A DNA stretch of 64,000 nucleotides, taken from assembly GCF_963676685.1 (NCBI RefSeq), contig NC_092351.1:42098001-42162000 (forward strand). The letters are read 5' to 3'. Below, piece by piece: positions 1 to 64,000 of the stretch (position 1 is the stretch's first letter; each line of letters begins with the position of its first letter). The stretch comes from Mytilus edulis (taxonomy: Eukaryota). The notes beneath the pieces were generated by a model that saw only the letters and a list, made by a program, of their open reading frames with translations, did not search any database and had not been told where the DNA came from. Both the position numbers and the translations under genes were made by a program.

Positions 1-2262
1 CATTACACTTAATTAGACAGTGATCCTTATTTCAATCAATAACAAGTTTTGAAATTGAAACGCAGATATATCGTTTATATCAACGAATCTATCCATGTAT
101 TAAATGTATCAAACACATATGTACATATTTCACCGGCTTAAATATTTGTGGGAAGTTATGTCATTTTATTAATCCGCTGTGTCCTTATATCTTTTAATAA
201 ACAATCAAATACAACGTAATTCAAATAGAAACGTTTAAGGCGGAGAATTGTGTAAGAAATGAAACTGGTGGTATCTTACATGCGACTACATGATAGGAAA
301 AAAAGAGATTGATAAAAAGGAAATGGTATATTTTGGATTTTTTTTATCATTGATATGAATGCATTAGTATTATGCGTATAATGTCTTTGCACATGAAAAA
401 TATATTTTGGGATAGAACATAAAGAGGTGGTTAGTTGTTGTAAGATATTAGCTGGTATCATCCTTAGTTGCAGCTTAAGCTATATGCATTGCAGTAAGTG
501 ATTAAAATAAATTACAACTGATTTTAGGTATTGGATTGTTTGGGGATCTTTTTTTGTTTGTTAATTATTTAATGGGCGAACATTTATTTGAAGAAAGGCA
601 AAATATACTAAATAATCAAACCCGTAAGTCGAAAACAAAGTGACAATGCCAATACGATTTTGAAAACATATTAGACATAAGGATCAGATGAAGAACCAAA
701 ACATTTGGCAGCACACAAAACTTACCACAATAGATAAAAAGATAACGATACTGATTATTATGTAGCTGATGCGCATTTCGACAAATAATGTCTCCGATAA
801 AACAAAAGAAAGACCTAGATTATGGCAAAATCATATTTATTAATATCTGTCATCAAAGACTTCTCAAATATAAAGGATTTGATGATTATACTTGGGTACG
901 CAAAGTGTGCTTTATAAATTTGATGTGAAATATGTTGAAACAATATAAAAACAGGCAGGAATTAGACAAAATAATTGCATCTTTATATGACTATCATACA
1001 TTCATCATGTTGTTAATGAACGGGATGATTATGGATAAAGATCTCCCAATTTATAGAAATCATATATCATATTAAATTTTAACATTGTAACACACGCAAA
1101 ATATCAATTTTACTTCTTGTGATATTACATTTTATTGCAATTATTACAAGATAGGGTAATAGAGCAAATCAATCATGTAGTTGGAAATCTTTTTATGGAA
1201 TTAAAATATCTTAAAAGACATGAAAGCTCTAATAAAAAGTATCATATCTATAGTTTCAAACAAAAAGGGATAGTGCTAAGGCATATATGTGTAAGATCTG
1301 CTTGATGTTCAAAACCATAATCATTGTGTTTTAAAAGAAAAAGTGAGTAACTATTGTACATTTTTTTTGTGTAAACATTTTATTGTGAATTTATACTATT
1401 TCGTCATTTCAGTCTTTATGGGCAACCGGTTGTTTATCAACCCATGATGTTTACGTTTATGTTTTATGTATTTTCAAAAGCCATTACATAGTTGGAACTT
1501 TCATTATATTTTGTTTCTGCTTGTAAAGAGGTAGCTGAAAGTTTATAGATATAAGACTATGTGGTATGAGTGCAAATGAGAAAACTCTCTCATCCAAGTC
1601 ACAATTTGTAACCATTTGTTTGTTACAGAGTTCATTTTTTTATGGAGTCAGTTGAAATGTTGGCGATTTTTTCTTCTTCGGAAATGACATTTGTAACAGC
1701 CTTTGATAGTCTTGTATGTTTTTCAATTTTAGTTCATTTAAATTTTCTGGAATTAGGTATGACGTCCATTCTTACTGAATTAGTACATAATTTTGTTAAG
1801 GGGCCAGCTGCAGCCCGCCTTTGGGTGCAGGACTTTCTTGCAGTGTTGAAGACCCATTGATTGTCTTTGGTCGGGCTGTTGTGTTTTTGAAAAATTCCCC
1901 CTTCCCATTCTAAATTTCATGTTAACAATAAAAAATGTTTTCTTAATGTCAAATAAGTATAAATAAATCTGACTATTTTCAAACATATTAAAAAGATCGT
2001 CTTACACTTTTAGATTATATAAATGTTGTTAGCAAAGAAATTATAGATCTTTGTATGACTTTCATACATAAATCATTACGGATTTCAAAGATTATTTGGG
2101 TATGGGTCAAGATGATCTCATTTCCAATTTTTATGTGTCTTTGACATGCCAAAGATCTATTCGATGTCGGTCGTTTTTAAAATATGAATTTTATCAATGT
2201 GAGATGATTGATTATGTAAAAGATCAGTAAACAAAGCAATCATTTGCTACCGTAGAATACGT

Positions 2263-2780
2263 AACGCCTTGACTGTCTTCTGATGTTCATTGTTTAATAT
2301 GTTCGGTGCTTTAAGAATTATGTTCAGTAGTTTTCATATTATGTTCAGTAGTTTTGATATTATGTTCGGTACATTGGTTACATGATGTTCAGTTGTTTCA
2401 TTATTATATGCAGAGGTATTTAAATTATGTTCGGTACTTCTGACGTTATATTCAGTGCATTTTTCATTATGTCTAGTACATTCGACATTATGTTCAGTAC
2501 ATTCGACATTATGTTCAGTAGATTCAATATTATTTGCAGTACATTATGTATTACCTTCCGTGGTCCCGGATTCTTTATATTCGGCCGATTATTCATTAAT
2601 GACAAATCCACCGACTATAAATAAACTGGGATAACTGAAGGTAATACATAATATACTGCAAATATATTGATATTGAATCTACTGAACAATACTGAACATA
2701 ATATAAATATACTACTCAACATAATGCACGAAGCACCGACACATATTAATTAATCAACACCAGAAGACAGCCATGGCGTT
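2263..2780. mobile_element. Foldback/MITE-like element with terminal inverted repeats (TIRs) and ~21-bp tandem subrepeats
   Basis: The left end aacgccttgactgtcttctgatgtt is the imperfect inverse of the right end aacaccagaagacagccatggcgtt. An inner inverted pair is gcagtacattatgtattaccttc / gaaggtaatacataatatactgc. About 10 degenerate attatgttcagta units lie on the left arm and inverted copies on the right. Confidence 0.75.
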
Positions 2781-3261
2781 TGAGAGAGATTTAGCAGTGT
2801 TATAAAGGTGATGAATTATTCTAAAGCTAAAATATCAGACAGAACTGTTCATACTGATTTAGTGCAAAATGATAACATAATATTTGAAAAAAAAAAAATT
2901 TAAAGTGTAAACAAATTATTTTTAGATAGAATATTATAACCCATCCGGAGCACTTAGCTTCTTTCCAATTTTCGTTAGGTTTGTGTAGCTCAGGCTTAGT
3001 TTTCTATGTAATGTTTTGAAAATGTGTTTATCATTTCATCATTTATCTTTTTCTGCTTTGACATTGACAGTTTTCCCTCCACTTATTAAGACTTCTGTCT
3101 CTTATTATTGATTCTAATTAAACAACCTGTGATATACTGTTCCCCAATGATACCCACGCTTTACGAATTCGATTGTCTTTGAGGTTTCGTCAAATGATTT
3201 TTGTACATCTGCCACTACGAGCCAGCAAATCAATACAGTTTTATATAAACAAGAATACGAA

Positions 3262-3570
3262 AATAAGAAGATGTGTTATAATTGCCAATGAGACATCTCT
3301 CCACAAGAGACGAAAAGACACATAATTTAAGAACTACAGATCACCATACGGCCTCCAACAATAAGCATAGCCCATATCGCATAGGCAGCTATTAAAGGCT
3401 TCAAAATTACTCATATAAACCAATTCAAACGAGAAGATTACCGGTCAAAATTATGAACAACATAATGAACTAAAAGTAAATATATTACACAGCAATACAC
3501 GATAACCACTGAATCAAAGGTTTTTGACTTGCAATTGGAACCGGAACATACAGTCTAAAGAATGAAGCGG
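3262..3570. repeat. Abundant short interspersed repeat (agatgtggtatgattgccaatgagacaactctcca family)
   Basis: The same head sequence recurs at ~1550, ~47590, ~52430 and ~53985. Confidence 0.6.
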
Positions 3571-4304
3571 GGTAAAACTTATTTTAAGACACGCCCCCAC
3601 CCCCCGCTCTTTCCCCTTTTCGCCTCACTTTGGACAGTGGCGTAACAGTTTAACATAAATTCAAACTACAAAAATCATCAGATGTACACAAATAGAAATA
3701 CATCTTACAAAAACACAGAGTGGACGAGGACGGTAACATATGCATGAAATTAAGAATGGAAATGGGGAATGTGTCAAAGAGACAACAACCCGACCAAAGC
3801 GTAGACGCCGAATGCTTTTCGAGGTTTTAATATTACCCCCTTATTACCTTTCGGACAATGATATTAAGTTGCGTAATGACCTTGAAGTATATAACATTAC
3901 GCACTATTTGGAGCACTATCCATCCCCACCCCCTTAAGGTATCGACTACCTTGGCCTCCCAATTGATTTGATTCGAGCATTATAGCGTAATAAGTCATTA
4001 GCCTGGTATCTTTAGTGAGATTTTTCGTGAATAAAAAATAAAATATGTGTGGTGCAGAGAAATTTTTTACAAAAAAGATATCTTTATGAAAGTCTAGTCC
4101 ACTAGAAGTAATACCGACAAAGAAGTGGGCAAAAAAAGGAAGTGGAATATCCTTTCTTTGAAATCCATAATTTTTGCTAAAGGTTTTGTTTGTCTGAAGT
4201 ACAAAATTAAATTAAGATAAACCATTATGTTTCCAGTCAAACAACAAACTTTTGTAAATATTATCCAGTTATTTCAGAAGCATAAATTTCTTTATCTCTT
4301 TCAG

Positions 4305-6654
4305 TTCTAAAAAAGGCGAGACGAGTTTTATAATGGCTAGTCAATTACTGGATGTGTTCAATTATTCTTTTGAGTCCGAGGAGCATATTGAACATTCATC
4401 AAAAGATGAAAATAATGTGATTGAAGATTCGTCAAAAACCGAAACGAAGTACGAACTTTTTAAAACCGAAGAAAGTGGAAGTCAGATAGATATAAGAACT
4501 GAGTCGAAGGATCCAAAGGAGGAAATTAGTGACGAAAAAGGTATGCCATATAGTTTTGGCTTGACTTGTAGAAGTTGCATTCTTTCAAACTTTTCATAAA
4601 GAGCCAGTGTCTAACCTGCTTTGATAATGGATCAAAATGGTGTTACTCAATACATTTACTACTATAATCGAGGATCCAAGTTATAACATATATTATAGAA
4701 TTAAGTTAGATTAATCATGATATATTCGTAATATTTTTCTTGACTACGGATCAAATAAATATGATTTAAACGTCAATAACAAATCTATTAGAATTCTCAA
4801 TACAAAATTGATATCCGAAAACCATTCTATTATCATCAACGATAATATCAACAGGCGTTCACAATGTAATTTTTTAAACGCCGGAATAAAGGTAAAGTAG
4901 TAAAAAACAAATGTTATGGGGTATTTTTCCATGAACAAAAATCAGATCATGCAAATCAATATATGCTTTAAAATAACAAGTTTTGTATTGGCGGATCCAG
5001 GGGGGGTACCGGGGGTTGGAACCCCCCTTGTTTTTGGCCGATCAATGCATTTCAATTGGGACATATAGTTGGAAATAAACTCATCATAGATACCAGGACT
5101 AAATTTAGTATATACGCCAGACGCGCATTTCCTCTACAAAAGACTCATCAGTGACGCTCGAATCCAAAAAAGTTAAAAATAAAGTAGGAAGTTGTAGAGC
5201 ATTAAGGACCAACATTCCTAAAAGTTTTGCCAAATACAGCGAAGAACCCCCCCCCTTTTTTTGTCCTGGGTTGGGAACCCCCCCCCCCTTTTTTTAAATG
5301 GCTGGATCCCCCCCTGTTTTGTTAACATCTACCAGTTTTAAAAGTGATATATATCATAGGAATAATTGTACTTCCTTTTTCCCTTTCAGATCTTGACATT
5401 CTGGAAGCGGATAACGTTATCGCTCGTCCGTTACAGAAGGTGTCTATATCTATTGAGTCCGACAACCAGCTTGAACTTACAGCAAAAGAAGAGAACAATG
5501 TTGTTGCAAAATCTATTAAAGACGAACTGAATTACGATATGACAAAACTCAAAGAGAGCGACCACCAAGAAGAGGACAAACCTGAATTTGCTGACAAAAG
5601 AGAAGCAACTGGTAGTAGAAAAAGATATCATAGTGGTATTTATTTAATATTCCTGTTACTCAAAATGGTTGTCTTACTATCAGTGATCGCTACGCTCAAA
5701 ACTACTAATCAAACAATTAATATACTATTACGAAGAAAATAATCAAATCAAAGCCACAGTGATGAATATTTATCATGTTTACATGAAAGAAGCCAAATTA
5801 TTCTGTTTTCTGTATCTTGAATTTAAAAATTATTTGATATTTTTATTAGCAGAATACAACATCACTTATGTGTATTCATTACAACTATATAATTATATTT
5901 TTTAAAGGTATAATTATATCTCCTTTTACTTTCTGTTCTAGAAAACAATGAAGATGGTAATATGATTGCCAGCCCGTTACAGAATATGTTCAAACTTGTG
6001 TCCGATGAGCAATTGAAAAATACCACAAAAGAGGAGAAAACGGTTGTAGCAGAATTTTTGATAGCTGAACTGAATTACAACATGATCAAATTTAAAAAGA
6101 GCGACAGTCAGAAAGATAAAAGTATTGAATCGGAGAAAACGAAGGAGGTTTCAGGTGATAGCTCTGATGGCATTATGTCGGTAAAAAGATACTTGGAAGT
6201 TAACTTTCCTACTAATACACATATCCTGGAAAATCAAAATAAGAACACGAGTAATGGAGAAGTTGTTGGTGCCAATGGAGAAAACGATAAAAGAGAACCA
6301 AATGTCGACTACACATGGTTAAAAAGTTCATCGGTGAAAGATATTGAAATGTCACAACTGGAGAATAAGGCACTACAAAAGGTTATTGGTCAGGTAAAAC
6401 AGGAGGATTGCAACAAAATATTAGCTCTCTTTAGAAATTCGGTTCAAGACAAGGGCATTCAAAAAGCAAATGAACTGCCTTCACTACTGATGGAAAGCGC
6501 ATTTCAAGTTCTTGAAAAAAAGAGATATGAAGATGTATTATTAGTTGATTTGTTACCAAATATGATTAGAAACAGCAGTGAAGGATCAAATGATGCGAAA
6601 GTTGATCATGCAAGTACTTCGGATGATCAACCTACGAAAAATGACAAAGATTAG
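4305..6654 (+). CDS. 3' exons of an uncharacterised acidic (E/K/S-rich) protein built from exon-sized repeats; exons 4305-4540, 5390-5635, 5942-6654
   Basis: Canonical splice signals (tttcag|4305, 4540|gtatgc, tttcag|5390, 5635|gtattt, ttctag|5942) join in phase 1 into one open frame ending at TAG 6652-6654. The three exons encode mutually similar ~70-80 aa units (MASQLL..ESEEHIE..KDENNVI; IARPLQ..ESDNQLE..KEENNVV..ELNYDM; IASPLQ..SDEQLK..KEEKTVV..ELNYNM). The 5' end was not identified (ATG 4333 or an upstream exon). Confidence 0.55.
4986..5316. mobile_element. MITE (ggcggatcca TIR family) with 5-bp TSD ttttg, interrupted by a hammerhead-repeat fragment
   Basis: ttttg|tattggcggatccag ... ctggatccccccctg|ttttg; the internal segment 5073-5243 belongs to the hammerhead repeat family. 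Confidence 0.7.
5114..5158 (-). ncRNA. Degenerate minimal type I hammerhead ribozyme (retrozyme/Penelope-type repeat fragment)
   Basis: Minus strand reads gcgtca CTGATGA gtcttttgtagag GAAA tgcgc GTC tggcgt. Stem I cgtca/tggcg is intact, and the stem II closing pair is mutated. Confidence 0.65.
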
Positions 6655-8007
6655 TTGTCTTTTTTTAAAGGATAATAAATAATACGATAATGTATATAAA
6701 AACGCTTATTGTATTGGCAAAAAGCAAATACGACTAAAATGCTAGATGCTTAATATATTAAAAAATTCTCTGAAAACATTTAGCTTAGCTGAAATATGAC
6801 AGGTAAAATAAATATATACTACGGAAGCCGTGATTAAATTCTGAAACACGAAATTCAATGTTTAAGGTTATAATACCTGTGAAGTGAAATAACCTTTCTG
6901 TCTTACAAAATAGGTATCCGTCTGTTTGGTCATTTATTTAACTGTCGACATGGATGTAAACTCATTTAAAAAGCGATACTTTTAGCAGAACTTTTTGAAT
7001 ATTTCTCCATCAAAATTACACTGAACGATATGGTCAATCACCTCGGAATTTGATAAACCGAATGAAGAGTGTGCTCATCATCAAGGTAGTCATATTAATT
7101 TACACATGTGTATACAGTTATTGTTATTTATTATGTAATTTGTAAATGTTGATTATCAATCATCGTGTTTGTCAATATAGTCATATATTGAAAAATATTC
7201 TCTGATAAATTATGCAAAAAATGCATAGAAAACTGATTTAACATTAAAAACCGTGAATAAACTCATGTGCTATGGAAGTGTAATAGCTCCCTATACCACT
7301 GTTGTCACCCGTCATCAAATTATTAGATTTTTTTTAATGATTGCTTTATATTATCGTTACAAATAAACGCTTCTTGTTATTTTCTTTGTTTTAACGACAT
7401 TATTTTCATCTGTAATTGAAATGCTTCTTTGTGAAATACATGTTTGCTTCAGATAACGGTGCACTTGACTGTGATACTTTGCTTTTGTGTATGAAAAATA
7501 TACATAAAAAGTTTCTGTGTGAGCATCAACAAATAAGGGCAGATGTAGACCATTCATGTCTTCTATAACCGTCAAATTTGTCTAAGGGTGTTTTAGTAGA
7601 AATATATAAACTATTTATAACTCATATCAATTGGCGTTTGATTCTGAACGTTCGAAAACCAAATCATTCATGAATTAGAATTTGAAGAGCATTCAAAAAT
7701 ACATAAACCTAAATGATGAACCGAATATGGCCAGATATCATGATATTTCATGTTGGACTCGGAAAAATTACCAAGATAACTTCAATAAAACAAACTTTCG
7801 CGGGCTATTTAGTTTACTGAGTTTTACAAGTTATGGATAACCCTAATATGTTAAACTTGAGTCTTTTGTTAAACTAATGCAAGGAAACTATCATTGAGTA
7901 AAAATTTATTCTGTAAATTCTTATTTTTTTCTATCTGCAAATTATATTTAAACGCTTATTTCGTGTCATATATTTTTTTGTTTTTTGCTCTTATGACAAG
8001 TCTTCTA

Positions 8008-10245
8008 TCATTGTCGTTTATAAATGCATTCTTCTCCGTATCCATTGTTAATCACATGAAACATCAAAATGATTAAATGTGTCAATGACACGTTTTGTCT
8101 TCCTGTCGGAACTGTTTGCATTAACGACTTTGTATAGCATTCAAACGCCTTTTTAATGTCGCCAGTATGGAAATAACAATAACCTAATATGTTCAAATGC
8201 CTGAAACTATGGAAAGTTCCATCGCATTCATTTACTGTATATTCTAAAGCATCCATGTACACGTAAGCCTCTTGGTCACATTCGGTGCTTATTACGGCTA
8301 GGTATAACATATACACTAATGGATGAATCATGAAAGCTCTCCCTACGGTACATTCGAATTTCATAGCATGGGGAACAAACGATAGGTCTGCTCTAGAAAA
8401 TATGACATCTTGAGCTGTAGACAGATATCCTTTTTTGTGATCAAAAGGATTTGGAAGTCCTTTCAGTTGAGCTGTAGTTCCCTTACCAATGTGTATTGTC
8501 TTGTATTTAGAACAATGACCAGTGTACAGTAGGTTTTGGGACGGCAAATCAAGGATACTCTGAATAATTGAAATCACTTTTTGAGAATTTTTGAGTCTTA
8601 GACAGTATGTAGCTAAATACAATTTACCAGATAATGCATCAATATTTTGGTTATCCTCCAGAAACTTCTGTAACTTTTCTAGTTTTTGTTGCTTTACAGT
8701 ATTATCTTTAACTTTTATGATCGTCTCCAAATACGTCAATGCAATTCGAATATTAATAAACATGCGTACAGCTTCAATGAAGCTGTCTTCGATGTCCTTT
8801 GTCGGTGTGTGATCATCAAAGTCTACAAAATATTCAGAAAGTAACTTAAAGTCAGCAAGAACAGTTTCTATATTCACTCCTAAAAAACCTCGACCCTTAT
8901 GATAATATTCCAATGGCAATCTGTATGTTTCAAATTCTGTTGTGATTCTAGAATCCAGTCTTTCTCTGCATAACTGCAGAAAATCATCAACCTTCATTTC
9001 ACTCTCTAGCCATGGGGATAAAAGGTCAACACCATCGACACACTGCAAAACATGGGATACAATTTCGGCTGAAATATCTTCAATGCATTTTATCATATTT
9101 TCTTTAAAAATATGATTTTCAAATCTATACGAAAACAAATTTTTTCGACGATCAATGTAGTGCTCCAGATGACGTTTTTCTATGCATTTTTTTAGAAATA
9201 GAAGACAGTTAACGGTGCAACGTAGTGAATATTTTGGTTGCCATAGATGTTGAGGATTATTTTCAGACTGCCAAAGTATTATTGTTTTCATGTGATAGGA
9301 ACTCAATTCTTCTGGTGCGATAGGGTGTAGAAATTTCTTTAAAATATTTTTCATCAAGATAAAGCATTGAAGCTGTGTATTATTAAAATTCCATACCAAC
9401 TCCCTTTCTTGTAACAAAAACGACACTCTCCATTCTAATGACGATGTAGGTGACATTTTATCTCCAACAGCGACTACGTGACATTTCAGCTTTGTAATTT
9501 TTTCAATAAATTCTGGAGAAGGCCATCCATGTTTTCTTTCCCTGGCAATCCACTCTTCGCCATCAATTGGCCATTCGTATAACGATATTCCAAAGGCGAA
9601 ATCTTGTTCCACTGATGCACCTAGCTTTTCCTTAATAAAGCCGTATATGTCTATATTAGCCGCAGTGGCACTTGGTCCATGACGGGATGTTTCTGTTGGT
9701 GTATCTGCTGTCTTCGTCTTTGTCAGGAAATACATCCAGAAATCAACCATTTTGTCACTGGAAAGAAATGTTTTGTCTCCTTCGATTGTTTCCAACATAT
9801 CATCAATAGTCTTTCCATGATCATTAAAAATTGTTTTTATGTTTGGATCAAGTTTTACAGGAATCAATCTTGCAAACCCTGGACGACAAACTGAAGTGTC
9901 TAGAATAAAAACCTGCCCTTCGATCTTGTTTGATTGGTCTCTATCCTTACAAGCCGTAATATTTGAAGCAACGATCATTTTGTCGATATCGCTGTCTTTC
10001 ACGTTAGTTCCTTCAGCCGTACTACCACCAAAGAATCTGCGTATTACTCCTTTATTTCGTGTATAATACAAATACTCTAGTGTAAGCATAGTGTTCTTTT
10101 GACCATTAGTCTTGCAAGAAGATGCCATTGTATAAAATGTTGCGTTAGAGACAACATCCGATACTTTTTCCAACTCAGTGTCATTAATCTGAAAATGAAA
10201 ATATACCGTGTAAGGGTCTTTTTTTGTTGTTGTCATAATCGACAT
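8008..10245 (-). CDS. Mab-21 domain nucleotidyltransferase / cGAS-like receptor (cGLR) with C-terminal helical region and TPR motif
   Basis: 745-aa ORF with the NTase signature GGSTAEG-x6-DID, a likely third acidic residue (EQDFAFGI), and Mab-21 family motifs PGFARL, HGPS, WP..G.EWI.R.R..GWPS, CHVVAVG, EWRVSF...ERELV, LSSYHMKT, LEHYI....NLF. A TPR-like segment LNILGYCYFHTGDIKKAFECYTKSL lies near the C-terminus. The true start is uncertain because a splice acceptor lies at 10189-10191. Confidence 0.9.
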   Translation of the reverse strand: MSIMTTTKKDPYTVYFHFQINDTELEKVSDVVSNATFYTMASSCKTNGQKNTMLTLEYLYYTRNKGVIRRFFGGSTAEGTNVKDSDIDKMIVASNITACKDRDQSNKIEGQVFILDTSVCRPGFARLIPVKLDPNIKTIFNDHGKTIDDMLETIEGDKTFLSSDKMVDFWMYFLTKTKTADTPTETSRHGPSATAANIDIYGFIKEKLGASVEQDFAFGISLYEWPIDGEEWIARERKHGWPSPEFIEKITKLKCHVVAVGDKMSPTSSLEWRVSFLLQERELVWNFNNTQLQCFILMKNILKKFLHPIAPEELSSYHMKTIILWQSENNPQHLWQPKYSLRCTVNCLLFLKKCIEKRHLEHYIDRRKNLFSYRFENHIFKENMIKCIEDISAEIVSHVLQCVDGVDLLSPWLESEMKVDDFLQLCRERLDSRITTEFETYRLPLEYYHKGRGFLGVNIETVLADFKLLSEYFVDFDDHTPTKDIEDSFIEAVRMFINIRIALTYLETIIKVKDNTVKQQKLEKLQKFLEDNQNIDALSGKLYLATYCLRLKNSQKVISIIQSILDLPSQNLLYTGHCSKYKTIHIGKGTTAQLKGLPNPFDHKKGYLSTAQDVIFSRADLSFVPHAMKFECTVGRAFMIHPLVYMLYLAVISTECDQEAYVYMDALEYTVNECDGTFHSFRHLNILGYCYFHTGDIKKAFECYTKSLMQTVPTGRQNVSLTHLIILMFHVINNGYGEECIYKRQ

Positions 10246-10469
10246 CAGTTTACAAAACTTTAAACGAATGTTTTTTATGTAATTATTCGTTTATTTCAAA
10301 ACTTTTTGCATGTGCCCTATTTGTTATACTAGTACTGTTTACTGTATTGCTGAATACAATAACAGCGCTTTAAGGAAATATCCAGGTTATCATACTTTAT
10401 ACCCCAGTTACCTCTCTAGATCGTAATAGCAAAATTATGATCGTAATTTGGGCAACTATAGGAACTTAA

Positions 10470-10540
10470 TTATTGGCAATGCAAATTATAGTGTCTTCTT
10501 ATCTATTGGTCAATTCTAATGATTTGCATTTGCATAATGA
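10470..10540 (-). promoter_or_regulatory. Putative cGLR copy 1 proximal promoter: octamer (ATGCAAAT) motifs and CCAAT box
   Basis: ATGCAAAT at 10479-10486, ATTGG at 10505-10509, and overlapping ATTTGCAT at 10522-10535. All are retained in the paralogous region at 18656-18706, just upstream of a conserved splice donor. Confidence 0.4.
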
Positions 10541-11749
10541 GTTCATACCATCTTAATGATCCCGCTGTATTTTTCAAATAATGGTCAAGTAACGGCAGTA
10601 GCTCGAGATCTAAGTAGGAAGAAAAATGTCATTTTCAATACTTCCATGCTGTCAGGGGGGATTGGATTTGAGGTTGGCTTATATAATTGTTGTAATCGAA
10701 AATGTCCTGGATACTTAAAACTCATAAATTTTTGGTATAATTGCATTTGTATTAAATCTCATTTTCTATCAATGAGTCTGAAATTGAAGATAATCCTGAG
10801 ATAATCCCCGGGTTTTTTTTCGCATAGTGTACTGACTTAGTCTCTATTGTATTTATGTGGGACCTGTTTTGTAAATTAGTTTGTCTTTTCTCTGTGGTTT
10901 AGTTATTAGTTATGATGATTTCGGGTTTTTTTTTTTTTGTATCTTACATTTTTTCTATTGTTTCCTGTATTTTTTTCCTTCTCATTTTTTTTACATAAGG
11001 ACAACTGCATTAAATTGATGACATGAACAATCATCAACAGGACATTTTATATGCCATTTTGAGTTTAAACACGATTAACAGTAAAATCAAATATTGATGT
11101 CATAGAAAACTGTTCGTGAATTCTACAGTAAAGATCGTGGAGAAATGTGAGATTTCCTTTTTTCAAATCCCACATTTTATGGTATTTTTGTCTATGTTGA
11201 AATTCGGATCGACACCAAAATCATTCAGTCAATATGACAATAATTGCTCAAGTCGTGTTAATTTTGAATCAGCATTATCTAGAACGTCTCTTCTCACCTA
11301 TTTTCTTGTTGGAACATTGCAAAAGATAACTTATTCGAATTCAATGTTATATGTAATATTGTTGACAAAGGAAATGAAAGTAACTTTATAAATATATTTA
11401 AATATAACATACCAACGATGATTTTGATGTTGATTGTGTCATTTCCTAGACTAAATCTGGGCTAAATGTAAGTTAGTTATATATTTGCCTGTTTCTTTAC
11501 GTCATAAGTTTCATATGCTCGAGCTCGAACCGAATAAAGGAAGTAATATTCTTAGTATGTCACGTGGTTTGTTAAAATTTATGATAAATATGTTCAGATA
11601 AAAAAAAATTAACGTCATTTATAGTGGACTTTTTTTTTATTTCAAGTAATATTTTTGGCAACCATTTTCATTTTTTTTTTTATGTCAAACATATGTTTAT
11701 GTCTGTTTTCTATCATTCATTTCATTATATATTAATCAGTTATTTCTTC

Positions 11750-13210
11750 AACAATTCCAAGACCTTCATAATTCAAATTAAATGAGTCAGGACCTACATA
11801 AATCTTTTCATGATATTCTGAAATATTCAAGGACCTCCGTAATTCGATTTCAGGATGTCGTGAAACAGTTGAGGACCTCTATCAATGGTTGGATTAAAAT
11901 TGTTTTGAATATTTCATGACCTACACAAACATTAAAAAAAAATCTGTCAAAGCTTTATTTCAATAGATAGATCCTTACTATGAGCGTCTGGATGGGACTT
12001 CCAAAGTTATGAATAATTTGTTAAAATTGCAGATTAAAGGGGGGAAATCAAGAATAGAGAAAATTTGGGACAAATAAATAAACAATAGATAATGTCTCAA
12101 TAATTAAAGAATACAGAAATCAAAAAAACATCCAGACCCTCGCTATTAACGATGAAGCTCCATAATTGTATAATTTCGTTCCTTATGTAGTATATTTAGA
12201 TCTTGCCATTGATAGAAACCAGTGCATGTGGGGAAAAGTTTAGAAGCAAATAGTATGAAACATTGGTAGATTAAAGTTCAACTTTAGTCATAAAATATGC
12301 TTTATTTTTTTTTTTTTGCGATGGTTTAAACATGTATCTGTTAAAAAGTCACATTGTTTTTATCGTGGGTTGCAGTGATGACTATTTCATTAGAGTATAC
12401 ATGTTTATTAAAGTACAATCTACACACACTATGATTACATTTGCAATACATCAGTTTATATAAAACAAAGAGTAGTGTAATGACATGGGAAAGTTAGCCC
12501 ATAAAGGAACCTCACAGAATACTGCAGCTGTGAACTAAGAGAAGAGGTGAGATGAGATAGTAATCTATTGACAGAAACATCCGTTAATCTGATGATTATA
12601 AATTCCTAACTGTCAGTATTAATTATAAGCCAATTAAACTATTAAAGTGATAATGTATCATGTAAACATAACACAGGGACCCAGATAGCTTCAACTAAAT
12701 GAGCTAATTAATTACTTGTCTATTATATAATCCGGATTGGAACGTGAGGAATAAATCGGTTGAATGTACAATGGAAGACATGTAGATATAAGAAGAGAAA
12801 GAAAAAATATGCCAAGAAATAAAGAATAGCTAGAGAATGATCGAGAATGATTGGATGCTTGATTACAAAGAATGGAAAATAATGGACAAAATCAATAGAG
12901 AATAGTGAAAATGGTATAAAAGGGGTATCCTGAAATTGAATTGTGAAGTAGATCTTGTCGTGGATAGAAAACAAGTGCCTTCGCTTTTTCCTCCCTCAGC
13001 TCGTTCCTGATGAACTTTGTTTTGAATACACTTGACCAACACACATAACGACCAGGTGTAGTCTGCACGTTTATTGTGTTATTTTTAGGATCTGCATAAT
13101 ATTCGAATCAGTATATTCTTAAATCTAATTTTGGAGGTCCTGAAAAAGGTGTGGAATCCTTTAAATTATTAAAGGATAAACTAGAATTGAATTTTGAAGG
13201 TCTTGCAATG
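11750..13210. mobile_element. Degenerate TIR element with ggacct subrepeats
   Basis: attccaagaccttcataattcaaatt (~11753) is inverted relative to aattgaattttgaaggtcttgcaat (~13186). Repeated aggacct motifs lie on the left and aggtcct on the right. No TSD was resolved. Confidence 0.4.
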
Positions 13211-13804
13211 TAATATAAATGTATTTAATACACCCACGTAGCACAAAACATTTTCAAAACATTTTTATAAGGTTGTATAAATGTCTTCTCAAAACGTTGT
13301 CAAAAAAATATTTTCATGATGTTATGTAAATATTTTGTATTGGATTTTTAAAACATTTATTTAAAACATCTTTTGAAAATAATTAACAATGATATGTAAG
13401 AATATTCATGAAAATAATTCCAATGACATTTTTTAAGATGTTTTGTTTGAATGTTCTATAAATGTTCAGAAGATATGTTGGTTCCACCTCTGAAAAACAT
13501 TTTAAAAGTATATGAGTAGAATATTTTTAACAATATTACTCCGATGTTTTTTGAATATTTTCTAAAAATGTTTCATGAAATATTAAAATAACATATTTTA
13601 ACAAGATTTCTTCATAATATTTGAACATTTCAAAATATACGCTTTTAATATTGAGAAAATTAATTTATAAAACATTTTGTTGCTAATATTTTAACAACAT
13701 TTTAAAATAATATTATGAACACATTTATTCAAAAACATTTAAAAAACGTTTCGCAATTAATATTGAGAGAATGAATTTATAAAATATTTTGTAGCTAATA
13801 TTTG

Positions 13805-14900
13805 CAGGCACGTGACAATTTATTTTCTTTACATGGGGAAAATCAACTATCCCTATCGTAGTATTCATAAGTATAGTGGATCATGTCATGTATAATAGTC
13901 TTATATATCTGTGTGTCGCTTTGTTTAGCCAATATCTACATTCTTAAATAGAGTTGTCGTTCATAAATGTCGTCTTTTGATATTTTCTTGCGTATTAAAA
14001 TATCTTTTAAATTTAAGTTCATACTTAACACTCATTAATGTTATCAATTATTTACATATTGTAAAATATATAAATATTCTTCGTTTATGTTCAGATTAGT
14101 ATGCATTTGTAGATCTTTTAACAGTATCACGCCATTTATGATTATTTATTGATGGTGTATAAGAAAGTTCAGTCAACCATTTTCTGCGACCACTTATGTG
14201 GTGGATTAAACCTGGTTTTATAGATTCTATTTGGAAATCAAGTCTGCGAAGAAGTAGACTTAACAATTCAGCATATCTAATATATCAAACCACACGCTAT
14301 AATAACATTTTGTTATATTGATCCTCAGAAGTAAAAAAAACGAGAAAAAAAGGGATGTAGACAATAAATGTAATTATAGATGTAATATCCATATGATGTA
14401 TTGCAGCCAATGTGAAATATTTCTATCAAATGCCTCAACAGAGGAGAAAAAAACAACAGTGTTATATATTTTTATATTGAAGTTAAAAAAAACTTTAAAA
14501 AGAACATTTAGACTACTGTTTAGAAATGCCCATAGCAATTTTGTAAAGAAATTATCAATATTATGGAAATTCGTTCCGCATTTGTATCATTTGTTATTTT
14601 TGCATTTTACATTATATATTTTCATGTGATAATGTTTGGGAAAGGCATGTGATAATTTTTCTTATCATATATATTTAGAGAAAATAACATATTTTTGACA
14701 GTATGAGAATAGCATATAATTAACGTGAATTCCATATTTTTATGAAATGGTGTTTAGCGGGCTGATATGAAAAAAATATCTCATGCTTCGATTATTATCA
14801 TATGCCTTTCCGTAACGTTATTACATGGCATTCCTGCGATACTCGGCAAATTCCGGAAAATACACCTCAATGGTATATTTTCAGTGAAAAACATTACAAA
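13805..14900. repeat. Dispersed repeat homologous to 25695-26860 (first part direct, last part inverted)
   Basis: ggcacgtgacaatttattttc...ccctatcgtagtat... matches 25697 onward. The segment 14745-14850 is the reverse complement of ~26715-26800. Confidence 0.7.
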
Positions 14901-15119
14901 GTAAGGTACAAAACAATTATTTGGATACTGGAAAGTATATTGTGTAAAATGAAAAAAAGAAACATTGAACATTAAACAAATGATAAAATAAATGCATTTT
15001 TTAAAGTTTCAAACATAATCTAGAAAGTCATTTTAAAAATGATCTAATACCGATCAAGCAATAGAAAGAAAAAAAAATAGCAAGTGTAATAACTGTCATT
15101 TGTAATCCGTAATTGTTGC

Positions 15120-15930
15120 TAAAAGTCTGAAATACAAAAACTAGATTTAGATAAACCATTATGTTTCCAGTCAACGAAAACAATTGTGACAATTATATAG
15201 TTATAGTTATATGTTGTTTCAAAATCTATCAAAGACGAACTGAATTACGATATGGCAAAACTCAAAGAGAGTGTCAATCAAAAAGAGGACAAACCTGAAT
15301 TTGCTGATAAAAGAGAATCAACTGGCAGTAGAAAAAGATATCATAGTGGTATTTTTTAAAATTATTTTGTTACTCAAAATGGTTGTCTTACTATCAGAAA
15401 ACGCTGTGATCAAAACTACTTATCAAGCAATCAATAAACTATTACGAATAAAATAAACAAATCAAAGCCACATGGTTGAATATTCCATCATGTTCACAAA
15501 AAAGAAGCAAAATTAATTTGGGGGTTTTATCTTCATTTTTATAATGATTTCATATTCTATAAGCAGAATCTAATATCACTAATATGTTTTCATTACATCT
15601 ATATAATCATATTTTTCAAAGGTATAACTAACCTCCTTTCACTTTCTGTTCTAGAAAACAATGAAATGGTAATATGATTATTATCCGTTTCAGAATATGT
15701 TCAAACCTGTGTCCGGTGAGCAATTGAAAAATACACCAAAAGAGAAGAAAACTGTTGTAGCAGAGTTTCTGATAGCTTAACTGAATTACAACATGGTCAA
15801 ACTAAAAAAAAGTGCGACAGCCAGAAAGAGAAGAGAATTGAATCGGAGAAAACAAAGCAGGTTTCTGGTGACAGTTATGATGGCATAATGTCGGTGAAAA
15901 GATACTTGGAAGTTAACTTTTCTAATAACA
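15120..15930 (+). pseudogene. Decayed duplicate of the acidic exon-repeat gene (remnants of exons 5390-5635 and 5942-6654)
   Basis: 15121-15200 matches ~4190-4270, and 15212-15930 matches ~5500-6220. The copy has frameshifts (aatgaaatggt vs aatgaagatggt), an in-frame TAA (gcttaa vs gctgaa) and two large deletions. Confidence 0.8.
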
Positions 15931-16223
15931 CTGTCATAGACAGTGGTTTATATTAAAAACTCCAAGATTACTTCAATAAAACAAACTTTCGCGAGCTATT
16001 TAGTTTACTGACTTTTACAAGTAAAAGATAACCCTAATTTGTTAAACTTGAATCTTTTATTAAATTAATGCAAGGAAACTATCATTGAGTAAAAATTTGT
16101 TGTGTAAATTCTGATTTTTTTTTATCTGCAAATTATAATCATAACGCTCATTACCACTTGCAAATTATATTTTAACGCTTATTTCATGTCATATTTTTTT
16201 TAGCTCTTATTTCAAGTCTACTA

Positions 16224-18613
16224 TCATTGTCGTTTATAAATACATTCTTCTCCGTATCTATCCTTAATCACATGAAACATTAAAATGATTAAGTGCATCA
16301 ATGCCACGTTTTGTCTCCCTGTTGGGACTGTTTGCATTAACGACTTTGTATAACACTCAAACGCTTTTTTTAAATCCCCATTATAGAAATAACAATACCC
16401 TAATATGTTCAAATGCCTGAAACTATGGAAAGTTCCTTCGCATTCATTCACTGTAGAGTCTAAAGCATCCATGTAAGCCTTTTGGTCACATTCGGTGCTT
16501 ATCACAGCGAGATATAACATATACACTAACGGATGGATAAAAAAAAATCCCCCAACGGTGCATTCGAATTTCAGAGCATGGGGAACAAACGATATGTCTG
16601 CTCTAGAAAATATTACATCTTGAGCTGTAGAAAGATATTTCTTTGTGTGATCAAAAGGGTTTGGAGGTCCATTCAGCTGAGTTGTAGTACCATTCACAAT
16701 GTGTATTGTCTGGTAATTTGAACAATTGCCAGTGTACAGTAGGTTTTGGGACGGCAAATCAAGGATACTCCGAATAACAGAAATCACTTTTTGAAAATTT
16801 TCGAGTCTTAGACAGTATGTAGCTAAATACAATTTACCAGATAATGCATCAATATTTTGATTATCCTCCAGAAACACCTGTAACTTCTTTATTATGATCT
16901 TCTTCGAAAATATTAATGCAATTCGAATATTAATAAACATACAAACAGCTTCGATGAAGCTGTCTTCGATTTCCGTTATCGGTTTGTTATCAATAAAGCT
17001 TGCCATATATTGAACAAGTTGCTTATCGTCAGCACGAAGAGTTTCTATATTAACTGTTAAAAGGCCTCGACAATAATAATAAAATTCCACTGGCAATCTG
17101 TATGTTTCAATGTCTTTTGTGATTTGAGAACCCAGTCTATCTCTGCATAACCGCAGAAAATAATCAACATCCATTTTACTCTCTCGCCATGGAGATAACA
17201 GGTCAACACCATTGACACATTCCAAAACACGGGCTACAATATAGGCTAAAATTCGTCAATGCATTTGATCATATTTTCTTTAAAAATATGATTTTCAAAT
17301 CTATACGAAAACAAATTTTTTCGACGATCAATGTAGTGCTCCAGATAACGTTTTTCTATGCAATGTTTTAGAAATAGAAGACAATTAATGGTGCAACGAA
17401 GCAAATTTTTCGGTTGCCATAGATGTTGAGCATTATTTTCTGACTGCCAAAGTAGTATTGTTTTCATGTGATATGAGCTCAATTCTTCTGGTGCGATAGG
17501 GTGTAGAAATTTCTTCAAAATATTTTTCATCAATATAAAGCATTGAAGCTGTGTATTATTAAAATTCCATACCAACTCCCTTTCTTGTAACAAAAACGAC
17601 ACTCTCCATTCTAGTGACGATGTGGGTGACATTTTGTCTCCCACAGCGACTACGTGACATTTCAGCTTTGTGATTTTTTCAATAAATTCTGGAGAAGGCC
17701 ATTCATATTTTCTTTTTCTGTTGATCCACTCATAGCCTTCAATTGGCCATTCGTATAACGTTATTCCAAAGGCATAATCTCGTTTCAATGATGCACCTAG
17801 CCTTTTCTTAATTAAGCCGTATGTGTCTATATTAGCCGCAGTGGCACTTGGTCCATGACGGGATGTTTTTGTTGGTGTATCTGCTGTCTTCGTCTTTCTC
17901 AGGAAATCCATCAATAAATCAACTATTTTATCATTTGAAAGAAATGTTTTGTCTCTTTCGATTGTTTCCAACATATCAGCAATAGTCTTTCCATGATCAT
18001 TAAAAATTGTTTTTATGTTTGGATCAAGTTTTACAGGAATCAATCTAGCAAACCCTGGACGGCAAACTGAAGTGTCTAGAATAAAAAACTGTCCTTCGAT
18101 ATTTTTTGCTTGGTCTCTTTCCTTACAAGCCGTAATATTTGAATCAACGATCATGTAGTCGATATCGCAATCTTCCAAGTTAGTTCCTTCTGCCGCACTT
18201 CCACCGTAGAATTTGCGACTTGAACATTCATGCCGTACATAATACAAATATTCTAGTGTAAGCATAGCGTTCTTTTGCCCTTTAGACTTACAAGAGGATG
18301 TCATTTTAAAGAATGTTGCCTTAGAGACAACATCGGATACTTTTTCCAAGTCAAATTCATTGATCTGAAAATGAAAAATATACCGTGTTAGAGTTTTTTT
18401 GGTTTGGTTTTTCCCATAACCGACATCAATTTACAAAACTTTAAACGAACATATTTCATGTAATAATTCGTTATTTTCTACACACTTTGCATGTGTCCTA
18501 TTTTTTTTATACCGGTACTTTTTAATGTATGGATGAATACAGATACTGCGCCTAAAGAGAAATGTACAGGTAACATCATTGTATACACTCACCTCTCGAG
18601 ATCCTGAGAGCAT
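16224..18613 (-). pseudogene. Second cGLR (Mab-21 + TPR) paralog; predicted exon 1 18593-18613 and exon 2 16224-18364; one 1-bp frameshift near 17250 (pseudogene or assembly error)
   Basis: ORFs 17246-18349 and 16224-17225 align end to end with the 8008-10245 protein. Adding one base at ...gac gaa [a]tt tta gcc restores a single frame. Catalytic motifs GGSAAEG..DCDIDYM and RDYAFGI are intact. ATG CTC TCA GGA TCT CGA GAG|gtgagt ... ttttcag|ATC AAT GAA splices in frame. Confidence 0.85.
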
Positions 18614-18626
18614 ATGATTGTAATTT

Positions 18627-18706
18627 GGGAAACTCCAGGCGCTTAATTTTCAGCAATGCAAATTTGAATGTCTTTTAATATATTGGTCAATTTAAATGAT
18701 TTGCAT
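18627..18706 (-). promoter_or_regulatory. Putative cGLR copy 2 promoter/5' region with kappa-B-like site, octamers and CCAAT
   Basis: GGGAAACTCC (18627-18636) fits GGGRNNYYCC; ATGCAAAT at 18656-18663; ATTGG at 18682-18686; ATTTGCAT at 18699-18706. Confidence 0.4.
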
Positions 18707-19029
18707 GAATAAATACCGCGTTAATGATCCTGCTGTATTTTTTCAAATAATAGTCAAGTGATGTTAGTAGCTCTCGGTATGGAAGTAAAATGTCAATATA
18801 ATACTTCCATGCACCCAGAGACATTCGATTTGCGTTTGCTAATATAATTGTTGCCATCGAAAACGTCCTGGATACTTAGATGCTTAATATTTTGGTAGAA
18901 TTGTATTTATATCAAATTTCATTTTCTATCACTGAGTCAATGATTGAAAATAATCTTGAGATAATCACTTTGTTTTTGGTCGGGTCACGCACTGGCTCAG
19001 TCTTTACTGCAGTTATTCGGGATGTGGTC

Positions 19030-19448
19030 TGATCTGACCGTCACTGATGAGTACATGTAGAAGAAACGCGCGTCGGGTGTATTAAATTATAATACTGATA
19101 CCTGTTTACATCACTGGGTCGATGCAACTACTGGTGGACGTTTCGTTCCCGATGGTATTACCAGCCCAGTAGTCAGCACTTGTATCAATTATATGATCAT
19201 TTTTATAAATTTCCTGTTTACACAACTTTGCATTTTTCGAAAAACTAAGAATTTTCTTATCCCAGGCATAGATTACAATATCTATATTTGGTACAACTTT
19301 TTGAAATTTTTGGACCTCAATGCTATTCAACTTTGTACTTGTTATGCTTAATAACTATTTTGATCTGAGCGTCACTGATGAGTCTTATGTAGACGAAACG
19401 CGCGTCACACTAATTAATTATAATCCTGGTACCTTTGATATTAACTAT
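19030..19448 (+). mobile_element. Non-LTR retrozyme-like insertion: ~332-nt unit bounded by two direct-repeat type I hammerhead motifs
   Basis: CTGATGA at 19044 and 19375, each followed by a short stem II, GAAACGCGCGTC and the same flanks (tgatctga.cgtca ... aattataat.ctg.tacct). Predicted cleavage sites fall after 19074 and 19406. The segment is absent from the paralogous region near 10865. Confidence 0.8.
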
Positions 19449-21618
19449 TGTAGATTTGATTGCCTTTTCTTTGTAATTTTTAGTCATAGGTTGTCTGGAC
19501 TTTTTCATCTTGCGATTTTTTTCCTGTAACTTTTCCGTCTTTTTTTTTTTTACATAAAGACAACGGCATAAGATTAAACTGTTTACCTCAGTCCTGATTG
19601 ATTATCAACAAGATATTTTTCCCAAATATACCACATTGAGTTTAAACACGTTATAGTAAAACTAAAAGTATTGATGTCATAGAAACCTGTTTGCTAATAG
19701 ATCGCTGTGAAATTCTAGAAAAAGCATGAAAAAAAATCCCATTATTTAATGGTCTTTCTGTCTATATTGAAATTCGTATCGACCTCAAAATTATTCAGTC
19801 CATAGGACAATAATTGTTCAATACGTGTTAAGGTTGAATCATTATTATCTAGAAAGTTTATTATCACCCATTTTCTTGTTGGAACATTGAAAAAGATAAC
19901 TTATTGAAATTCAAGGTTAAGCGTAATATTGATGATAAACGAAACTAAAAATTGCTTTATAAATATGTTTAAATATAACATACCAACGATGAGTTTGATG
20001 TTGATTGTGTCATTTCCTAGACTTAATCTTAGGCTAAATGAAGGTAAGCTATCTGCCTGTTTCTTTCCGTCATTAGTTGCATATGCTCAAAACGAATACC
20101 TAAAGGAAGTAGTTCTTAGCATGTCACGTGGTTTGTTTAAATTATCTCTGTATCTGTATCTGTATCTGTATGGGTACGTCGTAGTTACCACTTCTGGCTT
20201 TTATACAAATTATAATAAATATATATGATCAGACAGGCGGAGGAAACCCAATTGAATTTAAACAAAAGAAATGTGAACTCTTTGTTAGAAATATCTAAAG
20301 GTATACAAGCAAAGTTGATATATCTGAATTGTTTACATCTGTTTCTATGGGCTTTAAACGTTTAAGGTTTATGACCCCTTCTGTAGCCATTTTTCTACAA
20401 ATTTTTCAAACTTCAATTGTATCAAAACTACAGATATAATGAATAATAGAGATAGACAATTTAGTACAAATACCAAGGGTAAAATTGATGAAAAGCATAA
20501 TTCTTTACTGTTCCATTGCATTTACTAGATAAAGGGTACTTTGTGGCAAATAAACCAAGATTTTTATCGAAAATCCACAGTCAGTCATCAAATTGGCAAA
20601 TATGAGAGTACAAAGATAAAGGCTGTGGATTTTCTATAAAATTTCCACATGTTTATAATTGAATCAACACAAGGGTACATAAACCTTAATAAAGATGCAC
20701 AATTTAGGATTTTATGCATCTTCTATAAGTGTTTTACTTTAATTATAGTATGGAGATTCAAGATATTTGTAAAGTTTTGAATTATAGACAAACTTTCATA
20801 AAACTGTCGATTGTGGCCGTTCAAATCGAAGTGGATCTTTTAGTGCATAAGCATGAATTCCGTCGAAAAGATCCACAAAAAGATAATAGATTGATCATTC
20901 GAAAGCATTAATTTGAATTTCTGCAGTGCCGCCGGCGCTAGTTTTTTTTTGGGGAAAATCCTTACAATGGACAATAATTGCACCGAAAAGAGCCAAGTCG
21001 AGTTCGCCTTTTCAAGTTCAGGTGTGTTTGGGTTGCATACTATTCTGTCTTGAAAACGTAGAAAGCACAAATATTTGATACATCATCTCGCTTCAGATTC
21101 TATTATTTTTTTTTAAAGATTTAGGCTAAAGGTTGAAAAATCACGGTAATAAAAAAATGGAATATATGGGTCAAGTGAAATATCTTACTGATGAGTCATA
21201 AAAACTAGGTGTGTTCGGATAACAAATTTTAACAAAAAGTATTTGACGACGGACTTTTTAACTGGATCTTTAAAAATGCGTAACTTCAAAAAAACTTCAT
21301 TTTTAGTTTGTTTATTCTGGAGAAATTAGTCTTCAAACTCTGCCCTTCCACGAAATATTTAATTCGAATTTTTATGTTTTTAAACTTCTGAAGTTCTGAA
21401 TGCTGAAAAGCAAATACAATGATCCTCAATATAGCTAGCAGCTAGATAAAGGACAGTGTACGATAGGGCCCTTCCCCCTCCCAACCCCCGCCCTAATTTC
21501 TCATTTTTCAGATTCTGTTTTGGAAAGCTAATCATGTTAAAATATTCACTGATGTTTGAAGTTTGTTTGAATGAACATTAAAACCACTAATTTTATCAAC
21601 TGGGTGAGGGGGTATTAA

Positions 21619-22277
21619 AGGGGCACTAGCTGTCAAATTCATGGTCACCGATTTGACTCAAATTCTCATATTTGATTTTTAACTATGTAAAACATTTATC
21701 CAAACTATCAAAAGTCTAAAATAAACAGTTTACAGCGCATGGGGTAGATAATATATAGGTTCGTTTCGTGTGTATTTTAGTCCAGACGCCATCCAATTAA
21801 CTATCGATTTGACCTCAGATGACCATATAAGCGATGTAAACATAAATAAAGATATGAATAGATTAAACCAACACGTGCAATTGGATTTTTATAGGTCTGT
21901 TTGATTTTATTTTATAGATTAAAAATAGATGTTTCTCATTGTTTTTAACCGTATAAGAATGATTTTATGTTGATCGAATTAGTAATCAAATGATTTACCG
22001 TAGTTTCACTTTCATTGTTGACATTCTTTTTCTTTAAATAACCAGTACACGTACAATGCATGCGTTGTCAATCTCTAGCTAGGGGTTAAATTGAAGTTCA
22101 CATGAATACGGATTTAAAGAGGTCGACTCATTCACTTGCAAGTGAATGACTAATTATCAATGTTTCTTAGCGTAATTTGACAAAATTGAACCTTTTTGGT
22201 TGCAAAAAGCGAATTGTTATTTCACTATTTCACTTTCATTATTGATTGAACAGATATATCTCGTAGCTAGTGCCCCT
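21619..22277. mobile_element. Non-autonomous TTAA-specific DNA transposon (Kolobok-like)
   Basis: ttaa|aggggcactagct ... agctagtgcccct|ttaa: a perfect 13-bp TIR with TTAA TSD and purine-purine termini. Confidence 0.85.
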
Positions 22278-22461
22278 TTAAACTATCTGTTATTATTCAA
22301 ATATTGTAATTATTATTCCTTTGCAGGTGTTCCGTATAACGATTTTTAAGTTTTAAAGTGCCTGCGCCAACGTGACCCATGATATTTTTTTATTCCAATG
22401 TCATTAGCACTGTCTTTTTCTGTCTAAATCGCCATAATTTTCTCCGGGACACGTACACCGC

Positions 22462-23225
22462 GTATCATCGTACAGCGGATATAGGTACTAACCAAGCGGG
22501 CATGATCGATTTTGAACTGACACGGTTATGAAAATCTTTATTTTGTTTTATCAACATTCAGTGTACATTTCTCAACATCTGAAATTCCTGCTCCAAAATA
22601 ATTTTCGCATCGATTTTTTTCCTATTTTAAGACAACTTTTATATTCTAATATAAAGAACAATTAACTTGTAAAAGCGCAAATAGTTGTGAAGGTCAATTT
22701 CAACTTTCAATTTCGATATAATTGTCGAGACATTTACATGTTTTATCTGAAAGAAAGCTAATACAGGGCAAAAGTAAAAGTTACCAACCATAAACCTACC
22801 TGTGAGAACTCATTCCTTGAAACTTTTTGGGTTATAAACGAGTATAAAAATTTTGTTTTTGTGGACGGTGTACAGCAACTTAACTATGCACCGTACAGAA
22901 GGATTTATGTGGTCAGCTAAACACCGTACACAACGCTTCTTTTCGGGATAAAATATCGAAAAAAACATATGCATGAAAGATTTCAATGCCAATTATTGAT
23001 ACAGCTATACGTATTACACACGCACAGACAGTGGCCTTCTATGCAATGAATATATAAAATTATATCGGATGAGACGAGAGCTTACTTCTTTCACAAGTAT
23101 TTGCACATGTTTTTAGTAATCGTTCTTGTTTTAAGAAAAATAATGAGACATCTCTAATCATCAACCTACGACCAAATCATTTCTCAAAACAACAATTATG
23201 TTTAGATTGAAATACAACAAAATTA
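22462..23225. mobile_element. Truncated copy of the MITE at 58625-59491
   Basis: Colinear similarity over ~750 bp starting at gtatcatcgtacagcggatataggtactaaccaagcgggcatg; the right TIR is missing. Confidence 0.8.
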
Positions 23226-24938
23226 TTAATTGGTGCTTAGAAAAAAATAAAATAAAAATATAACAGTGATTTAATTTTTTTTTGGTGGATTGTTATCCCA
23301 TGTATATTTCTTGGTAAAACTATGTACATGTTAGGCAGTTTTTAGAATATTTGTGAAAGAGCAGATATAGACATCTGCTCTTTGAAGCCGTCGACTGTTG
23401 TACAAAGGATTGCTGATGTAGGAAGTAGGTTCCATTGTACTATTGTATGTGGGTAAAATGAAAACTTGTAAGAATCTTTATTTGTTTGAATTTGTTTAAA
23501 GTGGTTGGTATGTTTATGTCTTGTTCTACTGTCTGATTTAACAACGAAGAAGATCTTTAGGGTAAATTGCTATGTGTTGGTGTATGACCTTATAGAATAC
23601 CACTAGTCTTGTTTGTATTCGTCTCAATTCTAATGTAGGCCACTGTAGGTGATCAAGCATATTTGAGACAGAGCTGGTATTGTGATATCTATTACATGTG
23701 TAGCGAGCAGCTCTTCGTTGGGCCATCTCAATTTGGTTGATTTGATTTTTGGTGTGAGGGTCCCAGACGAAAGAACTGTACTCAAGCTTAATTAGGTCTG
23801 ACTAATGACATGTATGCCCTTTCTTTGATTTTTTGGGGATGAAACTTTAAGGTTACTTTTTAGAAAATTAAGTTGTCTGTTTGCATAAGCTGTTACATTA
23901 TTTATGTGTTTATTCCATTTTAGAGCAGATTGTATGGTTATGCCTAAATATTTTGTAGCTGTTTCAGTTTGGAGGATGTGACCATGAAGGATGTAGACAT
24001 GGTTGACTGGTTTCTTTTTTGTGTAGTTCTAAGTATGGAGCATTTGTCTGGGTGAAATGACATATTAATTACCAGTCTTTTTTCCCATTGTGCAGCTGAA
24101 TTTAAATCCTGTTGTAGTTAGGCAGCATCGTCTATGTTTTTGATGTTTCTATAGATGATGCTGTCATCGGCAAATAATCTTAAGGTGCTGTGTTGTAAAT
24201 ATTCTGGGAAATCATTTATGTAAATGAGGAATAAAATTGGGCCAAGGACAGTGCCCTGTGGCACCCCAGATGTTACCCCAATTTTTTCTGATTGCTCTCC
24301 ATCTAGCATGACTGTTTGTGTACGATGGTGTAAAAAGTCACCAATCCATTCCAAGGTATTAAATATATTGTTTATGCCGTAGTATTTTTATTTGTAAAGT
24401 AACCTTTTGTGAGAGACCTTGTCAAAAGCTTTGGCAAAGTCCATCACAACGACATCAGTTTGTATGTTAATATTGTTGTCTCTTGCAAGGTCTTGAATGA
24501 AAGATAGTAATTGTGTCTAACAAGAGCGTTTTGATTGGAAACCATGTTGTAAATCATATAAAATAGACTAGCTATGATATGCTCCAAAATTATTAATTCG
24601 TATATTTAAACAAATTTGATTCGTTTAGGGATGGTCACATGTTAAACTATATTTTCGAAGGTAAATAGAAAACGGCGGATAGCAAAAAGCATATTGACAG
24701 ACAAAAAGCATATTGCACGGTTATTCATGTAATGAATTTCAGGATATTGTTTAACGTTTTGAAACAAATGATATCTGTGAACGATTATTTGACGAAAAAA
24801 ATCTTCAAATACATAAGATGTCCAAAAAAAAGTAAATGCAATAACAACTAATTTGTTGTTATTGTCAAGGAGACAATGTAATATCTATAAACCTAAATGA
24901 CGATTTTGATACAAACATGGTCGGAAATTAATAATATA

Positions 24939-25079
24939 ACAAATATAGCCTTTGTATAAGGTCAATACAGGATATATCGACCCAAAGAAGTATATCGACC
25001 TCGGACTTCGTCCTCAGTCAATATACTTCTTTCAGGTCAATATATCCTTGTATCGACCTCATACAAAGGCTATATTTGT
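24939..25079. repeat. ~140-bp imperfect palindrome (long hairpin) at the end of the insertion splitting the LINE
   Basis: acaaatatagcctttgtataaggtcaatacaggatatat...gaagtatat / atatacttc...atatatccttgtatcgacctcatacaaaggctatatttgt. Confidence 0.85.
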
Positions 25080-25294
25080 GAGGGCCCTCATGGGGTTTTT
25101 GATTATGTGATTACTTGGCCGTTTTTTTAATGATTATTTGATTATTAAGCCAAATATTTCATGATTATTTGATTACCTAGGACTGTATTTTTAGTTTATG
25201 ATTATTTGATTACTAAAGATAAGCAAATATTTAATGATTATGTGATTATATTGGCAAAAAAATGGTGACCCCCCCCCCCCCCATGAGGGGCCTC
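25080..25294. mobile_element. 215-bp MITE with 15-bp TIR, 6-bp TSD (atttgt) and internal tgatta subrepeats
   Basis: atttgt|gagggccctcatggg ... cccatgaggggcctc|atttgt, with about five tgattat(t/g)tgatta motifs inside. Confidence 0.8.
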
Positions 25295-26464
25295 ATTTGT
25301 ATATTATTTTGCAAAGTATACATGTTAGTGAAATTGGCCTGTAATTTATGGCATTGTTTTTGTCGCCTTTTTTTTCATTAATGCAGGACAGACATTTGCA
25401 TGTCACGGTTCCAGTCTGTAGGTATTTTATGAGTGTTAATTGATTTTTGAAAGATGAGTGTGATGATAGGACTAAGACTATTAAATCTTGTGAAACGATT
25501 GCCAAAAATTGTAATTTTCCCTTCTTTTGACTTTTTCGATAACCCTTTTATCCACCTCACCTCATATCACCCATATTCTGAAATTAATGGTTTTAATTTT
25601 TATCCAAACAAACTTCGAATCAGGATTTTGGGAATCCTGAAATAATTGTAAATATAAAGTATAAGTGTATTTTATGTCCCTGGTGTTTGTACATAGGCAC
25701 TTGACAATTTATTTTCTTAACATGGAAAAATCAACCAGTCCATCCCTATCGTAGTATATAAGGATAGATATAGAAATTTGTGTGTGTGTCACTTTGTTTA
25801 CATATTTAAATAGAGTTGTCGTTCATAAAAGTCTTCCTTTGATACTTTCTTGCGTATTAAATTATCTTGTAAATTTAAGTTCATATTTAACACTTATTAT
25901 TGTTATGAATAATTTTCATAATGTAAAGTAAATAAGTTTTCTTCGTATATTTTCAGGTTAATATGTATTTGTAAATCTTTGTACAGTATCACGCCATTTA
26001 TTACTATTTATTGATGATATATAATAATGTTTAGTCTACATGTAACGGCGACCACTTATGTGGTGGGTTAAACCCGGTTTTATAGCTTTTATTTAGAAAT
26101 CATGTTTGCTTAAGAAGTAGGCATTATAATTCAATATACACATCCCTTCATACCTTACACTTCCTTTACTTGTACAGACGGTTCAAGGGCTATTACGTTC
26201 TAGCTACGTTCATGTCTAAAATGACATGTTATGATCTTTTTATCATATGCTTCAACAATGGAGAAAAATAATTTTTTTAAATATATTGAACCTTCAAAGT
26301 GGTTCTCAAAAGATCAAAAGTGAGAAAAAAATGCGGATCGGAAGTTAAATGTAATGAGTGTAATGCATCCGATATATAATCTTTCTCAACAGAGAAGAAA
26401 AGCCACAGTTTAATATAAATATTTATATTGACGTTAAAAAAAATCAACAATTTTGTAAAGTAAC

Positions 26465-26584
26465 CAGTGGTGGATCCAGAACTTTTCATAAGGGAGGCCC
26501 GCTCCAGTGATCCCCTAAATAATCAACCAATTTTTTTCCAAGAAAAAGGGGGGGGGTCCAGGGCCCCCCCTGGATCCGCCTATA
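26465..26584. mobile_element. MITE (cagtggcggatcc family), 5-bp TSD gtaac
   Basis: gtaac|cagtggtggatccag ... ctggatccgcctata|gtaac; homologous to 56593-56742 and 58417-58569. Confidence 0.8.
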
Positions 26585-27161
26585 GTAACTTTCGAAATTA
26601 TGCCGGAAAACATAGAAAATCCAATCATTGTGTCAATTGTTTTTGTAACCTTCTTTGTTGTTTTTTACTGAATCCGTACCAGTGAGGTGTATTTTCAAGA
26701 ATTTGCAGAGTAACACCGAAATGTCATGCAATCGTAACAGAAAGGCAAGTAATAATAGCTGAAGCATGGGGTACATTTTTCATATCAGCATGCTAAACAC
26801 TGATTCTGAAAAAATGAAATTAATGTAAATTTAACGATACTATCATACTGTAAAAAGGACTAATTTATGAAAGAAAATAACAGACACAGAGTGATATATG
26901 AAGCCAGATACAAAGCTGTATATTGATTCTGAATAAATAAATTGTGCAGTTATTCATATGCACTACTGTCTTGCAAATTGGTTTTCAATATTTATTAATT
27001 CAACCACCCTACAGTAGTCTAATATATGGAAAAACATGATGAACGGACAAGGTGATTGTTTTGTATATTAATATTATACCTTTTGAGTCAGGTGAGCTGA
27101 AAAAGCAAAATTTGAATTTTGGGTTCAAATAAGTTTAGTAGAAGGTGAAGATCTATAATTT

Positions 27162-27722
27162 GAACAAGCATTCTGTGAGTATTGCATGGAAATACATAGT
27201 CCCCTACCAGTTAAAAATTAATTGTACTGTATGTCAAAATGCTAACTAGATCTATTAAATGTAATGATGTAAACTATATAACAAATATCAAGTGAAAACC
27301 TTGAAACATGACGGAAAATTAAAGTGATTTTTTAAGTCCAAGGACCATAAGTCTGCACAAAACCATCATATCAGAACCAAATTCTTAATTAATCTGTAAC
27401 TTGTCATGATAAAACAATTAACCAATTATCAAATCAATATCTTTAGGTTTTATGAAAAAAATGTGGAAAACTGAATATTTGAGTGAATTTTCTAAGCCAA
27501 AGGACCATAACTCTGCACAAAATTATCAGACCAGAATAAAATTTGAACTTCTCTGTAACTTTTCATGATAGAACAATATACCAAATATCAAATCAATATC
27601 TTCAAGCACTATGAAAAAAGTGTGGGAAAGCTAATTTGCTGAACTGACTGACTGACGGACAGATAGACAGATGGAGTGCAAACATAAAGTCCTCTTCGAA
27701 CCTCTATGGTAGGGGACTAAAA
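27162..27722 (-). mobile_element. Helentron/HINE-like non-autonomous element with degenerate internal tandem repeats
   Basis: Subterminal inverted repeat tagtcccctacc / ggtaggggacta, a (gact/gaca) microsatellite near 27645, and ~150-180-bp internal repeats (ccaaatatcaaatcaatatc, aaggaccataa). The aacaag terminus matches the elements at 28488 and 46138. Confidence 0.6.
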
Positions 27723-28487
27723 TTTCAAATAAAGGTAACTATCCTCTTTTTTGACAAACAATGCTTTTAAATACGGACACATGGCTGGACCCCACCCCCC
27801 TTTTCAAAATGTATGAATCCACCATGTAGTTGTCAGTTTCTGTCTTCTTGATTTATTTGGTAAGAAATCCCCATGCAAGGGCTGCAGCTTTAAATAGTCC
27901 AAGGTTTTGTTGGTTTTTTGTATGTAGCTGATCATTATTGCTGAATGAACATACTGCCTCAGCTATCTATCATAATTGTCAAGATCAGAGGCAACTATGT
28001 TATTCATTGAAAATAACTCTTTATTAGAATTTATTAGCTGGTTTTGGTCATATCAGGATATTAGATTTTGTATATGTGATACTTTTGCTCTGTACATTTT
28101 ATCAAGATAATAATAAGACCAGACTTCCAAAATTAGCCAAAAAGGTTTATTTAGAGTTAATAGCTTATATGAACTTTTGGTCAAGTCGAGATAACAAGAA
28201 TTTCTTAAGTTGTGGCCTGTCATTTATTTTCTTCCGTGTAGAGATAATAAATTTGGTTGAGGCAAATTTAAGTTAGAGAACGGAAAGAGAGAAGAGAGTA
28301 TGTACATACAAATGTACAAGGGTAAAAACTCAATTATTTCTAAGAATAATTTTATACTTAGTTCTACGACTAATTTCCCCCATCTCTCCTGCTGATTTCT
28401 AAGCACTGTAATGTAACCACATATCTAAAGCTCAATTTGAAATCTAGATTTCTGTGGCCAAGCAAGGAATATGTCTCAGTTTTCTCC

Positions 28488-29743
28488 AACAAGAGTGCAC
28501 ACGCTGAAATGTCTCGCCTTCTATATTAATCATTGATATTATGTTGATAGTCCTAAGTATAAAGCTTTATTACAACTGTCTCATTAACTTAACATTAACC
28601 AAAATAACTAAACAAAGACCAATGAACCATGAAAATGAGGTCAAGGTCAGATGAACCATGCCAGGCAGACATGTACAGCTAACAATGCTTCTATACAACA
28701 TATATAGTTGACCTATTACTTATAGTTTAAGAAAAATTGACCAAAACACAAAAAATTAACACTGTGCAATGAACCGTGAAAATGAGGTCATGGTCAAAAG
28801 AAACCTGCCCTACTGACATAAAGATCATAAAATATTTCCATACACCAAATATAGTTGACCTATGGCATATAGTATTAGATAAATAGACCAAAACTCAAAA
28901 ACTTAACTTTGACCACTGAACCATGAAAATGAGGTCAAGGTCACATGACATCTGCCCGCTAGACATGTACACCTTACAATCATTCCATACAACAAATATA
29001 GTAGACCTATTGCATATAGTATGAAAAAAACAGACCAAAACACAAAAATTTAACTATAACCACTGAACCATGAAAATGAGGTCAAGGTCACATGACATCT
29101 GCCCGCTAGACATGTACACCTTACAATCATTCCATACAACAAATACAGTAGACCTATTGCATATAGTATGAAAAAAAACAGACCAAAACACAAAAATTTA
29201 ACTATAACCACTGAACCATGAAAATGAGGTCAAGGTCAGATGACACCTGCCAGTTGGACATGTACACCTTACAGTCCTTCCATACACTGAATATACAAGC
29301 CCTATTGCTTATAGTATCTGAGATACGGACTTGACCACCAAAACTTAACCTTGTTTACTGATCCATGAAATGAGGTCGAGGTCAAGTGAAAACTGTCTGA
29401 CAGACATGAGGACCTTGCAAGGTACGCACATATCAAATATAGTTATCCTATTACTTATAATAAGAGAGAATTCAACATTACAAAAAATCTGAACTTTTTT
29501 TTCAAGTGGTCACTGAACCATGAAAATGAGGTCAAGGACATTGGACATGTGACTGACAGAAACTTCGTAACATGAGGCATCTATATACAAAGTATGAAGC
29601 ATCCAGGTCTTCCACCTTCTAAAATATAAAGCTTTTAAGAAGTTAGCTAACACCGCCGGCGTCGTAGCTGCCGCCGCCGCCACCGCCGGATCACTATCCC
29701 TATGTCGAGCTTTCTGCAACAAAAGTTGCAGGCTCGACAAAAA
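28488..29743 (-). mobile_element. Helentron/HINE-like element carrying ~7 tandem copies of a ~147-bp satellite
   Basis: The unit ccatgaaaatgaggtcaaggtca recurs at ~28627, 28774, 28921, 29068, 29216, 29363 and 29518. One end has a (gcc)n microsatellite and the hairpin tgtcgagc..tgcaacaaaagttgca..gctcgaca; the other end reads aacaagagtgcacacgctgaaatgtctcgcc. Confidence 0.8.
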
Positions 29744-30472
29744 GGCTTGAAATATCTAGAATGGTTTTCTTGAATTCTCATATATTTTGTTACAGATGAT
29801 GGTATAATTTTTCAACAACTTTAATCAAAATTCCTATGAGGAGACACTACTCTGCCACTTCTCCTACCCTTTTCTGTGTATCTTGTGTGACACCACATTG
29901 GAATTTTTTTTTTTTTTAAAACTCTCTAACAAGTCTAGTTGTGTTTTTAGACAATAAATTCTAACACAAAAGTCTGTATGTTTTTTGTTTAATTTCGACC
30001 ACAGATGTTTTGCATGTACAAATATTGTACAAATATACACAGCAGTAATATACATTAAATACATGCTCTATACTACACAGAACTATATATATTTATCTAA
30101 AATAGACATATTTACATTATAATTATTTATATTCTTTTAAAAATGCTCTTGCAAACTTAATGATTTTAATACAAAGATCCCAGGATCACATATTGCTCAC
30201 ATGGTTACTATTGACTAATGCTATTATCAGACCTAAAAAAAAATTGACCCTTTGTCCCTTTACAAATTTAAATGGCCTGAAAAAGGCAGAAAGCACTACT
30301 GAAACCCCCCTATATTGAAATACATTTTTTTTAAGTGGAAAGCTCAACTATTGCAACCCCTTAAATTGAAATACATACTTTTTTATGCATAGAACTATTG
30401 AACACCTCCCCTCCCCTAAAAAAAAAGAAATTAAAAAATATTAACATGCATAATTTTTTTTATATGTTCTTA

Positions 30473-30794
30473 GGGGTCATCCATAATTGTCAACCATTTT
30501 CCAAAGTGTACAAAACATACATTTTTCCGACCCCCCAACCTCCCTCAAAAAGTGTACATTAATGGTTTTCAGATTTGAAGACAAGAATCAATCATTCTTA
30601 ATAAAAAGAAGATCCTGTCTATTATAGCTAAATATAGTTTTGTTTAATATAAAAATTTGCATTGAAAATAAACTGAAACATATCTGACTGTTTTATTTTT
30701 AATATTTTTGAAAAAGTGTATGGTAAAAATGTTGATTTTTTTACCCCTTCCCCCCAAGTGTACGTTTTGTACACTTTGGAAAATGGATGACCCC
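30473..30794. mobile_element. PIF/Harbinger-type MITE
   Basis: tta|ggggtcatccat..ttttccaaagtgtacaaaac ... gttttgtacactttggaaaatggatgacccc|taa, with TWA flanks. Confidence 0.65.
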
Positions 30795-33305
30795 TAACAA
30801 AAAACTGTGTACCAAATTAACAGATGGTCTTTGGAGGCTTTCTCCTATTAATATTTTTGCTACATGAGATGACTAATTTATGTTTTAATTTGATACCCAC
30901 TCAAAGCAAAGCATTCTTTCTAGGAAACCTTATATTTTTAACTGCTGAAATTATTGAGTCAAAATATTTTCCATTACTTTAAAGTTTATTCAGTAGTACA
31001 TTGATAAATCCCCAATAGCTCATACAGTGTTACTGGTCTTAATTAACATGTGAACTTTGAATTATACATTAATATATAACAGATCATTGTGATAGTTCAG
31101 TGACTTTTTATGTCCAAAAACTTCAATAAAAATTTGAATATATTGTTTCAGCATAATAAGATTTTTTTTTATCTTTACTATATATATATAACTAACAAAA
31201 GTAGAAATAAAAATGTTTTAAAAATTCAATATTTGACAGATTACGTATAGGTCAAAACAATTTAACCAATTGCAATTGCGTAAACCAGTGCATGTCATCA
31301 GTAAGAGATTTTCAGATAGTAATATTCCATGATAGATAAATGCAAATAAAGAGAAGTTGGAAACTTGTCAGCCATAAAGCACAATATTAATTGTTTTAAA
31401 ACTTCAAAAATCAGTTTATATCTAAATTACTTAATGCATTGGTCATAATAAAATAATATAGATAAAAAAAAATGTGTCCATAGGACACATATGCCCCTAC
31501 TCCATAATGTAGGAGGGATTAGCATGTTATGATATATATATATATATATATATCATGTTTATGAAGGACATGGGGTTTGGTTCTTTTACTATGTTCTAAC
31601 AAAAAAGCTTGGTTTTGGGGTATTTATAGATCAAATATCTTATCTACTTCCTGGTCCGTAACACGATTTTAAATGTTTCGGCTGAGGCATAGTTAAGTTA
31701 CTTTGTATCATTCAGAAACCCAAAATTTAATTATTGTTCCCTTATTAATTTGCTTAATCTGAAAGTACAAAATAGAAATTGGTCGATTTATAATTAGATT
31801 TGTGTATGATGGAAGTGTTAAACGACCTCGACTGGCTATACAGCCGTCACATGGTTGGTTTGTGTAAAGTGGTCCCTTCACAAATCTTAAATGATTTATA
31901 GGAGGCTAAATCACATTGTTATCCAGAAACCAATTAGAGGAATAATATAAAAGAATGGAACTATATGCTGCATAACCTTTCACCATACAAGTTTCAATAA
32001 TTAGGCAAACTAAAAAAGTTCTATTGTTATAATAAAAATGTCATGCAAATAATTCGTATAATTTTTATTACAAGAGAAGTTTTCCTACATTGTTCAGAGT
32101 TCACAAAAGGTGAATGATAATTATCTGGACATCAGATCCAGTTCAAAAATTTTAATTACAAGTCAGCTAAATATTTCAATTAAAGAATCAATGATAACCA
32201 AAATTTCAAAATCTTATTCTAATCTAAGGAGTTAGTGGAAAAATCTAATTTAACTGGTCCAAAAACTAAAGTGTTAATTGGTTTCACTGTTGGTGAATGT
32301 CATTTGTGAACTCTAAAGTTGCAGAATTACAAGACTACATTATAATTAGAAACAAATTCACTGTCACTATCCTGGTGATAAGATCATTAAAAAAATATTA
32401 TTATAAATTGTATATGAGCAATAAATCATCTTATGAAGAAAAATAAAAAGATCAACCAAAAATGAATACATACCATTGCAGTAATGTAATTTTACACAAA
32501 ACAAATGTGCCCTTTAAGGTTGTTTTTTTAATAACAATGAACTTGCATCTTTATTTCATAATTTTTTTTTATAATAATCTTATTAATAATAAACAAAATA
32601 TATATATATGAAACTTAAAAACAAATTTCAATATATAATGGAAAAGAATCATGCTATTGAGTTATATTTCCGGAAGGTCAAAAAATGTAAATATGAACAT
32701 GTGATCAAGTGTGACAAAATGTACAATCAAGATGTTAACTGATATCCCAACCAGTTAAGAAAAAATATTATCCATTGACTAGAAAATATTACTGGCCCTA
32801 ATTTTTTGTTTCAGTTATACAGCTCATCTATTACTTTATTTTTTGTGGTTGTTTTTTTTTATAGCAATATATCATGTTTTGTATTCTTAATATTTTTAAA
32901 CGAAAACCATAAAAAGATGATGAACCCGCTGAATGTATGAATATTATGCCATAAACATTGGATTTAGTAACAATGAAGTACAAATTTAACTTATATCAGA
33001 AAACATGTGTCATGTGCCACCAAAATAGAGTTAAAAAATTTGTCATTTAGTTGGAAATTTAAAGAATATCAAATTCCTAATAATATGCTTCAAACATTTT
33101 GATGTGATTATAAAAATTTGTTAACCTCATCTTCCTAAAAGGGTCTGCAGGCAATGTATGGCATATAAATGTACTTTGCTATGTAACGGTTTATAAATGA
33201 AACATATAAATATGGCTTGTGTCAATGATTTTGAACAAAATGGTTTTAGCTGCCTTCATAAAACAAATTAATGCCATTCATGGACAAACATTTAAAAATT
33301 CTCTG

Positions 33306-36300
33306 CTATGACAATACAGTAGAAAATTTATCTTTAAAATCTAACGAGTCTCTTGAGCTCTCATTATCACTGAAGACTTGACTTCTAGTCACTCTTTTTA
33401 ACGGAGTATTATCAGAATCGGTATAAATATTTTCTACATCTACAAAACCATGGTTAGAATCGGTAAAACTTTTACGTGAGGATGGCGAATCTGATCTCAT
33501 TTTCAATACACGCCTAAAACTTCTAATACTAGCAGGAGAATTCTCCCTACTACTTCTTGTACTAAATGCTTCCCTACTGTCAGAATCGTAACCATTGTCT
33601 GTTTTACGACGAGAACTTCTTGTAGCTGGTCCTGGAGAATTTCGATCCAATAAACCATTTTCGCCATTTACTATATGTGAAGGTGTACGAGGAGAAGAAC
33701 GGGGATTTTTGCACCAACCATTATCACTGGGAGTGCTAGCTCGGGATGGAGATATTTCGTTTAATACTCTTGATATAGATCTTCTCCCGTTCACAGGAGA
33801 CAAACAAACCGGAGAACTGATGTTACTATTCACACAATTTTCTTTTTTTTTTGATCGATCTATCATTCCATTGAGGAAATTATTTCGTAAAACTCGCTTA
33901 TTTTCTAATAGTCCTTTTTGTACAGTATCTTTAATATAATCTGCAACCACTAATTTTGAACCAAGTATATAATTGTTCAATTCAGCTTTTACTCGGTCAG
34001 TGACATTGCCAGCCTTTGATGATTTAGACAAATTTCTAATTACATTAATTTCTTTTGGTTCATCTTTGATACTTATCGAAGCACTTCTTAATTCACGTGG
34101 AGATTTAGAATTTTCATTGGCAAACATATCAGCATCACATGTTTGTCTTCGTGTCCGTAATTCACGCTTTATTGGTGAAACTGATGGATCAAAATCTTCC
34201 TCTTCATCATAAGCTTTGGTTTCTAAAGAATCTAATGTTTTCCTTCTTATCCGTTCATGTTTAGAAGTGTCTGCTTTAATCAGACTTATACCTGTAAAAG
34301 TTGTACTACGAAGACGGTAATCACCACTTTTTGTCATGTCCACTTCATCAGGGCTCATAATAAAAACATCACAGAAATTTCTCTCCTTCAACTCTTTTTT
34401 ACGCTTATATCGTTCCTTCTTAGTCTGAACTAACCTATCCGGTTCAATAGTCAGAACATTCCTTAAGTTTTCAGTCACTAACTTTCCAGAAAATCCCATT
34501 TCTGAACCGGCATCACCCGCATCCTTACGCGGTGATAAGGATGATAGTTCGGGAATATAGTCTTGTGTGTCATCATCTTGCAGGAGAAAGTCAGTAAAAC
34601 TTCTTTCCCTTTTTTCTAAATGTAAGTCCTCGATTTCTTCTTTAATGTCAGGGGATGTTTCATAAGCACTAGGGTCAAAATTATAGTATATATTCTGTTC
34701 TGGGTATAATTCCACTATTTTTTGTGCCTCTCTATCTGAGAGACGCATGTCAACTAATGCATCATTTAGTCCATGGAATGCTTCTATTCTAGATTTATAG
34801 TACTGTTTCTTCATTTTCTCACGTTTACTGACCATATAACACAAATTACGAACCTGTAAAATGAATGAGAGATTGTTAATATTTGCCAATCATTACATGA
34901 AAGTATTTATTTCTTCATAAAAGCTAAATAAGTGATGTCCATGAAGTTGGGGCCTCTTCCACAATCATGGATTGTAAAAAAAAACACAAAAAAAACAGAG
35001 AAAATGTTTATAGATCTTAAACGCAATATTCAAATTTTGAAACGGGACCGGAATTCATTTGTAAAGAGTTTTCATCTTTTTATTTTTTTACAACAGTTAA
35101 AACACGTACAGAATATTTTTGTATGCTTTAAAATATTCAAACTTGCCCACATAAGCAAAGACAACTCAGATAATTTGATTATATAAAGAAATGTAGAGAA
35201 AATTTACCTATCATGTTATGTTACAAGAAAACAAGAACAATGACTCCCATGGTTTTTTTTTCTGACAGCACATACACATCTGGTATGAGCTTTTTCTCCT
35301 ATGCGTTCAAAATGTTATGCTTATATTTTATTCTAGTCACCAAAATGTTTTACCATGGATAATTCCTACAAAGTGCTCACTTCTCATATCTAATTTAAAA
35401 ATTCTTAGTTTTTTTTTCTTTCCTGGTACACAAGTGCTTTTACATGTATAACTCTTACAATATTTGAAAACCTACTGCTTGAAAAATTTCTCTGTGACCC
35501 ATACCTTTTATTTATATTTTTCAACAAAAACTTTAAAATTATATTTCTGCAAAGGATTGAAAAATTCTACTGGCTTAAACTAAGAAACCCAATCTACTAC
35601 CAAAAATGCTGCAATCAACCTTTCACATGTGTAAGATACACCATAAATGTTTATAGATAAATATTATTCACAAATATTAGCTCTATAATTGTGATTGATC
35701 TATTATTAATTTGCACTCTGTATAACTCATTACCCTTTCTAAATCTTGTCGTAGTTGTACAAACATCTTCATTCTGGACAATAAACTATCTTCTTGTTGT
35801 TTTTCAAAGAAATCTTCCTCCTCAGTTTTAGGTGTTAATAATGGTGCACCAAACATGGACTAAAAAACATTACAAATAAAATTAAATATGTCTCAACCTA
35901 AATATCCAAAGTTAGAATAATTAGACATTTATATTTCATAACCTTCATTCATCAGGTACAAGAGTGTCTAAACGAAATAATCATTGGTTATTAAAAAACA
36001 CTGCTCTTCGTATGCCTTCAGTTTAAGGTACATTGACAAATGAACAGTTTTTAATCAGTGCTTATTTAAGTGCCAAGGTTCTTTCTGTATGTTAAAAAAA
36101 TTTTCTCTGTTGGAATTGTTAATACTAAATTTTAATGGAAACAAACTTCTAATTCACCTATAATTTTATTTTCCTTAAGTTTTTATCTGTATAAATTTTA
36201 CCTACAAAGCACCACATTCAAATTAAATTGTACATGTCTTCCATTGTTGGTCATTTGAAAGTTATGACCTTAAATAACTATATTAGTTGTTTAGCAGTAT

Positions 36301-39300
36301 ATATCTTCTATAGAATTCATAATAATCAGAATAAAATTTGTAAAATAATTTTATATGTTTTGCTCATTGTTGAAGGTTCGAGTGTGACCTATATTAGTTA
36401 AATCCTGTGTCATTTCATTTGTTTCATACAACTTAGTTTACCACTGTTGTGTCTTACCTTTCTTTTCAGTTTCCAATATTCATATATACTTTCTATAATG
36501 TCTATATCTAATTCTAATGTTCTGGATAGCTCATCTAAATTTATTATACTGTAAAATTCCTCTTGTAGTTTCTTTGTTCTATAAAAAGAAAAAAAACAAA
36601 ATAAAGCCTTTAAAAAGACGAGATGTGCTACTTAACAATCATTTCAATTCAGATAGACTTTAAATTTTACATTCTAGGGGAGATAACTCCAATCATATTA
36701 CTTCAAAACTTTAAAAACATCTTCACTTCAACTCTTCTTTCATGATAGTGTGCTACTTTATGGATACTGATTCCAACAGTTATGATATTATCAAAATAAA
36801 CAGACAAGTTTAATAAACAGCTACATTCACCAAAAAAATATTTTAAGTATACTTCACAGTTTTCTTCTGGGAAGTAGTACGTCAGAATTTCTTACAAAGA
36901 GAGTGGAAATGATATTATCCTGATCTTTTAAACGGAGGTGTTTAAAGTTTTTTATTTTCATCCAAACTTACTTTTCTGCCCTCATTCTAGCTATTTCTTC
37001 ATCTGTTAGCCCCTTCCTTGGAGATCCAGGTGGACTTTTCCTGGGAGAATCAGTGTCGGACTCTGATCCTTTCCTATCACGATTTTTACTATGTCTGGGA
37101 CAGTAACCCTGTAACAATGAACATTTATAATGCTATTTTCCATCAAAGGTTTTTATATACTTGCATATATATGGTTAGTACATGATAAGGTGTACATCAA
37201 AAGACAATAATTCATTTCTAAGGGTAAATCAAAATACAAGTTTATAAAATCTGGTTTTTTTTTTATATGAAGTTGAAATCCAAAATATGGTTTCAAAATT
37301 GTACCTTTGGAGCTATTGTAAATATATCATTTATTATTATATATTTATTTTCCCAGTGAGAAAGTACTTTAACTAGGTACTTAAAGTTATCCCACATTCT
37401 ATCAGCAATATGGGACTAAATGAAGGTATTAACAAAATTGATATCTAGAGATCACCACCAGACCTTCAACAATAAGACAAACAGCTTACTGTGCAACAAG
37501 CCTTAAGTCAACTGAAGGCTAGTCATCAACATTCATATTTACCTTTAATTTTAACCCTCCATCCAGATCAACATCATCTGTCAGTATAGTTTTCATTTCT
37601 AAGGTATTATGATGAGCACATGACACATGAAAGGCAGTTTTACAAGCTTTTACACAACATTGAATACAGGCTCCTTTCCTCTCTTTACACAAGCAACAAA
37701 TTAAAGCCCATCGACTAGCCTGTAAATACATAATTAATATATTTTAAAATGTGTTAATATTCTGAAAACAGAACTTGGAACTTTCAGTCCAACAAATTAT
37801 GTTTAAGAGCAACAAAGTAAATTTGAAAATGGCATCTGGTTGTAATGCTTATAGAAATTCCCTGAGGATAAATTAAGTGAAAATCTGGATAGTCTAATAA
37901 AGTTGTATATTTATCCTCTAAACAATGTATCAAACATGTCAAATGAATATACACTTTCGATTTTACAAACAAAAGCTAAGAGATCATTACTTTATTGGAT
38001 ATATTTTTATCAAGTTTTTTATAATTGAACAAATGCATATTTTCTTGCTAGCTTATAAATTTTATTGGATTTTTTCAGGATTTAATAAATACATTTCTTT
38101 TTTCTTTTTAAAGAACCTTTTTTGCCCTACTTACACTTTTTTCAATGCCAAAAGTGAAATTGATTTACAAATTGTAGAATTTTGTTAACTTACAGGTATT
38201 TGAGATATCTTAGTAACTGGTTCCATTTTCTCAGCATCACCTATGCTGACTTCAGGTATCCACAGTGCACAACTTACATGGGCCCATTTAGTACCACTCC
38301 TGTAAATAGATATTAATATCATCATGAAAACAACTTTTTATTGTCATTCTTTGCCAGTTTTAAAGTCTGTTGAATTTATAACTTTATTTTCTTAAGAGCA
38401 CCCAAGTAGGTTTCCCATTACAGCACTTCTATAAAATCATGCAAAACAAATCATTGATTAACTTGCTTGCTATATTTGTTTGGATGTTTGTTTACTATTT
38501 ATTGGAATTTGATTGGACAATAAACATTAAATTCATTTCATGTCAATTCTTATTGTCCAATCAAGACCCATTATATATAAAGTGGAAAACATTTTGTGTT
38601 TACTGATTAATTGGAAAAGAACTTCATGATGACAGTAAAATCCTACCTTGTACTTTTCATTGCCCCACTAGACCTAGGACACAATATACATGTAGGTTTG
38701 ATTCCCAGGGCACATGGTCTACACAACCAACTGCCTTCAGGGATCTTCTGTATACCATAGCATGCCTGTAAATATACATAAATTCATAAATAGAGTAGAT
38801 GTTAAATGGTCACCATTTTTATACGTAAGTTAAACCATTCAATAGAAATTATCAATTTTTTCACAAAAAGTTGAGACAGAAGAACAAAAAAAAATAAAAC
38901 GAATAACAAATTTTATAAACAATTATAAAATTTAGGAATAAAGATAATTTTTCCAAAACAATTTCAAAACACATATCATAAATCAGCAAAAGTTTAAGGA
39001 ATATAATGAGCATAACTGATACATAATTGACGGTAGGCAGGTTAAAGGAATATGGACAGATAACAGATTTGAGAATATCTTCATTAATGCATGAAAAATG
39101 AATGACAAAGATTAACTACTTGTAAATTGATGCTGAAGTAAATGATTTTTTTTGGCTTACCTGGTGGACACAAATATCACAGCCATCACAAAACACCATC
39201 TCGTTACATTCTTCACTTTCAGGCTGCAACATAAATCATAAACATTTTAGCAAATAAATTTTAACTAAATTCATTTAGGCATATCATGTATTAAAGATAA

Positions 39301-42300
39301 ATTTCATAAATCTTAAGATTGTATAAAACAGATATTTGAACTACTTCAGAATGAAAAAGAATGTGTGTATGTCAGGACAGTAAAATGTTGATTTAACAAT
39401 AATATAAACCCTTTCTAATACTAGCCTGTCACATTGAGTTAAGATTTTTTAAGTGTTAGTTCATAAAGTTACAGTCTGTAAAAAGATTATGTCAACCATT
39501 GAAGTCAGATTTATTTTTGGTTTTAATTCATAATTAAATTGGCCTGTATTTTCTTAATTCAGTTGATTTTGAGTGTTTGTTTACTTCATTAACTATATGA
39601 ATACAACCCTTTAAAACTTAACTCGCATGCAAGGATGGATTTGATCATGCTTGATGAGGAAAAGACCTCTTATAAATGTGTGAGTGGCATATTTAAAAGT
39701 GCTTTGCTTGACCAATAAACTTCCACAAGTATGCACATGTCATAAAACTATCATGGACATTTGAAATCAACATCTCAAATATCCTGTTTTTTAAAAATTC
39801 AATGACAAATATATATTCTCAAGCAGTATTTAAAAAAAAAATATGTCTATATATACCAAAAAAGAATGGGGGAAAAAACCAACAACATCAGCTAACACTG
39901 TTTATAGTAAGAAAGCATTTTGATGCAATGTTTCAGTGTTTCATCAAAAAAACTGAACAGTAATACAACTTACAGATCTACAAACTTCACAGACAATATC
40001 TTCATCATATTCTATTCCTAAACCTTCTTCTGTCTTTTTCTTCTTCTCTGCTTGTTCATAATACTAAAAATATAATTATTACATTTTTTACCAAAAAAAG
40101 TATAACGTAATATTTTAAACTTATTGTACTCATTTTAAGTGACGTTTCTATTCCTGCATCACTGTTTGTTTGGTTAAACATGAAATCAATGTTACCTTAC
40201 TGTACTTACAAATAGAAGACAAACTATATCCCAATCAAATCACAAATAAATAAGCAGATAGATACAGTTTGTACAAGCTTTGCCCTGGTATTTTTTCCTT
40301 TATTTACAATAAATAATGTTGAATTCAAATAAAACTACACTTAAAATTCTTGTGATAACCTTAAATAATTCTGAGATTTCGTATGATTAACATAATCTTG
40401 AATATATTCAACCCTTTATTTTTTGGATGTCTACCTATTTGACAATAGGACTCTTGACAAGAATTTTTTTCTTGCATGATATATTTTTCTTCATAGTAGA
40501 ATATTTTTGCAGGTATTAAAACTGGATTATTGTGAAAACTTAGATTTGGAACATTCCTGATAACAGGGCTTATAGTTTTCATAACCAAAACAAGTTCTAA
40601 TTGCTAACGCCAAAATAAATTAATAGTGTGTTTCCGGTTTCCCGACCATACCTCTGTTTTTGACGCCGACCCTAAACATTTATTGACAAAAATAAAAAAA
40701 TTATTAAAAATTCCGGATTTTTTGGTCTGTCCGGATACAACTTTTCTTTTAGAAAACTACAGATCTTCAATAGTTTGATAGCAATGACCAATATGGACAA
40801 GTAAAGCGTTTCAAGAACCAAGATTAACGAAAAAAATACAAAGTTGGCGCATATTGCTCAAACTCTATGCACAGGTACAAGACAAGATTTTTTTAAATAA
40901 TTGTATATAAAGTGAATAATCACTGTGCTTAAACGGCCGTGGGTAACTTAAGTTACCCACAGCCCAAGATGGCGGACTCTAAACTCGTTGAGATGATAGT
41001 TGATACGAAATCTACTTTTTGCAACGTTTTCCATGATCTATGTAAATATTGATAGGATTTTAGAATAAAGAAATCACTTACCATCACTACAAATTTGTTA
41101 ATTTTGACTTCACTTTAGCGCAAGACCAACTTTTAAAAAATGCACAAGATGTCTGTAACTTATAAGTCAAAAATAATCAGACTGTCCGTAACTTTATTTT
41201 CGGATGTTGGTAACTTTTTTTTTAAATTGAAAGATTAACAATTTCAACACTTAAAGGACAATAAACACTAGCAAACCCCTTAATTATTACATAGATTTAT
41301 ACAATAACGATATGCTTCAAACTAAACAAGAGAAAAAAGCAAACCAGAGTGTCACGGATTTTCCGTTAAATTTAAAAAAAAATATTCTCGGGATAAAACG
41401 GGATCTGACGGTACGGCAAAATGTATCTTACACTCTTCTAGCTTTTTAGATTGTTCACTGATGAGTCCTTGGCCTGTGTAGCTGCGGAAAAAAATGATAT
41501 CCTTTCCTTTAAATAATTTCTGAATTGTTAGCCAAAACAATATGGTCTCTTCACTATATCTAGTGTGATGTGTTGTTGATTGTGAAAAAAAAATGCCAAT
41601 ATCTAGGAGTAGATGGAAGGCTATATTCACTATTGTTAAACAGGTGTCAGTTTATTATAGCAATAAAGGTAAATTTAAAATCTTCTAAAAGTTTCATTGA
41701 CATCAGTGGTTCAATAAGATCGGGTATCAAATCATACATATCTTCTTTAGAGGTTTGGACTGATTCATCTATGTATTTCTGCTAAGGATTGACCTCCGAA
41801 CTTGTTCTCCTAAGGTGATTTTCATATGTTCACTATCAATGTAATTTCTACAGTTGGAAATGGTGAGATTTATAACCTGCATGTCATGATTTATCATCTA
41901 AAACTTAAGTAGTTAACAATCTATAAAGCCAGTAGAATGTAAGATACATTAATTTTGCCGTACAATTTTCTACATAAGAAAATGCCTGTACCAAGTCAGG
42001 AAAATGGCAGTTGTTATCGATTCGGTTGAGCTTTGGACTTTTCCATTTGATAAGGGACTTTCCTTTTTATACGACCGCAAAAATTTTAATTTTTTGGTCG
42101 TATATTTATATCACGTTGGCGTCGTCGTCGTCCGAATACTTTTAGTTTTCGCACTCTAACTTTAGTAAAAGTGAATAGAAATCAATGAAATTTTAACACA
42201 AGGTTTATGACCACAAAAGGAAGGTTGGGATTGATTTTGGGAGTTTTGGTCCCAATATTTTAGGAATTAGGGGCCAAAAAGGGCCCAAATAAGCATTTTC

Positions 42301-45300
42301 TTGGTTTTCGCACTATAACTTTAGTTTAAGTGAATAGAAATCTATGAAATTTTGACACAAGGTTTATGACCACAAAAGGAAGGTTGGGATTGATTTTGAG
42401 AGTTTTGGTTCCAACAGTTGAGGAATTAAGGGCCAAAAAAGGGCCTAAATAAGCATTATTTTTGGTTTTCGCACAATAACTTTAGTATAAGTAAATAGAA
42501 ATCAATGAAATTTTAACACAAGGTTTATGACCACAAAAGGAAGGTTGGGATTGATTTTTGGAGTTGAGGTCACATTAGTTTATGAATTAGGGGCCAAAAA
42601 GGGGCCCAAATAAGCATTATTTTTTGTTTTTTGCACCATAACTTTAGTATAAGTAAATAGAAATCTATGAAATTTAAACACAAGGTTTATGACCATAAAA
42701 GGAAGGTTGGGTTTGATTTTGGGAGTTTTGGTCCTAACAGTTTAGGAATAAGGGGCCCAAAGGGTCCAAAATTGAACTTTGTGTGATTTCATCAAAAATT
42801 GAATAATTGGGGTTCTTTGATATGCTGAATCTAACTATGTATGTAGATTCTTAATTTTTGGTCCCGTTTTCAAATTGGTCTACATTAAGGTCCAAAGGGC
42901 CCAAAATTAAACTTAGTTTGGTTTTAACAAAAATTGAATCCTTGGGGTTCTTTGATATGCTGAATTTAAAAATGTACTTAGATTTTTAATTATTGGCCTA
43001 GTTTTCAAGTTGGTCCAAATGGGGGTCCAAAATTAAACTTTGTTTGATTTCATCAAAAATTGAATAAATGGGTTCTTTGATATGCCAAATCTAACTGTGC
43101 ATGTAGATTCTTATTTTTTGGTCCAGTTTTCAAATTGGTCTACATTAAGGTCCAAAGGGTCCAAAATTTTTGATTTTAACAAAAATTAAATTCTCGGGCT
43201 TATTTGATATGCTTTATCTAAATATGTACTTTGATTTTTGATTATGGGCCCAGTTTTCAAGTTGGTCAAAATCAGGATTCCATATCAAGTATTGTGCAAT
43301 AGCAAGAGATTTCCAATTGCACAGTATTGCACAATAGCTAGAAATATCTAATTGCACAATATTGTGCAATAGCAATTAATTTTCAATTGGAGTTATCTTT
43401 CTTTGTATAGAATAGTAGTTGATAATATATGTTGGAAATTTGCCAGACATGACTATGATGTCATTTTCTATTTTTATTTGCCAATAACTTTATGTAAATA
43501 ACGTTAACTTCATTGGAAATTTGCCAATATAAAATGTTGCTGATGAAGCTTATTTTCCTTATCTTATCTAAAATGTTTTTAGATAATGTATGTTGGACAT
43601 TTGCCAGACATGACTATGATGTCATTTTCTATTTTTATTTGCCAATAACTTTATGTAAATAACTTCATTGGAAATTTGCCAATATAAAATGTTGCTGATG
43701 AAGTTTTTTTTTATTGTTTTATACAATAAACAATGTATATTCACTTTTACTACCAACCAATCTTTACCATTCAGTGATAACCATCACTTTATTTTACATT
43801 TTAATATTTTATGATGTATTTAAAAGAGATGTTATTGTTGCAAACTCTATTAGAAATTTGAATTGATATCAGTTTTGGAAAAAGGCAAAAAAAAAACTTT
43901 TAAGTTCATTAGACCACATTCATTCTGTGTCAGAAACCTATGCTGTGTCAACTATTTAATTTTAGATTTAAAAAGTTTGAAGAAGAAATCTTTAATCGAT
44001 TTGTAAAATCTTGACATTTGTTTTGTGTAAAAAAAAAACCATGTAATGTCAAAAATTTGATCACAATCCAAATTCAGAGCTGTATCACGCTTGAATGTTT
44101 TGTCCATACTTGCCCCAACTGTTCAGGGTTCGACCTCTGCGGTCGTATAAAGCTGCGCCCTGCGGAGCACCTGGTTGAATTTTCTTCAGAGTTCAGTATG
44201 TTTGTAATTTTACTTTTTAATGCCTGTACCAAGGCAGGAATATGACCGTTGTTTTCCATTCGTTTGGTGTGTTAAATTGAGCTTTTGGCTTTGCCATTCC
44301 ATTAAGGACTTCCCGTTTGAATATTCCTAGGAGTTCGGTATTTTTGTTATTTATCATTACTTTTTTAAAATAATAACATCCATGAATAAAGATTTTTTAA
44401 AAGTTACTGACATCATGCTGAAGTTACGGACATCCCTATTGGTATAAGGAAAAAAGTTACGGACAAGTTGTTTTGAAGTTACGGACATCATGAGTGTTTT
44501 GGCAAATCGTGCTGTAATCGTTTATTTTGTAGTAACAAACCACGTTTTACATTGCAGAGTTTCCCTAAAAGATTTATATAACTTTTTAATTACTGAACAT
44601 TTCTTTTGTATTCATGGTATTGTAATTATATAGGAGCAAACTTCCTAACCGAAGCCAGGCGGCTCCATCTTGGGCTGTGGGTAACTTAAGTTACCCACGG
44701 CCGTTTAAGCACAGTGATAATGTGTTCAGTATATACATATATTAACAAAATCTCGTTTTGAACTGGTGCTTCTTTGGACCAACAGTCAGAATCGTTTCAG
44801 GATGGACAGACTGTATATTATTCTGCCGGTTATTAACTTGACAAATAATTTTTAAAGTGTAAAATGAGATCAATTTACTGCTCAAGTCAATCCAGCTTTT
44901 GTTGTAAAAAATGTTCTCACAAATGTTGTAAAAAATTGTTCTCAGCATGCAACATAAACGGCTGTTAATGCTTTTGAGCATTTGACTGTTAGAGTTAATG
45001 ACGGCAAGGGGGTAGACAATGTGTAATGAGAAATAGAAAGCTTTTCCCAGTAGGCAGACATGATGTATGATTCATGTTCATTTATAAATGAATCTGAACC
45101 GGCACCACGTCTACTTTTATTCTTTAATATTTCTCTGGCTGGTCCCACAACAGTTTATACTAGAGAAGGAAAAAAATTCATGTCCTATTAATCTACAATT
45201 TTTTCCATAAATTTAATAAGGCAAATATTTCGCATTCCCACTCTTCTCAAAACCTGGAATTTTAATATTGTCAGAACCCCACTCTGCCAGATTAAATTCT

Positions 45301-47916
45301 GTTAAACATCAAAACACATCTATATAAAGAGGTTGCAAGAGTATTACCCATGTAAAAATCATATTAAACCACTGCTTAGCATCAATTTGCAGTGTTTTTA
45401 CTACTTAAAAAGAGGGGTAGGAATCTGTTCCCACGTGTATACCCTGTGTGACTGTGTGTCACTTACATTGTTAGGTTCAACGAGGCCAAACATAATAATA
45501 CCATGCGAGATTTTTCACTGCCATTTTTGCTTTAAGATAATTAATCAGCAAGAACATATTCCTATAAAGACCCACGAAATGCATAAAATTTGCATTAAAT
45601 TTTATTTTCATATTTCTTACACAGAACTAAAACAGAAAATTAAAAAAGCTGTAGATTTAAGTACTATTCTAAATATCAAAGAAACATGTAGGCACATTCA
45701 GTTATTATAATTGGAACCTTTTTCTGCGGTCATCGATAGAAAAAAATAAAAAGTTTTCATAAAATAAAATGTTTTACCTACCTACCCTACCTAATTTTTT
45801 TCAGGATGAAATAGAATACACACTATTTATTTATTTTGGCCTAAAAGACATATGTGTAATTATTTTTCAATGTTAGATACCTGGTTTTCTAATCCTTCTA
45901 TAACTCTTTCCATTATCCATTCATGAATATTTATTAATCCTGCAAATAATATAATCACATTTAATTATAACATAAGACAATATATATTATGATATACACA
46001 AAATTATTTTAACTATACAACAAGAAAATATAAACAGGAATAGAAACTATAAATTAATCATATAATTACTGGTAAAAAACTTCCAGATTTAATATGCATT
46101 TGGCATCTATAGATTGGGAAAGATTGCATATTATATAAACAAGAGGCTCTCAAGAGCCTGAATCGCTCACCTGGTAAACAATGCCTTATTTACCCCTTAA
46201 GGGGTCAATTGACAATTTTGGTCATATTAACCTATTTGTAGATCTTACTTTGCTGATCATTTTTGCTGTTTACAGTTTATCTTTATCTATAATGATATTC
46301 AAGATAATGACCAAAAACTGCAAAATTTCCTTAAAATTACCAATTAAGTGGCAGCAACCCAACAATGGTTTGTTTGATTCGTCTGAAAATTTCAGGGCTG
46401 ATAGATCTTGACCTAATGAACATTTTTACCCCTGTCAGATTTGCTCTAAATGCTATCGTTTTTGAGATATAAGCCAAAAACTGCATTTGACCCCTATGTT
46501 CTATTTAAAGTAAGGGCGGCCATGTTTTTTGACGGATCAAAAATCGAAGCACACACTTTGTGCAGGATAATCTAAGGAACTATCATGCTAAGTTTCATCC
46601 AAATCCATTCAGTAGTTTCAGAGGAGAAGATTTTTTAAAATTAGCAAATATGATGAACAAATTGTGAAAAATTGTCATTAAAGGACATTTACCCCTTAAG
46701 GGGTCAATTGACAATTTTGGTCATATTAACCTATTTGTAGATCTTACTTTGCTGATCATTTTTGCTGTTTACAGTTTATCTTCATCTATAATAATATTCA
46801 AGATAATGACCAAAAACTGCAAAATTTCCTTAAAATATCCAATTAAGTGGCAGCAACCCAACAATGGTTTGTTTGATTCATCTGAAAATTTCTGGGCTGA
46901 TAGATCTTGACCTAATGAACATTTTTACCCCATGTCAGATTTGCTCTAAATGTTTCCGTTTTTGAGATATNNNNNNNNNNNNNNNNNNNNNNNNNNNNNN
47001 NNNNNNNNNNNNNNNNNNNNNNNNNNNNNNNNNNNNNNNNNNNNNNNNNNNNNNNNNNNNNNNNNNNNNNTAATGGGTTCTGAATTTGACAACTGTCCAT
47101 GAAAAATAAGCTCCACATCATTTGATTTTTACCCCCATAACAATTACCAAAAATACACAAAATCTACATGGGGACCTTCATGACAGCTTTTGGTCATTCT
47201 CGACTAAAGGGGGACCATGAAGACTTGGCATTTGAATGGTTAAAAACGGCAATAAATGAAAATATTGATACTTCTAATTCTATAATGAAAATTCAAATAA
47301 ATATAATTTAAATAAGCAATGATTTAGCATGTTCACCATTCCTTGTATAGAGGGACAAAATACTTCCGATCGCGCTACACTGTACAGTGTAGACACGGTT
47401 TGTAATGTGTAAGTTCCTCCATCGTTCAATTTTCATCCATGGAGATCCCTGTATTATATACATTTACTTATTCAATTGACTAACTTTTGATATAAATGCT
47501 TTTTCTGTTTTAAATATATACATTCTTATTCTTTATCATGTATATTAATTCTGTGCATTATAATTGCATATCATGATTTATAGATATAGAAAGATGTGGT
47601 ATGAGTGCAATGACTGATTGATTCAGGTCACTAAAGTTCACTCAGTCTAAAATAAGAGTTACGCGCCCTTGAAATTTTGTGCCTTAAAAAATTCCTGTGG
47701 AGAACACTGTTAAGTAACAGTATATGTATTGCCTTCGGCAATAAGAGAAATCCTAGTACCCATAATAAGCTATATAAAGCCAAACATAATTGTGCCATTG
47801 AATTCCTACTAAATATAAGAACTGTAGCTTTCACAAACAAACCTATGACACAAATTACAATTATTAGACTTACCAGACATGTCTTCCCGAACTCTCTTGC
47901 TTTTATTTGGTGGCAT
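33306..47916 (-). CDS. JADE: JADE family (PHF15/16/17, rhinoceros-like) PHD-Zn knuckle-PHD scaffold of the HBO1 acetyltransferase complex; 11 coding exons visible
   Basis: GT-AG exons, all phase-compatible: 47874-47916, 45881-45939, 39974-40063, 39161-39223, 38647-38765, 38194-38299, 37543-37719, 36972-37108, 36458-36578, 35734-35859, 33306-34853 (862 aa as assembled). JADE-diagnostic peptides are [115 protein letters not shown] and [24 protein letters not shown]. The protein has a long S/R-rich tail and no bromodomain or PWWP, which argues against BRPF. Confidence 0.93.
40921..44716. mobile_element. DNA transposon with perfect 52-bp TIRs starting CACTGTG and a 5-bp TSD (Transib/CMC-like), containing a coding relic
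   Basis: ataat|cactgtgcttaaacggccgtgggtaacttaagttacccacagcccaagatgg ... exact inverse ending cacagtg|ataat. Subterminal tgtccgtaactt / aagttacggaca repeats are present, plus a protein-like minus-strand fragment at 41352-41850. Confidence 0.85.
42064..44176 (+). mobile_element. Helentron/HINE-like element with composite satellite arrays (4 x ~160 bp, ~125/250-bp units, 2 x ~170 bp)
   Basis: 5' subTIR tttatacgaccgca, a (gtc)n microsatellite, and 3' subTIR tgcggtcgtataaa followed by a GC-rich stem-loop and ctggtt. It is inserted in a T-run of a tgcctgtaccaagtcagg repeat. The 160-bp units start at ~42151, 42310, 42471 and 42633. Confidence 0.85.
46138..46970 (-). mobile_element. HINE-like element with ~500-bp tandem unit running into an assembly gap
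   Basis: Terminus aacaagaggctctcaagagcctgaatcgctcacct (stem-loop plus subTIR). The stretch atttaccccttaaggggtcaattgac is repeated at ~46188 and ~46687 with near identity up to the N-run. Confidence 0.75.
46971..47070. other. Assembly gap (100 N, probably an unsized placeholder)
   Basis: Run of exactly 100 n. Confidence 1.
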
Positions 47917-49206
47917 CTTTCTGCAATTTTATCCTTTCCTTATTGAATATTTCTGAAAAAAATATTAATGGACATTTCGAAATTTTTGTTAACCTTATTA
48001 TCATCTCTTCCACAATATTAAACTATAGATACATGATTCATCATTATATGTATCTTTCAACTCACAACAGGCATAAATAGATAGAATACATTAATAATAT
48101 AGTTTTGGCAACAAAATAAAAATATAAATGAATCTGGGTCCCAAATTAGGAGCCTCTGGCCTTTGAATTCTTTAATTTCAGTTCATTAATGTGTAAAAAA
48201 AAAATAAGTGACTCCCGTACACAGAGGTTGTCCTCAGCTGGCCTCTAAATTAAATTGTATACTAGAATCCAACAAGGAAAATTTAACAAGAATCCAATGA
48301 GGAAAATTTGACGAATCACAGTAAAATTTCAACCAATTTGACACTAAATGTAGCTGAAAATAACTGTTGAACACCTGACGGTAAAGGGCATTACCACCCT
48401 CATCAACTGTTTTATCAAATATTGCCATGCATTTTCATAAGTTTCAAGAATATATACCATGTAAATATCTGAATAAGTTGATTAAAATTAAATGCCCCAA
48501 TTATTTAATATCAAAAAAAAAAATTAAGTAGGGCAAACAGACTCTATGGGCGAACATGTAACCAGGGCAAACTAACACAATAAGCCATACCATTGATATC
48601 TATGCAACAAAATTGATGTAAATTAGTCCACCCTGAAATTATCTGGGTTGTAATTCTTAAGGTTCATCATAACCTTTTGGCTAAAATGGCCGTATTTACA
48701 CCCCAAATTTTACTCTGAGTACAGACTAACCTATACACCTGCAACAGTTTTAAGGGATGGCAGGAACTAGATATATAAATTTTAAATGCATTTTATGTTT
48801 CAGAAAATTATTTATACTTTTCTAGATTTTGCTATCCATTTTTTTTCGTTCCTGCAGAAGGTGCAAAAATTAACTAAGTAGTGAAAACGATTGAGAAGCT
48901 CCCCTCATATAATCAATGTTGTGAGTAGTATTGATTTAAATGGACAATAGATGGACAATAGACACCTGTAAACAATAGGTTATTTAACAGGTTTAAACTG
49001 TGTAACTGAGTGGACCGTATCAAATGAAACTCGGGTGTTTGTTTATTTTGCTATTTTCTGCAGACTAGAAAAAAATGAACATCAAAATCCAGGTAAGTTT
49101 TTAATTTTCTGAAACGTAGGCTTCATATAACTTTTATATATCTAGTTCCTGCCATGCCTTAAAACTTTCCTGGATGTACCAGTTTGTCTGTACTCATAGT
49201 AATTTT

Positions 49207-50770
49207 TAGCTGCGGAACCGTAGCTCTTAGGTCCTTATGTTATTTTTTGACTATTTGCGGACCATAGAGCTACAGATTTTTCCTATTTCAAAACGTTCGG
49301 AATTGCGACCCAGGTTCAGGTCGCACTTATTTCTCAAAAAAATATTGTTTATAATCCATGCAAAACTTGTCAATATATATAGTTTGTTTCGTTAGATATT
49401 TTTCTAGGATATGACATACCTATTTATGTTTGAATATTCATTTCCTTAACACTATTATCTAATTATATCCATTTGTATACATTCTCCGCCTATTTTATTC
49501 GGCCATATTGAATCTCGTAGTGATATCACGAGAATCAAGAAAAGATAACTCGTATAGGAAAACACGTGTTGGTTTGTTTACGTTGTCTTTTATTTTATTT
49601 TCATGACTTTTTGAATGAAAGTACGTTTAATTAAGGTTAAATACTAATGGAAATAATAATTCTTTCAAGCTATATAAATATGTCGAATGATTTAATGTTG
49701 TAAAGTCTTGAAAACCCTCGATTCTCGCTTAGAAATAAGTAAACAAACCAACACGTGTTTTTCTAAAAGAGTTATCTGTTCTTGTTTTTCATAGGCGTTC
49801 CTCACCTCCAACATAGGAGATCGAGGATATTTGAGTTATCTTTCCTTGATTCTTGTGACGTCACTACGAGATTCAATATGGCCGAATAAAATAGGCGGAG
49901 AATGTATACAAATGGATATAATTAGATAATAGTGTTAAGGTTCATCATAACAAACGAACAAATATGGCTGTATTTACATGCCAAAAATTACTCTGAGTAC
50001 AGACTTACCTGTGAAGTTAGAAAAGTTTTAATGCCTAGCATCCACTAGATATAATAAAGTTAAATGCATTTTGTGTTTCAGAAAGATAAAATCTCCTTTG
50101 GATTTTGATGGGCATTTTTTTTCCTTCATGCAAAAGGTGTGAAAATTAACTAAGTTGTGGTACAACTATGAGATGCTCCCTCAGGTAAAAAACCGGTTTG
50201 TATTGTTTTGATTGTCCTTAATTGACATGGACAACAGGTATCTTCGCAACTATAGGTGAGTTAAATAGTTTATCTGAGTCAGTGAGTGGACAGTGTCAAA
50301 GTAATTCAGGTGTTTGTTTATTTTTACACCTTCTGCAGAAAGGAAAAAAAATGCCCATCAAAAACCAACAAAGATTTTATCTTACTTAAACACAAAATGC
50401 ATTTAACTTTTATATATCTAGTGGATGCTAGGCCTTAAAACTTTCCAAACATCAGAGGTAAGTCTGTACACAGAGTAATTTTTGAGGTGAAAATACGGCC
50501 ATATTTGTCCATTTGTTATGATGAACCTTAAGGAAATGAATATTCAAACATAAATAGGTACGTCATATCCTAGAAAAATATCTAACGAAACGAACTATAT
50601 ATATTGACAAGTTTTGCATGGATTATAAACAATATTTTTTTGAGAAATAAGTGCGACCTGAACCTGGGTCGCAATTCCGAACGTTTTGAAATAGGAAAAA
50701 TCCGTAGCTCTATGGTCCGCAAATAGTCAAAAAATAACATAAGGACCTAAGAGCTACGGTTCCGCAGCTA
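49207..50770. mobile_element. Mutator/MULE-like foldback MITE with ~340-bp near-perfect TIRs and 9-bp TSD
   Basis: agtaatttt|tagctgcggaaccgtagctcttagg ... cctaagagctacggttccgcagcta|agtaatttt. Confidence 0.9.
49939..50527. mobile_element. Second Kolobok-like MITE (same family as 48661) inserted into the right TIR of the MULE-like element
   Basis: gtgttaa|ggttcatcataac ... gttatgatgaacc|ttaaggaaatg, 589 bp. The empty site is visible in the left TIR (catttccttaacac). Confidence 0.9.
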
Positions 50771-51242
50771 AGTAATTTTGGAGGTGTAAACACGGCCATA
50801 TTTTTCAATTCCTTATGATGAACCTTAATGTTTCTACATACCTTATCCCTAGTTTTACAGTTCACTTCTTCAAACAATTATATCAAGGTGAAGGACAATA
50901 AGAGCTATGTCTTATGATTTAGAGATAATTTTGGGAATAGCTGAACATCAGTGTCATCACTCATGTAAACAGAACCAATCAGACATAATTGGGAACTTAG
51001 TATAGTGAAAAAGATTTGTCTCTAGAACAAAAACAATCTGTACTCACAGGGAGCGTCTTCAAAACTGACCAGAAGGTCACGTAAGAACCCACAGGTGTAT
51101 TGAGACGATATAAACAATATAGATTTATGAAATTTTTAAGAGCCCAATTTTGAGACGCAGAACACGAAGAACGGTGCAGTTTTCATACTCATTGAAGAAT
51201 ACTAAATGTATAAAACAACTTTTTTAGTTGTGACAGGTATAC

Positions 51243-51330
51243 CTGATTCCCAATTTTATCTATAAAATAGCATTTTTTGGTTGAATTTCACAATTTCAGC
51301 AAAAATTGGCGCCATCATGGCGATTTGGAT
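51243..51330 (-). promoter_or_regulatory. Candidate non-coding first exon / promoter of JADE
   Basis: A locally CpG-richer patch with ATGGCG (YY1-like) motifs on both strands at ~51309-51322 and a minus-strand donor cag|gtatac at 51243. The ATG exon (acceptor at 47952) requires an upstream exon. Confidence 0.35.
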
Positions 51331-53015
51331 AATTTGTGTTGACGGGATTTGAGCGAGATAAAACGATATTTGGCTAAAAACTAATGGTTTAGTCGAACCG
51401 GGAGATAACGCGAAATAATTCCGTGCCGACTCATGAAACCATGGATGTTAGTTTTCAAATTTTCGGCTTAGTTGGAATTTAATCATTTTTAGTCAATTTT
51501 GAATCTTATTAAAGATAGAAAAGAAAACAATACAGAATATAAATTCTATATTACTGTGGATAGTAAACTTGGAATTGACAGTAAATAGCAAATATAAGTT
51601 ATTTGGGTATATTTTTGTTCTTATTATAAATGTATACTGAAAAATCTGGTTGAATCCACCATTTTCTACCTAATGCCTTTACCAAGTCTGGAATATGATA
51701 GTTGTTATCCATTCGTTTAATGTGTTTGAGCTTCATAATTCCGCCATTTGATTAGCGTGGACTTTCCTTTTTGAATTTTCCTCTGAGTCAGTCAGACCGT
51801 GACTTTTTGTGAGTGTACTTTATACAAATAAAACATGCAAAGTGACCCCGACAGCTCAATTTGGGCATAAGCACAAACTAGTAAACAGCACTAAACTAGA
51901 TTATAAGCATATGCTTGCCTTCAGTCACAGGCACTAGTCTCAGAAAAAAATCCTATATATAATACATATAGGATCTTTTTTTCTGTTCTGAGCCGGAAAA
52001 AAAACCTACATACCTTAATATTTAAGGTATATAGGATCTTATTTTCTGAGCCAAGTGTCTGTCACGCAGATGTACCATGGTTAAAACCCATTACATCGGG
52101 GAATTTGCCAAATACATTTTTCCTTTTTTAATGCAAGAGCTAGCGTAATCATGATAGCCATATATATGCATTCGAAATGTATAACAATATATGATAAGGT
52201 ATGGTTTTTGTTTTTTCAAAATATATGAAAGGGTGAGATACTGGATGTCTCAATTTTAATGCCCAACCATACCATTCCAGCACTAAGAAAGGTGAATAAT
52301 GAAATGCGATTCGAATAGACCAAATTTAGATTTTTCTAGCCATTTGTCGACATGACCCCTGTGGTAGGGTTAGTACACCACTGTATGATCAGGTTACATT
52401 TAATCATATAATGGCATATACGATAAGGAGACTGATGTGTTTGATTGCCAATTAAACAACTATCCACTTAAGTCCAAAGGACATGGATTTAAGCAACTAC
52501 TAAGTTACCATACGGCATACGGCATTTTACAATGAGATAAATCCATACCACTAAGTGAAATTAAAATTCAAACCATACCAACATCATGCCGTCTGCTGTG
52601 GGTATTTTTAGTTAGGTAAGTAAAACACAAAAAGGTTTAATTTATGACAAATAATAAACGAGAAACAAATATTACAGGAAGCAACCAACGACTATCACTC
52701 GATACAGGCTTCTGAATTAAAGTGACATATGGCAGCCAGGGTGAAGCATGTTTTTGAGTTCTCCCCTTCTTTTAACATGATATAGTAGTGTAACAGGACA
52801 ACGTAAACAATGTTCACAATTAATGACAAATGATAAATGAGAAACAAATATTAAAGGTATGCAGCAACCAAAGACAACCACTGCATTACATGCAGGCTTC
52901 TGAATTAAAGTGATATATGGCAGGGTGAAGTATGCATTTGAGCGCTTCCCTTCTATCAACATGAGATAGTAGTGTAACAAGACAACGGAAAAATGGCTTT
53001 GCTCACCAGATTGAC

Positions 53016-53192
53016 NNNNNNNNNNNNNNNNNNNNNNNNNNNNNNNNNNNNNNNNNNNNNNNNNNNNNNNNNNNNNNNNNNNNNNNNNNNNNNNNNNNNN
53101 NNNNNNNNNNNNNNNNNNNNNNNNNNNNNNNNNNNNNNNNNNNNNNNNNNNNNNNNNNNNNNNNNNNNNNNNNNNNNNNNNNNNNNNNNNNN
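53016..53192. other. Assembly gap (177 N)
   Basis: Run of n, preceded by a ~180-bp tandem duplication (52650-52990). Confidence 1.
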
Positions 53193-54229
53193 CTCCTCGA
53201 GTAGACAAGTATATTTCATACATCCTTTGGCTACCATATTTGTTTGGTTTCTGCGTTCCTGCATGATGGAGTTGAATCCAGTCAATATCAGCATTTTCGG
53301 ACGAACCTCAAAGCCTTAATCTATATATATATATATATTTGTAAATTGGTAGATACCACTGTCATAGTGCTTCTATATCAACTTTATTAATACATACACA
53401 ACTGTATCAAATTCTCTGTTTTAAACTATTTAATAATTTAAACTAACGTCCAAACACGTTAAAGAACAAGGTTGATCGAAGATCTGAAGCATGCATGTTC
53501 TTGGTTATTTTTTTTTATATATGGGCTGCCATATTTGCCACTTGTGCAAACTGTTATTTTGAAGATACATTTGTTTTTGACAATTACTATAGTAACTAAA
53601 TATGTGTACGACTGTACGCGTATGAACCCTGTTAGTCCTAGATACTGCACACTTTGACATTGCCCAAAGCCGGCATCATGCTTTTCTTATACGACTTTTG
53701 ACATCTTTACGCTAAATTCATTGGATGTGTACTGCATGGTTTATATTTTTGTCTGCGAAAACATGGTTTATAAGTTCTTTATTTGTCGTTGGTGGATGTC
53801 TATCACATTCATGATTCTTATTGTTTGCAACTTTTGGACATTGTTTTTTGTTTTTTTCTCCACATTTTTGAATGACGAGGTCTTTTGTTGTTTTACTGTA
53901 TTGTACGAGTTTTGCGCACTTTGCCCTTTACCAATTTACCTATACTGAGGTCATATTTTCCAATAATTGTCAAGTAAATAGATATAGGAAGATGTGGTGT
54001 GAGTGCCAATGAGACAACTCTCCATACAAATAACAATTTAAAAAGTAAACCATTATAGGTTAAAGTTTACCTCAGATGAATTTAGCTGTTGTTTTTTCCT
54101 TTTGTTTATATTGCTAATTTGTCCCATTTGTTCATTTTGCTCCTAACGTTTATACATATTCATACATCACTAGCTTTTCAAATGTTTAGGTTTGAACGTA
54201 TCTAAATAAAATTAAGTCTATAGATTGTG

Positions 54230-54905
54230 GCTACCACAGGCAAACGATCAGACAAAATTGCCTTCTATAATGTTTGGTTCAGAAATCCAATACCAATGAA
54301 ACGTTAACAGAATCAGCAAAGGCACACATTTAATTACTTGATGTAAATGCTCCATCATTAGGTAAGATGCTGGTTCTTCCAAGTTCTCCATTAAAACTCT
54401 TTTTATCAGCAATCAAAGCCGGGCTTCAAAGTTATTGCGAAGCTACATTTTCTAGATGAGGCGTAAATCAAAAGCAGATATCAAAAAGTTACAAAGATCT
54501 TTTAGAGTACATACAATCTAAGACTCTTTCATCTTGCAACAGTATTAAAACATTTGACTTTCCTACACTTTAATCTTGAGTATTCCCCATTCCAAACTAA
54601 AAGACAAATTTGAAGGATCGGTCCTGCTTTGTTTCATAAAAAATGACCAACAAGAAATACAAGTATCTCGTCTAATGGTTCAAGATGCTTGATTCTTAAT
54701 TTACAACATGTTTGTTCTGTTTGGAGGACGTGTTTTCAATAAACAATCGACATTCCCATGGGAACAAACTGTCTTGCCGACTTGTTTCTTTATTCATATG
54801 AGGCTCTCTGCATACAGGAATTTCTAAGGAAGAAAGAAAAGAAGTTTGCAGTATCCTTTGACTTTATTTTCCGCTATATAGAGGATGTTCTCTCACAATA
54901 TAATT
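54230..54905 (+). mobile_element. Decayed Penelope-like element reverse transcriptase
   Basis: Frameshifted peptides in order: SIKTFDFPTL, IPHSKLKDK, FGGRVF, IPMGTNC, LADLFLYSYEA and FRYIEDVLS (YIDD-like). These are typical of Penelope-like RTs rather than LINE RTs. Confidence 0.8.
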
Positions 54906-55799
54906 AAAAATTGACTTTTTCATGCGGAGATTGACTTTGTTTGGAAAATTTGAAAAAGTAAAATATCAAAAATATCTGAATCCAAGGAAAATTCACAATC
55001 AAATCCTTTATCAGAAAGCAAAATCAAAAGGTCAAACGCATTGACAACAGCTATCAACTCCTAACTGGGACAGGCATTTACTTTAAAAGGTAAAAATGGT
55101 GGATTAAACGTGATTTTTTTAGGTATTAAAGGGACAGCATCAAAAGTTCAATGTAGGATAAAAAAAAACTAACCCCTGACCCCTCTACCCCCTACCCCCA
55201 TCTTAACTTATTCGGGAAACATTGATTAACCAATAAAGATATATATAAAATCGATGTCAATTAAACAAAGCTTGTAGCAATTTTGACCCCCAAACTGTTT
55301 GAATTAAGTTTGTTTATCCTTCATTGATTTTTTTTTATGTCGTCCCTTATATGCTATATCCGTCATGAATGGTTGTTCTTGTCTAAACGTGCAGTTGCAA
55401 ATATTTGATGCACATTCAGGACCGCGATAGAGTGGATTTGTATCTTTAATTTGAGTATCCAGAAAAGGTGATGGGAGATCCATTTCTTTTGATTATTTAA
55501 AGTTACAAAAGGCATTATTAATGCAGCGAGAGCAATTAACATATTATCTATATCACTGAGGTAACACAAAAGTTTACTAACATCTGGCCATCTTTGAAGT
55601 CGGATAGATCAGCTGAACATGAGTTTTCATAAAGACCCACCGAGTTGTGCTTTAATTATGATTTCGTCTGAGATGGTTTTTCGAACACCTTTGTGTTGCC
55701 ATGAAATATCACATGTTCATTTTCTGCAAAATTATTAATTACTAAGTAAAAAGTTGAATTAAGCCTATTTGAAACTCTTCGCTATATATAACTTCGGTT

Positions 55800-56022
55800 A
55801 CCCTATCCGGCCTCAGACATAGATTGCCGTAATCGTATTTGATACAACTTCTTGCACATTTAGGTTTTAAATTCAATGTTCTTCAACTTTGTATTTTATT
55901 TTGTCCTACATCTTGTTTCACTGATTCGAGCGCCACTGATGAGTTTTATGTAGACCTGAGTGAGACTAGCGTTATAGTAGTCTCAGTGTGTATAGACGAA
56001 ACGCGCAGCGTTCTGGCGCGTT
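55800..56022 (+). mobile_element. Hammerhead-repeat (retrozyme/Penelope pseudo-LTR-like) fragment with an expanded stem II
   Basis: Homologous to 19260-19410: cgcca CTGATGA (55936) gttttatgtagac + ~42-nt insert + GAAA (55998) cgcgcagcgttc tggcg. Confidence 0.65.
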
Positions 56023-56592
56023 AACAAATTGCCGGTAATGGCTGGTCGGAACGGTTATTTGTAGAGGACCTCACAGCCTGAAGCCATAAACTGACAAGTG
56101 CATGTATATTCACTATATATACAGTCACTACACTATATACATAAATGACTTTTTTTTTTATCATACCTTGAACCGTTGTTTTTCTTTTACTCTTATTCAT
56201 GTATTATGTTAGTATTCTTACATGTAATTAGATTTTAATTACGCTCTCTGCAAGCCTATTCAAATCAGGGCCGTAACTGGGTCTCCAAAACAGAGGAGGC
56301 AGGAGTCTGAGGGTCGCCGACTAAGACCCCCAGTTAGTGGGGGACCAGAGAGCGAAGCCCGCCGTCCAAATTGTAATATTAGGGTTCAAAATATGTCTTA
56401 TAACCTCAATTTTTGTATCTTACTTATCGTTTTTGTTTTCATATTAACTGTATGGAGAAATGCATTCGGTAACCAGAGCCGGCTGATAGATGCTTACCTA
56501 GATTTTTATTCTATGAAATAAAACTGAGAATAGAAATTTGGAATATGACAAAAACCCGACCTAATTAGAGCAGACAACAGCCGGAGGCCCCC

Positions 56593-56742
56593 CAGTGGCG
56601 GATCCAGAACTTTTCCTAAAAAAGGGGGGGGGGGGCACTCCAGTCATGCTTCAGTGATTCCCTAGCTGTATAATCAACCAAATTTCCCCCACAACTGAAA
56701 GGGGGGGGCTCGGTCCCCCAGGCCCCCCTGGATCCGCCTATG
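56593..56742. mobile_element. MITE (cagtggcggatcc family)
   Basis: ccccc|cagtggcggatccag ... ctggatccgcctatg|ccacc (5-bp TSD with one mismatch). Confidence 0.8.
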
Positions 56743-57274
56743 CCACCATTGGGTTCTCAACGCACGCCAGCGAGAAAATCCAGCATCTGGATTGTGAACA
56801 TATTATAAATGAAAAAAAAATGTAACAAAGCTGGACCAAATGCTCCTGATTTGGGACAAGCGCAAAAATGCGGCGGGGTTAAAAATTTTTTGTAAGGTCT
56901 CAACCCTCCCCTTAACCTCTAGCCAATGTAGAACAAGGAAACGCATTTCAATACGCACAGTATATCTCATTATTCTTATTTTTCATATTTTTCATATTTT
57001 TTACCGAAAAAATCAGACGAGGCAGTCTGCCTCATCGACATCGGTAGTTTATATACGGCCTTGCAAATGAATCCTTAATAGCTATATGTTAGCGTCTTTT
57101 TTTAATCCGTTTATTTCTGAATAAATAAAGAATGTTTTTGTGGTAATTTGGATGTAAAAATGTATGTGATAGATATCGAAAGCGACCTGAAGTTGACCTC
57201 TTATGCACACCTACTTGAGAAGTGGGTGTGTCAGTCAAAATTGCCCGGATGTTAGGCGTGGTAATGGGCAAAAC

Positions 57275-60200
57275 ATGGCGACAGACGGGAAGATATCCGA
57301 CACGGGTAACGGGGAAAATATCACAGAATTCGATTGCTTTGGTAAGAAAATGTTCATATTATTCATATACTGGAATAATATCTCTTTCACTTCACGTGTC
57401 ATTCAATTTCAATTCCGGATACAATGCACTGGCTGCTGAAACAGAAAGTCAGCTGATTAGCATAAAAACAATCGATATTCAATCTGTCAATAGGAATTTT
57501 CCTTTATTTACAACATTAACATGTTTTTGGTATTTCTTCGTGTAAATATATTTCAGTCGAAATGTGTTTAATTGCAGTTAAATATAATTAAAACAAATTA
57601 GTAATTGCATATCAGCTGATCCAGGTCATTGAATGTTGGTCTGTAATTGTTCTTTAGAATATGACCATATATATATAATTGACCAACATAAATACCACAC
57701 AATTATTGAATTTCGGGAGAATATTTAAAAACGAAATTGATAAGGTGAAAGGCAACGATTTTTCTGTATATTTTAAAAAGAAGTTATGGATTGGTTGCCT
57801 TGTAACTGTAAGGGCTATTAGGAGAAAGTCCTAAAAAGTTAACAAGGCCCCTACATGTAGCTATATAAAGACTAAAGTTGTGATGGTTGACCTTTTGACA
57901 GCTGTCAGATGACCAAGACAGTGTTTTGTATCATTTACATGTAGTTTTGTGATTTGGTTTTCTCTCAAAAAGAAAAATATTGTGAAAATTTCTATTAAAG
58001 TTGCAACACAAAATAAAAAAAAGAGAAATGCATGCTTGTCTTAAAAAATGTATTAAATGTTCACATTGGAGACAAGTTTGCTTAAATCATATGAGCAAAT
58101 GCCCTATTTGGACTGGCTATGGTTCAATTGTGTTATTGGAACAAAAAAATTGAAATTGGTATTAAATTCTCTCCTGGTCATGATGTTTAATCAAATCCTA
58201 AATATCTGGTAAATATATATGCATCCTGGTCGTAAAAGATACTGTAAAACTAAAAATGGGAATTTTTGCTAAGTTTGCAATTATTATAAAAAATTCTAAA
58301 TATTCCTTAGAAAAAACAATTCTTTAAGTCTGTAAGTGTAAATTTGATATGAAAGGTATATTAAATTTAATATTGGAATCAAAGAAACTGCAAAATAAAA
58401 CTTTGCAAACAAGTGTCAGTGGCGGATCCAGAAATTTTCATAAGTGGGGGCCCACTGACTGACCTAAGAGGGGGCCCGCTCCAGTCACGCTTCAGTGATT
58501 CCCTATATAAGCAACCAAATTTTTTCCCAAAAAGGGGGGGCCCGGGCCCCCCCTCTAAATCCGCCTCTGAGTGTGGTTCAGGAAATTGTGAAATATTGAA
58601 TATAAACCCCGACCTTTTTACACTGTGTATCATCAGTACACTGTACAGTGGATATAGGTACTAACCAAGCGGGCATGATCGATTTTGACATTACACGGTA
58701 AAGAAAATCTTTGTTTGGCTTTATCAATATTAAATGTACATTTCTCATCATTTGAAATTCCTGCTCCCAAATAATGCATCGATTTTGTCCTATTTATAAA
58801 GCAACTTTGATATTCTAATAAAAACAATTAACTTGTACATGCGCAAATAGTTGTTAATGTCAACACCAACTTTCAATTTCGATACAGTTGTTGGAACATT
58901 TACATGTTTTATCTGAAAGAAACCTAATACAGGGCAAAAGTAATAAATACCAATCATAAACCTACATGTGATTACTCATTCCTTGAAACTTTTTGGGTAA
59001 TAAACGAGTATGAAAATAAAGTTTTTGTGTATGGTGTACAACAACTTAACTATGCACCGTACATAAGAATTTATGTGGTCAGCTAAACACCGTACACATC
59101 GCTTCTTTTGGGATAAAATATCGAAAAATAACATTTATATGAAAGATTTCAATGCCAACTATTGAAACAGCTGTACTTATTACACACGCACAGCGGCCTT
59201 CTATCAGAAAAAGAGTTGCAATAAATATAGAATTATATCGGATGAGACGAGTGTCAACTTCTTTGACAAGTATTTGCACATGTTTTTAGTAACCATTCTT
59301 GTTTTGGGAAAATAATGAGACATCTCTAATCATCAACCTTCATCCAAATCATTTCTTAAAACAGCAATTATGTTCAGATTGAAGTACACATTGATATTAT
59401 GTGAACAAAACAAAGATTTTCGTTACCGTGTAAGATGAAAATCGCTCATGCCCGCTTGGTTAGTACCTATATCCGCTGTACGATGATACACAAAGTTTTA
59501 GTAAGAATGACTGTATATATTTATTGTGCAGTTTTTGGGGAAAATAAATTTAGAAATTAGCTTGCAGTGTCCTCATAATTTTGTTTTATATGGTGATTTC
59601 ATCAAAATTTTGAAAGATTCAAATGTATCTATATTGCCAAAAATCCTTATTGAATAAGTTACAACCGAAACATTGAGTATTTATAAAAAAATGGATGTCA
59701 TTTTTGTTACTCCTCTGACTAAGATTAAAGGAAGGATGGTTGAGTTCCTCATACATGTACTCTAGTCATAGATTGTTCTGGTGTTTCCAGGAGTCAGAGC
59801 AATCTTGAAGTACTGATACTCATGTTAGGAACTTAGTCAGTGAGTGTTTTAGTTGTTTGTTATAAGACACCGATACAAAATATACATGTATAACAATAAG
59901 TGCCTGCTTTTAAAAATTCCAACTTTCAAAAGGAATTAGTATTCATGATAAAAAGGACAAACAAACAAAATTTAAATAAAAAAAAAAAAATTCCAAATGA
60001 GGAAAGTTTTGAAATGTTGCTAGATTTATGTCCCTTTGTACACATTTTTTTTTACCTGTGTACAGATTGATTATATAATACCTATACGCTATACCATGTA
60101 AATAGATGGAACTTTTTCAGTGAATAACAGGTAAATAAAGACAATAAGTAAACACTAATATAACATATGCAATAAATGTAATAAAAAAGTCTAACCACAG

Positions 60201-63200
60201 TTATATTTTTAGAAACTTGTTTTCCTTGATCCACAAACAAGTTGACAAATGTGAGCTTTCATGTTGATACCTTTTGTATAAATTTAAAAAACAAGTGAAA
60301 TAACCGATATGAATAAAAGAAGATATGGGTTTATGCATTTTTTGGTTTCTCAGGCTTTATTTTTCTCTGTGAAATCTAGGAGTGTATGCAGTGATGTCAC
60401 AGGCTCTATTTGAATGAAATATAATACAAAATTCTTATCAAATGAAAAAAAGTCAAGATTAACTTGGAGGTTTGATAAAAAAATTCTGACAACAAAATTC
60501 AGTTAGCTTTCTGTTTATAATGGAATTTCTAAATTATCTGGTTAGAAAAAGTTTTTTTCAATCTGATAAAATTCTAAAACATATTATGCTCCATTCTACT
60601 TACTGTTTCAATGATTCTTAAACAAACCAATGAAATTTTTAAAGGTATAATTAATGAGGACAAAACTCCTAACATTCTGAAAATGTGTGTACAACAAAAC
60701 AATTGTTATCAGATCCTTAAGCTTTGCTAGGAATCTTGGACATAAGAAAGATCTGTTTAATATTAAAAGCTGCATTGCATGTTTTAATGACTTTGTTTAA
60801 GCTGCACATTTACTAGAGGCATACATGTTCAATATACATGACATTTATTTTTTTGCATTTTAAAAACAGCAATCCAATTTCAGCAGAACATGGCGTGCAC
60901 AAGGCTGGTGTCGTGATTAAAATTGCAACATCTTTGGTAATGCATGTAGATCCATCCTTGGTAATGTTAAATTTTTTTATCAATATGACATATTTTTACC
61001 AAATTAGTCAGCTATTCAGTCTCCTTAAAGCCTCAAGTTATTTAGTAATCATCCCTTATTAATTTATATTTCCTTGCTGGTTATGGTTTAAATTTATGTA
61101 TATTATGAAGGCCTAGAGGAATATAAATAATTGAATAATATGTTTTTATGATGTTTAGTTGACTTTTTTTACAAAATTTTTTCAGATGGAGCTGAGCAGA
61201 GCATGAGAACTCAAGAAAGGTATATATTATCTATAGTGTTTAATGCAATCAAAAGGGTTCATTTTCTGGTTGTTTTAATTGATGTGCACCAAAAAGTAAA
61301 TCAAAGAGAAGTTGTACTGGTCAGCATTAAATATGTCAGCAAATACAATGTGCAATTGAAAACTGTTGGTTTTGAAACTCGGGAAATGGAAAAAAATCAA
61401 AATTTATACATTTTATTGGCTGAGCATATTGCACCTGAAAAAAAATTATTAAGAAAAGATCAATCATTACTTAGTCATATCAGCATGTAGACTCTTGTTT
61501 AAATTATATGAAAAAAATTAATATGTTTTTTTTCTTAAAAATATTTTTTTTAAATGAACTGTTCATGTATTAAGTTCCTTAACATCCTCAGTTTTTTCAA
61601 GGTAAAAAAAGTAGAGTCCAACTGTTAATGTGTAAACCCTTATAAAGATATAAACAAAGGACACTTAGATAAAGACTACATTGCTTTTATTGCATACCTA
61701 AAATGTAAGTTAAAGGTACCAGTACTTGAGATCTCTCAGGGTTAGAAGAGCCATTTTATTTGTTATTTCAGGGTTAAAGATAGAAAATGAGGAAGTCTAT
61801 GACACTTTTTCAATCATAATATCAAGATAAGAGAATTTTGAAGAACACTCGATAATCACATATTATAGTTTTTGACACGTAAAGCGATATAAATTGTTAC
61901 ATTTAAATAAGGTAGTCTAACAATTGACTGGTTAAGATATCAATACGATTTAAATATTCGACTACGATAACGGTATAGACTCAAAAGATTAAATTGATAG
62001 CGGACAACGCTCAGGTGGTCAGTGTATTTATAGTAAAAGGTGATATGTTTGACTAGACATTATGATATATATAATTATTGAATATTGATCTGAACTTAAA
62101 AAGTGATAATTAGGGGTTGATTTCATTTTTCATTTCAAGCACTAAAAAAAGATTTCATTTTTTATTTCAAGATCTAAAAAAGGTTGTATAAAAGAAATTT
62201 CATTCCTAGATAATTTGTGAATTCAGATAGTAATCATTGAACATTGTTTAATAATTTCCTGCATTGATAAAATGACAATTTTTTTGTTGAAACAAATAGA
62301 CAGCAAGAACAATATTGTGGGTATGAAATAGTACGTTTAGAATGTTTTGAAATGGAAATTTGACTCCAAAAATGTAAGTGGTTCAGATTTTATTCCTCTT
62401 CTGCTCAAATTTAATTAGCCTTTAGTTACATGTATGTTATGACCACAATTTCATGGTAAATTACCTCTAACCAACGTAAAAACAATATTGAATAGAATGA
62501 CAAACACAGACTGATTAACTGTTATTTTTATGCTGTGGGTTCATTTATTTTTCTTGATGCTAAAATTTGTGGATTTTGAAAAAATGTATTTTTCATGAAT
62601 ATTGTTTTCTTGATTTTGTAATTAAGCTAAAATTTTATGAATTAGTGTTGGAAGCATTTTTAAGAAGCAATGACAAAAAAATATAGAAGTATGCAACAAG
62701 CATCAATGATACAGCAAATTTACCTAACTAGACAATAAATGTTTAAACTTGTGGTATATATATATGTCAGTGAGAAGTCATCCCAACTACAAAAAAAAGA
62801 GAGAAACACATCAAGAACACACCTGTAGCCTGTGGGTTTGAGGGGAACCCTCTCCTTGAAAACAAATAAGCACTGTTAAAGTCGATGTTCTGTTTGAATT
62901 GTAACTGTTGTGAATTAGTTATAGTTTCAGTTTAGAATTTTATACTCTTTTATTTGCTTAACGTTTTACCGCCATTTTTGACTTAACAATAGGCCCACAA
63001 CGTCGTCACTTGCCGACGTCTCTTTGTATACTTTAGACTCTAGTAAAGCATACGAAACATTGAAGACGCTTTTGTGTTTACTCGCCTTTATTATCGATGC
63101 GTCCAAAACAGTAACTGTTAAAGTTGAGCATGATTGTATGTAACTTTTTATTACTTTGAACTTTAAATTGCTTATCCTATGCCTGCATGTGTATAACAAA

Positions 63201-63362
63201 AACTCAGAAATGAAGATGCATTTTCTTCTTAATATTGCTTTCGTCAAAATCTTTTTCTTTTGTTTCAGTTCCTTGTCAATAAACAGATACAACGAGTTAT
63301 TTGATGATTATGAAGCAATTCAGATCACCATTAAACAAGAATATGATGACAGTTCTGATCAG
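57275..63362 (+). CDS. 5' exons of an unidentified gene (57275-57341, 61186-61219, 63269-63362); may continue beyond the window
   Basis: aaaacATGGCG start in a CpG-richer patch. Strong splice sites (g|gtaaga, tttttcag|, ag|gtatat, tttgtttcag|, cag|gtaaga) join in phases 1 and 2 to give MATDGKISDTGNGENITEFDCFDGAEQSMRTQESSLSINRYNELFDDYEAIQITIKQEYDDSSDQ. Confidence 0.55.
58417..58569. mobile_element. MITE (cagtggcggatcc family), 5-bp TSD agtgt
   Basis: agtgt|cagtggcggat ... atccgcctctg|agtgt. Confidence 0.85.
58625..59491. mobile_element. ~870-bp MITE with ~50-bp TIRs
   Basis: tgtgtatcatc..gtacagtggatataggtactaaccaagcgggcatgatcgatttt / aaaatcgctcatgcccgcttggttagtacctatatccgctgtacgatgatacaca; a second copy lies at 22462. 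Confidence 0.85.
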
Positions 63363-64000
63363 GTAAGATAACTTGTCCAACAAGAGACTGCTGCTTAAAA
63401 TGTGAGCTTTTGCATCACATGGTATCCGTCTGCCAGCAACTCACAAAAAACTCTCCTCTAAAATCTATTAAGGATACTTAGGATCCATTGAACTTTCATC
63501 TTTACTCTTTAGGATTGTTTGAAACTTTACATGTGTGACCATAAAAAAATATTTCTGTTTTATTTAAAATAAAGGTTAATACATGTATAACATTTGATAT
63601 ATGACATCTTTCATGTTTTAGTTGTCAGTTTTTGGATTGCATATTTAATAAAATTCAATTAATACAGCAGTCAATACATGTTAGTGTGTCAAATGTTGAT
63701 ATTATATAACACCTTACAGGAATGTACACTCTCAAGTCTTGTGTACAACCCTTCATTCAATTGAAGCCCAAACATAATGGGATGCTTGATTCTAAATTAT
63801 CTGATGATGCAGCCTATCCATCAACACAATAGCTGTTACCATAAAATGAAAGCTGGTGTGAAAACACTAAATTGGACCATTCTGCAGTAGTGTAGCCTAT
63901 AAGGTCTACTGGTTCAAGATTAAGGGTATAACAATTGTAAAGTTTGGTACAAAATGTATCTTTCAGTTTCAGCAGTTTGTTACTTGAACCTTGCTCATTC

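What the first reader, a model, noticed from the sequence alone, without database searches (positions are those of the whole stretch)
8008..18613. Tandem pair of cGAS-like receptors fused to a C-terminal helical/TPR module
Seen: two paralogous ~740-aa proteins with a complete nucleotidyltransferase active site (GS..EG..DxD plus a third Asp) and ~330 extra C-terminal residues ending in a TPR-like motif. Established: Mab-21/cGLR enzymes are animal innate-immune receptors that make cyclic dinucleotides for STING, and the family is expanded in bivalves. Inference: the TPR tail may be a sensor or autoinhibitory module for a non-canonical (possibly protein) ligand. That would make this an uncharacterised second-messenger immune locus and the best candidate for an undescribed system in this window.
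Basis: partly seen in the sequence, partly recalled or inferred. Interest (0 to 1): 0.8.

Follow-up and report, generated by a model that had tools for sequence, protein, structure and literature searches.

The report
Mussel cGAS-like enzyme genes, TPR-like tail
This blue mussel locus holds one intact, transcribed gene and one frameshifted copy of a cGAS-like nucleotidyltransferase fused to a TPR-like helical tail; this type of fusion was already catalogued and belongs to a very large lophotrochozoan family whose function is still untested.

Summary
The window is Mytilus edulis.

**Copy 1 (minus strand).** It is an intact, transcribed two-exon gene that matches RefSeq XP_071126291.1 (736 aa).
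- Its first ~400 residues fold like cGAS (Z 26).
- It keeps the GS / DxD / third-Asp catalytic motif.
- Its last ~340 residues form a helical solenoid with a beta insert and one TPR-like hairpin.

**Copy 2.** It is not an intact 740-aa protein. It has a 1-bp frameshift, two in-frame deletions, and changes at two family-invariant residues beside the catalytic Asps. It is probably decaying.

The real first exons lie at 11413-11442 and 19984-20013.

**The locus is not an undescribed system.**
- Li et al. 2023 list cGLR-TPR fusions and count 218 cGLRs in M. galloprovincialis.
- Their 140-enzyme screen included oyster relatives. At least one was made as the core only, and none is marked among the 15 actives.
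- The tail profile finds 1156 protein clusters. Of 70 long hits, 69 carry Mab-21_C.
- This genome has at least 78 loci with the tail, and a brachiopod has the same architecture.

The idea that the tail is a sensor or autoinhibitor remains an untested inference. A mildly acidic pI (about 6.4) argues weakly against nucleic-acid sensing. This is a new member of a known kind, of moderate interest.

The parts
8008..10188 (-). Copy 1, exon 2: coding sequence for residues 11-736, plus the stop codon at 8008-8010
   Evidence: 726/726 identity to RefSeq XP_071126291.1. RNA contigs of three runs cover about 7933-10188/10191 and nothing in the intron.
10189..11412 (-). Copy 1 intron (1224 nt, GT..AG)
   Evidence: A PacBio RNA contig joins 10188 to 11413, with ends CT..AC on the + strand. 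The three RNA runs show no depth here, while the DNA-like run X1 covers it.
11413..11484 (-). Copy 1, exon 1 (seen to at least 11484). The ATG is at 11442 and encodes MTQSTSKSSL. A possible internal GC donor near 11488/11489 would skip this ATG.
   Evidence: Loose ends of the X15/X16 contigs match 11491-11505.
9025..10167 (-). cGAS-like NTase core plus Mab-21_C helical lobe (raw ORF residues 27-407)
   Evidence: VIA-align gives Z 26.7, rmsd 3.1 A, 317 aligned residues against mouse cGAS. Foldseek top hits are MB21D2, Sp-cGLR1 and cGAS.
9982..10026 (-). Catalytic motif GSTAEGTNVKDSDID (G74 S75 ... D86 x D88)
   Evidence: Invariant in 21 homologues and 16 paralogues. Aligned to the OAS2, MNT and Sp-cGLR1 motifs. 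Translation checked.
9601..9603 (-). Third catalytic Asp (D215, within EQDFA)
   Evidence: Invariant. Aligned to the D of Sp-cGLR1 'SVDLTLGI'.
8011..9024 (-). C-terminal module (raw residues 408-745): about 14 helices with a beta insert at 570-640. Conserved motifs include ID.LSGKLYLAT, Y.G.CS, DV.FS, EC, HP.VY and LN.LGYCY.
   Evidence: AF2 model pLDDT 86. Only generic TPR-solenoid matches, Z 8-11. The module profile finds 1156 clusters.
8122..8196 (-). TPR-like hairpin (LNILGYCYFHTGDIKKAFECYTKSL)
   Evidence: TPR_1 E 6.7e-4, sub-threshold. Matches consensus-TPR chains. Generic TPR proteins match this stretch 10-16 times each.
17246..18364 (-). Copy 2, exon 2, N-terminal part (Mab-21 core). 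It ends at a premature TAG (17246-17248) after a 1-bp deletion at 17252/17253.
   Evidence: S85C and E213K changes at family-invariant sites.
16224..17243 (-). Copy 2, C-terminal module in the shifted frame. It is still open but has in-frame 33-bp and 6-bp deletions.
   Evidence: Its branch is long in the C-half tree: 0.21 against 0.069 for copy 1.
19984..20013 (-). Copy 2, conserved coding part of exon 1 (MTQSTSNSSL, GT donor). The inferred intron is 18365-19983.
   Evidence: No RNA data for copy 2.
5431..11379 (.). First unit of the tandem segmental duplication. Its partner is about 15211-19949.
   Evidence: Direct-repeat families D1-D11 with 81-93% identity.

Best explanation
Copy 1 is an expressed member of a large lophotrochozoan branch of the cGAS-like receptor (cGLR, Mab-21) family. 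Almost every member of this branch found here fuses the nucleotidyltransferase core to one specific ~340-residue TPR-like helical module.

The most likely mode of action is that of a cGLR. The enzyme is held inactive until a ligand binds, then makes a nucleotide second messenger from NTPs at the GS/DxD/D site. The signal would be read by one of the mussel's STING-type receptors.

The fused tail most likely acts as a built-in recognition or regulatory domain. It may bind a protein or peptide, or gate the core. This part is inference.

Copy 2 is a recently duplicated paralogue that is probably decaying into a pseudogene.

- **Shown:** gene structure, transcription, fold, motif conservation, and obligate coupling of tail and core.
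- **Inferred:** enzymatic activity, product, ligand, and role of the tail.

The confidence given is for the whole statement. Membership of the cGLR family alone is about 0.9.
For: - **Fold.** cGAS Z 26; MB21D2 and Sp-cGLR1 are the top Foldseek hits.
- **Catalytic residues.** They are invariant and align with solved NTases.
- **Transcription.** Copy 1 is transcribed and spliced and matches a RefSeq protein.
- **Selection.** dN/dS is 0.36 between the two intact paralogues.
- **Whole-protein model.** It is confident, with pLDDT 87 and pTM 0.88, as expected for a fixed two-part architecture.
- **Tail and core go together.** Of 70 long hits to the tail-only profile, 69 carry Mab-21_C.
- **Family size.** At least 78 loci with the tail occur in this genome.
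- **STING.** Ligand-binding-domain exons are present in this genome.
- **Prior classification.** Li et al. 2023 class such proteins as cGLRs and list TPR fusions.
- **Copy 2 decay.** Frameshift, deletions, S85C and E213K, and a long branch.
Against: - No activity has been shown for any member.
- Oyster relatives (samples 95 and 96) were in the 140-enzyme screen with nucleic-acid ligands. They are not marked among the 15 actives.
- The pI of about 6.4 lies below the >8.5 typical of nucleic-acid-sensing cGLRs.
- The third Asp lies 126 residues after the DxD, outside the X50-90 spacing in the published motif.
- The tool returned no model coordinates. I could not measure convergence of the acidic residues or locate the tail-core interface.
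- The copy 2 frameshift shortens an A run from 3 to 2 and could be an assembly error.
Confidence: 0.55

Rival explanations
1. The protein is an active nucleotidyltransferase with a different chemistry. It might make OAS-like linear 2'-5' oligonucleotides, or nucleotidylate a protein or RNA held by the TPR-like tail. It would not feed STING.
For: - The GGSxAEGTxxxxSDxD motif aligns best in sequence with OAS2 (E 0.0024) and with MNT-type NTases.
- The pI is acidic.
- Relatives are not among the CDN-producing actives of the published screen.
- TPR domains usually hold protein partners (general knowledge).
Against: - Overall fold and sequence are closest to cGAS, cGLRs and MB21D2.
- The Mab-21_C lobe that forms the cGLR cage is present.
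- There is no Pfam OAS1_C match.
Confidence: 0.15
2. The protein is a non-enzymatic Mab-21 scaffold or adaptor. The TPR-like tail and the Mab-21 body would assemble signalling partners without making a nucleotide signal. This would resemble MAB21L1/2 or the shrimp Mab21 proteins reported to activate IKK-epsilon outside nucleic-acid sensing.
For: - The abstract of PMC12928593 describes such Mab21 proteins in crustaceans.
- No activity is known for this branch.
- The pI is acidic.
Against: - GS, both Asp of the DxD and the third Asp are invariant in 21 homologues and in 16 of 16 aligned paralogues, down to about 20% identity. Such conservation is not expected if catalysis were lost.
- Two other sampled paralogues (L007, L020) do lack the motif.
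Confidence: 0.12
3. Copy 2 is a working gene. Either the 1-bp frameshift is an assembly or haplotype artefact, or the locus now encodes a separate core protein and a separate tail protein.
For: - The change is a one-base shortening of an A run, AAA to AA, relative to paralogue L002.
- Both halves remain open for 367 and 333 codons.
- dN/dS against copy 1 is about 0.45 in both halves.
- Exon 1 and the splice sites are conserved.
Against: - Two further deletions are unique to copy 2.
- S85C and E213K fall at positions invariant in the 21-member alignment, beside the catalytic Asps.
- The C-half branch is about three times longer than copy 1's.
- No copy 2 protein of 410-1300 aa appeared in the protein search, although copy 1 and L002 from the same assembly did.
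- No RNA data could be laid on copy 2.
Confidence: 0.3

Closest known systems
cGLR-TPR fusion class of Li et al. 2023 (PMC9980059). It includes C. gigas EKC35826.1 (screen sample 95) and C. virginica XP_022291350.1 (sample 96).
   Same: - Same family. Sample 95 is nearly identical to hit P0010, which is 43% identical to the window protein over 96% of its length.
- Same Mab-21 core plus C-terminal module.
- The paper already describes this as an expanded bivalve cGLR repertoire (218 in M. galloprovincialis).
   Different: - This is the M. edulis member, in a tandem pair with a broken copy.
- The paper treats the tails only as Pfam TPR hits. It does not describe the specific ~340-residue module or its near-exclusive coupling to Mab-21.
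- At least sample 96 was expressed without the tail.
cGAS, Sp-cGLR1 (PDB 8GJY) and human MB21D2 (PDB 7LT1)
   Same: - NTase core plus helical lobe fold (Z 25-27).
- GS/DxD/D motif.
- WR.SF and SSYH.KT motifs.
   Different: - No Zn-thumb insertion (from comparison with the cGAS sequences shown).
- An insertion of about 35 residues lies between the DxD and the third Asp.
- The pI is acidic, not basic.
- There is an extra 340-residue C-terminal module.
OAS2 (PDB 9H1Z)
   Same: The catalytic loop sequence GGSTAxGTxLKxGSDxD is nearly the same.
   Different: - There is no OAS1_C domain.
- The rest of the protein matches cGAS and cGLRs better.
TPR solenoid proteins (KLC, APC/C subunits, PlcR/Rap, BtubC, IFIT)
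   Same: An alpha-solenoid of paired helices with one recognisable TPR motif at the end.
   Different: - Matches are weak: Foldseek E >= 0.02, and Z 8-11, below the tool's ~13 caution line for helical repeats.
- The module has a conserved beta insert and Cys/His-containing motifs that canonical TPR arrays lack.

Membership tests
cGLR (cGAS-like receptor; criteria of Li et al. 2023) | Active-site motif h[QT]GS-X8-20-[DE]h[DE]h-X50-90-h[DE]h | tested here: inconclusive
   GS75, D86-I-D88 (X10) and D215 are present and invariant. However, G rather than Q/T precedes GS, and the third Asp is 126 residues after D88, outside X50-90. Li et al. accepted oyster relatives aligned over the same length as cGLRs. 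Copy 2 keeps the Asps but has S85C and E213K.
cGLR (cGAS-like receptor; criteria of Li et al. 2023) | Homology across both the NTase core and the C-terminal helix bundle | tested here: met
   Pfam Mab-21 at 25.0 bits (cut-off 24.1) and Mab-21_C at 49.7 bits. The profile hits Sp-cGLR1 at 3e-19 and cGAS at about 1e-11.
cGLR (cGAS-like receptor; criteria of Li et al. 2023) | Predicted structural homology to known cGLR/CD-NTase enzymes | tested here: met
   AF2 pLDDT 87. cGAS Z 26.7, rmsd 3.1 A, 317 residues. MB21D2 Z 25.3.
cGLR (cGAS-like receptor; criteria of Li et al. 2023) | [quoted passage not shown] | not testable with these tools
   This needs biochemistry. Published screen samples 95 and 96, which are relatives, carry no 'active' note.
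cGLR (cGAS-like receptor; criteria of Li et al. 2023) | A STING-type receptor in the same genome (pathway context, not strictly defining) | tested here: met
   PF15009 STING_LBD exons score over the cut-off at five places on C3 and C8.
TPR repeat proteins | Tandem 34-residue TPR motifs recognised by profiles | tested here: inconclusive
   One motif only, sub-threshold in copy 1 (19.8 bits) and copy 2 (22.8 bits) against a 27.8-bit cut-off. Of 70 relatives, 17 match TPR_1 at E <= 0.001. Structural matches to TPR solenoids reach Z 8-11.
OAS (2'-5'-oligoadenylate synthase) | OAS1_C domain and OAS-type overall sequence | tested here: not met
   No OAS1_C hit in Pfam. Only the catalytic loop aligns with OAS2, E 0.0024.

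The most novel reading that the evidence does not exclude
The ~340-residue TPR-like module may be the ligand-recognition domain of a lophotrochozoan cGLR clade that senses non-nucleic-acid ligands such as proteins or peptides. These enzymes would then be single-chain 'sensor plus cyclase' receptors, analogous to repeat-domain immune receptors. The hundreds of paralogues would represent diversified specificities. This would also explain why core-only or nucleic-acid-stimulated constructs gave no marked activity in the published screen.
Probability: 0.2. Interest if true: 0.75.

Novelty: new member of a known kind. Interest (0 to 1): 0.35.

Why it matters
cGLRs are a major family of animal pattern-recognition receptors, yet ligands are known only for a few, and all of those are nucleic acids. 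Bivalves have hundreds of cGLR genes. This work shows three things:
- A large share of the mussel cGLR genes sampled here carry one specific fused helical module.
- That module is found almost only together with the Mab-21 core.
- The published biochemical screen left the full-length architecture unexplored for at least one relative.

This defines a concrete construct to test, full length against core only, for non-nucleic-acid sensing. The locus itself is an ordinary member of that family, and one of its two copies is broken.

Tried and rejected
Rejected. The matching place in copy 1 has no ATG and no RNA coverage. The real exon 1 is 1.2-1.6 kb further upstream.
- **A specific known fold for the tail.** Foldseek on the PDB gave nothing at E <= 0.001. 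The best hit was IFIT5 at E 0.02 and TM 0.22, which is not meaningful. The wide VIA search gave only generic TPR solenoids at Z <= 11.
- **PADLOC on the whole protein and on the tail.** No meaningful hit.
- **Word-based protein search on the tail region alone.** It found only close Mytilus relatives. The exhaustive profile search was needed.
- **Accession search of the Li et al. supplements.** The M. galloprovincialis orthologues VDI77470 and VDI31386 were not found in the files as held, one of which was cut when stored.
- **Literature search for mussel Mab-21 induction.** Nothing usable.
- **Single-use tools.** Read laying allows one call and was used on copy 1, so I could not test copy 2's transcription or its frameshift.
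- **Spliced protein.** I did not type or join it. I searched exon by exon, used the raw ORF, or used the stored RefSeq protein P0026.
- **Raw-ORF artefact.** The raw ORF used for folding carries 19 N-terminal intron-encoded residues. These were disordered in the model.


Full report
**What is there**

The region holds two minus-strand paralogues. Copy 1 is one open frame at 8008-10245. Copy 2 is two frames, 17246-18349 (367 aa) and 16224-17225 (333 aa).

A DNA alignment of the copies shows 90% identity. In copy 2 there is a single-base deletion just before the junction of the two frames, plus in-frame deletions of 33 and 6 bases.

Direct-repeat analysis shows the pair is part of a tandem segmental duplication of about 6 kb per unit, spaced 8.2-9.7 kb apart. 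The units are roughly 5431-11379 and 15211-19949. The duplication also copied part of a neighbouring RD3-like gene.

**Organism and annotation**

The best protein hits are Mytilus proteins.

The M. trossulus cluster representative has an M. edulis member, XP_071126291.1 (736 aa). It is 726/726 identical to the translation of 8008-10188. So copy 1 is already an annotated 'uncharacterized protein'.

**Gene model and transcription**

Contigs from three RNA runs of two studies cover about 7933-10188/10191 (two short-read metatranscriptomes and one PacBio library). They do not cover the neighbouring DNA, while a DNA-like run covers everything.

The PacBio contig joins 10188 to 11413, skipping 1224 bases with GT..AG ends on the gene's strand. 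Upstream of the joint lies ATG ACA CAA ... TTG|gtatgt, encoding MTQSTSKSSL. This matches the N-terminus of the M. trossulus orthologue.

- The true protein has 736 residues.
- The first 19 residues of the raw ORF are intron read-through.
- Short loose ends in the two short-read contigs suggest a second 5' splice form. It would use an internal GC donor near 11488 and skip this ATG. This evidence is thin.

Copy 2 has the same exon 1 at 19984-20013, with an intact donor and acceptor.

Searches used the raw ORF, the single exons, or the stored RefSeq protein.

**The N-terminal 400 residues**

- Pfam gives Mab-21_C (4e-13) and Mab-21 (2e-5, just over the cut-off).
- An AlphaFold2 model built on 21 homologues is confident: pLDDT 87, pTM 0.88.
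- Residues 27-407 superpose on cGAS with Z 26-27 and rmsd about 3.1 A over about 315 residues, and on MB21D2 with Z 25. The top Foldseek hits are MB21D2, the coral Sp-cGLR1 and cGAS.
- G74, S75, D86, D88 and D215 are invariant in 21 homologues down to 29% identity. They are also invariant in 16 paralogues of this genome down to about 20% identity. Two further sampled paralogues (L007, L020) lack the motif.
- A profile of the N-terminal part aligns GS...SDxD with the catalytic loop of OAS2, MNT-type transferases and Sp-cGLR1. It aligns D215 with the Asp of Sp-cGLR1 'SVDLTLGI'.
- In the model these residues sit where a pol-beta-type transferase has them: GS after strand 68-73, the DxD at the start of strand 87-99, and D215 in strand 210-222.

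I could not measure distances, because no coordinates are returned.

There are two deviations from the motif published for cGLRs. G instead of Q/T precedes GS, and 126 residues rather than 50-90 separate the DxD from the third Asp.

**The C-terminal 340 residues**

Folded alone, the module gives a confident model (pLDDT 86). It has about 14 helices with a small beta insert.

- Foldseek finds nothing at E <= 0.001.
- An exhaustive structural search gives only generic TPR solenoids at Z 8-11: BtubC, PlcR, kinesin light chain and APC/C subunits. This is below the level at which helical repeats can be trusted.
- Only the last hairpin (raw residues 684-708) looks like a TPR in sequence. It is sub-threshold in Pfam but matches consensus-TPR proteins.

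A profile built from the tail alone (13 paralogues) was searched against 1.84 billion representative proteins.

- It finds 1156 clusters at E <= 0.001 and 267 at E <= 1e-10.
- Most hits are 650-800 residues long, with the match at their C-terminal end.
- Of 70 long hits, 69 carry Mab-21_C and 46 carry Mab-21.

The tail is therefore a distinct domain found almost only fused to this enzyme core.

All named hits but one come from bivalves, across all major groups: Mytilus, Crassostrea, Sinanodonta, Potamilus, Mercenaria, Ruditapes and Solemya. The exception is the brachiopod Lingula.

This genome has at least 78 places with the tail, often in clusters. A search with the whole protein gave 754 first-look candidates.

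**What is already known**

Li et al. 2023 (PMC9980059) defined cGLRs across animals and noted the extreme expansion in bivalves.

- They counted 218 cGLRs and 9 STINGs in M. galloprovincialis.
- They state that some cGLRs are fused to tetratricopeptide or ankyrin repeats.
- Their table of 140 screened enzymes includes sample 95, C. gigas EKC35826.1. It is nearly identical to hit P0010, which is 43% identical to the window protein.
- It also includes sample 96, C. virginica XP_022291350.1. The natural protein has 717 residues, but the listed construct stops at '...ILECIGKE'. That is exactly the core-tail boundary.
- Neither sample carries the note that marks the 15 active enzymes.

The same paper reports that nucleic-acid-sensing cGLRs have pI > 8.5 and proposes non-nucleic-acid ligands for acidic ones. 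The window protein has pI 6.4 (core 6.65), and its relatives range from 5.8 to 7.5.

**Selection and the state of copy 2**

The two intact paralogues are copy 1 and L002, which lies 5.3 Mb away.

- Overall dN/dS between them is 0.36.
- The tightest constraint is on the terminal TPR hairpin (0.19).
- The loosest is on the first helices of the tail, raw residues 401-470 (0.70). Counts are small.

Copy 2 shows several signs of decay.

- Its frameshift shortens an A run from three to two relative to L002.
- It has two private deletions.
- It has S85C and E213K at positions invariant in the family alignment, next to the catalytic Asps.
- Its C-half branch is three times longer than copy 1's.
- It groups with L002 in the N half (98/93 support).

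I consider it a decaying copy at about 0.65-0.7. An assembly error cannot be excluded without reads.

**Verdict**

The sequence observation is real for copy 1 and overstated for copy 2. The family assignment is right.

The claim of an undescribed system is not right. The architecture is catalogued, the gene is annotated, relatives have been screened, and the locus is one of many.

What remains open, and is mildly interesting, is the function of the tail. No one has reported activity for this branch, and at least one relative was tested without its tail.

The best explanation is a ligand-gated second-messenger synthase whose fused TPR-like domain recognises or regulates. Activity, product and ligand are all inferred.

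Noticed in passing
window 5962-6654 (+); partial copy at 15211-15931: An ORF of 230 aa matches Pfam RD3 (3e-10). Its 5' part and upstream region were duplicated together with the cGLR gene.
   Followed up: partly
window 11485-11513 (-): Loose ends of two short-read RNA contigs fit a second splice form of copy 1. It would run from an internal GC donor near 11488/11489 to the same acceptor, removing the ATG at 11442. Translation would then start at a later Met, for example the one in MASSCK. Support is only 10-15 letters.
   Followed up: partly
window 9616-9855 (copy 1) vs copy 2: Between copies 1 and 2, raw residues 131-210 have dS 0.04, against 0.16-0.47 elsewhere (2 synonymous and 13 non-synonymous differences). 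This looks like a recent gene-conversion tract.
   Followed up: partly
G000:C6:67.02-67.36 Mb; C8:45.65-45.69, 51.3, 60.2 and 84.1-85.0 Mb; C12:26.55-26.75 Mb: Dense clusters of further Mab-21 plus tail genes, several with internal stops. The family is organised in tandem arrays with frequent pseudogenes.
   Followed up: no
P0172 (Lingula anatina XP_013416040.1, 709 aa): A brachiopod protein has the same core-plus-tail architecture (tail profile E 1.7e-14 at residues 417-706). The fusion therefore seems older than bivalves.
   Followed up: partly
P0047 (Mytilus coruscus CAC5379851.1, 1129 aa): It matches the tail profile in two stretches, one at residues 175-421. It may be a fused gene model or a different architecture.
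   Followed up: no
window 33306-34889 (-): An ORF of 527 aa, rich in Ser, Arg and Lys, with no Pfam match.
   Followed up: partly
window 46971-47070 and 53016-53192: Runs of N (100 and 177 bases). I left them as they are.
   Followed up: no
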